DNA of 64,000 bases. It comes from Microbotryum violaceum (lineage: Eukaryota). The stretch's first letter is position 1, and each line of letters opens with the position of its first letter. The translations under genes were made by a program, and so were the position numbers. Location of the stretch: the NCBI GenBank assembly GCA_001244265.2, contig CDLV01000014.1, positions 992,001 to 1,056,000 on the forward strand, written 5' to 3'. The notes under the pieces are model-generated. The model ran no database searches, was not told the DNA's origin, and worked only from the letters and a program-made list of their open reading frames with translations. Of the stretch, positions 1 through 64,000 are shown one piece after another.

Positions 1-1120
1 GTGCGTTGTACTCACGATCGAGCAGCAAACCCACTCCCCCATTTCTTGAGCAAAGCTTCCCTCCGCTCGCCCCCCAGTAGGCTATCGGCGTTCCATAGCC
101 CGTTCTCGCCATCCCTCACCGACCACCCGGTTGCTGCCTCGGATGCAGTCCAGACTATCCGAGCCGGCTTTCCCCGTGAAGCAGCCGAAGCGCGGAGTGA
201 GGGAATCTGGAGACAGGCGAGCCTGAGTGAGTTGGGGCTAATGGTGAGCTCCGAGGGAGAAGGACACTCACGAGATATTTGACAAAGTAATAGTGACCCA
301 AAACATTGGTTCCTATGACCCGACCAAAGCGGAAAAAGACTTGTCAATTTGCCCGCTCGAGAGGTTGCAAATCCCTAGTCCTCGGCGACGAACCAAAAGC
401 TGCGAGAGGAGGAAAAGAAGAAGGTTCAGCAAGACCATCCGATAAGGATTGATCATCTTGACGCATAGCTCACTGAGATCGTATCCATCTTTGGTCAATT
501 GATCGACCTGAGGCATCGCGACACCGCTGTTCGTTGAACAAAGCAGCCCATCGGATGAGCTCAAACCCCGGGTCTCGGCGATGGGTCACCTCGTCCGATC
601 AATGGAGCTGCACTCACGCATTAACGTAGAGCAGATCAAGCCGTTCCTCCAGGCTCGAGAACTGTTCCGCACTCTTCTTCAACGAGACCAAATCGCACAA
701 ATCCATCTTGATCCAGATCGCCTTCCCCTGGACATTCGTTTGCCGCTCGAGCGCCTCGATCGCCTTCATTACTCGTTCCTCACTCCTCGCGGCGATGTAC
801 ACTTTGGCGTTCTTGAGCATCAGCCGCTTGACCGTCTCGAGGCCGATACCGGCATTCCCTCCCGTCACCATCACGATCTGTGTACCGCATGCACCAGCAT
901 GTCAGTCGCCACATCCTCATAGGGCACGGAGTATCGTTCGCTCGAACGACCCGTCGCCCGCACTGTCTCCCGAAATGGGACCCGTTCTCGGAGTTGCAGC
1001 CTCGCTCACCTGGCCGGTCATATCGGGCATATCCCGCTCGGCATCGTACGCGGACGGAGGTGGGAGCCAGGATCGACTGATCCCACTGTTGGGTGCGATC
1101 TTGGCGACGATGGAACCCAT
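1..1120 (-). CDS. Short-chain dehydrogenase/reductase (retinol-DH/WWOX-like), multi-exon, 3' end beyond window start
   Basis: Spliced protein MGSIVAKIAP...DMPDMTGQ|IVMVTGGNAGIGLETVKRL...LDLLYVNA|GVAMP...GYDLT|FG|TNVLGHYYF. It has the TGxxxGIG Rossmann motif, NAG and FGTNxLGH motifs, and GT..AG introns. Confidence 0.92.
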
Positions 1121-1593
1121 ACTTAATTCGAGTCGAGTCGAGGTCAACGGTACGAGACAAAAAAGTCGAAGGAAGTCGAATGATTAGCGCCGCGCCGGCG
1201 GCGCAATAGTCGCGCAATAAATTAACCTACTTCCGTATTTTAATGACTTTTAATGAAGACGCCCGGAGCCTTTTCCCGGAGCCTTTTCCGTTCCTTTAGG
1301 GTTGTAGCCGCGCTTTTCAACTCCCATTGGCTACTCTCGCGGCGACCAGTCAAATCCCGGCATGGGCCTCGAGATTAATCAAAGCTCTAATGAATGACAG
1401 TATTTAACGGCAGGATAGGACACCACCAAACCAGAAGCATCCGTATGAACTACACGATGGCATGAGCTCCATTTATTAACAATCGTAAAAAATACTATAA
1501 ACTGCTTGCAAGGAAACGCAATCACGTAATTTGGATCGAACGCCAGAGGTGGCCCTGTCATTCGGACCGCATCTTGTCCGGCGAATGGCGCTC

Positions 1594-4212
1594 TCAGTGC
1601 AGAACCTCTTTCGTCTCGGGCGTGTGCTCCTCGTCTTGTGCCTTCTTCTCCCTGATACCGAAGTTCTGTGTGGCGCACAGCTCTGGATTAATGGTGAAGA
1701 AAGCACTTGAGCACAACGTCGAAATCTTCACCTCATCGGTCTCCGTCTGCAATGCCAACGACTCCATGAACAGCGATGCGATCAAGCCGACTCCACCCTG
1801 TGAACAATCGCGTGCAGAATGAAGTCAGCAGGGGGTAGGAAGCACTTGTGGTCATCATACACTTCGAGCGCAAACTTACGAAACCGATCATGACCTGCCA
1901 GATGCGTTGAATTGAATGAGCGAACGCGAGTCGGACGGTGCTCCTCAGGGGTTCGGGCCTGCTCATTCACCGATCAGCGTCAGTCCAGTGGGCACGACAA
2001 GATCTATAAGAGGAAACGTGTTCCACGCACAAACTCGCAATCGACGGGATCAAAGCGTATGCTCCACTGACACCACCCGGAATCGAAGTGAGCCATTCTT
2101 GAGGCGCCTTCTGCTTGAGCTCGTTGGTCAAGATGACGGAGCCGATTGTCACGCCGAGCAGGTTACCGAAGCTCCTAATGAAGACGAGGAAGCCCAAGGC
2201 AGGACCAGCGAGGACGGGCGAGAGAGGTGCCAGGACGGGGAACACCGTGGCAGCATCTACAGGTGATAAAAGGTCAAGATCAGGGCTGTTCTGGAACGTC
2301 TTAGAGACCATACTTCAGACGGCCATGACTCACAGAGTAGACCCATTCCAATCGAGAAAGGGATCGGCAGCGGGACCCAGGCCTTCTTCGGTGACCCGGC
2401 AGTCACGAGCGAGAGCACTCCAGGACCCACGGTCATCAGAACCCACGCGATAACGTTCTGCGCCTTGTAATGTTGAAAGATACCGATCGAGGCTCCGGCA
2501 ACCATAGCAAAGGGGGCGACGACGAAAGCGACCGAGAAGAAGTCGACGGCGGACTTGATCGGCCCGGCTCCCTTGATGGCTTGGAAGTAGGTGGGCCAGT
2601 AGTAGAAGAGCTGGGTTCAGAAGAGACGTCGTGTCAGCAACGATTGTAGGTGGATTAGATTATAATCGTGACCTCTAGGGACTCACAGCAAGACCCGAGA
2701 TTCCGTGGATGAACGTCGTGAAAAAACCAATAATTGTGGTTCGGTTCTTCATCACGCTGAAAGGCACAGTAGGATGCGTGGCATATCGAGACTCGTAGAC
2801 GCCCCACACGAGTAGACCGACGATTCCAATGATGAGGGGAGCTAGGACATGCGCAGATGACCACGGGTACGGTGCACCGCCCCACACCAGCCCGATGATC
2901 AAGAGCGTGATCGAGACGATGAAGATGAAGTTGCCCAAAAAGTCGATTCGGGCCAGGTTTTCCTGACGAGTCCCAGGAGGTTTATTGAGCTTCATGCAGA
3001 GCGTCACGACGATGGCAATGAAGAATGAAAGAGGCAAGTTGATGTAGAACAAGGCCGGCCAGTATGCTTGCGCGAGGGCACCCCCGATAATGGGTCCAGT
3101 CGCGGATGCGAGCGACCAAATTGCGCCGAACAAGCCTTGGTAGGTTCCTCGCTCCGACAATGGCACAAGATCGGCCAGCACGATCTCAGTCAACGTGAGG
3201 ATCGATCCAGCACCGACACCTTGGAGCGCTCGACCGGCGAGCATCAAGTCGATGCTCTTGGCCGCACCGCACATGGCACTGCCGACGAAGAAGAAGGCGA
3301 GGGCAACGAGCAGAACTTCGCGACGACCAAAGATGGCCGAAAGACCTCCCGCCAGGGGGATGAATGCGCAACTCGTTACACTGCGAAATTAAGCATTTTA
3401 TGTGAACTACTTTAGCACCGATTCCGAGAAAGCGAGCGAGCCACATTTGGAGAACTCACGAGTAGGCATTGGCGATCCAAGCGAATTCTCGGCTGTCGAG
3501 AGCTTCGGCGATGGTGGGTAGCGCCGTACTGATGGCTGAGGAGTTTCCATGCAAGGAATGATCATCGATGCATATCGTCGTCAATTAAAGTGCATCCAAA
3601 GTGCGTGAATTGACTGCAATGCGGCAACAAGGCGTGCCATGACCACCACCGTCCGAGTCAAAGTCTTTTACCGATCGCTGGGTGACCGGTGACTTTCACG
3701 TGCGCGGACGCGTTGTGTGCCTAGTCAAAGCAGTGATCGCTAGTGATCTAGTAGTGATCGGCCAACTCGGACAGTCTCGGCCCTCTTTTCGCAAGGCTCA
3801 GGCTGGCTCAACTCTAATCATCATTCAACTCACCAGTTACATCAAGTGCAGCCAAGAAGGTTGCCAGCATCAACGAGACGATGATGAGCCAGAACCTGAT
3901 ACCCTTCTCCGAGCACGTGGCCGCGTCGGTCGTCTCGATCGGCGCGCCGCTTGAGGTCGATGACGACGTCTGCAATGGCGCATGCTGATCGTGGCCATCG
4001 CGGCTCGGGTGTTGGGCCACGACTCCGGCGTCGGTGGACTTGTGGGCGGCAACAGCCGTAGCGTTCCCATCAGCGATGGTGCTGCCACTCAAATTGAATG
4101 GTCGTTCTGCATTCATGTTTCGTGAAAAGAGCGTCGAGGTTTCGGAAGGGTGAGGCAGAGCCGGATCCAGTTCGCGAATGGGCAAAGCCGGGCCCTTGCT
4201 CTTCGCAATCAT
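1594..4212 (-). CDS. MFS transporter, 14-TMS drug:H+ antiporter (DHA2-like), multi-exon
   Basis: ORF segments FWLIIVSLMLATFLAALD, GRALQGVGAG...IVLADLVPLSERGTYQGLFGAIWSLASATGPIIGGAL, FYINLP and FIRSFGNLLGVTIG. The start is either 4212 or 4116. Confidence 0.92.
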
Positions 4213-4593
4213 TTCCCGACTGCGCTCCAAAGGCTTGTTCCCGGAGCAACGCCGATGGCTGCTGGTGTTTCTGATGCACGCTCCTACAAGAGGCTCTGTG
4301 TGTCTCATGACTGTGAGATCCATCTCATTACAATCCTCGACTTTTGCTTTCTCTAATGATACTTGGGTTTGTCAATTCGTAAGAGTGGGATCAGGACGCG
4401 AGCTGCTGAACTCCCCGAATGACTAGAGTCAGCGAATTGAGAACCTTGCTCGATCGGTACCGACGCTGGGAGCGGAGGGTAAGGGTTGTTCGAGCCAAAA
4501 CTATCCGTTCATTAGGCGTCTGATGTACCTTTCCCCAGACCTCAGCTTACGTGATCATACGCCATGTGTACGTTCTACACGGAACGGCCAATC

Positions 4594-5249
4594 TCAGCCC
4601 GAAGCCCGCACGGGAGCTTTCTTTGCGATCCAGGACGGCTCAGGCCCAGTCATGAACCTTGACGACTTGACCTGGCTTCGTTGACGGCCTTCGGCATTCT
4701 TTTCCCGTACCTTGATGGCGGTGACAAGCTTTCGACGCGGCTGAGCGGCCGTGGATGCTGAGTGATTATGCGATGGATTCGAGCAGGTGTGAGCTTCGTG
4801 TGGGGTGCCACTTTCACGTGATTCGCTGCGCAGATCGATCGGAACGAGCGTCGATGTCATGGCAAGACGACTCAAATGCTCGGCTTGGTGCTGCAAGAAG
4901 CGACGACACAAGATCGAGTGGTGTCAACATCCAGCTGAGCAGTGATGGGGAGTCTGCTAAGCAAGACGGACTTCGAGATTGTCACGATAGATCTCGGCGT
5001 CCATCCATCGCTCGGATTGTTCTTGACTTGCTTCGACGAGTCCGCGAGATGCATCAAACTCCGAACTGGATTGGGTCGGCACCAAAGTACACGACAGTCA
5101 GCCGTTGCGAGCGGAGGGATGTTGGGGGGGACGAACCGAGCTCGAAAGACGATGAGGTTGGTGCGGTGATGGTCTGGCATTCTAAGGGCGATACGTAATA
5201 TCGAGCGGTACAGAGCAAGTGTGGTCGCTCGAGGTGATATGTTGGACAT
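4594..5249 (-). CDS. LYR-motif (Complex1_LYR) mitochondrial protein with basic C-terminal extension, 3 exons
   Basis: MSNISPRATTLALYRSILRIALRMP...FRAR|SEFDASRGL...IYRDNLE|HQAEHL.... The LYR tripeptide and downstream R.EF motif are present, and both introns restore the frame. Confidence 0.8.
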
Positions 5250-6659
5250 TGCGACTCGGCTCTGTCTCGCTTCGAGGCTCTGCAAGGGCTTGATTGAACG
5301 GTCCGCGGTTAGTTCAGCAAAGAGTGCGCGTGATAGGTAACTGGTGGAGGAAGTGCTCACATTTCTTTGATCCAAAAGGTTCACTCCGAGGTCGCCAGCG
5401 GGCCTGCATCCCACATGCGCCGTGGTTGTCCCAGATCGGCACGGAACGAGTGCGAAGGTGCGCGCCCGGCAAGAAATCGGAAGCGCGAGTTGACGCGCTT
5501 CGGCCGGCCCCTGACACGCTGCGGCTGGCAGCGCTCCGTGCGAGAAAATAGAGGTATGGAATTGGATGCTTGAGAAGCAGGTCATTTGGTCTATTATTGA
5601 TCCCGTAGCATCGCTGTTTCGGTGATGTGACCACAGGTTTTCCCGTTGTTTTGAGCCAAGCAGGGCTCCCCATTAGATGTCTAGATATCTATCTTAGCAC
5701 ATCTCGCTAAGATATAGATGTCATCTTATCTAGGGGCCAAATATCTTAGATAGATAGATAAGGCCCCGGGGGTTTCCTCAGATATCTTTAGACATCTTAA
5801 CTTTTTTTGTGTTTGGTACAGACTCCTGTTGCGTTGGAAGTTGTAGTTTCCCCTAAGGAGGTTCTTGCTCGCTAGCGAGGACATCGACTTTCAAATCGTG
5901 TTCGGCTCAATGCCCATGTTTGTGCCGCAGGGTTTGGCCCAAGCGCTAACCGCGGGTGAGGCGTCCCGGGACGGCTTGCCGACGGGCCAATTTGGAAGCT
6001 GAGGCCTTCAGACGTTTTTGCTGCCAGAGCGTGCTTCATCAACTAATCACACAAATCGCACGAAGAAAGAAGGTGCAATTGCGACATTTTGGGAACTTCA
6101 ATGTACCCGCGCCGTTTTCTCTTCTTTCGTCGCACACTCGCACTCACACCTCGCCGAACGACTATACTAGTAATCGATAGTCTTTGCTAAAGCAGCTTGG
6201 AGTCGGACGTCCGTACGGCTGAGGAGGAGCTTGCGAGTACGAAATTCGCCACCAACGATGAGGCACAGACTTACTACTTTCGACTGAGAGGAGGCTCTGC
6301 AAACGATCGCTGGCAAGCTAGCTAGTTCAGCTGAGAAAGTAAAGTTAAGGACGTCATGGCGGTCGTTCCCAGCGGAGGTGGAGATTTCGGACGACTCTGA
6401 CGACACTGATTAGCACAACGATCGGCCTCAATGCATTCTCCCGCTTGACCAAGCAAGAATTCTACTTCCCAGCACTTATCAATAAAATAGAATCAGAAAA
6501 CAGTGAACAGAAAGCCAGCTTTGCCTGTTCATCCACATTTTGTGATACTTAAATTGTGGTACTGGCCACCCAACAGGCTCCCACGAGTCCCAAACGACCG
6601 CCTCCAAGCGAAGATATCTGGCATCTTATCCTTATCCTTAAAACTTATCTTCTATTCTA

Positions 6660-9264
6660 TCTATATAAATGAATCTGTGTGGCTAAAGAACGTCAAAGAA
6701 CGTCAGAGAACGAAAGACAAACCACGTGGTTTGACGTCATCGGCAGCTCTCGGTCCATCGCGTCTCAGTTAGCTAGCGCTGTTTCAGCATCGGCGAGACC
6801 GCGTCGCCTACCTTCGTCGAGGTTCCATTCCCATCAAAGCAGCCTGGCACATGACTCTCTGCTTCCCAGACGACCGGTTTTGCGTGTCTGCCACATCGTA
6901 GTGTAGTCCCTTCAGCCATCCAGTTCTGCCACTGCCGAAGAGTCATCTGCAAGCTTTCACGTCCCGTCTGCTGTACAACAATCTTCACGGAGAGCAGAGG
7001 GGCAGCAGAGACGTCGGCAGCTGCTCGCGTTCCTCCTCCGCACAGTCCGACTCCTCCCGACTCCCGCTCTAATCGCACAGACGCCGCCGCCAGCAACCTC
7101 GAACAATCGCCGAAGCTCAGCGGCAACGATGCCTTCGCCAGAAGCAGCAGCGCGAGACCGATCAAGACGACGTCGCGCAAACTGGTTCGTCAAGTCAATT
7201 GCACCGGCAGCAGGCAATCTCAATGTCGCACGGCAAGTGCAACGGGCCCGCAGTTCTTCACCTCCAAGCTTGACATTCGTTCGTCCACGCTTTGAAGCAG
7301 TTCCAGACCTCGGGTAGCGTCGGCCAGTGCGCCAATGCCGCCGTTAGGGGCCCCGCCAGCGTGTCACTGGCCTTCACTCCACGACGTTCCGCGGCCTTCC
7401 ACGACATTCTATGAGTCCGGTTCAAACTGAGGCGCAGGCTTCTCCATCTTTCTCCCTCCTGCTCTTCACACCTTACCCATCGCACCTCATCCCGTCGCCA
7501 CCTCAAGCTTCCGACATCCGAAGCGGTTGCCGTGGAAGCTCTGCAACGAATACGGAATCAAGAAATGGCTGCATGCAACATAGCTACGAATTCGAGTAAG
7601 TAACTTCATGGATTGTGCTCTTGCTGTGTTGTTCAGAAGCTAATGGAAAATTACCAAACAGCAATTCCCTTCAACACGTCCTCTTTGAATGTCAATCCTA
7701 CCATCAGCGCATGCGTGAGTTATCCCTTGACATTGCTGTGCCGTTTTAGATATGACGGAAAAACTGATACGAAAAACAGACATTGGACGTCAGTGATACA
7801 GCGGAAGGATTGACTTCGTACGATTGAGAATCCGGGTCATTGGGACACTAAATGTGAGTCTTCACTGCCATTGCTACAGATGAACAACAGCAAGAATACT
7901 GATAGTTGTAAAGGACGAATCACGCAAAAAAAAAGTCCGTTAATTGCGGCTCACCATCCCGTGGCAGATCCTCAACGGCTCGGTTCGGTGGAGTGACCGT
8001 CGCGATGGCAGGTGTGTGCCAATCTTTCAAAAGCAAAGCGCAGGGCAGCATGACTAAGTAACTGACCTGTTGGACTCTAACATCACAGGGGATCCGAAAC
8101 AATGCCTTCCCGTTATTTCCAAGTCATCGCCTACACAAATCGTCGACACTTGCATCATGAATGCTGACTTCTGCGGGGATCTCTCTGTAAGTGGTAGTCC
8201 TTGCCTGACCTTTAGATCCTATACTAGGCTAACAACGGCACGGTGCGAGCGCAGACAAACATGCCTCTTCTGGTCGCGGCAAACCGCATGACCGAAACGG
8301 AACAGGCAAAGGCACAGGGCTTTGCAGATGGGCTCTTCGGAGTTCGAAGTTGGAGACGGGTCGGCAAACGAAACAGAAGCCTATCGCGCTCCCACGTGAG
8401 CTTCTCCTGCCGGCGACCACGAGGAACAGCTCCGGGTTGATCAGACATGTCTATCCCGTCCCCGTGCTCGAACTGGACAATATGTCGATAGGCGAAGAAG
8501 TCGAATACTTCCGAGAGCGAGCAAAACTGGGCGTGGATCACATCAACAACATGGTGCTCGACCTGCTGCCGCGACGCTACAGATGGACAACAGCAAGAAT
8601 ACTGATAGTTGCACGACGCCTCGGAGGTCTGAAGGCCAGCAACGACATCGTCAACGAGAAAGGCTCGAGCAAGAGCGTTCCGGTCCGGTCCCACACAGTT
8701 CTTCGCCGAACCCTGCCTCTACCGCATCAACATCGACGAATCATTCTACTTCCAGAAGATCTAGGGCACAACAATTGCGGAGACTCAGGGAAAGGCAGCA
8801 AAATGATTCTATCAATCGATCACCTCCACCCCAGCCAACGCCCGCTGTCAACTCTATCCCGCAGCGATGACCTCACAGTCCGGAACCTTCGGAAGCGCGT
8901 TCAGTTCGCGCACGGTGACATCCACCCGCCGCACAGTCACCGATTGCACTGCGTCCACTGCCGAGAGCCTACCCTCGACACGACTTAGGTGCAAAGGATC
9001 TTCTGTGTCGGAAGTGTAGCGCCTTCTACTGGGACTTTGAACGCTGGGGAGGACGGGACACTCCAGTATTCAGGGCATGTTGCAACGACGGCAAGGTGGG
9101 GCTGCCGATGATCAAAGCTCGGAACTTCTGTCCAGTCCTGCAAGAACTCCCGAAAACATAGATGAAAGCAGCATAGAACCGTAGCCATCTGCAATCTGCA
9201 ATAATGTAACAGAACTGCTGATTTTCAATGTGAGGTGGCGCGCGGAGCGCGCCGCCGAACCTAG
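6660..9264 (+). mobile_element. Defective Helitron copy A
   Basis: 5' A|TCTATATAAAT. 3' hairpin GGCGCGCGGAGCGCGCC followed by GCCGAAC-CTAG|T. Internal Pif1 helicase and Rep-type zinc motif fragments. Confidence 0.85.
7960..8570 (+). pseudogene. Helitron Pif1-family helicase remnant
   Basis: FGGVTVAMAG|DPKQCLPVISKSSPTQIVDTCIMNADF, TNM.LL...FAD.L..VGDG, and IALPRELLL...LIRHVYP...[19 protein letters not shown]. These are Helitron helicase motifs with frameshifts and deletions. Confidence 0.85.
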
Positions 9265-11288
9265 TAGTAAAATAAAAAAACGTCCTGAGACATAGACAAA
9301 CCACGTGGCACAAACCACGTTGCATGACGTCATAGCAGCTCTCGGTCCAGCGTCCCAGCTAGCTAGCGCTGTTTCAGACCGTTTCGCCTACGTTCGCCTA
9401 CGTTCGTCGAGCTTCCATTGAATAACACGTGACCCTCTGTGTCTCGAAGCAGACTGTTTTGCGTGTCTACCACGTCAACGGCAAAGAACGTCAGAGAACG
9501 GGAGATAAACCACGTGGCGACAGACCGTTCCGTCCACGTTCGCTGAGGTTCCAACGTTCGTCGAGGTTCCATTTCCCATCAAAGCAGCTGGGCACGTGAC
9601 CCTCTGCTTCGGGCTTCACTCCACAATGTTCCGCAGCCTTCCGCGACATTCTATGAGTCCGGTTTAAACTGAGGCGCAGGCTTCTCCATCTTTCTCCCTC
9701 CTGCTCTTCACACCTTACCCATCGCACCTCATCCCGTCGCCACCTCAAGCTTCCGACATCCGAAGCGGTTGCCGTGGAAGCTCTGCAACGAATACGGAAT
9801 CAAGAAATGGCTGCAAGCAACATAGCTACGAATTCGAGTAAGTAACTTCATGGATTGTGCTCTTGCTGTGTTGTTCAGAAGCTAATGGAAAACTACCAAG
9901 CAGGAATTCCCTTCAACACATCCTCTTCGAATGTCAACGCTCGAGTTGTTTCTTCACCGCCAGCTGGTGACACGCGTACATGAGTCATCCCTTGACATGG
10001 CTGTGCAGTCTTAGATATGACGGAAAAACTGACACCAAAAACAGACATTGAACGTCAGTGAGACAGCGGAAGGATTGACTTCGTACGGTTGAGAATCCGG
10101 GTCATCGGCACACCAAATGTGAGTCTTCACTGCTATTGCTACAGATGGACAACAGCAAGAATACTGATAGTTGCAACGAATCACGCAAGAAAACAGGCTC
10201 TGGTAGCGTGACTTGCGGCTCACCATCCCGTGGCAGGTCCTCAATGTCTCGGTTCGGTGGGGTGACCGTCGTGTTGGCAGGTGTGAGCCAATCTTTCAAA
10301 GGCAAAACGCAGGGCAGCATGACTAATGACCGGTTCGACTGTAACAGCACAGGGGATCCGAAGCAATGTCTTCCCGTTATTCCACGGCTCGGTGCGGTCG
10401 AGTGTGGACCGTCGTGTTGGCAGGTGCGTGCCGATCTTTCAAAAGCAAGGCGCAGGGCAGCATGACTGACTGACCGGTTCGACTGTAACATCACAGGGGA
10501 TCCGAAGCAATGCCGCCCCGTTATTCCACGGCTCGGTTTGGTGGAGTGACCGTCGTGTTGGCAGGTGCGTGCCGATTTTTCAAAAGCAAAACGCAGGGCA
10601 GATGACCAACTGACCGGTTCAACGGTAACATCACAGGGGATCCCAAGCAGTGCCTTCCCGTTGTTCCCAAGTCATCGCCAGCACAAATCGTCGACGCTTG
10701 CATCATGGAATGCTGACTTCGGGGGGACGTTGAGGTGCTGCATCTCTCTATGCTCGAGACAAATAGGCCTCGAACTCGCGACACCCGAAGGGGTCGTCGT
10801 CGAAGCTCTGCCACGAATACGGGACAAGTTTTATCAAGAAATGTCTGCAGCATGCAGTATAGACCCCGTGGCAGATCCTCAACAGCTCGGTTCGGTGGAG
10901 TGACCGTCGCAATGGCAGGTGTGTGCCAATCTTTCAAAAGCAAAACGCAGGGCAGCATGACCAACTGACCGGTTCGACTGTAACATCACAGAAGATCCGA
11001 AGCAATGCCTTCCCGTTATTCTCAAGTCATCGCCTGCATAAATCGTCGACGCTTGCTTCATGGAATGCTGACTTCTGGGGGGAAGTTGGGGTGCTGCTTG
11101 ACTTCGTACGGTTGAGAATCCGGGTCATTGGCACACTAAATGTGAGTCTTTACTGCCCTGGCTAGAGATGGACAACAGCAAGAATAATGATAGTTGCACA
11201 ACGTCTCGGAGGTCTGAAGGCCAGCAACGACGAAGGCGAGAGCGAGAGCGTTCCGGTCCGGTCCCACACAGTTCTTCGCCGAACCTAG
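9265..11288 (+). mobile_element. Defective Helitron copy B, head-to-tail after copy A
   Basis: Repeats blocks of copy A (6690-6900 at 9281-9600; 7371-8170 at 9612-10720). Ends with the same CGCCGAAC-CTAG|T at 11285-11288. Confidence 0.8.
10247..10665 (+). repeat. Three tandem ~140-bp copies of a helicase exon-intron-exon unit (further copies near 7977 and 10885)
   Basis: Each unit reads CGGTTCGGTGGAGTGACCGTCG...GCAG|GT...CACAG|GGGATCCGAAGCAATG...CCGTTATT. Confidence 0.88.
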
Positions 11289-11455
11289 TATCTATTAGAT
11301 ATCTAGGCATCTATCTAAGATATCTGACTAAGATGGGAGATAGATAGATAAGGGCCAGAGCCCGATTTTTTTAGATAGATATCTAATATCTGCGAGATCA
11401 TCTTATCTAATGGGGAACACTGGAGCCAAGGACGGATGTCGGTGCAGTGGGCGAT

Positions 11456-14400
11456 CAAGGGTCCGCATCAGATCTGATTTGATCTGATCTGACGGGGGTC
11501 AGATCAAGTTCAGATCAATCAAGTCTCGAGAAAAAAAATCCAAAAGTAGGCGGTACCTAGATGGTGCCATTGTGATTTGAAATGCCAACTGCGGCGCACC
11601 TGATCACTGCATGAGAGAGAAAGGAACGCGCCATCTGCCATCTGGCATCGCCGCCGCATTGGGTGTCGGCCCCGCGCCACAGAAGTACTACAGGGCCGGG
11701 TGTGGTCCTCCTCTGATGGGCCTTCGTTGCAGTGTCAGGTTCTGACTCATTGCAAACACTTTCTCATCGGGATCATGCGACCCAATCCAGTCATAAAAGC
11801 GGAGAGCTCCTCCAAAAAGCGGCGGCTTAGCAAGGTGATCATTTGGAGGATGATGAGAATAAGGATGAGGATGAGGTTGTGGAGGAGAAGATGGGGATTT
11901 CAACATGTAGACATGTAGAAGTCTTTATGCGCCAAATTAGGCAATTACATGTCTCAGATCAGATCAAGATCAGATCAATCCCTGAAGCTCTCTAGAGCTG
12001 AAGGTTTGTTCAACGAAAATTGGGGGGGCGCGAGCTGGGGAAATTACTACCTCTCTATATATAAAAAGGTCGATCCGCGACCCATGTACCTAAAATCGCT
12101 GTTTTGGACTGTGTTGCGGCCCTCTGGGCCGCCTATAGTGAATGTACCAGTACAGTATTGGGTCTGCCGCACCTGCCTGTGATATTGGCGTCCCGACCAG
12201 AAGTCATGTACGACCCTTTCCGCATTTTCTGCACCATAAAAGTCGAGCTACAGCCCGAGGACAATTTTTGTTCATTTTTGGCGGGGTGCGCAACTATTGA
12301 GCAGTTTGTGTATGATTTAATTTACCAAGCGCGTGGTTTTGCACGACACTTCTTCTACAGAGCTCAGGCGTGGTCTCGCTGTCGTTGACGCGGGGATCGG
12401 ACGCGGGCGCCGCTACACTGCGCGATGCCCCGTCGATCACGTGACGTATGTTTGGCATCCCGATCCCGGTTTTAGGGGCTCAACAACATCATGAGGTTCC
12501 AGACGCTGTTGATACTCCCGCGCTACTCTCTCCGATTTTCGCCTTTTCCCTCCCACTCTCATCGAATTTGCGTGACAACCGCGCCGAGTCTTTGGCGCGA
12601 GGGTAGTGCCGTACGATATACGATAGCGTACTATCGTACCATGGGAGTACCATCGGCCTGCTCGAGCTTGCTCGAGCGCCCCCTGCTGGGCCCGCTGCTC
12701 CCCTCTCCTCTTCGTCCCGCTCCGATCAACAGAATCAGCTCCCCGCGCATAATGACAACAACTCAACAGATCTTGGTATTGCGACCCGTATAAGCGTCCG
12801 CCGTACAGCTTTGTAGAACGGACAGCGTGGTCAGCGCGATGGGCCGATGGCCGAACCGACGCTGAGCTCGCCCCACCGCCACCTCTTCCTGCGCAGAGGC
12901 AAGTGCGCAGGCCTCGAATCGAGCTCAAACGACTCAAGCCCCACGTTCCCATCCGCGACTATCTCGGCCCCAGATGGCCGAGTGTGCCCACTGCAAGGCT
13001 CGACACTGGGAGTGCAAAGGACGAACCGGACACTTGAGCACGTGCTGCTCGCAGGGTAAGGTGCAGCTACCTCCTCTGCGGCCCAATCCCGAGTATCGAC
13101 AGCTACTTGAAGGGTCGGATACCGGTCAGTCTCTCCAGTCTGTCGTAGGCCCACATGCTGAAGGGTTCGACCCACCTACACAGAAGCGGTTGCATTCCGC
13201 GAGAATGCCCAGTCGTACAACAAGTTGAACGGGCTGTCTTCACTGCGCTCGCTGCCCACTTTGACCAGACTCGACTAGGCACTCAAGGACCCCGCATGTT
13301 TCGGATTTTCGACGCCTTGACCATCGACTCGGCGCACTCTCGGCGCCCTGAATCCTGCCGTCAATCAGCGCCCAATCTTACCCAAAACATGGCTCATCTG
13401 CCCGGCCGAGGCCGCCAACACTCAACTTGGACCCGACGGCGCAGACAGTCGCATACAAAGACCAACTTTGACCAAGCTCGAATCTACGTTGCGTACCGGC
13501 AATCGCTTGGTGAGGGAACTTGCATCGGCCAAAGCTCGCGCAGGTTAGGCCAAAGAGTGGGTCCCGCGCCTCTGCCTACCAGCTGGCGGAGACCGACGCA
13601 CCCACAACCTTCCTACGTCGAGCACCGAAATGGCGGTGCTTATCTGCGATTCCGACACCAACACTGGAGATCGTGCACCGCAAGACCTTATTCTCCAGGT
13701 GCACGGTGATCGAGGTCCCGATCGTCGGCCCAAGTACCAAATTGTTAGCTCGCTCCATCCGTCCGCGATGCCTCTCCGTTACCCACTACTTTTTCCTGCA
13801 GGGGAAGATGGCTTCCACCCCAACATTCCTCTTTGTGGGTTCCACCAAGCTAGGCCGCCAATCGCCAGAAACCGAGAGCAGATCGACAATGGTGTCCAAT
13901 TGCGCGAGCTACTTGCCGGTCTCGGTCTGGATGACGAAGACGAACAGGAGGACGAAGACCGCGACAATGAGGATGAAGACGGCGAGGAATGGGACGAAGA
14001 GGATGGTGATGGCGAACGTACGCGTCTTCGGCTTTTTCTCTGAGGTTCCATTCTGTCTAAGGCGCAAGCACAGACTGACATTGAACTTTTGAACACCTAG
14101 GACGAAGGTCAAGTAAAGCGGTCGAGGTGGCGAGTCTCGCGTTCACAATTCTTTGCGCACTACTTGCCAAAGGCGACGAGTACTTCTCAATCCCGCATTG
14201 CACCCAACGTCCCTTCCTGGAGTTTGTGAGTGACGGATGTACTCCCAAGTCAAGACCGATTGACTCAACACATCCGATTGCATCAAGAGAACCTACGCCT
14301 CACCACGACCCAAGGCATCAACGGCTTGACCCCGAACCAAATCGCGACATCACGCAGCGTTACCAGGATGCGATGGCGTGCGTTGTCAACATGGAAAGCC

Positions 14401-16450
14401 TCCGCTGCTCATCACGATGACGTACGACTCCAACTCACCGGAAACCAAGGCTGCACTGGGGCCGATACAGCGTGCACCGTCCGGATCTCATTGCACGAGT
14501 GTTTGAAGCCAAGTCCGGCAACAAGCGACATGAATATAAGATGAATGGATTTTGTTTCTTTGCTGTACTTCGTATTGTGTTTTCTTAAACTCTGCGCTGA
14601 TATCATGTAGACTGTTCGATTATCCTGCTATTGTTTTAATTTCATCCTCCCGTTAATTTAACGGGTTCCCACTGGTTGATGACAATCTCAACATCAGTAA
14701 TTCTCGTTGGGCGGCTCTGGTGGGGCGGGGTGGGGGGAGGCGCACTTGGGAAAGTGGCAACGGTCTCAACGTTACATTAGTAATCCTCGTTGGCGGGGGG
14801 CGGCTTCCGCACAGGCCCGCGCGTGCGACTCATTGGACAGCATCTGCAGTGGGAGCTTGGCTTGACAAGAGGCAGTTGCTCTTGCCAACATGGCGAACGA
14901 GTACAGTACGTTAAACATGAAATGAACAGATTTGCTTCCTCACATTCGCTTGACGAGGATCTAGTGATCAGGTGCTCGTTGCGACAGCTCGTCTTGTCCG
15001 TCAACCTTCATGCAGTGTGAACAACTGCAGATTCTCTGTCAGGCTCACAACTTGCAGGGCTATTTTCTTCGGCGATCAAAAAAGACTACAGAATTGTATT
15101 TGGGTATTCTATTTTTCTATTATCTTCATGCGAGAGTGGCTACATCTTCAAGCGAAGCACAGCCAATGACATCCTCAGTGGCTGGAATGCCAAATGGCGT
15201 GCTGCAATCACTGATTCGCGTGGTCCATCGGCGGAGCGACCTAGAGGGCCAGCCCGCTTACTACTAGATGTTATTATAGAGGCTGACTCGGGGTACACTT
15301 TGTGTGTTCAGTCTCGAGCACAAGCTTGCTTCCGGAAAGGCAGCGGCCGGAGCGGCACCGTGACTTGCTCGTCTCGTCCGAATCCGAGGCAAACTTGTTG
15401 CGACTTAGGGCATGTCCAAGTTGCGATCCTTCCTTTTCTGAACATGGTGCAACAGCATTGAACTTGGGAAACATTTAATGTAAGTTGAATCCGTTGCAAA
15501 GAAAGACAGAGACCTGACTCCTTCCCCTTTCTCACCCTCACTGCACCGGCCCGGCCACTGCGATCACATTCAAGTTCAACACACCAGATTGAAGCCGCAG
15601 GTGGTCTTCATCCACCACCAGTTGATCACACCCAGGATTTAAGTAGTGATGTATATTTTTGCCTTTGTGTGCTCCAGCGTCTGGTGATTGGGCGGACACG
15701 GGTGCGTGCAGTCATTAGAAAGATGGAGTCACCGAGGGCGGCCGGTGCTGGAGGCCGGGGTGATTTCGCCACAGTTCCCACTTGGACCCGAAGAACATTC
15801 TCGACCTGCCCAATTACAGTCGATTTTATGCGGAGGTCCGAGAGGGGCTTTTTACCGGTCACAAGTACGCGAAAGGATATCCCACGCAACTCCCAGTGAC
15901 TGTCGATGAGCACCCTGGGCGACTTGCACAAGGATATCCCACGCCTAGAGGAAGGTGATCTGTGTGCGGCTGTCTCCACCGTCGAGGCTGGCGCTTGGAG
16001 GGACCGGTCCTCCGGCAAACCTTTTGTTAAATTGCATGGGCCTGATGTAGTTTCCTTGCCTGATGTGCGGCAGATGACACGCCAGATCACACCCCCGCCG
16101 ACAGGTCCTAGGCGGGTCATCGCCTCCCCTGTCGAGCGTTCGGACGCCGAGCTGAATATTGACTTGTCGAGCACCGATGGTCATGAGGATGAGTTCAAGC
16201 CCGCAATTCCCCACTAAACCTTTTATACCGGCTGACAGGTTTGGTTACTTGACGTTCAACAGTCACTGACAACTAAGTAGGAGGTAGTGCCTATCCTCGG
16301 GCCATAGTTGTGTGAGTGTGACTTTATAGAGGGCACTGGAGGTTCAGGGACTCGTCGCCGCCCCGCGGTGCATTAATCAAGGCAGAATCAGAAAAATCCA
16401 GATCTGATCTGATCTGATCTGACGGTGATCTGATCTAATGCGGATCCTTG
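11456..16450. mobile_element. hAT-type TIR element with GATCT subterminal repeats, containing a nested Helitron relic
   Basis: TIRs CAAGGGTCCGCATCAGATC and CAAGGATCCGCATTAGATC (rc). Exact 8-bp TSD TGGGCGAT at 11448-11455 and 16451-16458. (GATCT)n arrays at both ends. Confidence 0.9.
12974..14500 (+). pseudogene. Helitron Rep (N-terminal part of RepHel) pseudogene; probable element 5' end near 12052
   Basis: CAHCKARHWE...CCSQGKVQLP, SLHPSAMPLRYPLLFPAGEDGFHP and RYQDAMACV..GKP are Helitron_like_N motifs, with many frameshifts. TCTCTATATATAAAAAGG lies at 12052. No clear 3' end was found. Confidence 0.88.
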
Positions 16451-16703
16451 TGGGCGATCTTCCGGACCGGCGACCAATCAATCCTCGCGCTCGCAATTAG
16501 CACCCCAGCGCCCCAGCGCCTCGAGGCCGACGCCCTGAACTTCATCCAGCTCAAGGATCTGCACTGGCCTTCCTTATTGCAGTGCGGCAGTTGCAGAGCG
16601 TCGGGAGCCAAATTGCAAGTTGCCCTCCTGGGACCGTGGCGCGCTAGTCGTTTCATAAAATTTCTTCCCTTGCAACCCATCATTCATCCACACCCTCACA
16701 ACC

Positions 16704-17491
16704 ATGTCATTCGAAAGGAAAAGCAACGCCGAGGCCCAGCAGAGCAATGATTACTCTGCCGTGATGAGCCATTGCGGCCACAAGGGTCCGTCCTGCCTTT
16801 CCTCCTCAGTCGTCATTCTCCCTTCTCCGCATCGGAGCAACATCGTCTGGGCTCGCCATCGCGCTCCATTCATGTTCACACCCAACTCATCGACAATGTT
16901 ACTTTCTTGAACAGGCTACCAGATGTTCGCCGTCATCGCACCACCTCTCTTCCTCCTCACCTCTCTGCGGAAACGATCCTTCTCCCCGCGGATATACCTA
17001 CGCAATGTCGGATTGACGACCTTCGTCGGTGGTACGGCGCTTGGTGTGGCCGCTGGTGCAGGTCGGATGAGTGGTCTTGACGCCGAACAAATCAATGATC
17101 GAGCGGTCAGGATTCTCAGCAACAGGTCGCAGACCCGCGTCGACGACTACGGCATCGTTGGTGGGGTCTTGGGAGCGGTGAGTATTGGCTTGGTGGGCTC
17201 TGATCGTTGGTTGCTGAATTCGTCGTGTGTACTGATAAAATGCATCGTCTCTCTCCTCATCGTGATCCTCGACCTCGACGGCCATTCGATTTGCAGCTCG
17301 GTACCACCACCATCCTCTTGAAGCGAGCCCCTATGATCTGGACCGTCACAGGTGGTGCCGCCCTCGGTGTTGCAGGAGGCATCATCTTCCATCTCGCCAA
17401 GTCAATGCAAGATGGGGAGCATGTCAAACCCGAAGCCATGCTTGAAGAGGCCAAGGAGGCCGTCAACAAGGGCGTGGTTGAGAAGAACTGA
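16704..17491 (+). CDS. Small conserved hypothetical membrane protein, 3 exons
   Basis: MSFERK...HKG|YQMFAVIAPPLFLL...SQTRVDDYGIVGGVLGA|LGTTTILLKRA...GGAALGVAGGIIFH. Canonical introns and Gly-rich TM segments. Confidence 0.78.
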
Positions 17492-17814
17492 GCCGAGTGC
17501 TGTCTTAGTTCTTGGAGATTTCATATACCGCGTGGAACAATTTTCAATCACGAACTACACACTCAGTTCGCCGCTGGAGTTGAAAGGTTCTCTCTCTCCG
17601 AAGAGAATGATGTAGGCTAAAATGAAGGCCGAGCGAGGACGTACTAAAATTGCGAAGATTAAGATGCAAGGTAAGGACGTTATGCAAATAATGAAGTGAA
17701 CCTTTGTATCGCCCAGCGCCCTCTCTCTGTCCCCCCATGGAGAAAGAGGTACAAGCGGTGCAGTGTATGTCTATCTAAGACCTCGAAATTCCGAAAGCCG
17801 AAATGGGCTCCTCT

Positions 17815-18536
17815 TCAAACTTCGGACTGGACTTCACGGATCGGCGAAGCTGCCCTCGAGGCTGATCGGGAACCTGCCCTCGAGGCGTTCCTCGACTTGC
17901 GTTCCAAACCGGCCGTATCGGCAAAGTTGAGGTCATGCCCGTGGCCACCGAGGATCTTGGAGATGGGGTTGCGCGACCTCGAGCCCTCTCGCGATGGCGA
18001 CTTGGATGAGGCGCGGGCGGTCTCACGACCTTTCCTCTCGAGTCCCTCGTTGGCGAAGTTGACATCGTGGCCGTGCGAACCGAGGACCTTGGACACACGC
18101 GACGGGGAAGCCGTACGCGAGGCCGAACGCGATCCGGGACGAGAGGCGGATCGGGAAGCGTCACGGGACTTGCGCTCGAGGCCGTGTTGGTCTGCAAAGT
18201 TGAGGTCGTGGCCGTGAGAGCCGAAGACGGACTTGACAGCATCGGTCAGGCGTTGGCGGGAACCGGAGCGGGACTTGGCGTTGGACCCAATATCGGTCAC
18301 CTTGCGTGAGTCACGGGCAGGGTTGATAGGGGCAGCCGACGAGGTCTCGATCGGGGCCGACGAGTCTACACCGTTGGTGAGGCCAGGGACTGTGAATAAG
18401 TCACGCGTTTCGAATGGGTTGGAAGTCAGCAAACAAATGTGGGCATAGCTCTGGCCGAAAAACTGGGAGAGAGGAATGGGGGTCGAAGCTCACCTTGAGT
18501 CTGAGGGACTTCGGGGTTGGAGGTGACGGCAGACAT
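17815..18536 (-). CDS. Orphan Arg/Ser-rich repeat protein (3x G(S/G)HGHD(L/V)NFA..GLERK), 2 exons
   Basis: ATG at 18536. A phase-1 intron GTGAGC..CACAG joins it to ORF 17815..18432. Three internal repeats. Confidence 0.78.
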
Positions 18537-19691
18537 GGTAGATGTAGTCGTTTGATGTAGTTGTTGATGTCTCGTGAAATTATTCTAAGAGGTAGCCTCG
18601 TGAGACGGGATAAATCTGAACGGGCGATGTGAGGAAGAGAAGGGGAAGAGGAAGAGGGGCATCTCAATCAAGTTGTAAACTTGTGCGAACTGCCTGGCCG
18701 CAACTCGGGCGAGCTTTCCGCTTCATTCGATGGCGACTTCGGCACAGCCCGGCCCGCGGGATCCCGATGGATGGCGATCGATTCTCTTGGAAATGATGTT
18801 TTTATCGTCTTTCTGTCTTTCCGTGTCGGGAATAATATATCCTGGGTGACTCATACCATCCTTTCCTGTGGCGTTGTCGATTCCCGCCACCGTACTAGTA
18901 CAAGGTCCAGCGCGCTGCTGAGCATCCAGCAGCACCGCGCGCCACCCGCGCGCACGCACCCCGAGAGGTTTTCGCCTTGGGTTTTCGAATGGCCACATCG
19001 GTCATCTGACGGAGCCGACGGAAAGAGCACATTGTGTTGGAATCAACAATGATCCCGAAATAATCAACAAAAGAACAAGAACGGCTGGATTAGGAGTCAC
19101 ACCTGGGTTGCTTCCATCAATTGGAAAAGCTTTGACCTACTAAGCTATCCGGCCCCCGAGATCAGTGCAAGGTCTACTACCACCTTCAACACTTCCCCTT
19201 AGACCTTTGCACTGCTGCCAGGCTATTGCAATGCGTCGACTCTAAGTCCCAATTGGACTCTGTGTCAAGCTTCTGCGGCAGCTATATATGTGCGGCCTCA
19301 TTGGAAATATTTACAACAAAGGTTCTGTAATAGATCCTCACACTTTGCTTCGCTTCGGCTGCGATGAAACGACGTCCTCATTCTGGGTTGATGACTCATC
19401 CACTGACCTCAAAGCGTGCATCTACTGCTTTTATCATCAGGGTCGACTTGATCAGAATTTGCTCCACTGCCCGTCCCCCTTTCCCCCCCCCCCTCCCCTC
19501 CTGGCTCGGAGGCTCGGAGTTTCTCGGAGCGGTGCATTCATGAAGGCAGCACAATTGTAACACATAACATAAGGATTTGAACTTCAGGCATCCGAATTAG
19601 GTAATAGTAATAAGCAAGAAAGGACGGTAAGAACCGGGTCGCACAAGGATATATCAGCGCTATGAGAGCGAGATCGGCTTATTGTGCGGTG

Positions 19692-20290
19692 CTAAGTACT
19701 CTTGCTCGCTTCGATGCCTTTGGTCTCATGGTCAGGCTTCTGGAGGAGACCGTGCACGGCCTCACGAACGCGACTTCTGCTGCGACTGGCGTGTCGCTTC
19801 TCGCGATCGACCCGGCCGGCGGCGCTGCTCGCCTTGGCGGCTTGGATCTCGCCGAGGATGACCTGGTGCAACTCGACGGCACGTTCCTCCTCGGTTTGGT
19901 GCGCCGAAGCTCGGTGAAAGAAAGGATCATGGGCGATCGCCTTGACCATTTGACGAATGTGCGACACCGAGCGGGACTTTGATCCGTGCTCACCGTCTCG
20001 GAGTGAATGACGGGTCGCTCGGTCGATTTCACCGGCCTCGGTCGAGGCTTGCGCGGCGTGGATCTGACCGAACGTCGCCGAGATTTGTTGCGACTTTTGG
20101 TACTCCGGGTCACGCGATTGCGAGCGAGAGGTGCGCTTCCAGAAGGGGTCACGCGACTTGGATCGCGAGCGTTCATCCAAGGGGGTGTGGGCTGGGGAAG
20201 CGTCGTTGTACGTGGCGGGGACGACGGCTTCGCCGGTGGGGTACCTAGTTTATGCATACGATTGCGGAGAGAAGAATGTCAGCTGAAGTG

Positions 20291-20335
<45 letters not shown>

Positions 20336-20652
20336 TGTATGAACGAGCGATGTCGTGGGTCGCCGTCTCTCATCGAAGATTGCAATCAAAACGAAAACCC
20401 GACAAATCTGATGCAGTGATGTGCAACTTACGCGGTATGGTGATCCACGGTAGCTGTGATTAACAAGATGTATGGATTTCATCAGCTCTCACGAACACAA
20501 GGGGCAGGAGACGTTGCGGAAACCGGATAGGCAAAGCAACTATCGACTCCATCCGTAGTCGCCGTTGACGCGTGATGATAGGTAAGGTACTCACTTCCTA
20601 CAGGATGGACAGCAGCGGTCTCGACGAAGTTGGGGGGGATCGTGTGAGGCAT
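19692..20652 (-). CDS. Orphan Arg/Ser-rich protein, 3 exons including a 22-nt micro-exon
   Basis: MPHTIPPNFVETAAVHPVG|TTVDHHT|AYPTGEAVV...DERSRSKSRDP.... Intron phases 1 and 2 join into ORF 19692..20180. Confidence 0.72.
20291..20333. repeat. 43-nt poly(A)/poly(T) run inside intron 2 of the minus-strand RS-rich gene
   Basis: Homopolymer immediately upstream (minus strand) of the branch site GCTGAC. Confidence 0.9.
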
Positions 20653-23600
20653 CTTGATGAGAGTGATTTGCCGGGTTCGGGGCTACTGCGGGTTGAAAAA
20701 GCAATCTCTTATCTCAGACGCCGCCGAGTCGACGCCAGGAATCCGTTGTGCCACTCTCACGTGGGAGAGTCAAGCGGGGTCCTCATGCTGGACTGAAGGA
20801 GGGGGAAGGGCAGAGGACTCATGAGCCAGTTGGACGTACAAGTTGTGCTTTGTAGAAGTTGTTGAGGCTGAAGGGTGTGGTCGGCGGGAGAGTCAGGAAC
20901 GGAACCTCGTGCTTCCCTTGCCCGATGATGCCGTCAGTTCCCGCCCTCCTCCGCCCTCCGCCTGGGGCCGTCGGAACGAAAATGGGCAGCCTAAAAATAG
21001 GCGCATCGCCTTCCGGGAAGGCGCCAGTCCCTTGGCCGCCGGGATAGGGTTTCATCAGTTCTTGCGAAGCTTGGGCCTGAACCTTGGCACTGAAGGTGAG
21101 AGTAATCACAGGATTTTGCACGGCGGTTAAGGGGCCGAGCTGAGGTGGACGCATGTGCCATGGGCTCGAATTTAATACCATCAGCGCATTTAGGGGCAGG
21201 TAGGAACTGGTTTAATGAAACACCATATTTTTTGTCTCGCTTTCCTTCAGCATCGCATTTAAAGGCTTAGCACAGGGGGTGGCCTGCAGGCGTGCAGGTT
21301 GCCGTCGACTTAAGCTCGAAACCCTCCACTCTGTGGAGGGGCTTAGGACTTATCGGCGCGCCTGGCCCAGTTGCCCTCCGAAATTTCAGGGCCATTTTGG
21401 GGTGGTTCTCTGTAGCGTGGCAAGTACTTACAATTATCCAAAACGCAGAGATGTTATTGATCTTCTACTAGAAGAAATGCCTTGTGCCGAACGGCAAGAG
21501 GATACCCCATCTGTAGACGAAGCTATCATGATCTGAAGTGTGTAAATTTGGTCAATTTGGCCCCAAGTGGTCCGAGCGGCAGCACGCTGCTGCAGCCGCC
21601 GGCTTGCGCACTTCGGCGTGTGCGCATCGGTTTCTCTCCCGTCCCATTCCGCATCACTCGTCTTCTCGGTACTATGCTCTTCGCTTGTTCTCGGTGCAAC
21701 ACCGCGCTTATTTCAGAATGACGCGGAACCGCAAACACTATGACTCGACGACTCGCCAGGATCGCCGCCGTCAGGCGGATCTATTCGCTCCAAGTTCGGC
21801 TTCATAAGCTCTCACTATGTCAATACCTCTCGTGGTATTTCAGCCCATCAACACAACATGATCGTGTTCACAGGACAAAGCTCTTCAACAGTAATTGGAC
21901 CCAGCTCAAGCATGTACTTGATCTCATCATACAACTCGCCCGCACGAGGCCGAATCAATAATTGGATTGCCAACCAGGTGGGTAACACTCCAGCATGTCA
22001 GATCAGTATACAAGAACGCGGCAAGGCCTCTTATAACTCGTTCTCGGAACGAGTCCTTCGATATCAGCTCAGCCCAGCGCTTGTCTCCATTGTGCATCTC
22101 TGGAGACTGTCGGAATTTTCAGTAGCAAGATATCAGTACGGGGGTTGTGAGCATGCAAAAACCTGCGGCGGATTGAATGGACACGTACGATAAAGATGAA
22201 TGAGACAGTATGGGAGAGATCGCTCAACTGCTGGTACAGCTCTCCGTCACCCCATGTTTCCTTGCATATGACAACCGCTTTCTTTCGCTCTTGATTGAGA
22301 CTGTCGGCCTGTAAAGGTATCAAGACCGTGGGACTCAGCACCGGCGTCGCCTCAACGGCCAACCAAATAAAACCACCTCTGGCTATATATATAAGCACGC
22401 TAAAAGGTGGCGCGCGCAGCGCGCCTCCGACCCTCGCTTCCGCGCGGCGTAGCCATACATGTTGCCCGCCTGTAACCCGGGTTGCTGGATGGCCCGAGGA
22501 CTAGCGCAACACGAAGGCTGGTGTGGCCTTCAACACGTTCATCTCATGTACGTGCGAGCTCGTATCGGGGTAATCCAATCTTATAAATGCTGCCATTGTG
22601 TATAAAGCATATTCGGAAAACTCATCGTCAATTTCTTCTTTAGATTAGTAGCGAGAAGAAGCTCGATTAGAACATCATTACATCATTACCTCATTAGCGG
22701 TGGGGATAAGGTAGCATTGATGGACGTGGTTAAGTCACGTGCCGTCTCACCACGCTGGTAGACTCGCCGTAGCGAGCCTGAGCGCGAGCGAGCAACAGCA
22801 TTGCCGCTTGACGCGCCGCTATCGATCACGGTCCTGGTCTTACTACTTTCTGTTCCCTCACGCTTTCTGTCGTATATCTTGAATCGAAGCCCACCGACCA
22901 TACGATGTGTTGCCTCTCCTGTCTGCTCCCAGCAACGCGTCAGCGTTTGCCGCTTCCACCCGCTGGCGAGGTTGGCACTGCGGTGTGGTATGTGCTTCAA
23001 CGTCGGCAGATTTTGGTCAAGAGCGTCTGGATCGGCTCGCCGAATGCGATGATCTCTCGGTTGTCTGGTTCAGAATGCGTTTACCCGTTTACCCGCAGTT
23101 CATGAATCGCGGCCCACGGCATTCGGTTTGATCGGAGGAGTTTTCGCCGGACGGGCGAAACAGGTGTTGCGCCGGTCGCGCGGTAGTCCACGTCATTTCG
23201 GTCGCCGCCTTTCGACGCTGAATAATACTCAAATACAGAGCCTCGTCACTGAGTCGAGCCGCCGCTCATCAGGTCCTTCTGCCGTGGACGTGCGCCACAC
23301 AACCATCGACCTCGACGCATTCCGAAGGGAACTTGGCCTGACCCCCGATCCAGCCGCGGAGCATGCCGAGCGAGACCGCGATGATGTGTATGAAAGACGA
23401 GTGGAAGAAGTTTTGGGTTCACGATCGGAGCACGAGGTCGAGGAAGAAGATGATGCTGAGCTCGGGGAGGGCGACGGAGAGTCGGGCTGACAAGCGTTGA
23501 AGACTCGGACGACCTCGAGATTCTCGACGAGCCCATGGGCTACCTAGGGATGGTTTGGCGCATTTGTTGACTGTAGATTATGGGTTATTGAAGGGATTTG

Positions 23601-24074
23601 CTTTTTGTATGCGGCCCATATCGCACATGGTGGAAATGTACGCCAGTGCACAAAAGTAAAATAAATGTCAGCCTTAATCAGGCGTTGACGCGTTGACGAC
23701 CACGATCCCACGAGCCGGTCGCCACCGCCACACTCACCGAACTGCAGTACGTGACAAGCTTGAAGGTTCTGCTAAGTTAAAGACTAAAATTTGGTGCGCA
23801 TCGGTGCTGACATCTGCAGGTTCAGGTTTGGGAACGTTGCCAGAGGGGGCGGGGGGCGGTGAGGATTGGTGTTGCTGTAGTTGTTCTGTTCCAACAGCAC
23901 CCCAAAGCATGGGTCCAGACGCGTCCAACGGCGCTCCGTTGTACAGTGCTTGCGATAACATGTCAGCAAAAATCAATGAAATACGTCACCGCATACCTAC
24001 TCCGTTGACGTGATAGTTTATGTAGTCGAGTGAGCAGGGATATCGGTCCATCGGCCAAGGACCTTGTAGGGGCT

Positions 24075-24743
24075 GTGTACTCCCGGGGGTACACATACAC
24101 AGAGTCGGCGCGCGAAAAGAGTACAAGAGTGTAACCCCGAGGGACCCGGCCTGTGCCGCCGACAAAGCTGTGTACTCCCGGGGTACACAGTCATTCGGCG
24201 CGCGGGGTGTGATCATTACCGGGAGTACACAGCGGAAGAGTGGACCAGTCCTGCCTGCCCCGGGAGTACACAGGCGCTTTCCCGCTTGCGCCTTGTGTAC
24301 CCCGGGGGTGCAAAGTCGGTCACCGGTGGCAGATCACTGTATAATAACATATACGAGTCTCCAACGGCGGGAGGTGAATCCTTTCGGTAACTTCAGACAC
24401 ATCCTGGACTTTGAGCGGGTACATGGAAGTTCGTTGTAGTGCAGTTTCGCTCTGCTCTGCTCGGTGATTCGAACCAAGAATTCAGCTAAGGAAGTGCGTT
24501 GGCCTTGCGGGCTTTTCAGAGTGCAAGTCGGATGTAGCAAACAAATTTTTCGTCGGTCTTGTCGCAAGAGGTTATTCCATTCCGTAACCCCAGACACATC
24601 CTGAGCTTTGAACGGGGGCGTGGAAGTTTGTTGTAGTGCAGTCAGCAAGGCCGTCGGCGGCGACGGACCGCGCCTGAGCCGTGGAACCCCAGGGGTACAC
24701 AGCTGGAGAGGGCACCGGTCGTGTGTACCTCCGGCGGGTACAC
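24075..24743. repeat. Cluster of palindromic GTGTACYCCCGGG(G/A)GTACAC motifs plus a ~70-bp direct repeat
   Basis: Full or half motifs near 24075, 24170, 24218, 24258, 24295, 24685 and 24722. The CAGACACATCCTG...TTGTAGTGCAGT block occurs at ~24385 and ~24585. Confidence 0.75.
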
Positions 24744-25199
24744 ATCGCCACGCCGGTTGTACAGTGCTTGTTAAGAGTGTCCTAGAATTGATGAAGCATG
24801 TCGTCGCATACCGCTTCCTCATTTCCGGAGGCGCGGGACTCTGTTGTAGTGTATCTACGCCCTTCCCTAAGGTTAAAAATTGAACAAGGATTTCCGCCTT
24901 CGGAGTGCGTTGTACCCTCGGGTGAATCATGGTTGCAGCGCAGGATCTCCATTGACATAACATACAAGCTAGACGGCTACACACGCTCACGGAAAACTCG
25001 AGACGGTCATTGCCTAACTGGTGAATTGACACTCATGGTGCCTCATGTCCCAGTATCCAGGCCGCGCTCCAGCTCGCTCAGGCTGGTCAGCTCGGAGAGG
25101 GCGGAGAGGTTGCTTTTGGCCTCCGAGCCGGCTGCTGATCCGTGGTCGGAATTTTGGCCTGTCGCCGAACTGTGTTCCGATATCGCGTCCTCCTCTCAT

Positions 25200-26342
<1,143 letters not shown>

Positions 26343-27806
26343 GTGCCGGGTTCCGGGGATGTTGGTGCGGAGTCGAGCGTCCGAACGAAGCCCTCGGGCT
26401 TATAGTCAGGATGTCCCTCGAAGTAGCCTGTCAGGTCAGAACTTGAAGCGATTCCATTTATGCCTGCCCATTGTCTGATACAAATGTCGTAGATTGATTC
26501 GAGAATGTGTTACTGTGTGTTACAATAGTTGGTGCTCGTGTTAGAACTGAGGCGGGTCTGATTTTGCGCTGAGCGGGGGGAGGCTAGAAGAGACAGCTCT
26601 GTGGGCGATTGCACAAGTACTCCCTAATAATAGGTCAATCTCATTAGCAAGTTGCCCTAGTCCTGGGGCCATCCAGCAACCCGGGTTGCAGGCGGGCAAC
26701 ATGTATGGCTACGCCGCGCGGAAGCGAGGGTCGAAGGCGCGCCGCGCGCGCCACTTTTTAGCGTGCTTATGTATATAGCCAGAGGTGAATAAAACCTACC
26801 TGATGTTGGCTCAGCGCAGTCAGAGGACTGACAACTATGGTCACAGCCCGGCGTCCGTAGACCAAATACATGGCTTGAAATATCAAGCTCTTCCCGGAAC
26901 CCGTTGGAGCAATGACGAACACAGTGTCATACTGATTTCGAGTCTTGAACCGCTCATGCTGAAAAGTCCCGCGAGAGCTTCGATTTGCACCGGCCGGGGG
27001 ACAAAGTCCTCGCCAAATTTGTCGACCAAGAGGAGTCTGAGCTTCTTGCGTAAATCAATCGGGTCAACTCGATCTTTTTGAGTTAATTGTGATCTCCAGT
27101 GAGCAGCCCGAGAGCGACGGGTAGGCAGTTCGGGGGTTGTTTTGGTAGAGTGATGGTCCCTTGATGTCGTTGGCTTTGCCCTCGAAGCTGATCGTAAGGG
27201 CGACTCTCTGAACTCACTCGATGGAGACCGACGAGGTGTGCCCTTGACAGGTGTTGGCGTTTGTACGGGCATGGTGGATCATGAGGGCGGTAGCGACGTC
27301 GTGGACTGGCGTTGTGGACCGAAGGTGAGACCGGTGAGGCGCGGCTGGAAGAACCGTCCCTCTGGGTCCGTGCGCGAGCCAGCTCCAAGTCGAAAATAAC
27401 AACTTCTCACCGCTGTAGCTCAATGAATAGGCTTTGTAAGAGTCTTTCCTTGGGTACATGCTCGAAAGAATAGCATAAGAATGCTCCTATTGAAACAGAT
27501 TGTATAGGTTGATTTTATTTGCCATGCTACAGCAAGGTGGTACTTTTCTGGGCCAAATTTCGATAGGCAACTCAGCCAAACGCGCCGATAAGGTACAAGC
27601 GCAAGCCCCTCCACAGAGTGGAGGGTTTCGAGCTTATAAGTCGACGGCAGCCTGCACGCGGCGTGCCACGGCCCACGGCCCACGGCCCACAGCCCACTAT
27701 TACAGTCCGACTAAGAAGCTTATCAAAACTTAGAGGCGCGTGGGCCGGAGTCGTGACCCGGCATTTTCGTGTTCGTAATAGCATTCCAGACTTATCATTC
27801 ACATTC

Positions 27807-28042
27807 CAGGGTCGCCATCAGGTACAAGCAAGTAGACCGGGTCTAGACCGGTACCTAGTACCTACCTAGGTACTTAGTGACATTAGTGACAACGATTTCT
27901 GGGACCCCCTTGTCACTAATTGGTCACTAATTGGTCACTAATGTCACGTCACGTCACTAATGTCACGTCACTAATGTCATGTCACTAATGTCACGTCACT
28001 AATGTCACGTCACTAATGTCACCTATTAGTGACCCAGCCCTA
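27807..28042. mobile_element. Two fused, non-matching hAT-like termini with GTCACTAATGTCAC tandem repeats
   Basis: Left end CAGGGTCGCC with GGTAC/CTAG repeats. Right end (rc) TAGGGCTGGGTCACTAAT with 14-bp tandem repeats. No shared TSD. Confidence 0.6.
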
Positions 28043-28156
28043 GCCCCCGAGCAACCTTCCGTACGGGTTTGTAAGTTTACCCCAGTCCCAGGCACGCCAC
28101 GACGGGCATCCGCAGGCGCCGATAGGACCCCCGAAAGCCCGGGCCCGTACCCATGT

Positions 28157-28363
28157 CGGGGGGTGGGGGGGAGGAGAGGAAAAGAAAAGAAAAGAAAAAG
28201 AAAAAAAAAAAAAAGAGAAAAAGAGAAAAAAGGAGGGGGAGGAAAAAAAAAGAAGAAGAAGAGGAGAGGGAAAGGGAAAAAAGGGGGGGAAGGAGAAGAG
28301 GGAGGGGAAGAGAAAGAACTTGGAGAAAGAAGAGGGGGAGGTGAAAAAGGAGAAAGAGAGGAA
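28157..28363 (+). repeat. ~200-nt almost pure purine low-complexity tract
   Basis: Nearly only A/G with no regular period. Confidence 0.85.
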
Positions 28364-28499
28364 GTGGTACGGAACAAGTATTTTGACAACAGACTTCATA
28401 TTGCGCAGGTATTATACAGCTACAAAGTTGTGACACTTCTTTTGATGCCAAGCTCGGCCATTCATCTCAGCCCTTGTTAGTCCTCTACAGAACCTTCGT

Positions 28500-30040
28500 G
28501 ATTGTGGGTCGTTCGGATCCATCTCGTCTGTCGGCCCGAAAGGCTTCCCACAGTCCAAGCACGCCCCGTCACACTAAGTCACCGATCCGTCATCGCTTAG
28601 TTTTGACCCCTTGCGTCGACAAGTAGTTTGCCCACATAATCGACAGTGCCTTGCCCCTTTTGTGGTGGTACCCGCGCGCGTCAAAGCGCTGCTCGTGCCC
28701 AAGTCCGCGCTCGAACCAGCGTCGCTCGAGGCAGTTGCAACAAAGGGCGGATGGATGACGTTGGAGGATCCGAGAAATCGACTTCTACCTCTGTAAGCCT
28801 CCCCAAAACAGGCGGTTTGTGACCGAGTAATGGCTTAGCCGCTAGCATGCTAACATCACGACTGCGGGAGGGGTCGGTAAGCAAAGCTTGAATCACTATG
28901 ACGTCGTTCCCCTCCATGTTCATTGTGGCTTGAGCATTTGCCAGCGACGACCATCTCGGTGCCCATGTATTGATGTGCTCTGGCATCTGTGTGAGGATTG
29001 CGCTTCAGCTCAACATCATCACCATTCAGTGTGACACAGACGCGACATACTTTTTAGAAATGTCTAGTCCGTTGACATACTTGTTCCAAGGCTCGGTAAT
29101 CTCGAATATCCGAAGATTTTGAGGAGCTCCCAGTCGTACCTTGCTTGAGAGATATGTGTATAGCGCTCGTTGGCTGGGTGTATGGACATACAATACAGCG
29201 AATCGAGTACCCTGACGTTCCGCTGGCCAGTCGTGGCGAAGCTTGCGATCGGTCGGCAGCCGGCTTTGCATATGCTGTATCGCCGGCGTGTTGTTTTGCA
29301 GCAAGTTCCGTGGCGACCACTTGACGGGCTCCAAACGCAGAGTCCCGCGCTCGACTTGATAGGGCTCGATCAAAAAGCGCATTTGCGCTGTTGGCGACTG
29401 AACAACAGGTACGATGCCGAATGTTTCGGTGGATGGGGTGTAGAGCAGCGGTGGTTGAGTGCCGTGGGAAAAATGCCGAGGTTTTGCGCCTCAGACGATG
29501 TAATTCCACAGTGAGCCAGAGGTCGTAGTGCCCCAGGAATGGTTTTCCGGTACGATTGAACGTCCCAACCTGCGAATACAAGGGATAATGGGTGAAAATG
29601 GTTGCCGCTTCTTCGAATTGCGATGGTGGAGTTGGACTGACCGTGAGATTGTGCACTAGCACGTAGTCAGCCATGCACGCATTGACATGGCTCGGAGAAA
29701 CACCAGACTTTGGAAACCGTTGGCGAAGGTTCCGATGGATGCCTCCTTCGAGACTGTTGGTGTCTCGCTGGCAGAAATATAAACGGACACCTTCATCCGC
29801 CTTTCCATCTGGCCCTCCGCAAGGCGCAAGGTCGGTGTACAACTCAATGCCAACTGGATCCGATACTTGGCCTTTCCGAATCGCCTCAAGACATCTCTTC
29901 GCTGCCTCGTGCGTCGCTTTGTTGAAAAGTGGTTGCTTCGACTTCGCATCGACCGAGCTTCTCAAAGACCTCCCGGACCAAAGGCTCGAGAATCGCCATT
30001 GAGACAGCAAATGAAAACTTGCCAGGTCGTGTAGGTTCAT
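28500..30040 (-). pseudogene. C-terminal remnant of a putative transposase-like protein (resembles the fungal DUF6729/exonuclease-associated family)
   Basis: PLFNK...IRKGQVSDPVGIELY...LYFCQRDTNSLEGGIH...YVLVHNLTVGTFNRTG...GHYDLW, ERQGTRFAVLYVHT, PEHINTW and a terminal CxxC. Family recalled from memory. Confidence 0.7.
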
Positions 30041-30166
30041 TTAAGTAGCAACTGTCTTCTTGCAGAACCACTAAACAGAACCAGCATTCTTTCACAGGCT
30101 CAAATTTTTCGGCTCCCATCCCTTCTGCGTCACGACACTCGTCAGCTTGCGCTTGATCCGAAAAGC

Positions 30167-31095
30167 TTGATCGAGCACCGTCGGGCCCATCAATGTGCCC
30201 ACCTCAAGGCTGTCCTACTCAAGGGAAGGCACGGCGCCCCCACCTCGACTGCCCAAGATTTCAATCCCACATCAAAAGCAAAATTGTCCGAGCACAGTGA
30301 AGTGCACTCCAGTGTCCTCCGAGGCTTAGTGCAATCGATGGGTGCAGCCCGTCTCGAAGCCATGTCAGGAGTTGCGAGGTCCATTCGTTGGACAGGACAA
30401 GGGACCTTCAGTCGCTTTGCGACCGCAAACGAGACAGACAACATAGGATACATCCAAGACGGATGTAAAGAAGTGAGCTACAATCGTGTGCTGTGCACAT
30501 ATGGCCCAGAGAGTGCTCATCAATAATGTTCATTCTTGCCCAGGTACGGATGCAATTGCGAGCAAGGCAATACACGGTATTCGCCGAGATCCCAATGTTT
30601 GGGTCGATTGACGGAAACGTCACGTCAGCCACGCCTTTGAAAATCGGCTCTCTTGTCTGCTTCAGATTGAAACGAGGCATCGTACCTGGCAGTTGTGACG
30701 CCAGCAACATAGGAGAAGAACAATTGTCCATTGGACTTAGTTCGTGCATCTCACTGTAGCTAGCTTACTGCTGTGCAGAGTGAATGGCATCTATTTTACC
30801 TCTCGTAGTACGTTACATGTATGCCAAGGCCACGTCAAATCATTGTGACAGAGCGGAGACCGACTCCCTCGCATTACTCTCGAATGTCGTCCTCCAAGAA
30901 TGGCGAGTTGTGGGCAAGGGCCGTTATTCGACGCATATGATTGACGGCACGACTCGCTTCTTTGGACTCGATGCTCGACAAATTATCCAATCCTCGGAAT
31001 CATCCTCAACGTCCGCCCTCACTCTCGCACCCCAGGATTCAGTCGCATACCTCGGGCCCGGGGGAGCGTGTCTTCGACTTAAGCCAGCAGGCTGA
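30167..31095 (+). pseudogene. C-terminal remnant of a second, oppositely oriented element gene
   Basis: LIEHRRAHQ...GVARSIRW...YIQDGCKE|...FGSIDGNVTSATPLKIGSLVCF...|VRYMYAK...LLSNVVLQE. Conserved at protein level, with the same intron positions, in the copy at 41350-42000. Confidence 0.7.
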
Positions 31096-31502
31096 GGCAA
31101 GGTTCTGTTTTCTTCGGCGCTGCAACGGATTACGAAACGCTTCTGTGTCCTTGAATGATCAAATGAAGGGTGTGAAAGATGTAGGGTCAAAAAGGAAGGC
31201 AGCAAGTGCAGGTGAGGAGCCCTCGGCCAAGCAGAACCGAACTGGCTGACACGCGCGCGTGCTCCGCCGATTCGGCCCGAGCGAAAAACGTCTGGACGGC
31301 GTTTTTGCGATTTTTGGAGATGTTTTAGAGCATTTGAAGCAATTCTAGAGCTATTTTTCGAGGCGCGTAGATGGACTGGACATTTTGGGGACTTTTTTGG
31401 GTGAAAACTCCCAAAAATGGTGGACAAATGAGGTCCAAAATCGGCGATTGTGGCGGATTTTACCTACGCGCCTCGGGCTGGGCTTTCATGGGTCCTGCGC
31501 CG

Positions 31503-34500
31503 ATGCTTTTGTTGGCCCAGGCCCAGGCACCCCAAAGTCGCTCGTCCAACTCGACTTCGTCGTCCTCATCGTCGACGGCATCGAGCGGGAGGTCGCGTAT
31601 GACCAAGACGGCGGTAGCGACCATGACCTACAACCCGTCTTCTTCACACATATTCCCAGGCAAGCGATTACCCCCGGTCGTAGCTCTGATCGGGCACGGG
31701 AACGGCCACACCACGTCGTCGGCGAATGGCAAAGGCTCGCCTCCCCGAGAAGACTCGAGCTTGGCGCCGCATCATCATCACGTCAGCGCTGGTGGTGCAG
31801 GCAGCAGCTCGCATCATTCGCGTGCTAGCTCCGTCTCGGATGCGATCAGTATCCACTCGCAAGCGTCGATGTCGACCACTGGAAACAGCATGTACCGCAA
31901 TGCGATCAGTATCCACTCGCAAGCGTCGATGTCGACCACTGGAAACAGCATGTACCGCAATGCGACCTACTCGCCTCCGCCGGGCCTTTCGATTGAGACC
32001 GAGGCCGACGACTACCTCGGCCAACACGATTTCGGCCACGAGGAGTCGCTGCAGGCGTTCGTGAGCTCCAACGCGTTCCCGACGCGTCCCCAACCGCCCA
32101 GCTCGCTTCCGAGATCGGCTCGAATCGACCAGAGCTGCTCGATCCCCGCTGCAGCTCAGTGGCTTCTATCGACGTCTCCACCCACGGTTCGACGCGCTGC
32201 CTCGACCTCGAGCTCGTCTCGCCCCGCGTCCTACTCGGCAAACGGTCGGCCCTTTTCCTCTTACTCGATCCTGCAGAATGGAAGCAGCAGTAGCAATATC
32301 TTCTCGCAGCGCAGCTACGAGCTGGAGAGCAACAGCAACTCAGAATACTCGGGATACTCTTCTACCAGCTCTGGCAAGGGTCTCTCGTGGGGAAAGAAGA
32401 GCTTGTTGAGCGTCTTCGGGCGTGGACCTCGACGGCAGAACCCGATGTCATCCCTGTCGCGACCGGAGCCCAAGTCGATCACACTGCAATTGTCGCGACC
32501 GAACCCGAATCGATCAGGCCGTCTTGACAGTGCGATCTCGCCCGCTGAAGCTCCTAAAGTTTGGGATGACTGGATCAAGCAATATGCGAACGTGAGTTGT
32601 CGCACGGGGGCGCACTTGTGGGTCCTCTGCGCTGTGTGGTTTCTGACCTGGGTCTGATCATCTCTTCCGAGCAGGGTGGTATGGACGTCGAGAATCCACC
32701 CCGACCCCCGCCTCCGATGGCTAGCAATACGTTCCCAAGCTTGCATGCAAGTTCCCGCTCGAGTCGCAACCCTGCTGAGGAAGGCAAACTCTCGGCCCCG
32801 AACCAGCCGCTCGAATCGGTGCGGCAAAAGATGATCGCGCGCCTGGAGCTGTTCGGTCCCATCGAGATCACGAGTGCCCGAACAGCGTCCAGAATGGTGA
32901 CACCGATAGCCAGCTCCTCGTCTTCGCAATTCACTCAAGGAACAGATCGAAACTCGTCCTTGTTTGACCGCCGCGCATCGAATGGCTCGACTGCGCAATC
33001 ATCCGTTTCGGCCACGAGCTCGGAATCGACGCCGGCTTTCCTCAACTCGGCGGGGTTCAACGACGTGCCAGAACCGCCGTCCTGCCTCTCTTTTGCGAAT
33101 CACCCATCACTCGCATCGATCTTGAGGCGGGCGAAGAACACGTTCGGCGTCAGGATCGTGCTCGTGGCGGTCTTGCTCGAAGACAAGCAGCGATTCTTGG
33201 CCGCCACGGGAATGCCCAAGGGCGTTGAGTCGCTTCCTCGCGAGGTCACTTTCTGCGCTCACACCGTCCTGAATGGCGAGAGAGGTCTTGTCGTCCTTGA
33301 CACGCAGCGAGATTGGAGGTGAGTTGCCGTGGGGTTTTTAACTGTTTTTATTTGTTTTTGGAGAGACTAACGAGCCCCCATGACTGCCATCCCCAGGTTC
33401 CGAAACAATGTCCTGTCAGTTTCGGTCAACGCGCGTATGTATGCTGGGATGCCCATATATCCACCTTCCAATGCCGAACTGGAAGAAGAAGCCGGCGGAC
33501 GGCTTCCGATCGGAACCCTGTGTCTACTCGACGATCGTCCTCGAACAGAGTTCACGCAGTCGGAGCGTGCACAGCTACGCGCTCTCGCGAGTGATGTTTC
33601 GGTCGAGATCGAGGCGTGGTTCTCCGAGCTGCGGTCTTCCGTGGTATCACTTTCGTCCTCGATGGCCGACTTGTCGCACAATCAGGTCATGCAGGTTGCG
33701 TTTGACAAACCCTCGCCTTCATCAGGGTACACCGACTGGAACGTGCTCAAGACGCCAGTTGCATCGACTTTCCCGAACTCGAGTCCCAGCAAGATTGTGC
33801 AGTCGCCGGCGTCTGTGTCCTCGATTAAGCCCGCGCTCAAGTGCCGGCCCAACGACCCAGCAACATACACGGCCGTGTCGCTGTCGAGCCATGTGCCTCA
33901 GGCCCTCCCTACAACGCCCAAAGAAGAGATCGCACGCCATCTCCACACGGGCCGCAGTCAAAGGATGAAGCCGAGAATCAAGCCCGATATCCCGGTTCGT
34001 GACGTTCGCCGATCGGCGTTATCGCCCGAGGTCAACCCTGCCACTTCCAGTCCAGAGTCGTCTGCTTGTTTTCAGAACGTTTCCCCGACCTTCATCCGCC
34101 AGACGTTTCCATCGGCCAAGACACGACCGCAACCTCGAACGCTTCATCAAAAGTTGCTTGACTCGGCGATCAAGTCGCTTGGCGATCGTCTTGCGCTCTC
34201 GCTCGTGTACCTCGTTTCGATGTCGAACCTCTCGGAGGAGGGGCCCCACGCGCTGGCACTCCTCTCCGCACACAACCTGCCGGCCACGACGCCATCGTTC
34301 GACTCGGCATTACACCTCAAAGCACTCCGAGCCGCCGAAGGGGGTTTGCTCTATCGTAACCCCGCTATCGCGACGCTCGGTCCGAATGAAGAGTTCCAGG
34401 GCCCCGGTTTCGCGTCGGGGATCCTTTTGCCCGTTGCGGAGCGGGAGGGTATGGGCTGGGTCTTGGCGGGGTACACCAAGGATGCGACGCGTGTTTTCTC

Positions 34501-34591
34501 CGAAGAAGAATTGGATCGTTTCGTTGATATCTCGGCTCAACTCGCCCAACTCGTCGCGGAGGATCCACCGACGATGGATGCCGAGTTATAA
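31503..34591 (+). CDS. GAF-domain protein (Ser-rich N-terminus, GAF, probable second degenerate GAF; no kinase domain seen), 3 exons
   Basis: PREVTFCAHTVLNGERGLVVLDTQRDWR|FRNN...MYAGMPI...PIGTLCLLDDRPRTEF. Introns at ~32592-32673 and ~33319-33397. The true start may lie upstream of the TE. Confidence 0.85.
31840..31959 (+). repeat. Exact in-frame 60-bp tandem duplication within the GAF gene
   Basis: AISIHSQASMSTTGNSMYRN twice, bounded by ATGCGA microhomology. Confidence 0.95.
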
Positions 34592-34898
34592 GACTTCTTC
34601 GTTAGGCATGCACTCCTTATTAGCATGTACTCATTCCTGCTTACATATATCAATTCACCCACTGAGTTTTTATCTTATTCTGTACATGTCGTTGGAATTC
34701 CCCCAGTTTTGTAACCACACCTTTGCGATGTTCTCCATATAGTAGCGTTAAATATTGGCCACGGCTGCTGCGCCCGTGCCTGGCGCTCTCGGGCGCTCTC
34801 GCGCTCTCTGCTAGCTCTGCTCCGTCTCCTTCCGTCTCGCAGCTTGACGCCCCTCCTGTACTGACGACATCGCTGCTTGGGTCCCCTTCATCGCCGCG

Positions 34899-37800
34899 AT
34901 GTCGTTCCTCCAAGCTCCCTCACCCCAACTAGGACCCTCCATCGTCATCTGGATCAACTCGCTCGCGTCGACATTGCCCAGCTCGAACCGGACTGACGCG
35001 GATGATGTCGACGGAGCGGGCGAGCGCGGTGGGGCAGGGGCAGAGCGACGCGTCGTGAGGAGCTTGAATGATTTGAATGATGGGGTCGTGTTGGGGGAGA
35101 TTGTGGGGGAGGTGTGAGTTGTTGTTCGTTTTGGGGTGCTTTGCTTTCTGGGGTTGGTGGTTGTGGTCTGGGCGATCGGTAGGCGTTGGGACGATACAAC
35201 ACGAGCTGGCCTGCGATTGTGTGGTCAACGTCGGATCATGTGCGAGTGGGGTCAAGGGAGAGCGCATGGTGCACGGATCACCTCCAAGACCTCAACCACT
35301 ACGACATGGAGAATATGCGTCGCATAAGCTCCATGCGTCTGCCATTACAGACCGGCCTTCCGGCACGCTCCTATAGGCTTACTTTTGAGTCCTCTACGAG
35401 ATCCGCGCTGACCTTCTCTCCACCTTCCTTCAGTGATCCGGCCTACTTCCGACCCCTCGCTACGACGACGAAGCAGAAAACGCTATCCGAGAACTGGGTC
35501 TTGCGCTTCAACAACCTCAAGAGGCTGTACAAGCTCTTGATCCGCTACTACGAGTCAGTTCACGCGCCCCCTTCCCCTCCCCCTCCCCCACTTCTGGGGC
35601 TCGAGCGTCGGAGACGAAAGTTGCTGAGCGTGCGACTCTGCTCTGTACTACAGGGATGTCTTGCGCTCGCCTACGGTTTCCCTTCCTACTCCCAACCTTC
35701 AACTCATCGCCAAATCTGATCCCACGAGTGATGTCGAAACCTGTCGTCTCGCCGGCCTCGTACTCGCCCTGGCCGTCTGTTCCGAGAAGCGTCAATTCTA
35801 CGTCGAGAAGATCCAATCGCTCGACGAATGGGTCCAGCGTGAACTGATGATCTCGATCGAGCAGGTCATGAGTCGGATCAAGACCAGGACACCTCCCTTG
35901 CCGAGCTCGGAGATGCTGAATGACAGGGATGTCATTGTCGATGAGGATCATGATGATGGGGATAGCGAATTTTACGCGCTGCATCAGGATCGATCGAGGT
36001 TGCTTTCCGACAAGGACGCCTTGCAGATCGTTTATGAGGAACTGTTGAGGGCCCATCGGACGCTGCAAGAGGATCATGAAGAGGCTTTGTCGGCCGTCGC
36101 GGCGGCCGAGGTAAGAGCGAACGAAGCCGTCGCCGTCGTCGAAGCGAACAAGGGCGAACGCGCCGACGCGGGCTATAAAGCCGAACTCGATCGCATGCGA
36201 CAGGCCCTCCAACAAACCGAGGATCAATTGAGCGAAGCAGAACAGATTGTCGAAAGGCAATCGAGGATCGTCGAGGAGTTGCAGACCAGGGTCGAGGATT
36301 TGGAGCCCAAGGCGGCGGAGGCGACCAAGTTGAAGGACCAGATGGACGAGTATCGTCATGCGGTGGAGAAGGCCAAGAAGGCCGAGAATGTGATTGAGAA
36401 GTACAAGAAGAAGTTGGAAGACTCCGCGGATCTGAGGAAGTCGCTCAGGGTAGGGTAGCTTTCTGCCGGTTGCCTCATGAAGGGGATGATGAAGCTGACT
36501 AATCGGTGTTCGGCCCGCCGAATGCAGACGCTGGAAGAGCAGAATTCTGATCTTTTAGATCGCTACGGCACACTCGAGGAAGAACATGCCAAGCTCGCCG
36601 CGTTTAAGCCCTTGATGGACTCGTACAAGAACAAGATCGACACCCTCGAAGGGAAATCGTCGACCCTGACCAAGGAGAACGACAAGCTGCGGCTCGAGAT
36701 CCAACGCGCGACGGAAAAACTCAAAATTGCGCAGGAGCAACAGAACATGGATCGTGAAGCACTCGGGTTGTACGAGGAGCGAGTACACGAGCTGGAAGCG
36801 GGGCCGACACCTCGCAAGGCACCTCGAGGGGATGTCGTGGCCGAGGACGACGATGAAGATTCTAACGAGGTCGGAGGCGAGCTCGACGATGCGTTCCGAG
36901 GCACGACGATGACGGACCTCAAGCTCCAAGTACGCAAGTTGAAGCGCCAACTCAACGAGGCCATGATGAACTCGGCCGAACATTCGCGCGTCGTCGTGCT
37001 CGAGAACTTGCTCGAGGATGCGAATCGGACCAAGGCCAAGTATGAGATGGATTATCTCCGTGGCCATCGCGAGAAATTGGGCGTCGAGGCCAAGTTGGAG
37101 GAGATTATTTCGGGAAAATCAAGGCTTGGCGATGGGTGGGTGCCCGGAAGGGTCAAAACTTTGCTTCGAGGGAGCCAGTATTTGACCTTTCGGTTATGCA
37201 CACAGTCCCGAAGCCGCTATCGCACTGCGGATGCGGTTGAACGAAACGGTCGAAGAGCTCGAGCGGTTACGACACGATCGCGCCAAACTTGATGTTGAGT
37301 ACGCAAAGTTGAAAGACGAACACACAGTAGCCAAGTCCGACTGTACGTTGTTGCTCTTTCTATTTCCTCGATTGACATCAGCTGACTCGAGTTTTATCCC
37401 GCAGTGATACTCGTCAATAGGGACCAACTCGACATCCTTAGATCGTTGCGAGCCTCGGTGGCGACCGAAAAAGAAGCCTTGACGGCCGAAGTCGAACGGC
37501 TGAAAACCTCCTTGCGCGGTGCTGAGGACAAGGTTAAGATGCAAATGAGCCAGGTTGGTACTGACCTTCAAACTCGGAAGCTCGCGAAACTGGAGACTGA
37601 CGCCGAGTCCTTCTAACGCGCAGGTCAATACTTTGCTCATGGACAAGGTGTCGATGCAAAATGACGGCATCAGCCAACGAGAGCAGATGTTGGAACAGGA
37701 GAAGGAGTCGAGGTAAGTCTGAACTGCTCGGGCATCGACAGGGTGTGATCGTTGAAGCGGCTTCGCTCCACCTGATCTTTTAGCCACCTGCGGACGTCAC

Positions 37801-38556
37801 TGATGAGCAAGAACATGTCCGAGGAGGATCGAGCCCGAGTGGGCGCGCTCCAAGCGGAGAACGATAAAGCTGCGGCGGAGGTCAAGGATCTCAAGGAGAA
37901 GTTGTTCAAGGCCAAAGCAGTGAGTCGGCATTCGAGGCTGTTTCGAGCTTGAGCGAGCACCGAATTAAACCTAAAGTGTGATCCACACAGTTCATCAAGA
38001 ATCAGGACAAGCTGCTGAGGGAACGGCACGCGGCTGCGATCAATGTAGGTTGTTCCGAAACTTCTGGCATGTCAGGTGTGAGCGAACGGGACTGACCATT
38101 CTAGCTGTTGACGAACCAACCTGCAGGGCATGGGCGAGGAAGCCGAGCAAGCACTGCGGTCCCAGATTGCTCAGCTCAAGGAGGACCTCGAACGGCAGAA
38201 GGTGAGTTCTATGCGTGTTTTGAGATTTGACTGATGATGTAAAGTCACTGACCGTCCGCGTTCGTTTATCGAAACAAGAACAACACGGCCGAAGTCGAAG
38301 CCCGGTACCGACGCGAGCAACAGCTGATGCTCTCGGCCTGGCACGAGCTCGGGATGCGCACGATGCGAGAAGGCGTCGCCAACGCTGGGCATACCAAGTC
38401 CCAACCTGCGAGTTGGATGGGGCAACAACGGCTGAGATCGAATGGGAATGGGCTGGTGAGTCTCGATTGAGGACATGGGTGGCGATCGCTCCGTTTCGAT
38501 TGCTGACTAGGCGGTGAAAATCTTACGGCGCGTGGTTTGAACAGAGATACGGTTGA
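34899..38556 (+). CDS. hok1: Hook-family dynein/early-endosome adaptor, multi-exon
   Basis: LNDGVVLGE..DPAYFR...ENWVLRFNNLKRLYKLL, LVLALAVCSEKRQFYVEKIQSLD, long coiled coils with KLKDQMDEYRHA...IEKYKKKLE, and C-terminal REQQLMLSAWHELG. Confidence 0.92.
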
Positions 38557-39713
38557 GATGTGTGACAGTCGGGAACAAATTCTATTTTTACGCGTTTTAT
38601 ATATATAGCAAAGTACACCTCGCGTATTGTGTCAGTACTCGTTCCCATCGCAATAGCATCTTTATCTGGGACCGGTAAATCGTAATGAGAAATGGCAGCG
38701 GCTTTGTAATCAGTCAACCCGGTTTCCCATTGCCTCACCCTGCTGTGCCCCGCTTTCGCTCCTTCGCGCTCTCGCGCTCTCCCCCTCGCCACCACCTTTC
38801 CCATCCAAACCCACCCCACCCCACTCCACCCCAAAAACCACTTATCACTATGAACCGAGGCTGCGTGAGTGGATACATAGAGCGAATCGTAGCGCCTAGT
38901 GACCATTTGCTGACCTTGTCTATCGTATCGTGTGTTGGCGGTGCAGTACAACTGCGGAGAACGTAAGCCTGCTTGTCCCCGCCCAGCTTGCCATCCAGCG
39001 CAGAAATCACTACGAAGCGATCAGCGTCTTGAGTGACGGTTCATTCGAGCGAAGCAGAGACAGAGGTCCTGTTGCAGTGGGAGTCTCGCAGCTGGCAGTG
39101 GGAGTCTCGCAGCTGGCAGTGGCAGTAGCAGCTGCACACACCGGGTGGCTGTCGCGAGATGCGGTACGCGGTTTCGCATTTCGTGGGCGTGCTCGCTTGC
39201 GCGCAGGTTCGCAGGTCCTGGCCCTCGCGCGAAATTTCGCTGCTGGTGACGGCGGCGGCTTCGTGGGCCCGGGACGAGCGAAGCGGAGCGGAGCGGAGCG
39301 TGTTTCGTTCGCACGGTCCTCGAACGACCTCGACCACCGTGGGAACGACGCGCGATGCTTCAACCACCCTCCGTTCGGCGCGTGTACCTTCGGGAGCTGC
39401 TCTAGCAAGAAGGCCTTCGCTTTTGATGCTATTACATGGTCACGACTCCCTCTTGCCGGGACGAATATGATGGCCTGCAACAAATGGCTTTGGTCGTGTA
39501 CTCGAGTGGAAAGCTAACGACGCCTTCAATTTTCTCTTATCTGCTTTGTGAACGCTGCATCAAACAGCCGGCCGTGAGTAGGCTTCTCAAGTTTCGAACA
39601 ACCTGTACACCGAGCACTCCGAGCAATCCCCGAGCCCCTCTTCTCGATCAAACTCTTCGTCAAGACCCGAGTCGTTCGGAGCTTCGATACCCTCTATTCA
39701 AGCCAACAACATC

Positions 39714-40949
39714 ATGAAGAAGAAGAGAGGGGCAAAACTGGGGGCCTCGGGGTCGAGGTCGAGTGTGGTGTGGTGTGGCGTGGTGTGATGTGGTGGGTAG
39801 AAGAGGAGTCGAGCTGATGTTGTGCGCGCGCGTGCCCGTTGTTGTTGTCGTCGATGTTGTTCGGTTGATGGTCTGTGATCAGACTTGGCCTCTGCTTGCC
39901 CCAAGGTATGTCTCGATCGCGTTTAGGATAATTGTTATTGTGCATTTGCTTACCTTTTCGTTCATTGATCGACCAGGCCGGCAACCCCACTTGCTATAAC
40001 GTACGCGCTCTTTCCTGCCTGCAGAACACGCTTTGAGGAAGCCATAGCTGACCACACGAATTTCACCCTCAAAAGTGCTCGCAAGAGGGTCACGTTTCGC
40101 GTGAGTGGTAATCTATTCCTCAGTTAGAGCTCGCAGCATTGGCTGACGCCTTCTTTGACCTTTCCTCTCCTCCAGGCGACTGCCCCAACGAACGCAAGGC
40201 CAAGTCGTGCTACCAGTGCAACCAGGAGGGTCACCTTTCGCGTGACTGCCCCGAGAAGCCCGCTTCCTCTTTCGGCGGCGCCCAGGGCGGCTACGGCGGC
40301 AATTCTTCGGCCGTCTGCTACTCGTGCAACCAAACCGGCCACATCTCGCGCAACTGCCCGCAATCCGCCGGCCAGGCCCAAGGTGGATTCAGTGGAGGAT
40401 TCGGTGGCGTACGTTACATGAGATCCCTATGAATTGAAGGTCAAGTGGCTGACTTGGCTTGCACTTCTTTTATGCAGCAACAAGCCCAGGGCCGTGCTTG
40501 CTACTCGTGCGGTGGCTTCGGGCATCTGAGCAGGGATTGCGCTTCAGCCCAGAAGTGCTTCGGCTGCGGTGGAGTGAGTCGAGCGGAGCTTATGATAAGT
40601 CGTGTTGTTTTGATGGGCTCGAACTGACCACTGGCTGCTCCCTTCTTAGACTGGTCACATCTCGCGTGATTGCCCCAACCCCGTCCAGCGCCAGGCCAGG
40701 AGCTGCTACGGATGCGGCCAGGTACGTGACTGATCTGGTCGTTGGAGATTGGAGGGACAGGTGCTAACCAGACTACTATTTCATATCCTGCGATCTGTCA
40801 TTTCTCTTCACTGGACAACAGACCGGTCACAGTAAGTGTCATACTACAAAGCTGTTCCTAGTTTCTAGCTGGTGACTGACCCTCACGTCTTTCCCCTATC
40901 TACCACAGTCTCGCGCGACTGCCCCAACGCCGCTCAAGCCGAGGCCTAA
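39714..40949 (+). CDS. CNBP/Gis2/Byr3-like multi-CCHC zinc-knuckle protein with micro-exons; 5' structure uncertain
   Basis: HLASACPK|AGNPTCYN|CSQEGHVS|RDCP..CYQCNQEGHLSRDC..CYSCNQTGHISRNC..CYSCGGFGHLSRDC..CFGCGG|TGHISRDC..CYGCGQ|TGH|ISRDCP. Confidence 0.88.
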
Positions 40950-41349
40950 GATTTAAGAACAGCGACCTGGGGTACCTTGTCCTTGTCCTCTTCCTTTTCT
41001 CACTCCATATCGACTGTTTCCCCGAATGGTCGGCTGTTTTTTGTTTCTCACCCATCTTCCTCTTTTTAGTAGCTGGAAGGTTGTAACGATAAGCGTGGGT
41101 GAGAGAGCGGGAAAAGATGACTGGCAGCGTGCTGGATGAGCATCTCAAACCAACAAACGAAGGGATGGCATGATGTCGTCCTCTTTCGAATTGGTTGTGA
41201 CAGTCTTCGAGAGACAATTGTGAAGAGTGCCCTGGAATACCGTTTAAGCGAAGTGGCGCTCAACAATGTTTTCATTCCATTCCTTGTGTACCTGGCTACG
41301 ACAAAGCGCGAGAGAGAAACTGGACCACTTGGCTCGTGCGAATGTTCAC

Positions 41350-42500
41350 GGCAAATAAATGCCCGACGTCGTCGTCGATCGAACGCGTGCCACTCACGGA
41401 GCGCTCACAACAAACGAGATTCAGAAGAACGCCTATATTGAGGACGGCCGCATTCAAGTGAGTTGTTGCTGAATTTAGGAACGAAGGCAGCTGGATCTAA
41501 TGTTTTGCCGGTCCTATACTTTTAGGAAAAGCTCCCTGAGAGAGACAAGCAGTACGGAGCGCTAGCACAACGCTATCCTCATTTTGGATCGCTTGACGGA
41601 GCTGTAACCGCTGCCACACCATTGGAGATTGGATCTCTGATCTGCTTTGGCCTCAAGCGTGGCATGCATTCACTCAGCTGCGATCAAACTGCTTATGGAG
41701 AAGAAGCGCTGTCTATCGGAATTGGTACATTGTTTTGAGTGTTAGTTGAGCTGTGAAGTTCTCGTTTGACACAAGTCTTGTGTCCTACAGTGCGATACAT
41801 CTACAGCAAAGTGACAACAAACCACTGCAACCAAGACACGCTCGCCTCGTTGGTTCTACTCTCAAATGTCGTCGTACAGGAGCTTCGCCTCATCAAGAAA
41901 ATATGCTATTCCACATACCTCATTGATGGCACTATGCCGTTCCGCATGATTGATGGTCGACAGATCATCGAGTCATTAGGCCCGTCAACGACTACATATC
42001 GTTCAACCACGGACCTTACCTCATGTTACCCGGACGAGCGCCTAATCAGCACGAGCGCACATGCCGAGCAAAGGTTTGCCGCCCTTCGGAGCGTGCCCGG
42101 CCTGCGAGATGCCGCCGGCAGAACCTCTACAAGCCGCACAAATGCCACCGCTTAAACAAGGAGCTCAACTTCAGCAAAAAGGAAGTCTGACAACGAAGCA
42201 GCGAGCCAGCCAGCAAAGCAAGGAAGGCTTGTTTGAAGCGTGGAGCCACGCGCAACACCAGCTGAAGCGATGCGCGCCGCGAGCCACTTTCGATAGGCCG
42301 CCGCGCGCCCGCAAACGCTCGGAACGCGTTTTCGAGGACTTTTGAGCGATTTTTGGAGCATGTAGAACACATTTTGATAATATTTCCGAGGCGCATGCGA
42401 GATTTTGACATTTTGGGGCCAAAATAGGGTAAAAAACTTTGACAAAAAGGCCAAAAAATGGCGTTTTTTCGTTCGCATGCGCTGGGCTTTCGGGGGTCCT
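41350..42500 (+). mobile_element. Truncated diverged copy of the AGGACCC-family element (right end plus gene remnant)
   Basis: Ends GCTGGGCTTTCGGGGGTCCT at 42500. Subterminal GAGGCGC..GACATTTTGGGG as at 31360-31390. Peptide FGSLDGAVTAATPLEIGSLICF|VRYIYSK...LLSNVVVQE is homologous to 30590-31000. Confidence 0.82.
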
Positions 42501-43234
42501 GGCACCCAGTGCAGTGAGCCTCGACAACCAGGGTTTTTCTCTTGAAAAACGGTCATCATCTCTGAATAACAGCACAAGTATCTTAGTATTTAGAGATCCT
42601 CAGGGAAGTTGCCGCAGGAGCTGGCAGCATCAATCATCACACTCGACTTAAGATGCACCTACTATGCGGGTCAAATTAAGTCTGCCAAAACAACTAGGTC
42701 GCGCGCAACGCATTAAGGCAGCTGTTTTGAAATTTGGCCCAGGAAATGGTTGGTACAGGCATGGTATACCATCATCCCCCCCACCCCCACCCACGGCCCG
42801 CGCCCGGAGGCAGAATAGTGGCTAAGGAGTGCACTTGCTAACTCGCCTACGCTAATCGGCCCTTTGCCTCAGCCCATGGCACTGGCACCCCCCACCTTCA
42901 AGCTTCAAACCTCCCCCACCGCCTTGCACTCATCGGCATCGCTTCAAGCATGGGCTCCCTGCGACACACACCGCCACTATAACAAGCAAATCCAGCGTCC
43001 CTAGTAGGGAAAGAAAAGGAAAAAGACACCAAGACCAAGTGTAAGAAATTCACGAGGCGGAGGAAGAAGAAGGCGGCTGACACGATCATCGAGAGCGGGG
43101 CGACCACGGGACCAGAGGAGGGGGCGAAGAAGAAAAAGAAAAAGAACAAGATGAGGTCATGGCCCATGCGAGAACGAAAAAAGGAGCCAGTCTTGTCCCC
43201 GAAGAGCGAGGCGTTTGTAAAATCCTCCGGCTAC

Positions 43235-44598
43235 CACTGAGCGACGTTTTTGGCGGGGAATACCCATTCAGATGGGTATTCCCCGGCTGCGGTATTACCC
43301 ATTCAGCTGGGTATTACCCACCAAAATGGGTAATACCCGCTGGTTGGGTATTACCCACCTGACGATGGTATTACCCAAGCAGACGGTATTCCCTTCGGTT
43401 CGGGTATTCCCAATTTTGATGGGTAATACCATCCAAAAAGTCTCAATAGGGGCTCTTTTCGGGAGCGTGATCGAGCTTAATTCACACTAGCTTGCTCATT
43501 AGGTATTATATCATTAATTGCTAGGGTGGTTCGGGCTGATTTTTAGGCATTAATATAGATATGCTGTTAATGAAATCTATTAGATAAAAATAAATAAAAA
43601 TCGGGCTGACTCACGTTCGGGCTAATATAAGTCGGCCATCTTTGTGCTGACGTGTCGCCTCGGTCCACTCCCTGCAGCCAGAAAGTACCTCGATGCGGAT
43701 AGCATGTACGTACGAAACGACAAAGGCGATATGAGCTTGTGTGAGTATACTTGCAAGCACAGGCAAACTGACAACGTCCCTTACAATCGGCTTCGCGTAG
43801 GCGCCGGCAACTTCAACGAGCAGAACCCGACCACCGACTAGCTCTGACTTCCCTGCACCACTCGTAACATTCCTCGACCCAGTAGGTGATGCAGTAGTGG
43901 CAGAGATTAGACGCCTGTTCCGGTCCAGGTGTATGGGCCGCTTGCGGAGATCGGCCTGGAATGGTCTCACAGCTAGCAAGTAGCAACTGCCCGAAGAACA
44001 TCATCCCAAGGACGCGGGCAGAGTCGTCTGTGCCAGAACAAGCACCTACACTATTGTGGAGGAACATGCCCCTTCGAAGCAATAGTAGATCGTCAAGTAT
44101 GTAAGTAACACGCGCCGGTCCTTACCTTGACTGTGCGCTCGCTTGCGCGCTGACCAATCACTTCTCCCTCGGCTCTTGCAGAATCAACATGTTTCCTTGC
44201 GGTCACATCGGATGACCGGCTCTAGAGGCCCGGGCCCGTCAAGAAGCAAGAAGACCGATCAAAACCTCAACAGAAGCCAACAGATTATCTACAAGAGGAA
44301 CCTTTGGCAACCGTCGAAACGAAGAGGAACAAGACGAGGATCAGGGACAGGACGAAGAAGACGTCAAGGAGTTAATGAGCAAGCTAATGTGAATTAAGCT
44401 CGATGACGCTCCCGAAGAGAGCCCTTATTGGATGGTATTACTCATTAAAATTGGGAATACCCGAACCAAACCAAAGGGAATACCGTCTGCTTGGGTAATA
44501 CCAAAGTCACGTGGGTAATACCCAGCTGAATGGGTAATACCGCAGCCCGGGGAATACCCATTCAGATGGGTATTCCCCGCCAAAAACGTCGCTCAGTG
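43235..44598. mobile_element. Non-autonomous CACTG (EnSpm/CMC-like) element with ~250-bp TIRs
   Basis: CACTGAGCGACGTTTTTGGCGGGGAATACCCAT... / ...ATGGGTATTCCCCGCCAAAAACGTCGCTCAGTG, with GGTATTACCCA subterminal repeats. TSD not preserved. Confidence 0.82.
43540..43600 (+). mobile_element. 61-bp 5'-truncated LINE insertion
   Basis: Identical to the 3' end of the LINE at 57260-57305 (rc), with an A-rich tail and 9-bp TSD TCGGGCTGA (43531-43539, 43601-43609). Confidence 0.9.
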
Positions 44599-45966
44599 TT
44601 GTCACCCAGTGTGCGTCGACGCGTCGATGTGCTTGGGCCAAGGTCAAAGCGCGGGAGCGAACCGTGAGCCACATTTTTTGTATCTAATACACTTCAATAA
44701 CAGCAAGTGACCAGTCAGCTTTTTTGTCCCGATACCATTAATACCCTTAAGACCCAGTAGGGCCCAATATGATTCGGCAAAAGGAAACTCCCATCTTCGA
44801 GCTCGAGATCCGAAGCTCCGAAGCTGGCCTAGCCAGTACTAAGTGTGCTCAACTGCATTCTCTCCGACTTTTCCAAGGTTTTTAGGTGATGTTATAATTG
44901 TACTGTTGTTGAATTCTATTGAAGAAAAAAAGGGGTAGTAAGTAGTGAGTGAAGAGGAGCAGAAAATTAGGAGGGAGGGGGGGGGGGGAAGGTCAATACA
45001 GCAGCTGCCTTACCTGTGCATACTTGGTTGTATCCTCCATCTCGTCAGCAGGCGGTATTGGGTACAACAGCTATATCGCATTTCGGTTCCGAATTCGACT
45101 CTTGGGAACATTGGTATAGGAAGATTGGTATTATCTATAAGGATAACTCTAACACCGATTAGCTAATACGCTTCGCTTCACGGCTCGTGGGACGCCCAGA
45201 GAGGTGCACCGGGCCCAAAAAACAGAAAAGCTGCCTTATCGCGCGTGCGCGCACGAGTTCATTTGGCTGGCTTAAGGACCTGCCGATCTGCGACTTTACT
45301 CGCTCGATTTTCGAATTCCAAGCTGAGAGCTACCGAGGGCGTTTGGCTCGCCCCACAACTCCGTCAACGTCGACCGACCACAACAGTCAGGATAACATAT
45401 CGAGCACAAGCAAGTAGGTCGCCGAGGACCATTCGTCGTTCCGTTGTATTGTGCTGGTAGGTCTTAATGGGCACCACTTGCCAAGTTGCCATCATCCGTC
45501 CATCATCGGTCGAAGCAACGATAGTCAGGTGCACGTTCGCATCGATCGATCCATCACTGCCTCAACAGCTTCTTCGCAATCTCTGGAGTCGCTCAGTCGT
45601 GCTCGAGTGGTCAGTCGAGGGTACTGAACTGCTGAGTCACAAGAACGAGACGGTGGACTAACTCTCCCAGGAGAGGGTCGTCCTCTCCGCGGTACCACTT
45701 TTACCGCTTCGACGCCACAAAGGAGTGAGAGGCTGCTCGCACGTAGCCGAGAGCTGATCGACTACGTGCCATCCTCCATGCAACAGGTGCGCATAGCTCG
45801 TCGCTCCCAACACAAGATCGGCCCGGTCCAAGCGGTCCAAGCCTCTCGCAGCCTTGGTTCGAAGCCGAGAGCGAGTTCAAAGACCCGGTCACTCGACGTT
45901 TCGCTTTCAAGTCGAGCACTTGAACGGCGCATTCAGGGGTGTTGCCGCGTCTTCAGACTCCGCCCC

Positions 45967-48900
45967 ATGAACCATGCCGACCTGCATGCTCTGTTCGCGT
46001 CCAGAGCTATCGTCAAAGCTCGCTCTTTCTTACGGCAAGGGCTAGGTGGAAGTGCAACCGGCTCAACCATGAACGGGGCCGGATCTTTATCGAAAAGCCC
46101 CAATGGATTCGGTGGTTTCGGCGGCGGTGCGCTGGGCACGTCAGCAATCAATGCAGAGGTGAACCGAAGAGATCATCTTGGTCGAACGGTCCTTCACCTC
46201 GCCGCGAGCGAACTAGGGGATTGGGCGCTTGAATGGGTCGAGATCTTGCTTGCCGTGCCAGGGCTTCCGGTCAATGCCGTAGATGCTGAGAGCGGGTGGT
46301 CCGCCCTTCACCGAGCACTCTACGCTGGAAACATTTCTGCCGCCCGACTTATTTTCAACCGCAGTGACGTCGACCTGCGCCTCAAGGATCATGAAGGCTT
46401 GACCCCGTTTGATGTGTACAACTCGACTATGGACGGCACCAACCCCCCCCAATCGCAGACCGGTCCAGGGACGGATGCGACCAATCTGGTTCAGCGTGGC
46501 GATCTTACCTTGGGCCGCAGCGAGCTTCATACCTGGGGGAACAACCGTAACTTTGTCCTCGGCTTCAGCGGCGATGGCGATCGAACCTACCCAGAGCGAG
46601 TGCCCTTGACTCGACACGAAGGCGGCGCCGGGCTGAGTGCATTCGATCCCGTAAAAGTTCTCGACGTTTCAATGGCACGTCTCCATACAGGTACGTGCTG
46701 TGTTGCTTTCCAGCGCAGACAGTCAGGTGCTTTGATCTGAGAACGAGGGTCGATCCTACTTCTCTGCAGCCATTGTGACAGACGAGCCTAGCAACAACAT
46801 CCGCCTTTGTGGTTACGGCACGGGAGGGCGGCTTGGACCGACACTGCACACGCAATTCAACTTCACCCCGCTGCACGACTTCCCTCATCAGGTTGCCGTG
46901 GCGGTGGTCTCGCCTGACCATACGCTTGTCGTCACGACGTCGGGTGCGGTCTGGACCTTCGGTCTGAATCGATTTGGCCAACTAGGCTACATTTTAGACG
47001 GCCCGTCCTCCGGACGGTCGTCTGGGTCCACAGGACCCCGTGCTTCTGGCGCTGCGGATGATTTGACGCAATCGCTGCCGCGTCGCGTGCTCGGGTTGCT
47101 CAAGAAGCAGGCAGTGGTCGGGGCCGCTGTTTCACGAACGCACAGTGCTGTGATCACCTCCAACGGAGATCTCTTTACCTGGGGAACGAACAAAGGCCAG
47201 CTGGGCTACCCAGCGCGCGGGACCACCGTCCAGGTGCTGCCACGCAAAGTGACCAGTATGACCTCCCCGATTGCCATGCTCACGACGACCGAGATTGCGA
47301 CCGCTTGCCTCCTCGCTGATTCGAAGGAAGTCATTGTACTGTATGCGGAGGGTTACATACGCATCGCAATCCCGCTCACCCCCTTCCCATCAAAGATGCA
47401 ACCCTACCGGCCGCCGAACGTAAGCGACAAGCCTGCGATACGTAAAATTGCATCTTGCGGTACCACCTTTGCCGCTTTATCGACGTTGGGAGACGTCTTT
47501 ACCTGGACCCTCGATGGTTTTTCGGCCTCGACCAGTGGCGCCGATATTTCTACTGATTTCTCGCGGCTGGCACCGAAGCCGCAGCGAATTTGGTCGCTTC
47601 GACGCGCCTTTACCGCTGTCACCGACCTTGGTGTTGGTTTAGACGGAACGATTATTATCTGCACTGTTTCTGGACACTGCTTTGTGCGAACCAAGAAGTT
47701 TGAAGCTCAAATGGCGAAGTCCGGGAGATCAACACCGACCTCGGCGACCTCGAAAAACAGCAATGGCGGTTGGAAATTCACCAAGGTCCCATTCTTGCAG
47801 CGCTGCGTGAGCGTGGCTGCCAACTCAACAGGAGGATTTGCTGCCCTGCGATCGGATGTACCGCTGCGTCATATCGATATCGAAGGCTCCACGCTCGCGG
47901 AAGATTTGCTGGGTGTACTGCCCCACTGGTCGCGTTGCGAGGCTGAAATACCCAGCACTAAACTCAAAAGGACAGCGCAGGATGAAGACGACGGAGACGC
48001 AGCAACTCAAGCGACTGTGGAATGGGATATCACAGTCGCAAGGCGGTTGATGCAAATACTCCTTACTTGGAACCCTGCTTGCGAAGCTCACTTGGCGGGA
48101 ACCGACACCTTCTTTGTTCCAAATCAAGGCCAAAGAATTCCTGTTCATCGCGCGATGCTGGCGGTGCGATCGCCCAGTCTGCTCACTCGAATTGCAGCCG
48201 CGTGCCCCGGTGCAGTTGAGCTCAAACTGGACTGCTCGAACTATTCGGCCCTTCTATTGATCCACTACCTTTACCACGATAAAATACCGGCGGTCTGGGA
48301 TTTGCGCGTTGGACTCTCGTTGCAGGCTGCTTTCGGGAGCAGTCTGACCATTGGGGTCTATCGCCAAGAGTTGCAGCGCCTAGCTCTCGATCTCGAACTG
48401 CCTGCATTAGTGGAGGCACTGAACTACCAGGCCCCAATGGTACCGCGTCCGACGCTCTCTCACGACATCACAACGCTTTTGCAATACTCGCCCGACGCGA
48501 CTCGCCTGGCCACCTCGTCTCTGGTGCCCGACATCGTGTTGGCACTCGCCGATCGTGACGTTGCTGCCCATTCTTTTATTCTCCGCGCGCGTTGTCCGTT
48601 CTTCCGCGTCTTCTTCGACGAAATCGAATGGACCTTGCATCGCAGGAGTCATTTCGACGGCAAAATCCGCTTCAGTCTGCAGCACATTGAGTGGAGCGTG
48701 ATGAGGCTCGTGCTCGATCATATTCACAGCGATGCCGGAATCGGCCTGTTCCGATCGATTGAGCGAGCATCAGCAGAAGACTACATCGACTTCGCTACCC
48801 AAGTGCTTGCAGTCGCTAATGAATTGCTGCTCGACAAGCTCAAAGCGATTTGTTCCGTTGTGTTGCGAGACTTCAGTAAGCCTTCCTTGTCAACGCGTCC

Positions 48901-50616
48901 AGCCTCACGTGTCCCTGTCGATGACTGACATCGGGCTACTTGAATAGTCACGCTTCGCAACGTCTGTGCGATTTTTTCGGACGCAGTTTTCTACGAGGCC
49001 AAGGATCTTACCCACACGTGTATGCATTACCTTGCCTCTTCGATGGAGACCGCCCTCGAAAACCGACTTCTGGACGACCTCACCCCTGAGCTGTTGAAGG
49101 CCCTGACAGAGTTCGTGCAAGAGCGGCAAGGCAACAAGATGCCTGTTACTCGCTCGGGTTACCTGGTCAATGATTTGATGGCCAAACATGCCTCTTTCGT
49201 CGCCGATCTCGACATTGGGCGGCCTACCGGCGGTGCCCGACGCTGGAGACCTGTAATTGGCAACTCTAGCTCACCGCGACCGTCGCCCAATCTGCTCTCC
49301 CCAGGTCCTTCCCCTTTGATGATACCTCGGTGGTCCCCGACTATACGGTCTCCTCATCTTCCGTCTCCTACTGGTAGTCCGTCGATGCCGGCGCACAATC
49401 TCGATTTCGAGGACATGTTCACTATGGACGAGGACTTCTCGCTTGACGGCACGGTCCCAGCAACCAAGCCTGCCAGTACATCGAATCCGGCCACGCCTAT
49501 TCTCCCACCCATCCGACGACAATCGGTCAAAACTTGTTTCGGAAGTGCATCTCCGGGTGGCGCCAATTTCACTACTCTCGGATCCCCTCCACCTCCGCGA
49601 CTTCAGCCGTGGACAAAACCCACCACGGCGCCTCAAAAGTCAGTTTCTTCGTGCTCGACTCGGGCATTGCACCGAGACTGATCCCCCTTTTTTTCTCGCT
49701 TGTGGCATGCAGACCTGTAGATTTGAGAAGCATTATTTCTTCCGAATCGTCCGTCTCAACCACTCCACCGACCACCCTGGGTACTCGACCGCTTTCCACC
49801 AACGCCGTGCAACCTCTGTCCAATACGTCTCAGAAGCCGGCACGTAGCAGCCCTCCTGGATGGAGGCCCATCGCTTCTACCTCTCTTTCGTCCTTGCCAG
49901 AGATACAGTCACAACAGTCGCTTCGGGCCCCGCCCCGGATGGCAACACCTCGGCCCCTTGACCATAGTCGACGATCAGTTACGCAACATCCCGTTTCCGC
50001 TGCGCCCTCGCCCTCGTCCGTGTCGGCTTATCGACCGGTACCTCTCGCCCGGAGGGATCCGGCGTCTGCAATTGGGGCACCCGTATACACGCCGACGCGA
50101 CTCCCCTCTGGATCGAAACCCACACCGCGTGCGGGCTTTAAGGGCGCGGATGTTCCTTGGACAAACTACACCCTTGCCTCCGCGCAAACTTATGCCCCAG
50201 CACCGCAATCGCCCTCGTCGGGTCCATTGGCGGCTCCCCCTGCAGCTTCGTTTGCCGCCATCCAGTCGCAACAGCGCCGCGAAATCGAGCAAGTGCGCGA
50301 GGGGCGAGCTGTACGAAGTCTAGCGGAAGTGATGGACGAAGAGCGCCAACAAGCCAAACAACGCGAACTCGAAGCAAAACAAGAGCGAGACTTCGAGATT
50401 TGGTTTGAGGAGGAATCTCGTCGGTTCCAAATACAATCCGGTGAAGCTCATTCGGCACCGGCCTCTTCTGGACGTGGAGGTGGTGGAGGGTCGTCACGAC
50501 GGTCAGGGGGGAGGAAGCCGGCTCACGGACGCGGCGCCGCTGGCGAGGGCAGTGACGGAGTGCGAGGTTCGAGTAGGGGCGGAAAGGGCCGAGCAGCCAA
50601 CCCCATAAACAGTTGA
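45967..50616 (+). CDS. btb1: Ankyrin + RCC1 + tandem BTB protein (IBtk / S. pombe Btb1-like), 4 exons
   Basis: RDHLGRTVLHLAAS, DAESGWSALHRALYAGN, RCC1 repeats (TWGNNRNFVLG, GYGTGGRLG, TFGLNRFGQLG, TWGTNKGQLG) and BTB motifs (IPVHRAMLAVRS, AAHSFILRARCPFF). Confidence 0.92.
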
Positions 50617-50805
50617 CGGCGGCATGTGCTACAGATGAAACCAGATTCTGCATCGAATAGAGGTGTGGTGTACACGGCATGTTGTAATCCATCTCACCTT
50701 TGAGCGATTTTCTGACATGGCCAATTTGCCCTCCGCCACAGTACAATGGGGCAAGTCTTGAAATTGCCATACGGTGCTTGAGGGGTACAACAAGGAGACA
50801 AAGCA

Positions 50806-53800
50806 TCACAATTCGACGGTCTGAATCCGTGTCCCCGGTGCAACCTTACCCCGAGCAACTTTTCTTTGCGACTCTAGCATCCTCTCGACGCTCTCATCAA
50901 GTTCGCCGTAGAAGCCATATCCAGCAAAGTCGCTTTCTTCAAGATCGATGGATCCCGACCTGAGATGACTCGACATTGGTTTCCCGCTCCTAGCATCAAC
51001 CTCGCCCACGAAATGATCGACAAAGACCGAGTTAGGCTTGCGGTTCGCTTCGGCGTGGAGCTGTCGCATCATGCGATAGACCTCGATAAAGTACTGTCGG
51101 AGGGAATCGAGGAAGCGCTGGGTCTGGCGATGTTTGGATGCGGCACAGAAAGCGATAGAGTCGTCTTTTATGATGTATCCGACTGTGGAACGCGGAAGTT
51201 GAGTAAGGATTTGTGGATCAATACAGGAACAGCGCCGCCCCAGAAAGCAGAACGTGCGGAAAGAGCTCACTTCCAAAGCCATCAGGGGTGACTGCCCCAA
51301 AACCGAACAGGCGCAGCGCGGGGTTGCCACAATTCGAAGTCGACAGGATTGAAGCGTTGAGTGTGGCGTACCCCGAATCCTTGAACAAAGCCGGTACAGA
51401 CTTCGTGATGCTAACTCCATCCGCACCAAGCGGCTCGTCAGAATCGAAGTCCAAATCCGAGCCCGAGCCCTCGGCCCCGTTCGATGCATGCCCATTCTTG
51501 GATCGTTCTTCTTTGTCTTGCTGCATCCGTTGCTGATGAAGGCAATACATCGCGTAGAGAACACGATCTTGGCCGAAACCTTTCGAGCAGGCTTTGGTCA
51601 ATTCGGTGTGGGCTTTGCAAGCAGCACGAAGGGCGTTAATCTTGTCCCGCGGGGGGGCGTCAGAGCAGAATGTCTTGACAAAGGCAACGGACCTGAGGGT
51701 TGAGGGATAGCCAGAGTACGCGATGAGCAACATGCAGGCTCTGTATGGGAATATCGAGCGGAGCTTGACCTACTCCGGAGTGACCGGTCTGATTGCCTCC
51801 GTGCGACCGTGCAAAAACGATTTCGTCATCGCCGGTTCGTACGTCGATTCTGTTCTTCCATAGAGCGAGAAGTATGCCGCTTGGTATGCCATTTGCACAA
51901 AAGCGTCGGGGGAAAATCCATGCTGCGTAATCGCATTCTTGCCATACACTTCGAATTCCAGCGCAACGACCTCGTTCGAACAGATCAGATCGCTGAGGCG
52001 AGTCTCAGCAAAGCGAACAGCAACTTTGAGATCGGGAGTCATGACCCATTCGAGCTTCTTGGGTGCGGTGTCGATGTCTTCGGGTGCTTCGTCACTCTGA
52101 CCCTTCGCAGGAAGCTTCTTGCCTCCACCGGTTGCCCAGGGCGAAACTTTGGCTTTGAACAGCGTCGAGGAAGCCGAGTTGATCGATTTCGCAAATCGGA
52201 GAATCAGCTCCGTATAGACGTCGGCGACGAAGCGGAGCACGGTGTGTCCGTCAACCCCCGAATGCTCAAAGTTGATTCCAGCAGCGCCGTTCTCGGCTAC
52301 GATAATTTGGAGCTACATAGCTCAGAACCAGTCCCAGGCAAATCAGCATGGTAGCATCGGGCAGCAGAGAACGACTGAATTCCATTGTACCAACCTTATC
52401 GTAATATCGGTTGGTGCAGGTGCCGACTTGAACGCCTTTCTCTAACTTGTACGTTCCGCCTGCAATTGTCAATGAGCCACTTGGCGTTGGTCAGGGTCAA
52501 GCACGCGTACAGCAGGAGCTAGAGCATCCACGGTAGAAAAACGCACAAAGCATGTTTGTCGCGATCTCACTTGCGGTCCCCGGATTCGCATCATCGAGGC
52601 AGACAACGAATAGAGCCTTGTCGAGCACGTCGAGGCACATCGAATTGCCTTGGTCGCTCATCAGTCGCTCACGGTGACCTGCCCAGATTGCTCGACGCTC
52701 TGTGCTCAGCACTCCCAGAGCGGATTGTGCGACTTGATTGCGAGGGGTTCGTGCCGCGTCAGAAACGATCGCGGTCAAGTTAGAGAGCAGCGCCCGCTCC
52801 GTGAGGCAAGGCCGGTTCTTCGAGTCAAGGACCTGAATGCCCAGCCAGTGGGGGTCAACACGGGTCCAGATCTGTGAAGTTCCGGTCCCAGATAGGGGTT
52901 GAGCTCACATCGAACCAGTAGAATTGACCGCGCGCCATAACGACGATATGCCTAGACTCGAGATCGACTTGCATTTTGCACCCAGTCCTGAAAACGTTTC
53001 GGGTAGGAACCGATTAGGGTACCAATCGTGGTTATAGAAAGGCAGCGTTCAACTCACCTCGTAGGGATCCGCGCGGTACCAAAGAGCTTGGCGTATTGAC
53101 TCATGTCCACTGAGAAGCACCATCGTGAAGACGCATCGTGAGTCAGCACAAACCATCGTCGAAGCGCAACCAACGCCCGTCGGCCGAGGGCTTGATGAGC
53201 ACAAAGTAATGCCCGCCGCGAAGGTCGCCGGAATGGACGAGCACGCCGTGCAATTTGTAGTTGTACGACTCGGAACGATCGGCTTGTTCGGACAGGTACG
53301 GTTCGAGATCGATTTCGAGCGGGAGCAAAGACGGGAGACGGGCGACGTACAAGGCGTTCCTCGGAATTCATCGGGCTCCAACTGGCCAGTCCTGAAGTCG
53401 TGGACGAACCCTAGACTGGCGAGGATGAGTGAACTTGCTCGCATCAATTGGTTGCCTCGAGCAGGAGTTGGATCGTCTCTTTGAAACACGGCCGAGCATA
53501 CGGGATGAGTTCGTGAGCTCGACTTGCTTCAGTACCTCCGAGGTTGGTCTCCCTTTCGGACGGAAACCAGCTTCGATCAACTTACTCGAGGATAAAGAAA
53601 GGGTTGAGGCTGAGCACGACCGAATCCGAATGCGACAGGTAGCTCTCAGTCCAGAACTCCTCGATGAAGCTGGCTCGGGTCGAGGCATACTCGAGCAAGT
53701 CCTTGTGCAGTGCGGGGCCCTCCTTGTGCAGGAAGTCGTTTACGACTTTCTTGGTACGTGCATGCTCGACTGGACCCTGTTCGTATGTATAGAGGGGTAA

Positions 53801-54176
53801 GCAAGAGCGGGGAGCGGGGAGCAGGATGGCCGACAACACGATTTTGTTCGGGTCAGGCCGCGAGCGAGGTGCACTTGGGCTTGAGTGGGGTGTGGGGCGC
53901 CCCGCCTACGCAGACAACGTCACCCGGCAGCCACGGAGCAACTGCACTCGCAATCTCGCAGTCCTCAATGCGAGTTGCACGGACACTGACCTGTAGTCCT
54001 TCGAGAGCGCGGAGATATCGCTTCATCGTGTCTTCCAATGGCGGGATCGGCAGATGGGGTAGTTTGTTCTGATGTTGCATCGTGCGACCGCCGACCGAGA
54101 CGGGGCCATCCGGTGGAGGGCCCTCGAGCACGGCGTGACTGACGCTGATTCCGGCCACCTTGGCTGAGCCCGACAT
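50806..54176 (-). CDS. YAT1: Carnitine O-acetyltransferase (Yat1/FacC type), multi-exon
   Basis: LPHLPIPPLEDT, SVVLSLNPFFILE, NRYYDK, GINFEHSGVDGHTVLRF, SPDAFVQMAYQAAY..YEPAMTKSFLHGRTE and LSTSNCGNPALRLFGFGAVTPDGFG. Confidence 0.93.
53155..53322 (-). pseudogene. Fragment of USP7/Ubp15-type ubiquitin-specific protease inside an intron
   Basis: PLEIDLEPYLSEQADRSESYNYKLHGVLVHSGDLRGGHYFVLIKPSADGRWLRFDD (USP His box), within intron 53110-53350. Confidence 0.88.
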
Positions 54177-54751
54177 GATGGACAAGAGTCCAGTCAGACG
54201 GGGAGTCGTGTATGTAGGGCAGAGGTCGGGAGGGGTGAGCTCCACCGATGTACGTGTGTGCGGTGTCGAAAGGGTGGGGTAGGTACCACCGGTGCGGAGG
54301 AGGCCAACCTACGAGTACAACGGTCCCGAGTGGATAGACACTACTAGCACTACTCGCTCCGAGCTCGTCCCCACCGCGACGGACTCAAGTTTTGCGCGGA
54401 GCGCGATTCCGATCCGACTTCATCCGGGCGATCACCCATAACCCGATCACCCCGCATCCCCGATGTGCATCGCACTTGATCAACACTCGATGCCTTGAAA
54501 GGTGAATAGCCGGATTGTTCCGAGACTTTCAGGTCATCCCAGAGCCTATGTCTGATTGTGTTGATACCGAGTCGAAACAAAATAAGCGAGCCCACTGCAG
54601 TGCCCACCCTCAGTCGAAGACGGCACATCACGTGCATCGTCGGGCTCGGCCTCACCACGATCCTGGAACTACGAGCTCTGACTGGTTGCAGTGACCAGCG
54701 GAATGACTGGGCCAATGTGCCAACCAAGGAAGAACACCGTTCTAAGTAGCC

Positions 54752-55130
54752 TTTACCCTAACTCGTCAAAAAAAACGTGCGAGTTAAGGTATATAAACTT
54801 CCAAAACCTCGATAGATGTACCTAAAATCGCGGTTTTTAGCTAGGTTGCGGCCCGGAGGGCCGCCTGTGGGGGATGTACCAGCACACTGTTGTGTCCGCC
54901 GCACCTGCCTGTGGTGTCCATGTTCCGATCAGAAGTCATGTACAAGCTCTGTGGCAACTTTTGTTTTTTTCGCGCCAGTCGAACGAAGCTACAGCGTTCC
55001 CAGTCTTTTCTGTCACTTTTTCATTGATGTAGAACTGTGCGAACAATTATATTGTATTTAATGGACGGCAAGCGCGTGGCTTTGTAGGACATTACTTTTA
55101 CAGCAGAGCTCCACCTGGCGCCTGACGCGT
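54752..55130 (+). mobile_element. Rolling-circle-element-like relic (terminal hairpin plus block shared with 12084-12390)
   Basis: TACCCTAACTCG...CGAGTTAAGGTA hairpin. ATGTACCTAAAATCGC...CCGCACCTGCCTGTG...CAGAAGTCATGTAC...CAAGCGCGTGG is shared with the region upstream of the Helitron Rep pseudogene. Confidence 0.6.
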
Positions 55131-55544
55131 GAAGAAATCGACGGGGCAGCGCAAGCAACAAGTTCGGGGGGCAAACCCACCGAGGAGGCGGGTGGTAAAG
55201 GGAAAAATCTCAAGTTCCGAGCAAGCCGGGGGCTCTGTTGCAAGGGAAAGTATGTAATCCCAGCGAGATGGATTAATTCACACCGCACTCGCTCGGGGAG
55301 CCGATAGAGCCCGATGGTCGCCTTTGGCAACGGGCCCGCCTGCGTCAGCCTGCGACTGCCTGCGCGCCTGCGACCTGCGACTTCCTGCGACCGCTGGGCG
55401 CGCCAGTTCCTGCTGGGCTCACCGTAACGCGGTCCTTACCCAGACTCCCCACCCTTCCCGCTCAACGACGAAGGTTAGTCCGATTGACCAACACAGACCC
55501 AAGGCTTATATCAACGCTGATTCTGATGTTTATCGTGGTGGTAG

Positions 55545-56464
55545 ATGGCGAACATTGGAATCCCGACCAAGCTGCTGCACGAAGCATTGGGACATGTCAT
55601 CACCGTCGAGCTTAAGACCGGCCAGGTGTACAGGGGCAAGCTGTTCGAAGGTGAGTCACACTCTGGGCCGCTATGATGGTTTCAACAGAGGCGGCTTTGC
55701 TGCTGTGTTGTACCGTCGTCATGGCGCTGTCAACATTGCCCTCGCGTTGGTTGGCCAGCACTGGTCGCACCCCTACCGCGTCTGTGGCTATCAACCCAGC
55801 GCTTCCCACCTCGACCATATCACTGCTCGCCTTTTAGCACCCGAATCGCCCGACTTCCGAATCGCCAGAGCCCTCGACGTAGATCGCTAGCTCGTGCCTG
55901 CGCTGTCGCACTCGTAACTCGCGTCCTGATCTCGACGAGGGCACCCAGCCGTCACCGCTCTCATACTCCGATCATGGGACTACATCGAACCCAAGACGAC
56001 TTGCTGCTTGCGTGTGAGGCCCGGGGGTCGGCACTGATCCTGGCTTGCCCATTTTCATCGTCAATTACCAGCCGAGGACTCGTTGTCGATTTCCTTGACC
56101 CTTGTCACCGTGACACATCGTGATGGTCGTGTCACACAACTCGATCAGGTCAGTCGCTGCAGCCCAGAACTACACCGTGAATACATCTGATCTTTGTTTC
56201 TGCCCCGTCTGTGACTGCTTGCATTGTTTCATTGGCGCCTTGCTCTACGCTCGCAATCCCTAGGTCTACATTCGAGGGAGCTCGATCCGCTTCTACGTCG
56301 TGCCCGACATGCTCTCGCAGGCGCCCATGTTCAAACGAGTCGGCCCGAACGCTCTCAAAGGTCGTGGTATCGGTGCCGCACGTGGACGAGCGACCATCAT
56401 GCGTGCGCAGGCAAGACGAGGACGAGGGACTGGTGGGGGAAGCAGGCCGCCTATTAGGCGTTGA
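55545..56464 (+). CDS. SMD3: Small nuclear ribonucleoprotein Sm D3, 3 exons
   Basis: [38 protein letters not shown]...[34 protein letters not shown]...RGRG. Confidence 0.95.
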
Positions 56465-57033
56465 GAGAGCAGGCAGCGGGCAGCGAACGTGGCGCAGATG
56501 TGGCACAAAAGGGTGCTTGGCCGACCTCAGCCTGAGCTTCACGTGCCCTTCAATCGGTTCCGGAGGAGAAGGATATTACCAGACAGAAGGAGAAGACGTC
56601 AAAGAAAATAGTGACGGTCGTTTAGGTCGGTGTCGGCGCCTGGAGACAGGATTCTCGACGATGCAATCACGATACGTTGTAACATTCCGTGCCCGAGACT
56701 TCGGCAGGTGACAGGGCTCGCCGCGGGAGCAACCGAGGGGAAGCGGTGCTGCTGGGCCCACCGCTAGTGACACTCGAACACGGTACAGTGATGGCTAGGT
56801 TGCGAAGCCGTAAGCCTAAGCGGTTGCATGCGCCTTGACAGTAAAAGGGCTCAGATGCCCGCGTGCTCTGAACGGAGAACCTCGGAAGGCTGCGCGAAAC
56901 TGAGCTGAACTATGGTGCGGCGAACTTGACGAGACCTGACGTGCAGTGACGCTCAGTGACGTGCCCGAGCGTACCGGCTGGTCAGGGCTGGTCCAGGACT
57001 CCAGGTACTGTCTAGGCTGGTCCTCGCGCCAGC

Positions 57034-57247
57034 AGGACCCCCGAAAGCCCAGCCGGAGGCGCATTTTTTTGTGACATTTTGAGGACCCAAAATCCTGAAA
57101 ATCATCGAGGCGCATTGCAAAATTTGACATTTTGGGACGAAACACTCGTTTTGCCCCCGAGGCGCCTTTGCAGATTTTGACATTTTCCCGTGAGTCGGCC
57201 CAATTTTGGCCTACCCCGAGCAGCCTACGGCATGACTGTTTGCCTTC
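57034..57247. mobile_element. End of another AGGACCC-family element, interrupted by LINEs
   Basis: AGGACCCCCGAAAGCCCAGCC followed by GAGGCGCA..GACATTTT subterminal repeats. Confidence 0.75.
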
Positions 57248-57417
57248 TTTTTTTTTTTTATCTAATAGATTTCATTAACAGCATATCTATATTAATGCCT
57301 AAAAATCCTCGGAAAAGACGGAGGGAATGCAGTTAAGCACACTGGCGAGGCCAGTAGTGTGGGACTCGTTGACCTTGGAACAAAATCAACCATACCCACT
57401 AAAACCCCCTTAGGCGG

Positions 57418-60400
57418 TTACAGCGAAACCAGTCGTCCCTTGGACTCCTGGATGGACGCGCGGAGCTCCTCAAATGCCGTTTCGGCGATCGGCTCCAGAG
57501 GATCCGACGAAAATCGACGGCGACGAGAGAGCTTCCAGATCGCGTGGAAGAAGAGTAGACGCAGCTCGACGGGTCGGCGTTCCGAGCGAGAAACGACCGG
57601 GCACACGAACTGAACAAAGTCGGGGTGTGGGATAGGAGTGAGCGCAGACCAGAGGCGGCGGGCAAACGGGCAACCGACCGCAAGGTGTGCCAGGGTCTCC
57701 GGAGCCTCCGACAGGCACATGACACATGCGGTAGATCGATTGTGGAGAGAACGGCTATTTGGAGAAGCGATTTGGCTACCTGGATGAAGTGAACCTAGGG
57801 AGAGGAGGTGGGCCGTGTCTTCGGCGTCCGAATGAACCCTGCGAATCTTGCGTAGCGCCTTCCACCAGGCATTCCAGCGTTGCTCGGGGAGACAGAAAAC
57901 CCTCTGATGACCGAGAGGGAGGATAGGAGGGTAGAGGAAGGCTTGGTGGCGTTTGGACGCGTTCACAAACGAAGACGGAGTCATCACCTCGCCATCGGGT
58001 CCTCGGAAAAGCGTCGGGTTCACCGAGAGTCGGATTCCGTGGCCTGCTGGGAAGTAGAGGACGTGTGTTGCCCACCGCTCCAGATTCGGGCTCTTGGAAA
58101 GTTCGGGGGGTTCAGCGTTGTCACCAAATCCCAGGCTTCGAAAAAGCGGATCCATCGTGGAGGGAGCAGGGCCTTCGTCTTCCTCACTGCGCGTTCCCAC
58201 TGTGGAGGAGGGTGGCAAAAGTAGGCCCACCAGATCCAGACCCACGAGCGACGATGTGGGTTGGGGCCTGATTTGGGCAAGGTAAAGGGGGTGCGTTCGT
58301 TCGCCGCCTGAAGGCGAGTGCGGATGTCGAAGAGGTGCCGAATGAAGCAGCCGTCCGGGTCCCGAAGATGAAAGACCCACTTGGCGTGATCGACCGCGAG
58401 GCGCCGAGGTAAGTCAATCAAGCCAAAGCCGCCGTGGTCGAGAGGGGTGCAGAGGCGCAGCCGAGAGACCTTCGGGGTTTCTGAGATCCGTCCGAGGCTC
58501 GACCGTGGATAGCGATCATGACCGCGTCCTCGATCTCCTTGACGACGCTCTTGGAAGCTGGGATGAAACGATTATGGTAGAGAATCTTCGTGTAGCAGTA
58601 GATATTGATTATCGAACATTTCGCTGCGTACGGAAGGTCGTACATTGGGATGGATCGTATCCGGGCGACGGTCGCGGACTTGACCTCCTCCCAGCCCGCA
58701 TCCTCGGCGATGTCCACCCCAACCTGCACTCCCAGGTAACGAAACTGCGAGTCGCTGAGACGCCAGGACCCGAGGTGTGAAGGGATCGGACGGTCCCTGA
58801 ATGACCCGAGGGGGTAGAGGAAAGATTTGGCGTTGCTGAGCTTGCTGGCACTTGCCCGCTCGTACAGCTCGATCGCCCGATTGAGGTGGTCGAGGTCCGA
58901 GGTGTCGTGGAGAGCACAGCAGGCATCGTCGGCAAAGAGAAGTTCTCGTATGGTTGGGAGTCCCGGGCTCGCGATGCCCTTGACTTGTGACCGCAACTGT
59001 ACGGCGAAGCCCTCAATTGCGAGAACGAAGAGCGACGGAGCCAGCGGGTCGCCTTGTCGAACTCCCGAGAGGATATCGAACGCGGCCGAGAGCCATCCGT
59101 TGAGGTAGATTGAGGCGGATTGGTTTGTATAGGTCGCTCGGTACCATTGGCAGGCTTTCGGGCCAAGGCCAACGGCGCTGAGGACTGCATCGATGTAGGT
59201 GTGGGAAAGACGGTCGTAAGCCTTCTCGAAGTCCATCACTGCGAGCAGACCGGACACCGGCTCTGAACCCGGGAGCCCAGGATCCATGAGACACTGCACC
59301 TCGGCGATGTTCGTGCCAATCCAGCGGTTCGGAATGAAACCGCGCTGGGTCGAGCCGATCAGGGTCTCGAGCAGAGGGGCAAGGCGCTGGTTGTGGGCTT
59401 GGGAGATGATGCGTTCATCAGCGTTGATGAGTGATATGGGGCGTTTGTTCACCAGCCGATCCCTCTCGCCGCGCTTGTGGATGAGGTGGATGTGGGCAGT
59501 GTGGCGGGCCGACGTTCGAGAACTGGCGTCGTCGGTGGGGATCGAGTTGATGACGTCGCGGAGGATGGGGCCTGTGGCTGTCCACGTTGCGCGGTAAAAC
59601 TCGACCGGGAGACCGTCGGGTCCAGGCGAGGAGTTCGACTTACACGCCTCTTGTGCCTTTGTTATCTCCTCTAGGGGGTACACTCCTTCGAGCTTGTCCG
59701 AATCGGCAGGGGATAGGCGAGTCGAGGCGAGACCGTCGATAATCTTCTCCAAGGCGTCGTCATCGATAGCGCGATCCTCGTAGACCCCTTCGAAGTACTT
59801 GCTAGTGGCTCCAAGCATCGAGTCGGGGTCGGAGTGGACGACATTGTCGACCGAGAGGGAAGGGATGAGGTCGGATGCGCGCACTTTGCGTAGGCGGATG
59901 AAGATGGAAGATGGGCCCGCGAGGGAAGGATCAATGCGGGACCGCAGCGCCGCGCCGTAGCGCGAGTGATCTGCCTTCGCCTCCTCCGATCCTCCACGTC
60001 GGAAGCGGGCAAGTGTGCGAGCCAGAGCCTGAAGCTCGGGCAGCAAGTGTTGTTTGGTGGACGTCCAAGCTGCTGATGGGTCGTCGGGCGTCTGGAGGAG
60101 GGCTTCATTGTAGAGGGCCTGGACAGTGGAAGTGAGGTATTCGCAGGTCGCGTCGCCCTCGATCACGTGCAAACCCAACTTGAATTTACCCGGACCGATG
60201 TCGATTGCGCCCGGCACTTGGAACCGCGCCGCCACCATCGAGTGCGTCGATTTGAGGACAGGAGCCCAGATTTTGTGGTCGTGGAAGAGGTCGACCCAAT
60301 CAGGCGAGACATAGATGCGGTCAAGGCGACGGCACGTGCCGGGCGCTGAGCGATTCGTCGTGGCTCGTCCTTTGGGATGGTGAAGCCGATAGACATCAAA

Positions 60401-60987
60401 GAGGTTGTTGGCCGTGGCAAGGTCGCGCATCTCCTGGCCCCCATAATTCGTCCCGTTTTGGTTCTCCGAATCGAGGGGTTGGGACTCAACACAATTCCAG
60501 TCCCCCCGACTAAGAGAGCAGGCGGCGAGGGCTCGTCGCGCACGACTTGTCGGAGGGCTGTGCTGAGATGTGAGAGGAAACGCTTTTTGTCTGGCTTGTC
60601 GGAGGAAGGCGCGTATATTGATACAACCCGGATTTTTGAGTCTCCCACGCGAAAGGTGGCGTCGGTGACTCGGTCGGGGAAAGCGAAAGAGGCACGAAGA
60701 GTGTTGGGAGGTGACTCGGGATCAATAGTGATGACCACGGAGTCGCTCTTCCAGAGTATAGCGGTGTTGTTGAGAGGAGTGAAAAGAGCGGAGAGCTTTA
60801 AGTCTTGGCACTCCTGAGTCCACTGGGCAACCCTTTCCGGGGAAGGTCGGCCCGTTTCGCTCAGGAGAAAGACATCGGCGTTATGGGAGCGGAGATTGGA
60901 GAAAAGAGAGGCACGCTTACGATCTTCATTGATTGACTGCACGTTGGCAGCAACAAAAGACACGTTTGGGATCTTAATTGTGCTCAT
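57418..60987 (-). pseudogene. LINE ORF2 (APE endonuclease, reverse transcriptase, zf-RVT-like), two apparent frameshifts
   Basis: NVQSIN..LLSET, RRLDRIY, SPGPDGLPVEFY, RPISLINAD, DFEKAYD, GVRQGDPLAP, LFADD, YLGV and CVMC..ETLAHLAVGC. Frame changes near 60505 and 58470. Confidence 0.93.
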
Positions 60988-62393
60988 CGTCTTGCTCCAT
61001 AACGTCGTCCACGTCCTCGGGGGGTGCTTCTTGGTCTTTGCCTTCTTCTTCGGCATCTTCGTCGGCGTCGGTGGCATCGGGTCGGGCTTTGATCGCTGAG
61101 GGCAACGGCGAGGAGGGCCGGGGGTTCGGCTCGGAGGCTTCGGGGGCAGGCGGAGTGGGCGGGTCTTCACGAGTGGCTGGTGTGGAGAGGGCAGCAATTG
61201 ACTGGGAACGAGTGATGATCGTCTTTGGCGTTGGTGTGGCCGGAGCAGGGCTTGGGGGCGAAGGGGTCGTCTCCGAGCTGGGGACTCGGAGGATTTTTCA
61301 ACGAGGGGAGGGGCAGTTGACTGGTTGGAGGCGGGCAGGGGGCGGAGTTGGGAGGGAAATTGAAGGAGAAACCGGGGCGAGGAGTCTCCGACAGGGGTTC
61401 AGGCTGAGCCCTGTTAGATGGATCTTGGGGCTGGGCAGCCAGGTCCTGATCTGGGTTCACTCGACGTTTTTTGGTCTTCAACGAGCGGTCGGGCGCGGGT
61501 GGCGCAGGGATCGACTTGGAGGCCGGGGGGGCTTTGGTCATGGTGGAGGCTTGCGCGGCACGTGACTCGGGAGTGCCCTGGGGGCTCGACGCGAAGCGGC
61601 GGCCCGGGCAATGCTGGCTGGCGTGCGAGGTGCTTGCGCACGACTTGCACGCCGGGGCGACGGGGCAGTCCTTACGGACATGGGCCGCGGAACGGCAGAA
61701 AAAACAGTGGCGCATGCCACCGGTGATCCTGAGCGGGATACGCTCGGTCACGCCGTCGCGTTCAATGGAGATGGATGCAGGAGGCAATTTGTTTGGGTCC
61801 CCGAGGGCAAGAACAAAGTCATACACCCCAGAGATGTGCCTAGTCTTGCCAATGTAATGAGTGCGGCGAAGGAGGACCTTGCCGTACTCGGCAATCTGCT
61901 CATCAAAGAGGCGGAGGCCCTCTACATCGGAGAAGAAGCCAGAAAGGGTGCATTGAATTAGACCAGTAGTGGCTGAGAATAGTTTCTCGACTTGGCACAA
62001 GGTCTTTCCAACGGTCAGACCATTCGCGACCAGGTCGGCGATGTCGGCGTCCTTAGGGAATCGGATGCCGTGTTGTCCCTTGATGACGCAGGGCATGGCG
62101 CCTGCAAGGGCCGGGTAGTGGTGATCGAGTGCTGAGAGCACTTTCTCGGAGGTGGTCGCGGGAGGGGTTTTGATGATTACACAGTTGGCGATGTTGTGAA
62201 TCATCGGGTGGGAGGCAACAGTCGTGGCGGTGGCGGGGGTGGCGTTGGTCTTCGCATGGGAACGGGCGGAGACGGCCGCGGAGTACGACTTGGTTTGGGC
62301 GGTGACGGTGACGCCGGTGGGGTCGGGAGGGCGATTAGGTGCTATAGCACCGGGGGTGGCATTGCTGGTGTCGTTGTTGTTGTGGTTGTTCAT
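60974..62393 (-). pseudogene. LINE ORF1 (gag-like, zinc knuckles, acidic tail overlapping ORF2 start)
   Basis: CFFCRSAAHVRKDC and CKSCASTSHASQHC. The acidic tail DADEDAEEE...DDEHN* is in another frame, implying one frameshift. Confidence 0.85.
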
Positions 62394-62446
62394 GCGTGTC
62401 GCCCTGGGTTTGAAGATCACTTATCGAGCTTCGAGACGCGTTTCGC

Positions 62447-64000
62447 TTTTTTTATTTATTTGATAGACTTCATTAACAGCATAATTATATTAATACCTAC
62501 AAATCTTCGGAAAAGTCGGAGGGAATGCTGTTACGCACACTGGCAGAAGCCAGTAGCGTAGGACTCATTGACCCTGAACCAGGATCAACCATACCCACTA
62601 AAACCCCTTTGGTGTCTTACAGAGACACTAGGCGACCCTTGGACTCCTGGATAGAGGCTCGAAGCCCCTCGAACTCCGTTTCGGTGATCGGTTCCAAAAG
62701 ATCCGACGAGAATCGACGACGGCGACAGAGCTTCCAGATCGAGTGAAAGAAGAGGACTCGTAGTTCGACAAGTCGACGTTCCGAGCGAGACACGACCGGG
62801 CATACAAAGTCCACAAAGACTGGGTGGGGGGTCGGGGACAGAGCAGACCAGAGGCGCCGGGCAAATGGGCAGCCGACCGCGAGGTGAACCAGGCACTCGG
62901 GTGCTTCCGAGAGGCACATCACACAGGAGGTAGATCGATTGTTGGGATGTGGGCTGGTTGGGGAGGCGACTTGGCTTCCCGGATGGAGGGACCCCAGGGA
63001 GAGAAGGTGGCCGGTATCCTCGGCGTCCGAGTGAACCCGGCGAACCTTGCGCAAAGCCTTCCACCAAGCGTTCCAGCGTTGCTCAGGCAGATCGAATACC
63101 TTCTGGTGTCCCTTGGGGAAGATAAGGGGGAAGATGAAGACTTGGTGGCGTTTGGACGCGTTCACAAACGAAGACGGGGTCATCACCTCGCCATCGGGCC
63201 CTCGAAAAAGCGTCGGGTTTACCGAGAGTTGTATTCCGTGGCCCGCTGGGAAGAAGAGTACGTGCGACGCCCATTGCTCGAGGTTCTGACTCTTGGAGAG
63301 TTCCGGGGGATTGAGCGTGGTCACCAACGCCCAGGCTTCGAAGTATCGGACCCAACGAGCAGGAAGAAGTTTTGTCGTTTTTCTCACCGCATGGTCCCAC
63401 TTTGGGGGAGGATGGCAAAAGTATGCCCACCAGATCCAAATCCAAGGGCAACGATGCTGGTTGGGGGCCGGTCTGGACAAGGTGAAAGGGGTTGGTTCGT
63501 TTGGTGCCTGGAGGCGGATGCGGATGTCGAAGAGGTGGCGTGTGAAGCAGCCGTCCGGGGCCCGGAGCTGGAAGACCCACTTCGCGTGATCGATTGCTAG
63601 ACGCCGAGGCAGATCAATCAAACCGAAGCCGCCGTGATCAAGAGGGGTGCAGAGGCGCGACCGGGAGACCTTCGGACGTCGCTGAGTACCATCCGAAGCT
63701 CGACCGTGAATGGCGAGCATGGCGGCCTCCTCGATCTCCTTGACAACGCTCTTGGGGCGGGAAGGAATCGGCTGTAGTACAAGATCTTTGTGTAGCAGTA
63801 GATGTTGATGATCGAACACTTGGCTGCATATGGGAGATCGTACATCGGAATCGAGCGTATCCGAGCGATGGTCGAGGCCTTGACATCTTCCCAGCCCGCA
63901 TCCTCGGCGATCTCCACCCCGACCTGAATACCAAGGTAGCGAAACTGCGAATCGCTGAGACGCCAGGTCCCGAGATCTGGGGCGATCGACCGATCCCGAA
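62447..64000 (-). mobile_element. Second, diverged copy of the same LINE family (3' part; continues beyond window)
   Basis: ORF 62617..63819 is homologous to the copy-1 C-terminus. The A-rich tail at 62447-62461 abuts the 5' end of copy 1. Confidence 0.94.

What the first reader, a model, noticed from the sequence alone, without database searches (positions are those of the whole stretch)
28124..31496. Unclassified TIR transposon family with two divergently oriented genes inside one pair of TIRs
Seen: ~17-bp AGGACCC..GAAAGCCC TIRs and an exact 8-bp TSD. Inside lie the C-terminal halves of two unrelated genes pointing outward (minus 28500-30040, plus 30167-31095), as if a central deletion removed both N-termini. 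Further family ends occur at 42500 and 57034. The 41350-42500 copy conserves the plus-strand protein and its intron positions, so that gene belongs to the element. From memory, the minus-strand motifs (SDP.G..LY, R.TNSLEGG.H) resemble the fungal DUF6729/3'-5'-exonuclease putative transposases. The plus-strand tail resembles a widespread basidiomycete hypothetical family that may carry a P-element-like DxxH core. Inference: a two-gene, possibly two-transposase, cut-and-paste system that fits no superfamily I can name.
Basis: partly seen in the sequence, partly recalled or inferred. Interest (0 to 1): 0.78.

Follow-up and report, generated by a model that had tools for sequence, protein, structure and literature searches.

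The report
One transposon wreck nested in another
The stretch is a dead copy of one cut-and-paste transposon into whose end a second, unrelated transposon jumped before a deletion removed the front halves of both genes, so it is a nested wreck and not a two-gene mobile element.

Summary
In detail: 17-nt inverted ends at 28124 and 31496, an exact 8-bp duplication (GCGCCGAT), two outward-pointing gene tails, and further ends at 42500 and 57034. The two-gene reading does not hold.

The plus-strand gene (family B) owns these ends. Its full-length relatives in Microbotryum are single proteins of about 1650-1840 aa, with a Ulp1 protease and a DDE-like core. Five of their gene models start inside the translated 5' end.

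The minus-strand piece (family A) is the last third of a separate transposase of about 1500-1700 aa. That protein has DUF6729, a Mutator/IS256-like DDE core and an inserted WRN-like 3'-5' exonuclease. Three complete A elements in metagenome contigs carry one gene, their own roughly 23-nt ends (GGCYCGATACT...) and 8-bp duplications. That same A end sits in the window at 28142, directly after nucleotide 17 of the B end, followed by the purine tract typical of A 3' ends.

So a B copy inserted, an A element jumped into its 5' end, and a deletion joined the two 3' parts. Neither fragment keeps a catalytic core. The superfamily of B stays open: P-like motif order and an 8-bp duplication, but no HMM or fold support. 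Interest is modest. The exonuclease-bearing A family may be undescribed.

The parts
28116..28123 (.). left copy of the 8-bp target-site duplication GCGCCGAT
   Evidence: read; identical to 31497-31504
28124..28140 (+). remnant (17 nt) of the family-B 5' terminal inverted repeat, AGGACCCCCGAAAGCCC
   Evidence: 4 matches in the window, 0 of 100 shuffles reach 4; the other three ends continue AGC..., this one does not.
28141..28164 (-). 3' terminal inverted repeat of a family-A element (GGCCCGTACCCATGTCGGGGGG), lying on the minus strand like the A gene
   Evidence: it aligns with the ends of A elements in L007, L009, L020, L021, L028 and L034; it is the best match to the A-end consensus in the whole window (3 mismatches plus 1 deletion), but 19 of 100 block shuffles reach that score somewhere in 64 kb.
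28165..28375 (-). purine-rich (A/G) tract on the + strand, the subterminal region of the A element's 3' end
   Evidence: A-rich or purine-rich tracts follow the 3' ends of L020, L021, L034 and L007 but not the 5' ends.
28418..29998 (-). 3' part of the family-A transposase gene (about the last third: E motif TNSLEGG, C-terminal Cys-rich region). It has one intron near 29570-29641, a second intron inferred near 29005-29053, and two frameshifts near 29960 and 29465.
   Evidence: The frameshift near 29960 is shared with gene models P0002, P0009 and P0014. D1, D2, the exonuclease and D-x-x-H are missing.
29999..30106 (.). junction: A homology stops at about 29998 and clear B homology starts at 30107 (possibly from about 30060)
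   Evidence: sequence read
30107..31095 (+). 3' part of a family-B gene (about the last 300 codons). Three exons at 30107-30475, 30541-30744 and about 30811-31095. A divergent B lineage, 38-54% identical to the M. silenes-dioicae B proteins.
   Evidence: no in-frame stop within the exons
31096..31479 (+). family-B 3' subterminal region
   Evidence: alignable with 42230-42483
31480..31496 (-). family-B 3' terminal inverted repeat (AGGACCCATGAAAGCCC; 15 of 17 identical to the left remnant)
31497..31504 (.). right copy of the 8-bp target-site duplication GCGCCGAT; its last bases plus G form the ATG of the downstream open frame
   Evidence: read; ORF 31371-32657
41385..42500 (+). separate 5'-truncated 3' fragment of a family-B element (77-100% identical to M. 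silenes-dioicae B proteins) with its 3' end at 42484-42500
57034..57252 (+). 5' end of another family-B element: terminal repeat, about 197 nt of leader and the first codons (ATG at 57231)
   Evidence: Gene models P0042, P0055, P0223, P0228 and P0229 translate this same end upstream of the B start.
57253..62420 (-). LINE (non-LTR retrotransposon) inserted into that B copy; its poly(A) tail appears as a T run at 57250-57262
   Evidence: RVT_1 E 2.2e-20, zf-RVT E 1.4e-4, Exo_endo_phos E 0.0025

Best explanation
The stretch 28124-31496 is a dead, non-autonomous relic built from two independent cut-and-paste transposons of a Microbotryum genome.

**Sequence of events.**
1. Shown: a family-B element inserted and made the 8-bp duplication GCGCCGAT. 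Its one gene encodes a protein of about 1700 aa with a Ulp1 protease, a zinc finger and a DDE-like core carrying D-x-x-H. Its ends read AGGACCCCCGAAAGCCC...
2. Inferred from the abutting ends: a family-A element transposed into the B element 17-18 nt from its 5' tip, in the opposite orientation. Family A also has one gene. It encodes a Mutator/IS256-like DDE transposase with an N-terminal DUF6729 zinc region and a WRN-like 3'-5' exonuclease inserted in the core. Its ends read GGCYCGATACT... and it makes 8-bp duplications.
3. Inferred: a deletion, or an equivalent faulty repair, removed the 5' part of A (with its 5' end) and about four fifths of B. This joined the two 3' parts head to head near 29999-30106.

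What remains encodes neither catalytic core. The relic could move, if at all, only through a B transposase supplied by another copy. Whether it ever moved as a composite is not known.
For: **B owns the ends.**
- Five B gene models (P0042, P0055, P0223, P0228, P0229) begin with the translated 5' end, and no A model does, among 243 proteins held.
- P0037 and P0056 end in the 3' subterminal region that the window shows at 42220-42345.
- The window's 57034 end is followed after about 197 nt by the B start codon.

**B is one large gene.**
- Models of 1517-1840 aa carry Peptidase_C48 (E 6e-5; the profile hits PDB 6dg4 at E 1.2e-5).
- Split B models sit at adjacent locus tags with nothing between them: C008g04987/88, C003g02286/87 and C003g02023/24.

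**A is a separate element.**
- phmmer finds 1268 relatives.
- Of 24 long relatives, 20 have DUF6729 plus DNA_pol_A_exo1.
- P0207 of M. saponariae is a full-length A protein of 1723 aa.
- Models P0019, P0024 and P0025 look like internal-deletion forms.
- L007, L020 and L021 hold complete A elements of 5.4-6.0 kb with one gene, ends of about 23 nt and 8-bp duplications in 3 of 3: GATCTATA, CTAATTTC and AGAATAAT.

**Nesting.**
- The A-type end lies at 28142, on the correct strand and downstream of the A stop codon. It is followed by a purine tract, as at other A 3' ends, and directly abuts nt 17 of the B end.
- It is the best consensus match in the window.

**No pairing elsewhere.**
- No B-like sequence in 42 A loci, 229,963 nt in total.
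- None of 24 A tags has a B tag at +-1; the nearest is 2 away.
- A and B profiles are unrelated (hhalign probability 0.2%).
Against: - No Microbotryum genome could be read. No other genomic copy of A, of B or of this composite was seen as DNA.
- The A-end match has 3 mismatches and 1 deletion, and 19 of 100 block shuffles give an equal score somewhere in 64 kb. Its weight rests on place, strand and the purine tract.
- The other half of the A insertion (5' end and its duplication) is gone, so the insertion cannot be proved by a duplication.
- The B lineage in this copy is only 38-54% identical to the B proteins with full-length models. The gene content of an intact copy of this lineage was not seen.
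- One A model and one B model lie two genes apart in M. silenes-dioicae.
- The lists of gene models are incomplete: only best hits and cluster members were seen.
Confidence: 0.8

Rival explanations
1. One reading: a single transposon family that naturally carries two divergent genes, possibly two transposases, between one pair of ends. The copy here would be an internal-deletion derivative.
For: - Both fragments lie between one pair of ends with one duplication.
- Both families are multicopy in the same genomes.
- One A model and one B model are two genes apart.
Against: - Full-length B models span end to end without A.
- Three of 3 complete A elements hold only A and have different ends.
- None of 42 A loci holds B-like sequence.
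- None of 24 A tags is adjacent to a B tag.
- An A-type end lies inside the B end.
Confidence: 0.04
2. The composite arose elsewhere and then transposed here as a unit. It would be a chimeric non-autonomous element moved by a B transposase using the 17-nt left end and the full right end, so the duplication dates from the composite's own insertion.
For: - The ends and the 8-bp duplication are intact.
- The B exons kept here have no stop codon.
- Nineteen public runs hold 32-43% of the sampled words of the stretch.
Against: - No second copy of the A|B junction or of the B-end|A-end junction was seen. Only this window could be read.
- The left end keeps only 17 nt and none of the subterminal repeats present at the other three ends.
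Confidence: 0.12
3. The A fragment was not inserted by transposition. It was copied into a broken B element during gap repair or template switching, as filler DNA or transduplication (as in Pack-MULEs or P-element filler).
For: - The right junction (29999-30106) is a simple break inside both coding regions with about 100 nt of unassigned DNA.
- Internal deletions with filler are common in cut-and-paste elements (established knowledge, recalled).
Against: The A piece ends exactly with an A-type terminal repeat and its subterminal purine tract. A true insertion predicts this; copying of a random internal piece does not.
Confidence: 0.04

Closest known systems
Nested insertions and internal-deletion derivatives of cut-and-paste transposons (as in Ac/Ds or P elements; recalled)
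   Same: An outer element with intact ends and duplication, an inner element of another family, loss of the coding cores, and several deletion derivatives of each family in the genome.
   Different: The inner element landed inside the outer element's terminal repeat, leaving 17 nt of it. Both families make 8-bp duplications.
Mutator-like elements (MULE) and the bacterial IS256 family (for family A)
   Same: - The secondary-structure order is that of an RNase H-like DDE core, with D106, D176 and E786 in the model of P0061 on beta1, after beta4 and on alpha4. D-x-x-H comes directly after beta5, followed by a helical insertion domain.
- The only row among the 50 shown that is not an exonuclease or an enzyme carrying that fold is the IS256-family transposase ISCth4 (6xg8_A: Z 13.4, rmsd 3.8, 248 of 401 residues aligned).
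- IS256 transposases resemble MULEs, and ISCth4 makes 8-bp duplications (PMC7780238, passages).
- The motifs D-x-T/S-H, TDN and TN-x-x-E-G read like MULE motifs (recalled).
   Different: - No Pfam MULE or Transposase_mut hit in any A protein scanned.
- A WRN-like 3'-5' exonuclease (2e6l Z 26.5; 2fbx E 1e-10) is inserted between alpha2 and beta5.
- The N-terminus carries AT-hook-like RGRP repeats and the DUF6729 zinc region.
- The duplication is 8 bp, against the 9-11 bp usual for plant MULEs (recalled).
P element / THAP9 superfamily (for family B)
   Same: - An 8-bp duplication (the P-element value is recalled).
- A D-x-x-H motif, which the P signature places after beta5 downstream of the second D (PMC8230255, passages).
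- The order is helix-turn-helix, then LHVDDT, then SISADGA, then FCRDEKHLAKCLRN, then ...RDRQDDNATHRAFS. This reads like P/THAP9 blocks (recalled, not tested).
   Different: - No Pfam P-family or THAP hit even at E up to 10.
- No sequence hit to any solved transposase.
- The fold was not obtained (model pLDDT 37).
- B has an N-terminal Ulp1 protease and a Cx2Cx18Hx5C finger that looks BED-like (recalled).
- The catalytic E was not identified.
Ulp1-protease-bearing DNA transposons (Ginger1; Mutator elements of hydra, lancelet and plants)
   Same: The transposase is fused to a Ulp1/C48 protease domain. The literature describes such fusions (PMC2836005, passages).
   Different: In those families the Ulp1 domain is C-terminal to an integrase-like or MULE core. 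Here it is N-terminal, and the core matches neither by HMM.
Zisupton / KDZ transposons of Pucciniomycotina and hAT elements
   Same: 8-bp duplications (Zisupton: PMC12730594, passages; hAT: recalled). Both occur in rust-related fungi.
   Different: No hit to the KDZ transposase or the hAT dimerisation families of Pfam. No paper in the held library links Zisupton with Ulp1. My recollection that the name Zisupton refers to a SUMO protease could not be checked, because the original paper is not held.

Membership tests
   B models run from the translated 5' end to the 3' subterminal region without A. Three of 3 complete A elements hold only A. This rests on protein-level and metagenome evidence; no Microbotryum DNA beyond the window was read.
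   None of 42 A loci holds B-like sequence at tblastn E <= 0.01. None of 24 A locus tags has one of 43 B tags at +-1.
DUF6729 + 3'-5' exonuclease protein family (family A) | homology to proteins that carry PF20499 and PF01612 | tested here: met
   phmmer gives 1268 hits. Of 24 long hits, 20 carry both domains and 23 carry at least one. The window's piece covers only the region C-terminal to both domains.
Mutator/MULE-IS256 superfamily (family A) | RNase H-like DDE core with the MULE/IS256 fold | tested here: met
   AF2 model of relative P0061, pLDDT 81.9. ISCth4 (6xg8_A) gives Z 13.4, rmsd 3.8, 248 residues aligned. This is a single structural match on a 1093-residue model.
Mutator/MULE-IS256 superfamily (family A) | match to the Pfam MULE / Transposase_mut profiles | tested here: not met
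   No such hit in 14, 24 and 9 proteins scanned.
Mutator/MULE-IS256 superfamily (family A) | terminal inverted repeats and a target duplication of 8-11 bp (range recalled) | tested here: met
   Ends of about 23 nt and 8-bp duplications in 3 of 3 complete elements, L007, L020 and L021.
P superfamily (family B) | 7-8-bp target duplication (recalled) | tested here: met
   8 bp, from the one complete pair of ends.
P superfamily (family B) | DDE triad with [C/D](2)H after beta5 (PMC8230255, passages) | tested here: inconclusive
   Candidate D, D and D-x-x-H motifs are seen in full-length relatives. No E was identified, and the model is too poor to place them (pLDDT 37).
P superfamily (family B) | match to Pfam P-element/THAP9 transposase profiles or a THAP finger | tested here: not met
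   The only hits are Peptidase_C48 and weak ones unrelated to transposases (MarR E 0.015-0.13; DUF1924 E 0.013-0.03), in scans at E up to 0.1, 0.01 and 10.
hAT superfamily (family B) | hAT C-terminal dimerisation domain | tested here: not met
   No Pfam hit. The 8-bp duplication alone fits.
KDZ/Zisupton (family B) | KDZ transposase profile | tested here: not met
   No Pfam hit. The 8-bp duplication fits (PMC12730594, passages).
Ulp1/C48 peptidase (N-terminal domain of family B) | C48 catalytic domain | tested here: met
   PF02902 E 6e-5. PDB 6dg4 E 1.2e-5 and 1euv E 0.0015 with the family profile. The domain is absent from the window's copy, where it was deleted.

The most novel reading that the evidence does not exclude
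Family A may be an undescribed, superfamily-level lineage of eukaryotic cut-and-paste transposons.
- The elements are 5.4-6 kb with GGCYCGATACT... ends and 8-bp duplications.
- The single Mutator/IS256-like DDE transposase has a WRN-like 3'-5' exonuclease built into its catalytic domain, between the second D and beta5, and a DUF6729 zinc region in front.
- A built-in proofreading-type exonuclease could trim or process transposon or donor ends during excision or repair. No characterised transposase that I know of does this (recalled).
- Family B, a Ulp1 protease fused to a P-like core of about 1700 aa, may likewise be an unassigned lineage.
Probability: 0.3. Interest if true: 0.6.

Novelty: new variant of a known kind. 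Interest (0 to 1): 0.35.

Why it matters
For the window itself the result is housekeeping. What looked like a new two-transposase system is one transposon nested in another and then gutted. Annotators should mask it as two families and should not model genes from it.

The wider value lies in the two families.
- Pfam files the first only as a domain of unknown function plus an exonuclease. Here it can be read as a complete transposon with defined ends, an 8-bp duplication and a Mutator/IS256-like fold. That explains why 'DUF6729' proteins are multicopy in many eukaryotes.
- It also raises a testable question: what does an exonuclease do inside a DDE transposase?
- The second family adds a fungal case of a Ulp1-protease-transposase fusion that profile libraries do not assign.

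Tried and rejected
**Searches and scans that gave nothing useful**
- Pfam on the window's own ORFs found no family.
- blastn of the element against the window found only low-complexity hits and the 29-nt end at 57034.
- A subterminal motif scan gave 1 hit, and 17 of 100 shuffles do as well. It is not used.
- Sequence searches of solved structures with B and A proteins found only Ulp1 hits, plus a Helraiser hit caused by the chimeric model P0058. The A protein gave only chance hits at E > 0.3.
- The A-versus-B profile comparison found no relation.

**Structure work on B**
- The AF2 model of B relative P0057, built on 6 sequences, has mean pLDDT 37, so no fold search was run on it.

- No whole genome is held for this window.
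The run list (19 rows with 32-43% of words, none with half) was never laid and is no evidence.
- The first alignment was too large for folding and was made smaller.
- The first locus search failed for lack of conserved columns and was repeated with 9 sequences.
- A fuzzy-regex significance test timed out and was replaced by a Hamming scan.

**Literature**
- No held paper contains 'DUF6729'.
- None contains both Zisupton and Ulp1.
- The search for 'Novosib' matched only 'Novosibirsk'.
- A search for exonuclease-domain transposons gave 3 unrelated papers, seen as listings only.
- Iyer et al. 2014 (PMC3918813) is not held and Bohne et al. 2012 has no PMC id. My memory of what they say about Ulp1 could not be checked.
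- Repbase and Dfam were not available. No supplements were opened.

**Other candidates rejected**
- Inverted repeats in L001, L012, L025 and L034 that the repeat finder listed were not convincing element ends.
- The direct 127-nt repeat in L014 looks like an assembly effect.
Full report
**What is in the sequence.** The motif AGGACCCNNGAAAGCCC occurs four times in the window: 28124+, 31496-, 42500- and 57034+. The chance expectation is 0.18, and none of 100 shuffles reaches four. The pair at 28124 and 31496 is flanked by GCGCCGAT on both sides, an exact 8-bp duplication.

Two gene tails lie between the ends and point outward. One is on the minus strand at 28418-29998. The other is on the plus strand at 30107-31095. 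A second plus-strand tail at 41401-42362 has both introns at the same protein positions. The end at 57034 is followed after about 197 nt by a start codon. It is then cut by a minus-strand LINE whose poly(A) appears as a T run. No whole genome is held for the window. All protein relatives closer than about 50% identity come from Microbotryum species.

**The plus-strand gene (family B) owns these ends.** Its relatives in M. silenes-dioicae, M. saponariae and M. lychnidis-dioicae include many models of 1517-1840 aa.
- Five of them (P0042, P0055, P0223, P0228, P0229) begin with the literal translation of the AGGACCCCCGAAAGCCC... end and its leader, then run into the B start MALGPFAFASK. None of the A models does, among 243 proteins held.
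- P0037 and P0056 end with ...RKRSERVFEDF, which the window encodes at 42220-42345, about 150 nt from the 3' end.
- Where a B copy is split into two models, these carry adjacent locus tags.

So one gene fills the element from end to end. The protein has an N-terminal Ulp1/C48 protease (Pfam E 6e-5; PDB 6dg4 E 1.2e-5 with the family profile). A Cx2Cx18Hx5C finger follows, then a weak helix-turn-helix signal (MarR E 0.015-0.04). After that come the blocks LHVDDT, SISADGA, FCRDEKHLAKCLRNA and, in P0221 only, RDRQDDNATHRAFS. From memory this order reads like P element/THAP9 transposases. The P signature does place a [C/D](2)H motif after beta5 (PMC8230255, passages). But no Pfam transposase family is hit even at E up to 10. 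No solved transposase is hit by sequence. The AF2 model was useless (pLDDT 37 with six sequences). The superfamily of B is therefore open: an 8-bp duplication fits P, hAT and Zisupton alike. The B piece inside 28124-31496 is only 38-54% identical to those proteins, whereas the 41401-42362 piece is 77-100% identical. The element belongs to a divergent B lineage.

**The minus-strand gene (family A) is a different transposon.** The window's piece matches residues of about 103-615 of the 616-aa model P0003. An exhaustive phmmer search with P0016 found 1268 relatives at E <= 0.001. The long ones (1333-1643 aa) come from Sporobolomyces, Rhodosporidiobolus, Rhodotorula, Mycena, Agrocybe and other basidiomycetes. 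They match the query with their C-terminal third. Of 24 long relatives scanned, 20 carry both DUF6729 and the DNA_pol_A_exo1 3'-5' exonuclease domain, and 23 carry at least one.

Microbotryum itself has a full-length copy, P0207 of 1723 aa. It also has models that join the N-terminal region directly to the last third (P0019, P0024, P0025). That is the usual picture of internal-deletion derivatives.

The alignment of full-length proteins shows this order:
- RGRP repeats
- the Cys-rich DUF6729 region
- AIDHSHK
- FYTDN..DK..LE..FPSL
- the exonuclease
- RSRVLKDxFH
- RGTNxTEGGVH
- a C-terminal Cys cluster

An AF2 model of the 1093-aa relative P0061, built on 77 sequences, has mean pLDDT 81.9. It places the parts as follows:
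- D106 at the end of beta1.
- D176 just after beta4.
- The exonuclease at about 207-415.
- D628-x-x-H631 directly after beta5.
- A helical insertion domain.
- E786 on the following helix.

The exonuclease part matches WRN exonuclease (Foldseek 2fbx E 1e-10; 2e6l Z 26.5). Among the 50 rows shown by the wide structural search, the only one that is not an exonuclease or an enzyme carrying that fold is the IS256-family transposase ISCth4 (6xg8_A: Z 13.4, rmsd 3.8, 248 residues aligned). IS256 transposases are the bacterial relatives of Mutator-like elements, and ISCth4 makes 8-bp duplications (PMC7780238, passages). Pfam's MULE profiles are not hit. Family A thus works like a Mutator/IS256-type DDE transposase with an exonuclease inserted in the core. 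It is not a profile-level member of MULE.

**Family A has its own ends, and one of them is in the window.** A scan of metagenome contigs with a 9-protein alignment returned 42 loci that encode A relatives. Three hold complete elements:

| Locus | Span | Duplication |
|---|---|---|
| L007 | 3150-9134 | GATCTATA |
| L020 | 82-5789 | CTAATTTC |
| L021 | 238-5679 | AGAATAAT |

Each is 5.4-6.0 kb and has ends of about 23 nt reading GGCYCGATACTSRTGNTSGTGGG. Each has an exact 8-bp duplication and a single gene filling the element on one strand. Single ends of the same type occur in L009, L028 and L034. The 3' ends are followed by A-rich or purine-rich tracts. The 5' ends are followed by GATTCTGAGTTTGAA-like repeats.

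In the window, GGCCCGTACCCATGTCGGGGGG lies at 28142 on the strand expected for the 3' end of the minus-strand A gene. It sits about 255 nt downstream of that gene's stop codon. A purine tract of about 210 nt follows it, and nucleotide 17 of the B end comes directly before it. It is the best match to the A-end consensus in the whole window, at 3 mismatches and one deletion. An equal score arises somewhere in 64 kb in 19 of 100 block shuffles. So the argument rests on its place, strand and neighbouring tract, not on the score alone. This also explains why the left 'TIR' is only 17 nt, while the three other B ends go on with AGC... and subterminal repeats.

**How the stretch arose.**
1. A B-lineage element inserted at GCGCCGAT (shown).
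2. An A element inserted 17-18 nt from its 5' tip in the opposite orientation (inferred from the abutting ends). That A element already carried a frameshift near 29960, which it shares with models P0002, P0009 and P0014.
3. A deletion or faulty repair joined A, at about residue 1290 of the 1723-aa P0207, to B, at about residue 1330-1350 of the 1662-aa P0037, near 29999-30106 (inferred).

What is left lacks D1, D2, the exonuclease and D-x-x-H of A. It also lacks the protease, the finger and all candidate catalytic blocks of B. A second frameshift, from a deletion of about 20 nt near 29465, further damages A. I could not test whether the composite formed here or moved here as a unit.

**Tests of the two-gene idea.**
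- No B-like sequence is found in any of the 42 A loci (229,963 nt, tblastn E <= 0.01). Eleven of these loci have more than 3.5 kb upstream of the A gene.
- In M. silenes-dioicae, none of 24 A locus tags has one of 43 B tags as its immediate neighbour. The nearest pairs are 2, 4 and 6 genes apart. These lists are incomplete.
- The A and B profiles show no relation (probability 0.2%).

**Limits.**
- I saw no Microbotryum DNA outside the window.
- The evidence that B is a single-gene element is at protein-model level.
- The B lineage of this very copy has no full-length representative.
- The fold of B is unknown.
- Repbase and Dfam could not be consulted, so either family may already have a name there.
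- In the held paper library, no paper contains 'DUF6729' and none links Zisupton with Ulp1. Ulp1 fusions are described for Ginger1 and Mutator elements (PMC2836005, passages). 8-bp duplications are described for Zisupton in Puccinia (PMC12730594, passages). Two Microbotryum genome papers give only class-level counts of TIR elements (PMC4469406 and PMC10502011, passages).

**Verdict.** The feature is real but ordinary in kind: a nested and deleted relic of two DNA transposons. The interest lies in the families, above all the exonuclease-bearing Mutator/IS256-like family A. Its ends and duplication length are defined here and it may be undescribed.

Noticed in passing
L007:3150-9134, L020:82-5789, L021:238-5679 (metagenome loci): Complete family-A elements. 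Each has one gene of about 1600 codons (DUF6729 + DDE core + WRN-like exonuclease), ends of about 23 nt reading GGCYCGATACT..., and an exact 8-bp duplication in 3 of 3. The 5' and 3' subterminal regions differ (GATTCTGAGTTTGAA-type repeats against an A-rich tract).
   Followed up: yes
L014:140-266 and 5862-5988: A 127-nt stretch is repeated exactly at the contig end around an A-type gene. This looks like an assembly cycle (a tandem or circular form cannot be told apart).
   Followed up: no
window 57253-64000 (minus strand): A long LINE with endonuclease, reverse transcriptase and a zf-RVT-like region. It is inserted a few codons into a family-B gene, with its poly(A) at 57250-57262. Long open frames continue to the window's end.
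   Followed up: partly
window 12974-14513 (plus strand): A Helitron-like fragment. It matches the Helitron part of the chimeric gene model P0058 at up to 74% identity.
   Followed up: no
window 31497-31510: The element sits immediately upstream of the first ATG of a Ser-rich open frame (31502-32654). The ATG is formed by the last two bases of the right duplication copy plus G. The insertion is therefore in the leader or promoter of a host gene that continues towards a weak, sub-threshold GAF-domain match at 33371-34588.
   Followed up: no
window 27877-28035: A 14-nt unit (GTCACTAATGTCAC-like) is repeated in tandem six times, with inverted copies at 27877-27891, about 90 nt upstream of the element. 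Its origin is unknown.
   Followed up: no
window 31840-31959: A perfect 60-nt tandem duplication inside the downstream open frame. It adds 20 repeated residues.
   Followed up: no
proteins P0055, P0037, P0228 and others against P0221: Most family-B gene models skip a segment (VGRDRQDDNATHRAFSKATLELVTELAEDKK) that P0221 keeps and that looks like a conserved transposase block. The Ser/Arg-rich stretch that follows in all models may be out of frame. The public models of this gene are probably wrong in the catalytic half.
   Followed up: partly
proteins P0019, P0024, P0025 (M. saponariae) and P0001, P0002, P0004, P0009, P0026 (M. silenes-dioicae): Family-A models join the first exon or the N-terminal region directly to the last third of the protein. 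Some share one frameshift with the window's copy. This suggests that deletion derivatives of A have multiplied.
   Followed up: partly
window 28116-28123, 57026-57033, 42501-42508: The flanks of the three B ends are GCGCCGAT, GCGCCAGC and GGCACCCA. Two of the three begin with GCGCC, a possible target preference, but three sites are too few to judge.
   Followed up: no

Follow-up and report, generated by a model that had tools for sequence, protein, structure and literature searches.

How does a piece of deubiquitinase-coding sequence come to lie within an intron of a carnitine acetyltransferase gene? The question is raised by a locus of Microbotryum violaceum, contained in a stretch of 64,000 nucleotides that is referred to here as the window. 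A sequence-only reading had taken this piece for a recent templated insertion, that is, for coding sequence of another gene copied into the intron. The following sections examine the host gene, the embedded fragment and its donor, and the joints between them. It emerges that the insert most probably belongs to a known class, that of templated or filler-DNA insertions at a repaired chromosome break.

The host gene and its third intron

The structure of the host gene follows from P0121, the 774-residue carnitine O-acetyltransferase of Microbotryum lychnidis-dioicae p1A1 Lamole, which could be threaded through the window with an exact match over 10 exons (Table 1). All nine introns are of the GT-AG type; from first to last they measure 214, 107, 241, 70, 76, 87, 82, 81 and 88 nt. 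One exon of 180 residues (51770-52312) shares 100% of its residues with P0121, a protein identity that assigns the window to M. lychnidis-dioicae, and 95% with the M. intermedium carnitine O-acetyltransferase P0122. Five ORFs of the gene match the Pfam family Carn_acyltransf. The rebuilt gene model reproduces the 241-nt intron that the sequence-only reading had described, with GTACGT at its 5′ end, an internal GCTGAC and a terminal CAG.

The insert sits in intron 3, 26 nt past the 5′ splice site and 6 nt ahead of the branch-site motif, and all splicing signals are thus untouched. An earlier estimate that its removal would leave a normal intron of roughly 70 nt proves to be exact: 241 - 171 = 70 nt, the sum of remnants of 26 and 44 nt. 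Five of the eight other introns are given as 70-88 nt (the rest as 107 and 214 nt), and the residual intron 3 falls within this range. No recognisable second capture was found in the 214-nt intron 1, where four frames were compared with Pfam and none matched (best E=0.19).

Table 1. Positions, within the window, of the host gene, its third intron and the parts of the insert.
Feature	Coordinates	Strand	Details
Carnitine O-acetyltransferase coding region (host gene)	54176..50806	minus	10 exons, 9 introns; spliced product is exactly P0121
Host exon 3	53478..53351	minus	128 nt
Intron 3 of the host gene	53350..53110	minus	241 nt; 5′ end GTACGT, branch-site-like motif GCTGAC (53147..53142), 3′ end CAG
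5′ remnant of the original intron 3	53350..53325	minus	26 nt; bears the donor site GTACGT
Captured UBP15/USP7 exon fragment	53324..53154	minus, sense to host	171 nt; defined by the shared contig in DNA runs X1 and X13 and by Pfam UCH
Open frame with USP7-like peptide	53367..53143	minus	74 codons and stop; complete donor-derived codons are 17-72 only
3′ remnant of the original intron 3	53153..53110	minus	44 nt; bears GCTGAC (53147..53142) and the acceptor CAG
Host exon 4	53109..53058	minus	52 nt

A fragment of a USP7-type gene

The 74-codon open frame matches positions 174-233 of the 254 in the Pfam UCH profile (PF00443), at E=1.4e-14 and with 54.8 bits where the cut-off is 23.9. The peptide therefore does have the USP/UCH profile match on which its interpretation had been made to depend. 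In a search of solved structures with the 74-residue peptide, 26 distinct USP7 chain sequences occupy the top (E=4.5e-13 to 2.3e-12), and the next family, FAF-X/USP9X, follows at 4e-7. The likeness to USP7-type enzymes is far beyond chance. A search of 5.8 billion proteins with the same peptide gave 242 significant matches, of which the best 120 are considered here. The closest protein among these is the M. intermedium UBP15 P0001, with 93% identity over 77% of the query, and the proteins from other Microbotryomycetes among the matches listed are 82-91% identical to the intronic peptide.

The captured peptide reads PLEIDLEPYL...GGHYFVLIKPSADGRWLRFDD, and the part that aligns with homologues spans PLEIDLEPYL to RFDD. 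Its 56 complete codons (the 93% identity to M. intermedium UBP15 counts the junction codon as well) align with residues 428-483 of USP7. This segment takes in the histidine of the USP7 motif GGHY and the aspartate of FDD, which we take to be the catalytic His464 and Asp481 of human USP7. The piece had been described as 168 nt of sense-strand, stop-free coding sequence for the His-box/Asp region of a USP7-type enzyme; the orientation, the open frame and the identity all stand, and the length is corrected to 171 nt. It was also held to be out of frame with the upstream exon, and indeed its codons start at 53367, 53364 and so on, offset from the series 53372, 53369 and so on of acetyltransferase exon 3.

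No complete UCH catalytic domain is present: the frame corresponds to UCH positions 174-233 of 254 only, with no Cys box, start codon or promoter. Judged by what it encodes, the intronic stretch is a gene fragment and not a functional USP7/UBP15 deubiquitinase gene; unlike USP7/HAUSP-UBP15 genes, it is intronic and out of frame with its host. Neither blastn nor tblastn found a second copy of the fragment within the 64-kb window. When the 582 stop-to-stop ORFs of at least 60 aa in the window were scanned, 18 had a Pfam match at E<=1e-4. A single one of the 582 matched UCH, and it is the only one of the 18 that lies inside another gene's intron, in a scan that shorter or domain-free fragments would escape.

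The donor gene and the borders of the insert

The donor was located in contigs of four public runs, which were chosen as containing 52800-53800 and aligned to 52500-54200 at 80% likeness. These are X1 (organism A, the possible source of the window), X13 (organism B, DNA; study P4), X17 (organism D, low depth; study P6) and X19 (labelled B, RNA-like). Coverage in X17 extends to 12 of 30 bins at depth 3-4, and the parts that it leaves uncovered are uninformative.

In both X1 and X13 the contig graph bears the signature of a two-copy repeat, namely one contig of 171 nt (53154-53324) whose ends are overlapped, by 30 nt, by four neighbours. Two of these neighbours are the acetyltransferase flanks; the other two continue as a UBP15 exon. 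Depth in X13 fits two copies, at 52.4 in the shared contig and 24.6-30.2 in the four flanks. On the minus strand, the non-host flank upstream of the insert comprises a 3′ splice site (..ccacag), then I-N-D-R-H-E and the first base of F; the non-host flank downstream completes D and goes on with R-V-V-P-V-T-D-R-E. Both agree with what UBP15 of M. intermedium (P0001) has before and after the shared part. Across the same place, the UBP15 contig of the RNA-like run X19 reads N-V-K-I-N-D-R-H-E, which puts the donor intron between K and I.

Since two neighbours of the shared contig read on as UBP15 exon, the genome also has the donor gene in intact form; its retention means that the piece was copied and not cut. 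The copied piece falls entirely within a single donor exon, beginning 19 nt into it. It therefore spans no intron, and origins from DNA and from cDNA are indistinguishable. The borders of the insert are also those of the donor homology, so that no other sequence came in. The proposal of a templated insertion of another gene's coding sequence is upheld by these observations: the donor exon lies elsewhere in the genome, the insert consists of donor sequence only, and marks of transposition or retroposition are absent. The species' own UBP15 protein covering this exon is not named among the best 120 of the 242 matches to the 74-aa query, nor among the best 120 of 3387 matches to residues 470-720 of M. 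intermedium P0001. The reason may be that the 171-nt repeat breaks short-read graphs at the catalytic exon of UBP15.

The joints themselves can be read to the base. Immediately ahead of the insert, at the left joint, the host has C where the donor has T, which leaves 0 nt of microhomology; at the right joint, host and donor have at most one G in common, or 0-1 nt. The joints read as blunt from the present host and donor flanks. Around the insert, the six direct-repeat families and eight inverted pairs in 53050-53420 include no target-site duplication and no terminal inverted repeat, and there is no poly(A) or A-run at either border, just as the first inspection had maintained. The 8-mer ACCATCGT lies over the right joint and recurs 33 nt downstream, at 53119. 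It was rejected as microhomology because a repeat of this kind has a background frequency of about 10% among pairs of sites in the window.

The junctions in further samples, and the age of the insert

X13 has, for either host flank, a contig that reaches 30 nt into the insert. In X17 each joint is bridged by a contig, with 104/71 and 127/47 letters to either side. The two contigs conflict at 53219 and 53223, in the 27 nt where they overlap, and the path of one of them through the graph may switch between parent and copy. As both junctions recur outside X1, in X13 from study P4 and in X17 from study P6, misassembly, against which a check of the junctions had been advised, is excluded.

The insert is common to the three differently labelled organisms examined as DNA (X1, X13 and X17). 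Over 1701 nt, X13 departs from the window by one substitution and one 1-nt deletion outside the insert and by one substitution inside it (53244); X17 shows 0 differences in about 440 flank letters. All three are almost identical to the window, so that the sharing of the insert dates it only to some time before their very recent split. The description of the insertion as recent can accordingly be kept in a relative sense only: the insert occurs in three nearly identical organisms under different labels, and the copy is perhaps about 4 of 171 sites away from its parent.

Possible divergence between copy and parent

Part of this estimate comes from a pair of residues next to the catalytic histidine. 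At 53223-53218 the copy encodes Leu-Arg; the corresponding residues are Val/Leu-His in each of the seven homologues aligned, and Val-His in the six of these that are Microbotryomycetes. The UBP15 mRNA in X19 carries the Val-His letters. So does the X17 contig 53198-53371, which has two synonymous differences besides (53245 and 53281). In the 27-nt overlap, the second X17 contig (53050-53224) agrees with the window. The simplest account is that the working gene keeps Val-His, and that, of 4 differing sites in 171, two arose by drift in the copy and two, both silent, in the parent. On the same account, the odd X17 contig is a path leading from the parent to the host flank by way of 43 shared letters (53282-53324), and the single contigs of X1 and X13 would hide single-base bubbles. 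Copy and parent may thus have come to differ at about 4 sites in 171. RIP-like mutation of the copy was considered and rejected, as the possibly private changes at 53219 and 53223 are not C-to-T in a TCG context.

Splicing and the question of function

Intron 3 fits a U2-type spliceosomal intron (GTACGT / GCTGAC / CAG). The joint between exons 3 and 4 reads EFRGTP|LDMSQY in P0121 and in M. intermedium P0122, and is also found in the RNA of a relative: a contig of X19 joins 53109 exactly to 53351 and skips 53110-53350. It equally skips the four other introns that it covers (214, 107, 70 and 76/77 nt). This contig departs from the window by 23 letters in 944 of exon (about 2.4%) and so represents a related lineage, which may or may not carry the insert, and not the window's own strain. 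The public gene models of the strain were made with strand-specific RNA-Seq, according to the genome paper (PMC4469406). On the basis of the annotated protein and the relative's RNA, the insert is most likely spliced out together with intron 3.

There is no sign of function for the insert. Folding of the intron 3 RNA is no better than that of shuffled sequences (z=+1.23; 176 of 200 shuffles fold at least as well). No Rfam family was found in 52800-54200 beyond a chance-level match (E=0.36) at 53588-53637, on the boundary between exon 2 and intron 2. Retention of the intron would shift the host frame, as 241 is not a multiple of 3. The sequence-only reading had pointed out that the insertion places Ubp15-homologous RNA in an unrelated pre-mRNA. 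This is so, and the RNA is placed there in sense orientation, with no sign of relevance; RNA of the insert, being sense, cannot pair with UBP15 mRNA.

Probable repair of a break with a copied exon fragment

The origin that best accounts for these features, and which is held with considerable confidence, is the capture of a UBP15 exon fragment by end joining at a chromosome break in intron 3, with the fragment carried as a neutral passenger since. The break would have occurred inside the original 70-nt intron, between donor site and branch site. A free fragment of 171 bp, with sequence taken from the interior of a UBP15/USP7 exon in the same genome, would then have been ligated into the gap, and the donor gene would have been left intact. 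With its signals preserved, the enlarged intron of 241 nt would still be removed by splicing, and the insert, encoding no protein and having no function of its own, would be selectively neutral. We infer all four elements of this account, namely the break, the end-joining route, the neutrality and the origin of the fragment as a DNA by-product or a cDNA; neutrality is an assumption, to be weighed against the RNAi genes reported for this genome (PMC4469406). The size of 171 bp is about that of a nucleosome repeat or an Okazaki fragment, which is offered as a thought and not as evidence. Among the templated insertions at induced breaks in human cells that are reported in PMC5110952, sizes range from 73 to 414 bp with a median of 191 bp, and the present insert lies within this range. 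Likewise, the apparent microhomology of 0 and 0-1 nt at the two joints is within the 0-4 bp (median 2 bp) given for end-joining capture in yeast (PMC11724301).

Other routes to the same structure can be envisaged. The patch might stem from UBP15 mRNA, a partial cDNA made by the reverse transcriptase of one of the many retroelements in this genome being captured at the break, as for class 2 templated insertions. The insert is sense to the transcribed exon and contains exon sequence only, and the patches in human cells discussed in PMC5110952 are ascribed to RNA. In addition, the window contains, at a distance of about 4 kb from the start of the host gene, an apparently intact RVT_1 frame of 767 open codons (58421-60721; E=2.2e-20); a long open frame so near suggests that reverse transcriptase may be available in the cell. 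However, the copied piece does not discriminate between the sources, as it crosses no exon-exon joint, starting 19 nt after the donor 3′ splice site, and has no poly(A); a cDNA is considered possible but rather unlikely. Alternatively, a broken end could have invaded the UBP15 exon, copied 171 nt and switched back, in a synthesis-dependent process of the MMBIR or SDSA type. Templated insertions made by such means are documented in PMC11724301. In M. intermedium, moreover, the locus tags of UBP15 and the acetyltransferase are 89 apart and their contigs of equal size (1,446,674), so that donor and acceptor may share a chromosome. Yet the joints offer no priming microhomology: the left joint bases differ and the right joint has at most 1 nt in common. 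Neither broken end is homologous to the donor just outside the copied piece, which makes a synthesis-primed route improbable. Delivery by a mobile element, through Helitron or Pack-type capture or LINE-mediated retroposition, has in its favour that the genome is described as rich in Helitrons and as containing LINEs (PMC4469406). Against it, the borders of the insert are those of the donor homology, with no element sequence, and what remains outside them is a 70-nt intron; target-site duplication, terminal inverted repeats and poly(A) are lacking, and the fragment is single in the 64-kb window by blastn and tblastn. A LINE-mediated processed pseudogene can be rejected because the piece has neither poly(A) nor target-site duplication and is internal to one exon instead of 3′-anchored, and Helitron or Pack-type capture because there are no element termini around it and no dispersed copies within the window. 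Mobile-element delivery as a whole is therefore highly implausible.

The remaining doubts concern what became of the copy and whether it is where it seems to be. The intronic copy might not be inert, either because it undergoes ectopic gene conversion with the UBP15 exon or because it has been kept for a regulatory role. X1 and X13 each have one 171-nt contig for both loci, 0 and 1 letters off the window, and the X13 depth ratio of 52.4/27.7 = 1.89 fits near-identity of copy and parent; furthermore, the close relative X17 and the 2.4% diverged X19 have the Val-His version where the window has Leu-Arg. Logan contigs, however, are simplified graphs in which single-base bubbles collapse, and a single contig does not prove identity. 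The X1 depth ratio of 14.3/10.2 = 1.41 is better fitted by about four differences, and the conservation of Val-His in the aligned homologues suggests that the real gene keeps it. A regulatory role finds no RNA structure or RNA family to build on, and the sense orientation precludes double-stranded RNA with UBP15 mRNA. An active copy of either kind is accordingly a poor candidate. Finally, the insert could be an assembly chimera and not truly lie in the intron, since short-read graphs do break at the 171-nt repeat. Nevertheless, three studies have runs with junction-spanning contigs, and only one of the three is a possible source of the window; the public gene model has the same structure as well, so that an artefact is hardly conceivable.

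Relation to known insertions and significance

End-joining capture, the preferred reading, has counterparts in three bodies of work. Class 2 templated insertions (Onozawa et al., reviewed in PMC5110952) are similar in being patches of a few hundred bp with a distant, intact donor, and in being heritable and without target-site duplication or poly(A); their end-joining-type joints may be a further likeness. Unlike the present case in a basidiomycete fungus, those treated in that review are described from human cells and genomes and derive mostly from RNA templates; the present patch, set beside them, stems from an exon of a housekeeping enzyme and is lodged in an intron of 70 nt. Closer in kingdom is the capture of genomic, mitochondrial and retrotransposon DNA by NHEJ at double-strand breaks in yeast (PMC11724301, PMC12214859), with inserts of about 10-1000 bp, 0-4 bp of microhomology and donors scattered over the genome. 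The breaks reported there are induced in the laboratory, often in repair mutants, whereas the event described here is a natural one. A third parallel is the gain or growth of introns by error-prone repair with filler DNA (PMC3020277, PMC3443670, PMC3296678), in which foreign sequence is likewise added and the reading frame remains unharmed; here, by contrast with intron gain, no new intron arose and an existing one was lengthened from 70 to 241 nt. The literature searched yielded no description of this particular insert.

For either enzyme, the finding leaves existing knowledge unchanged, and to a specialist it will be tidy and unsurprising. A different weight would attach to it if the copy and the catalytic-core exon of UBP15 were still exchanging sequence, such that the private Leu-Arg, next to the catalytic His, has been written back into the working gene. 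This is quite improbable; were it true, a neutral repair scar would be a mutation reservoir for an essential enzyme. Otherwise, the interest of the locus is that it provides, in a plant-pathogenic basidiomycete, a natural example of a process known mainly from experiments with yeast and human cells, an example in which the donor survives and each border is known to the nucleotide. The presence or absence of the insert is a marker for dating splits between lineages of the anther smuts. It also illustrates one way in which short fungal introns grow, in this instance from 70 to 241 nt in a single step.

Repeat and parent gene

In two DNA runs (X1 from organism A, X13 from organism B), a single 171-nt contig stands for the copy in intron 3 of the acetyltransferase gene and for the matching part of the UBP15 exon. 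At window position 53244, the contig of organism B carries G in place of C, which in the old frame replaces Val by Leu; in this collapsed contig, the substitution may belong to the copy only or to both loci. Short-read graphs break at the UBP15 exon owing to the 171-nt repeat. No Microbotryum lychnidis-dioicae protein spanning the His-box region of UBP15 was found among the matches listed (the best 120 of 242 and the best 120 of 3387), and the acetyltransferase of this species is present in the same protein database. The repeat might have harmed the assembly or the gene model of M. lychnidis-dioicae UBP15.

Protein models of M. intermedium

The deposited UBP15 protein of M. intermedium (P0001) contains 26 additional residues (VGAPRNSS...RSPQ) between ..QNVK and INDRHEF.., at exactly the site where the 3' end of an intron lies in X1 and where K joins I in the mRNA of X19, the RNA-like run of a diverged relative. 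Judged from these sequences, the extra residues are probably an unspliced intron. The acetyltransferase protein of M. intermedium (P0122) also has additional residues (SELFRHASS...), where intron 9 falls.

Other features of the window

Additional features of the window.
Feature	Window position	Strand	Description
Acetyltransferase intron 1	53777-53990	-	214 nt, 62% GC
Reverse-transcriptase frame	58421-60721	-	767 codons without interruption; complete RVT_1 domain, E=2.2e-20
Lone N-terminal helicase piece	26770-27150	-	Pfam DEAD match, E=7.3e-7, profile positions 4-62 of 167

Intron 1 is long compared with seven other introns of the acetyltransferase gene, which measure 70-107 nt. A search of four frames gave no Pfam match within it, and it is spliced out in the RNA contig of X19.

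Roughly 4 kb separate the start of the acetyltransferase gene from the reverse-transcriptase frame. Beyond it, more long open frames, without Pfam match, extend as far as 63999; the region looks like an intact retroelement. The helicase piece bears a RecQ/DEAD motif I-like sequence ('..APTGSGKSL..SPLTAL..'); neither the remainder of the DEAD domain nor Helicase_C was found in the 31 ORFs of at least 25 aa scanned as far as 25017. It could be another stray gene fragment besides the UBP15 piece, or else a telomere-type helicase that has decayed.

Chromosomal arrangement of donor and acceptor

In M. intermedium, the locus tags of UBP15 and the acetyltransferase gene end in 5665 and 5754, respectively. 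Because the reported contigs of both genes are equally long (1,446,674 each), donor and acceptor may be located on a single chromosome, at a distance of about 89 genes, provided that gene order is conserved.
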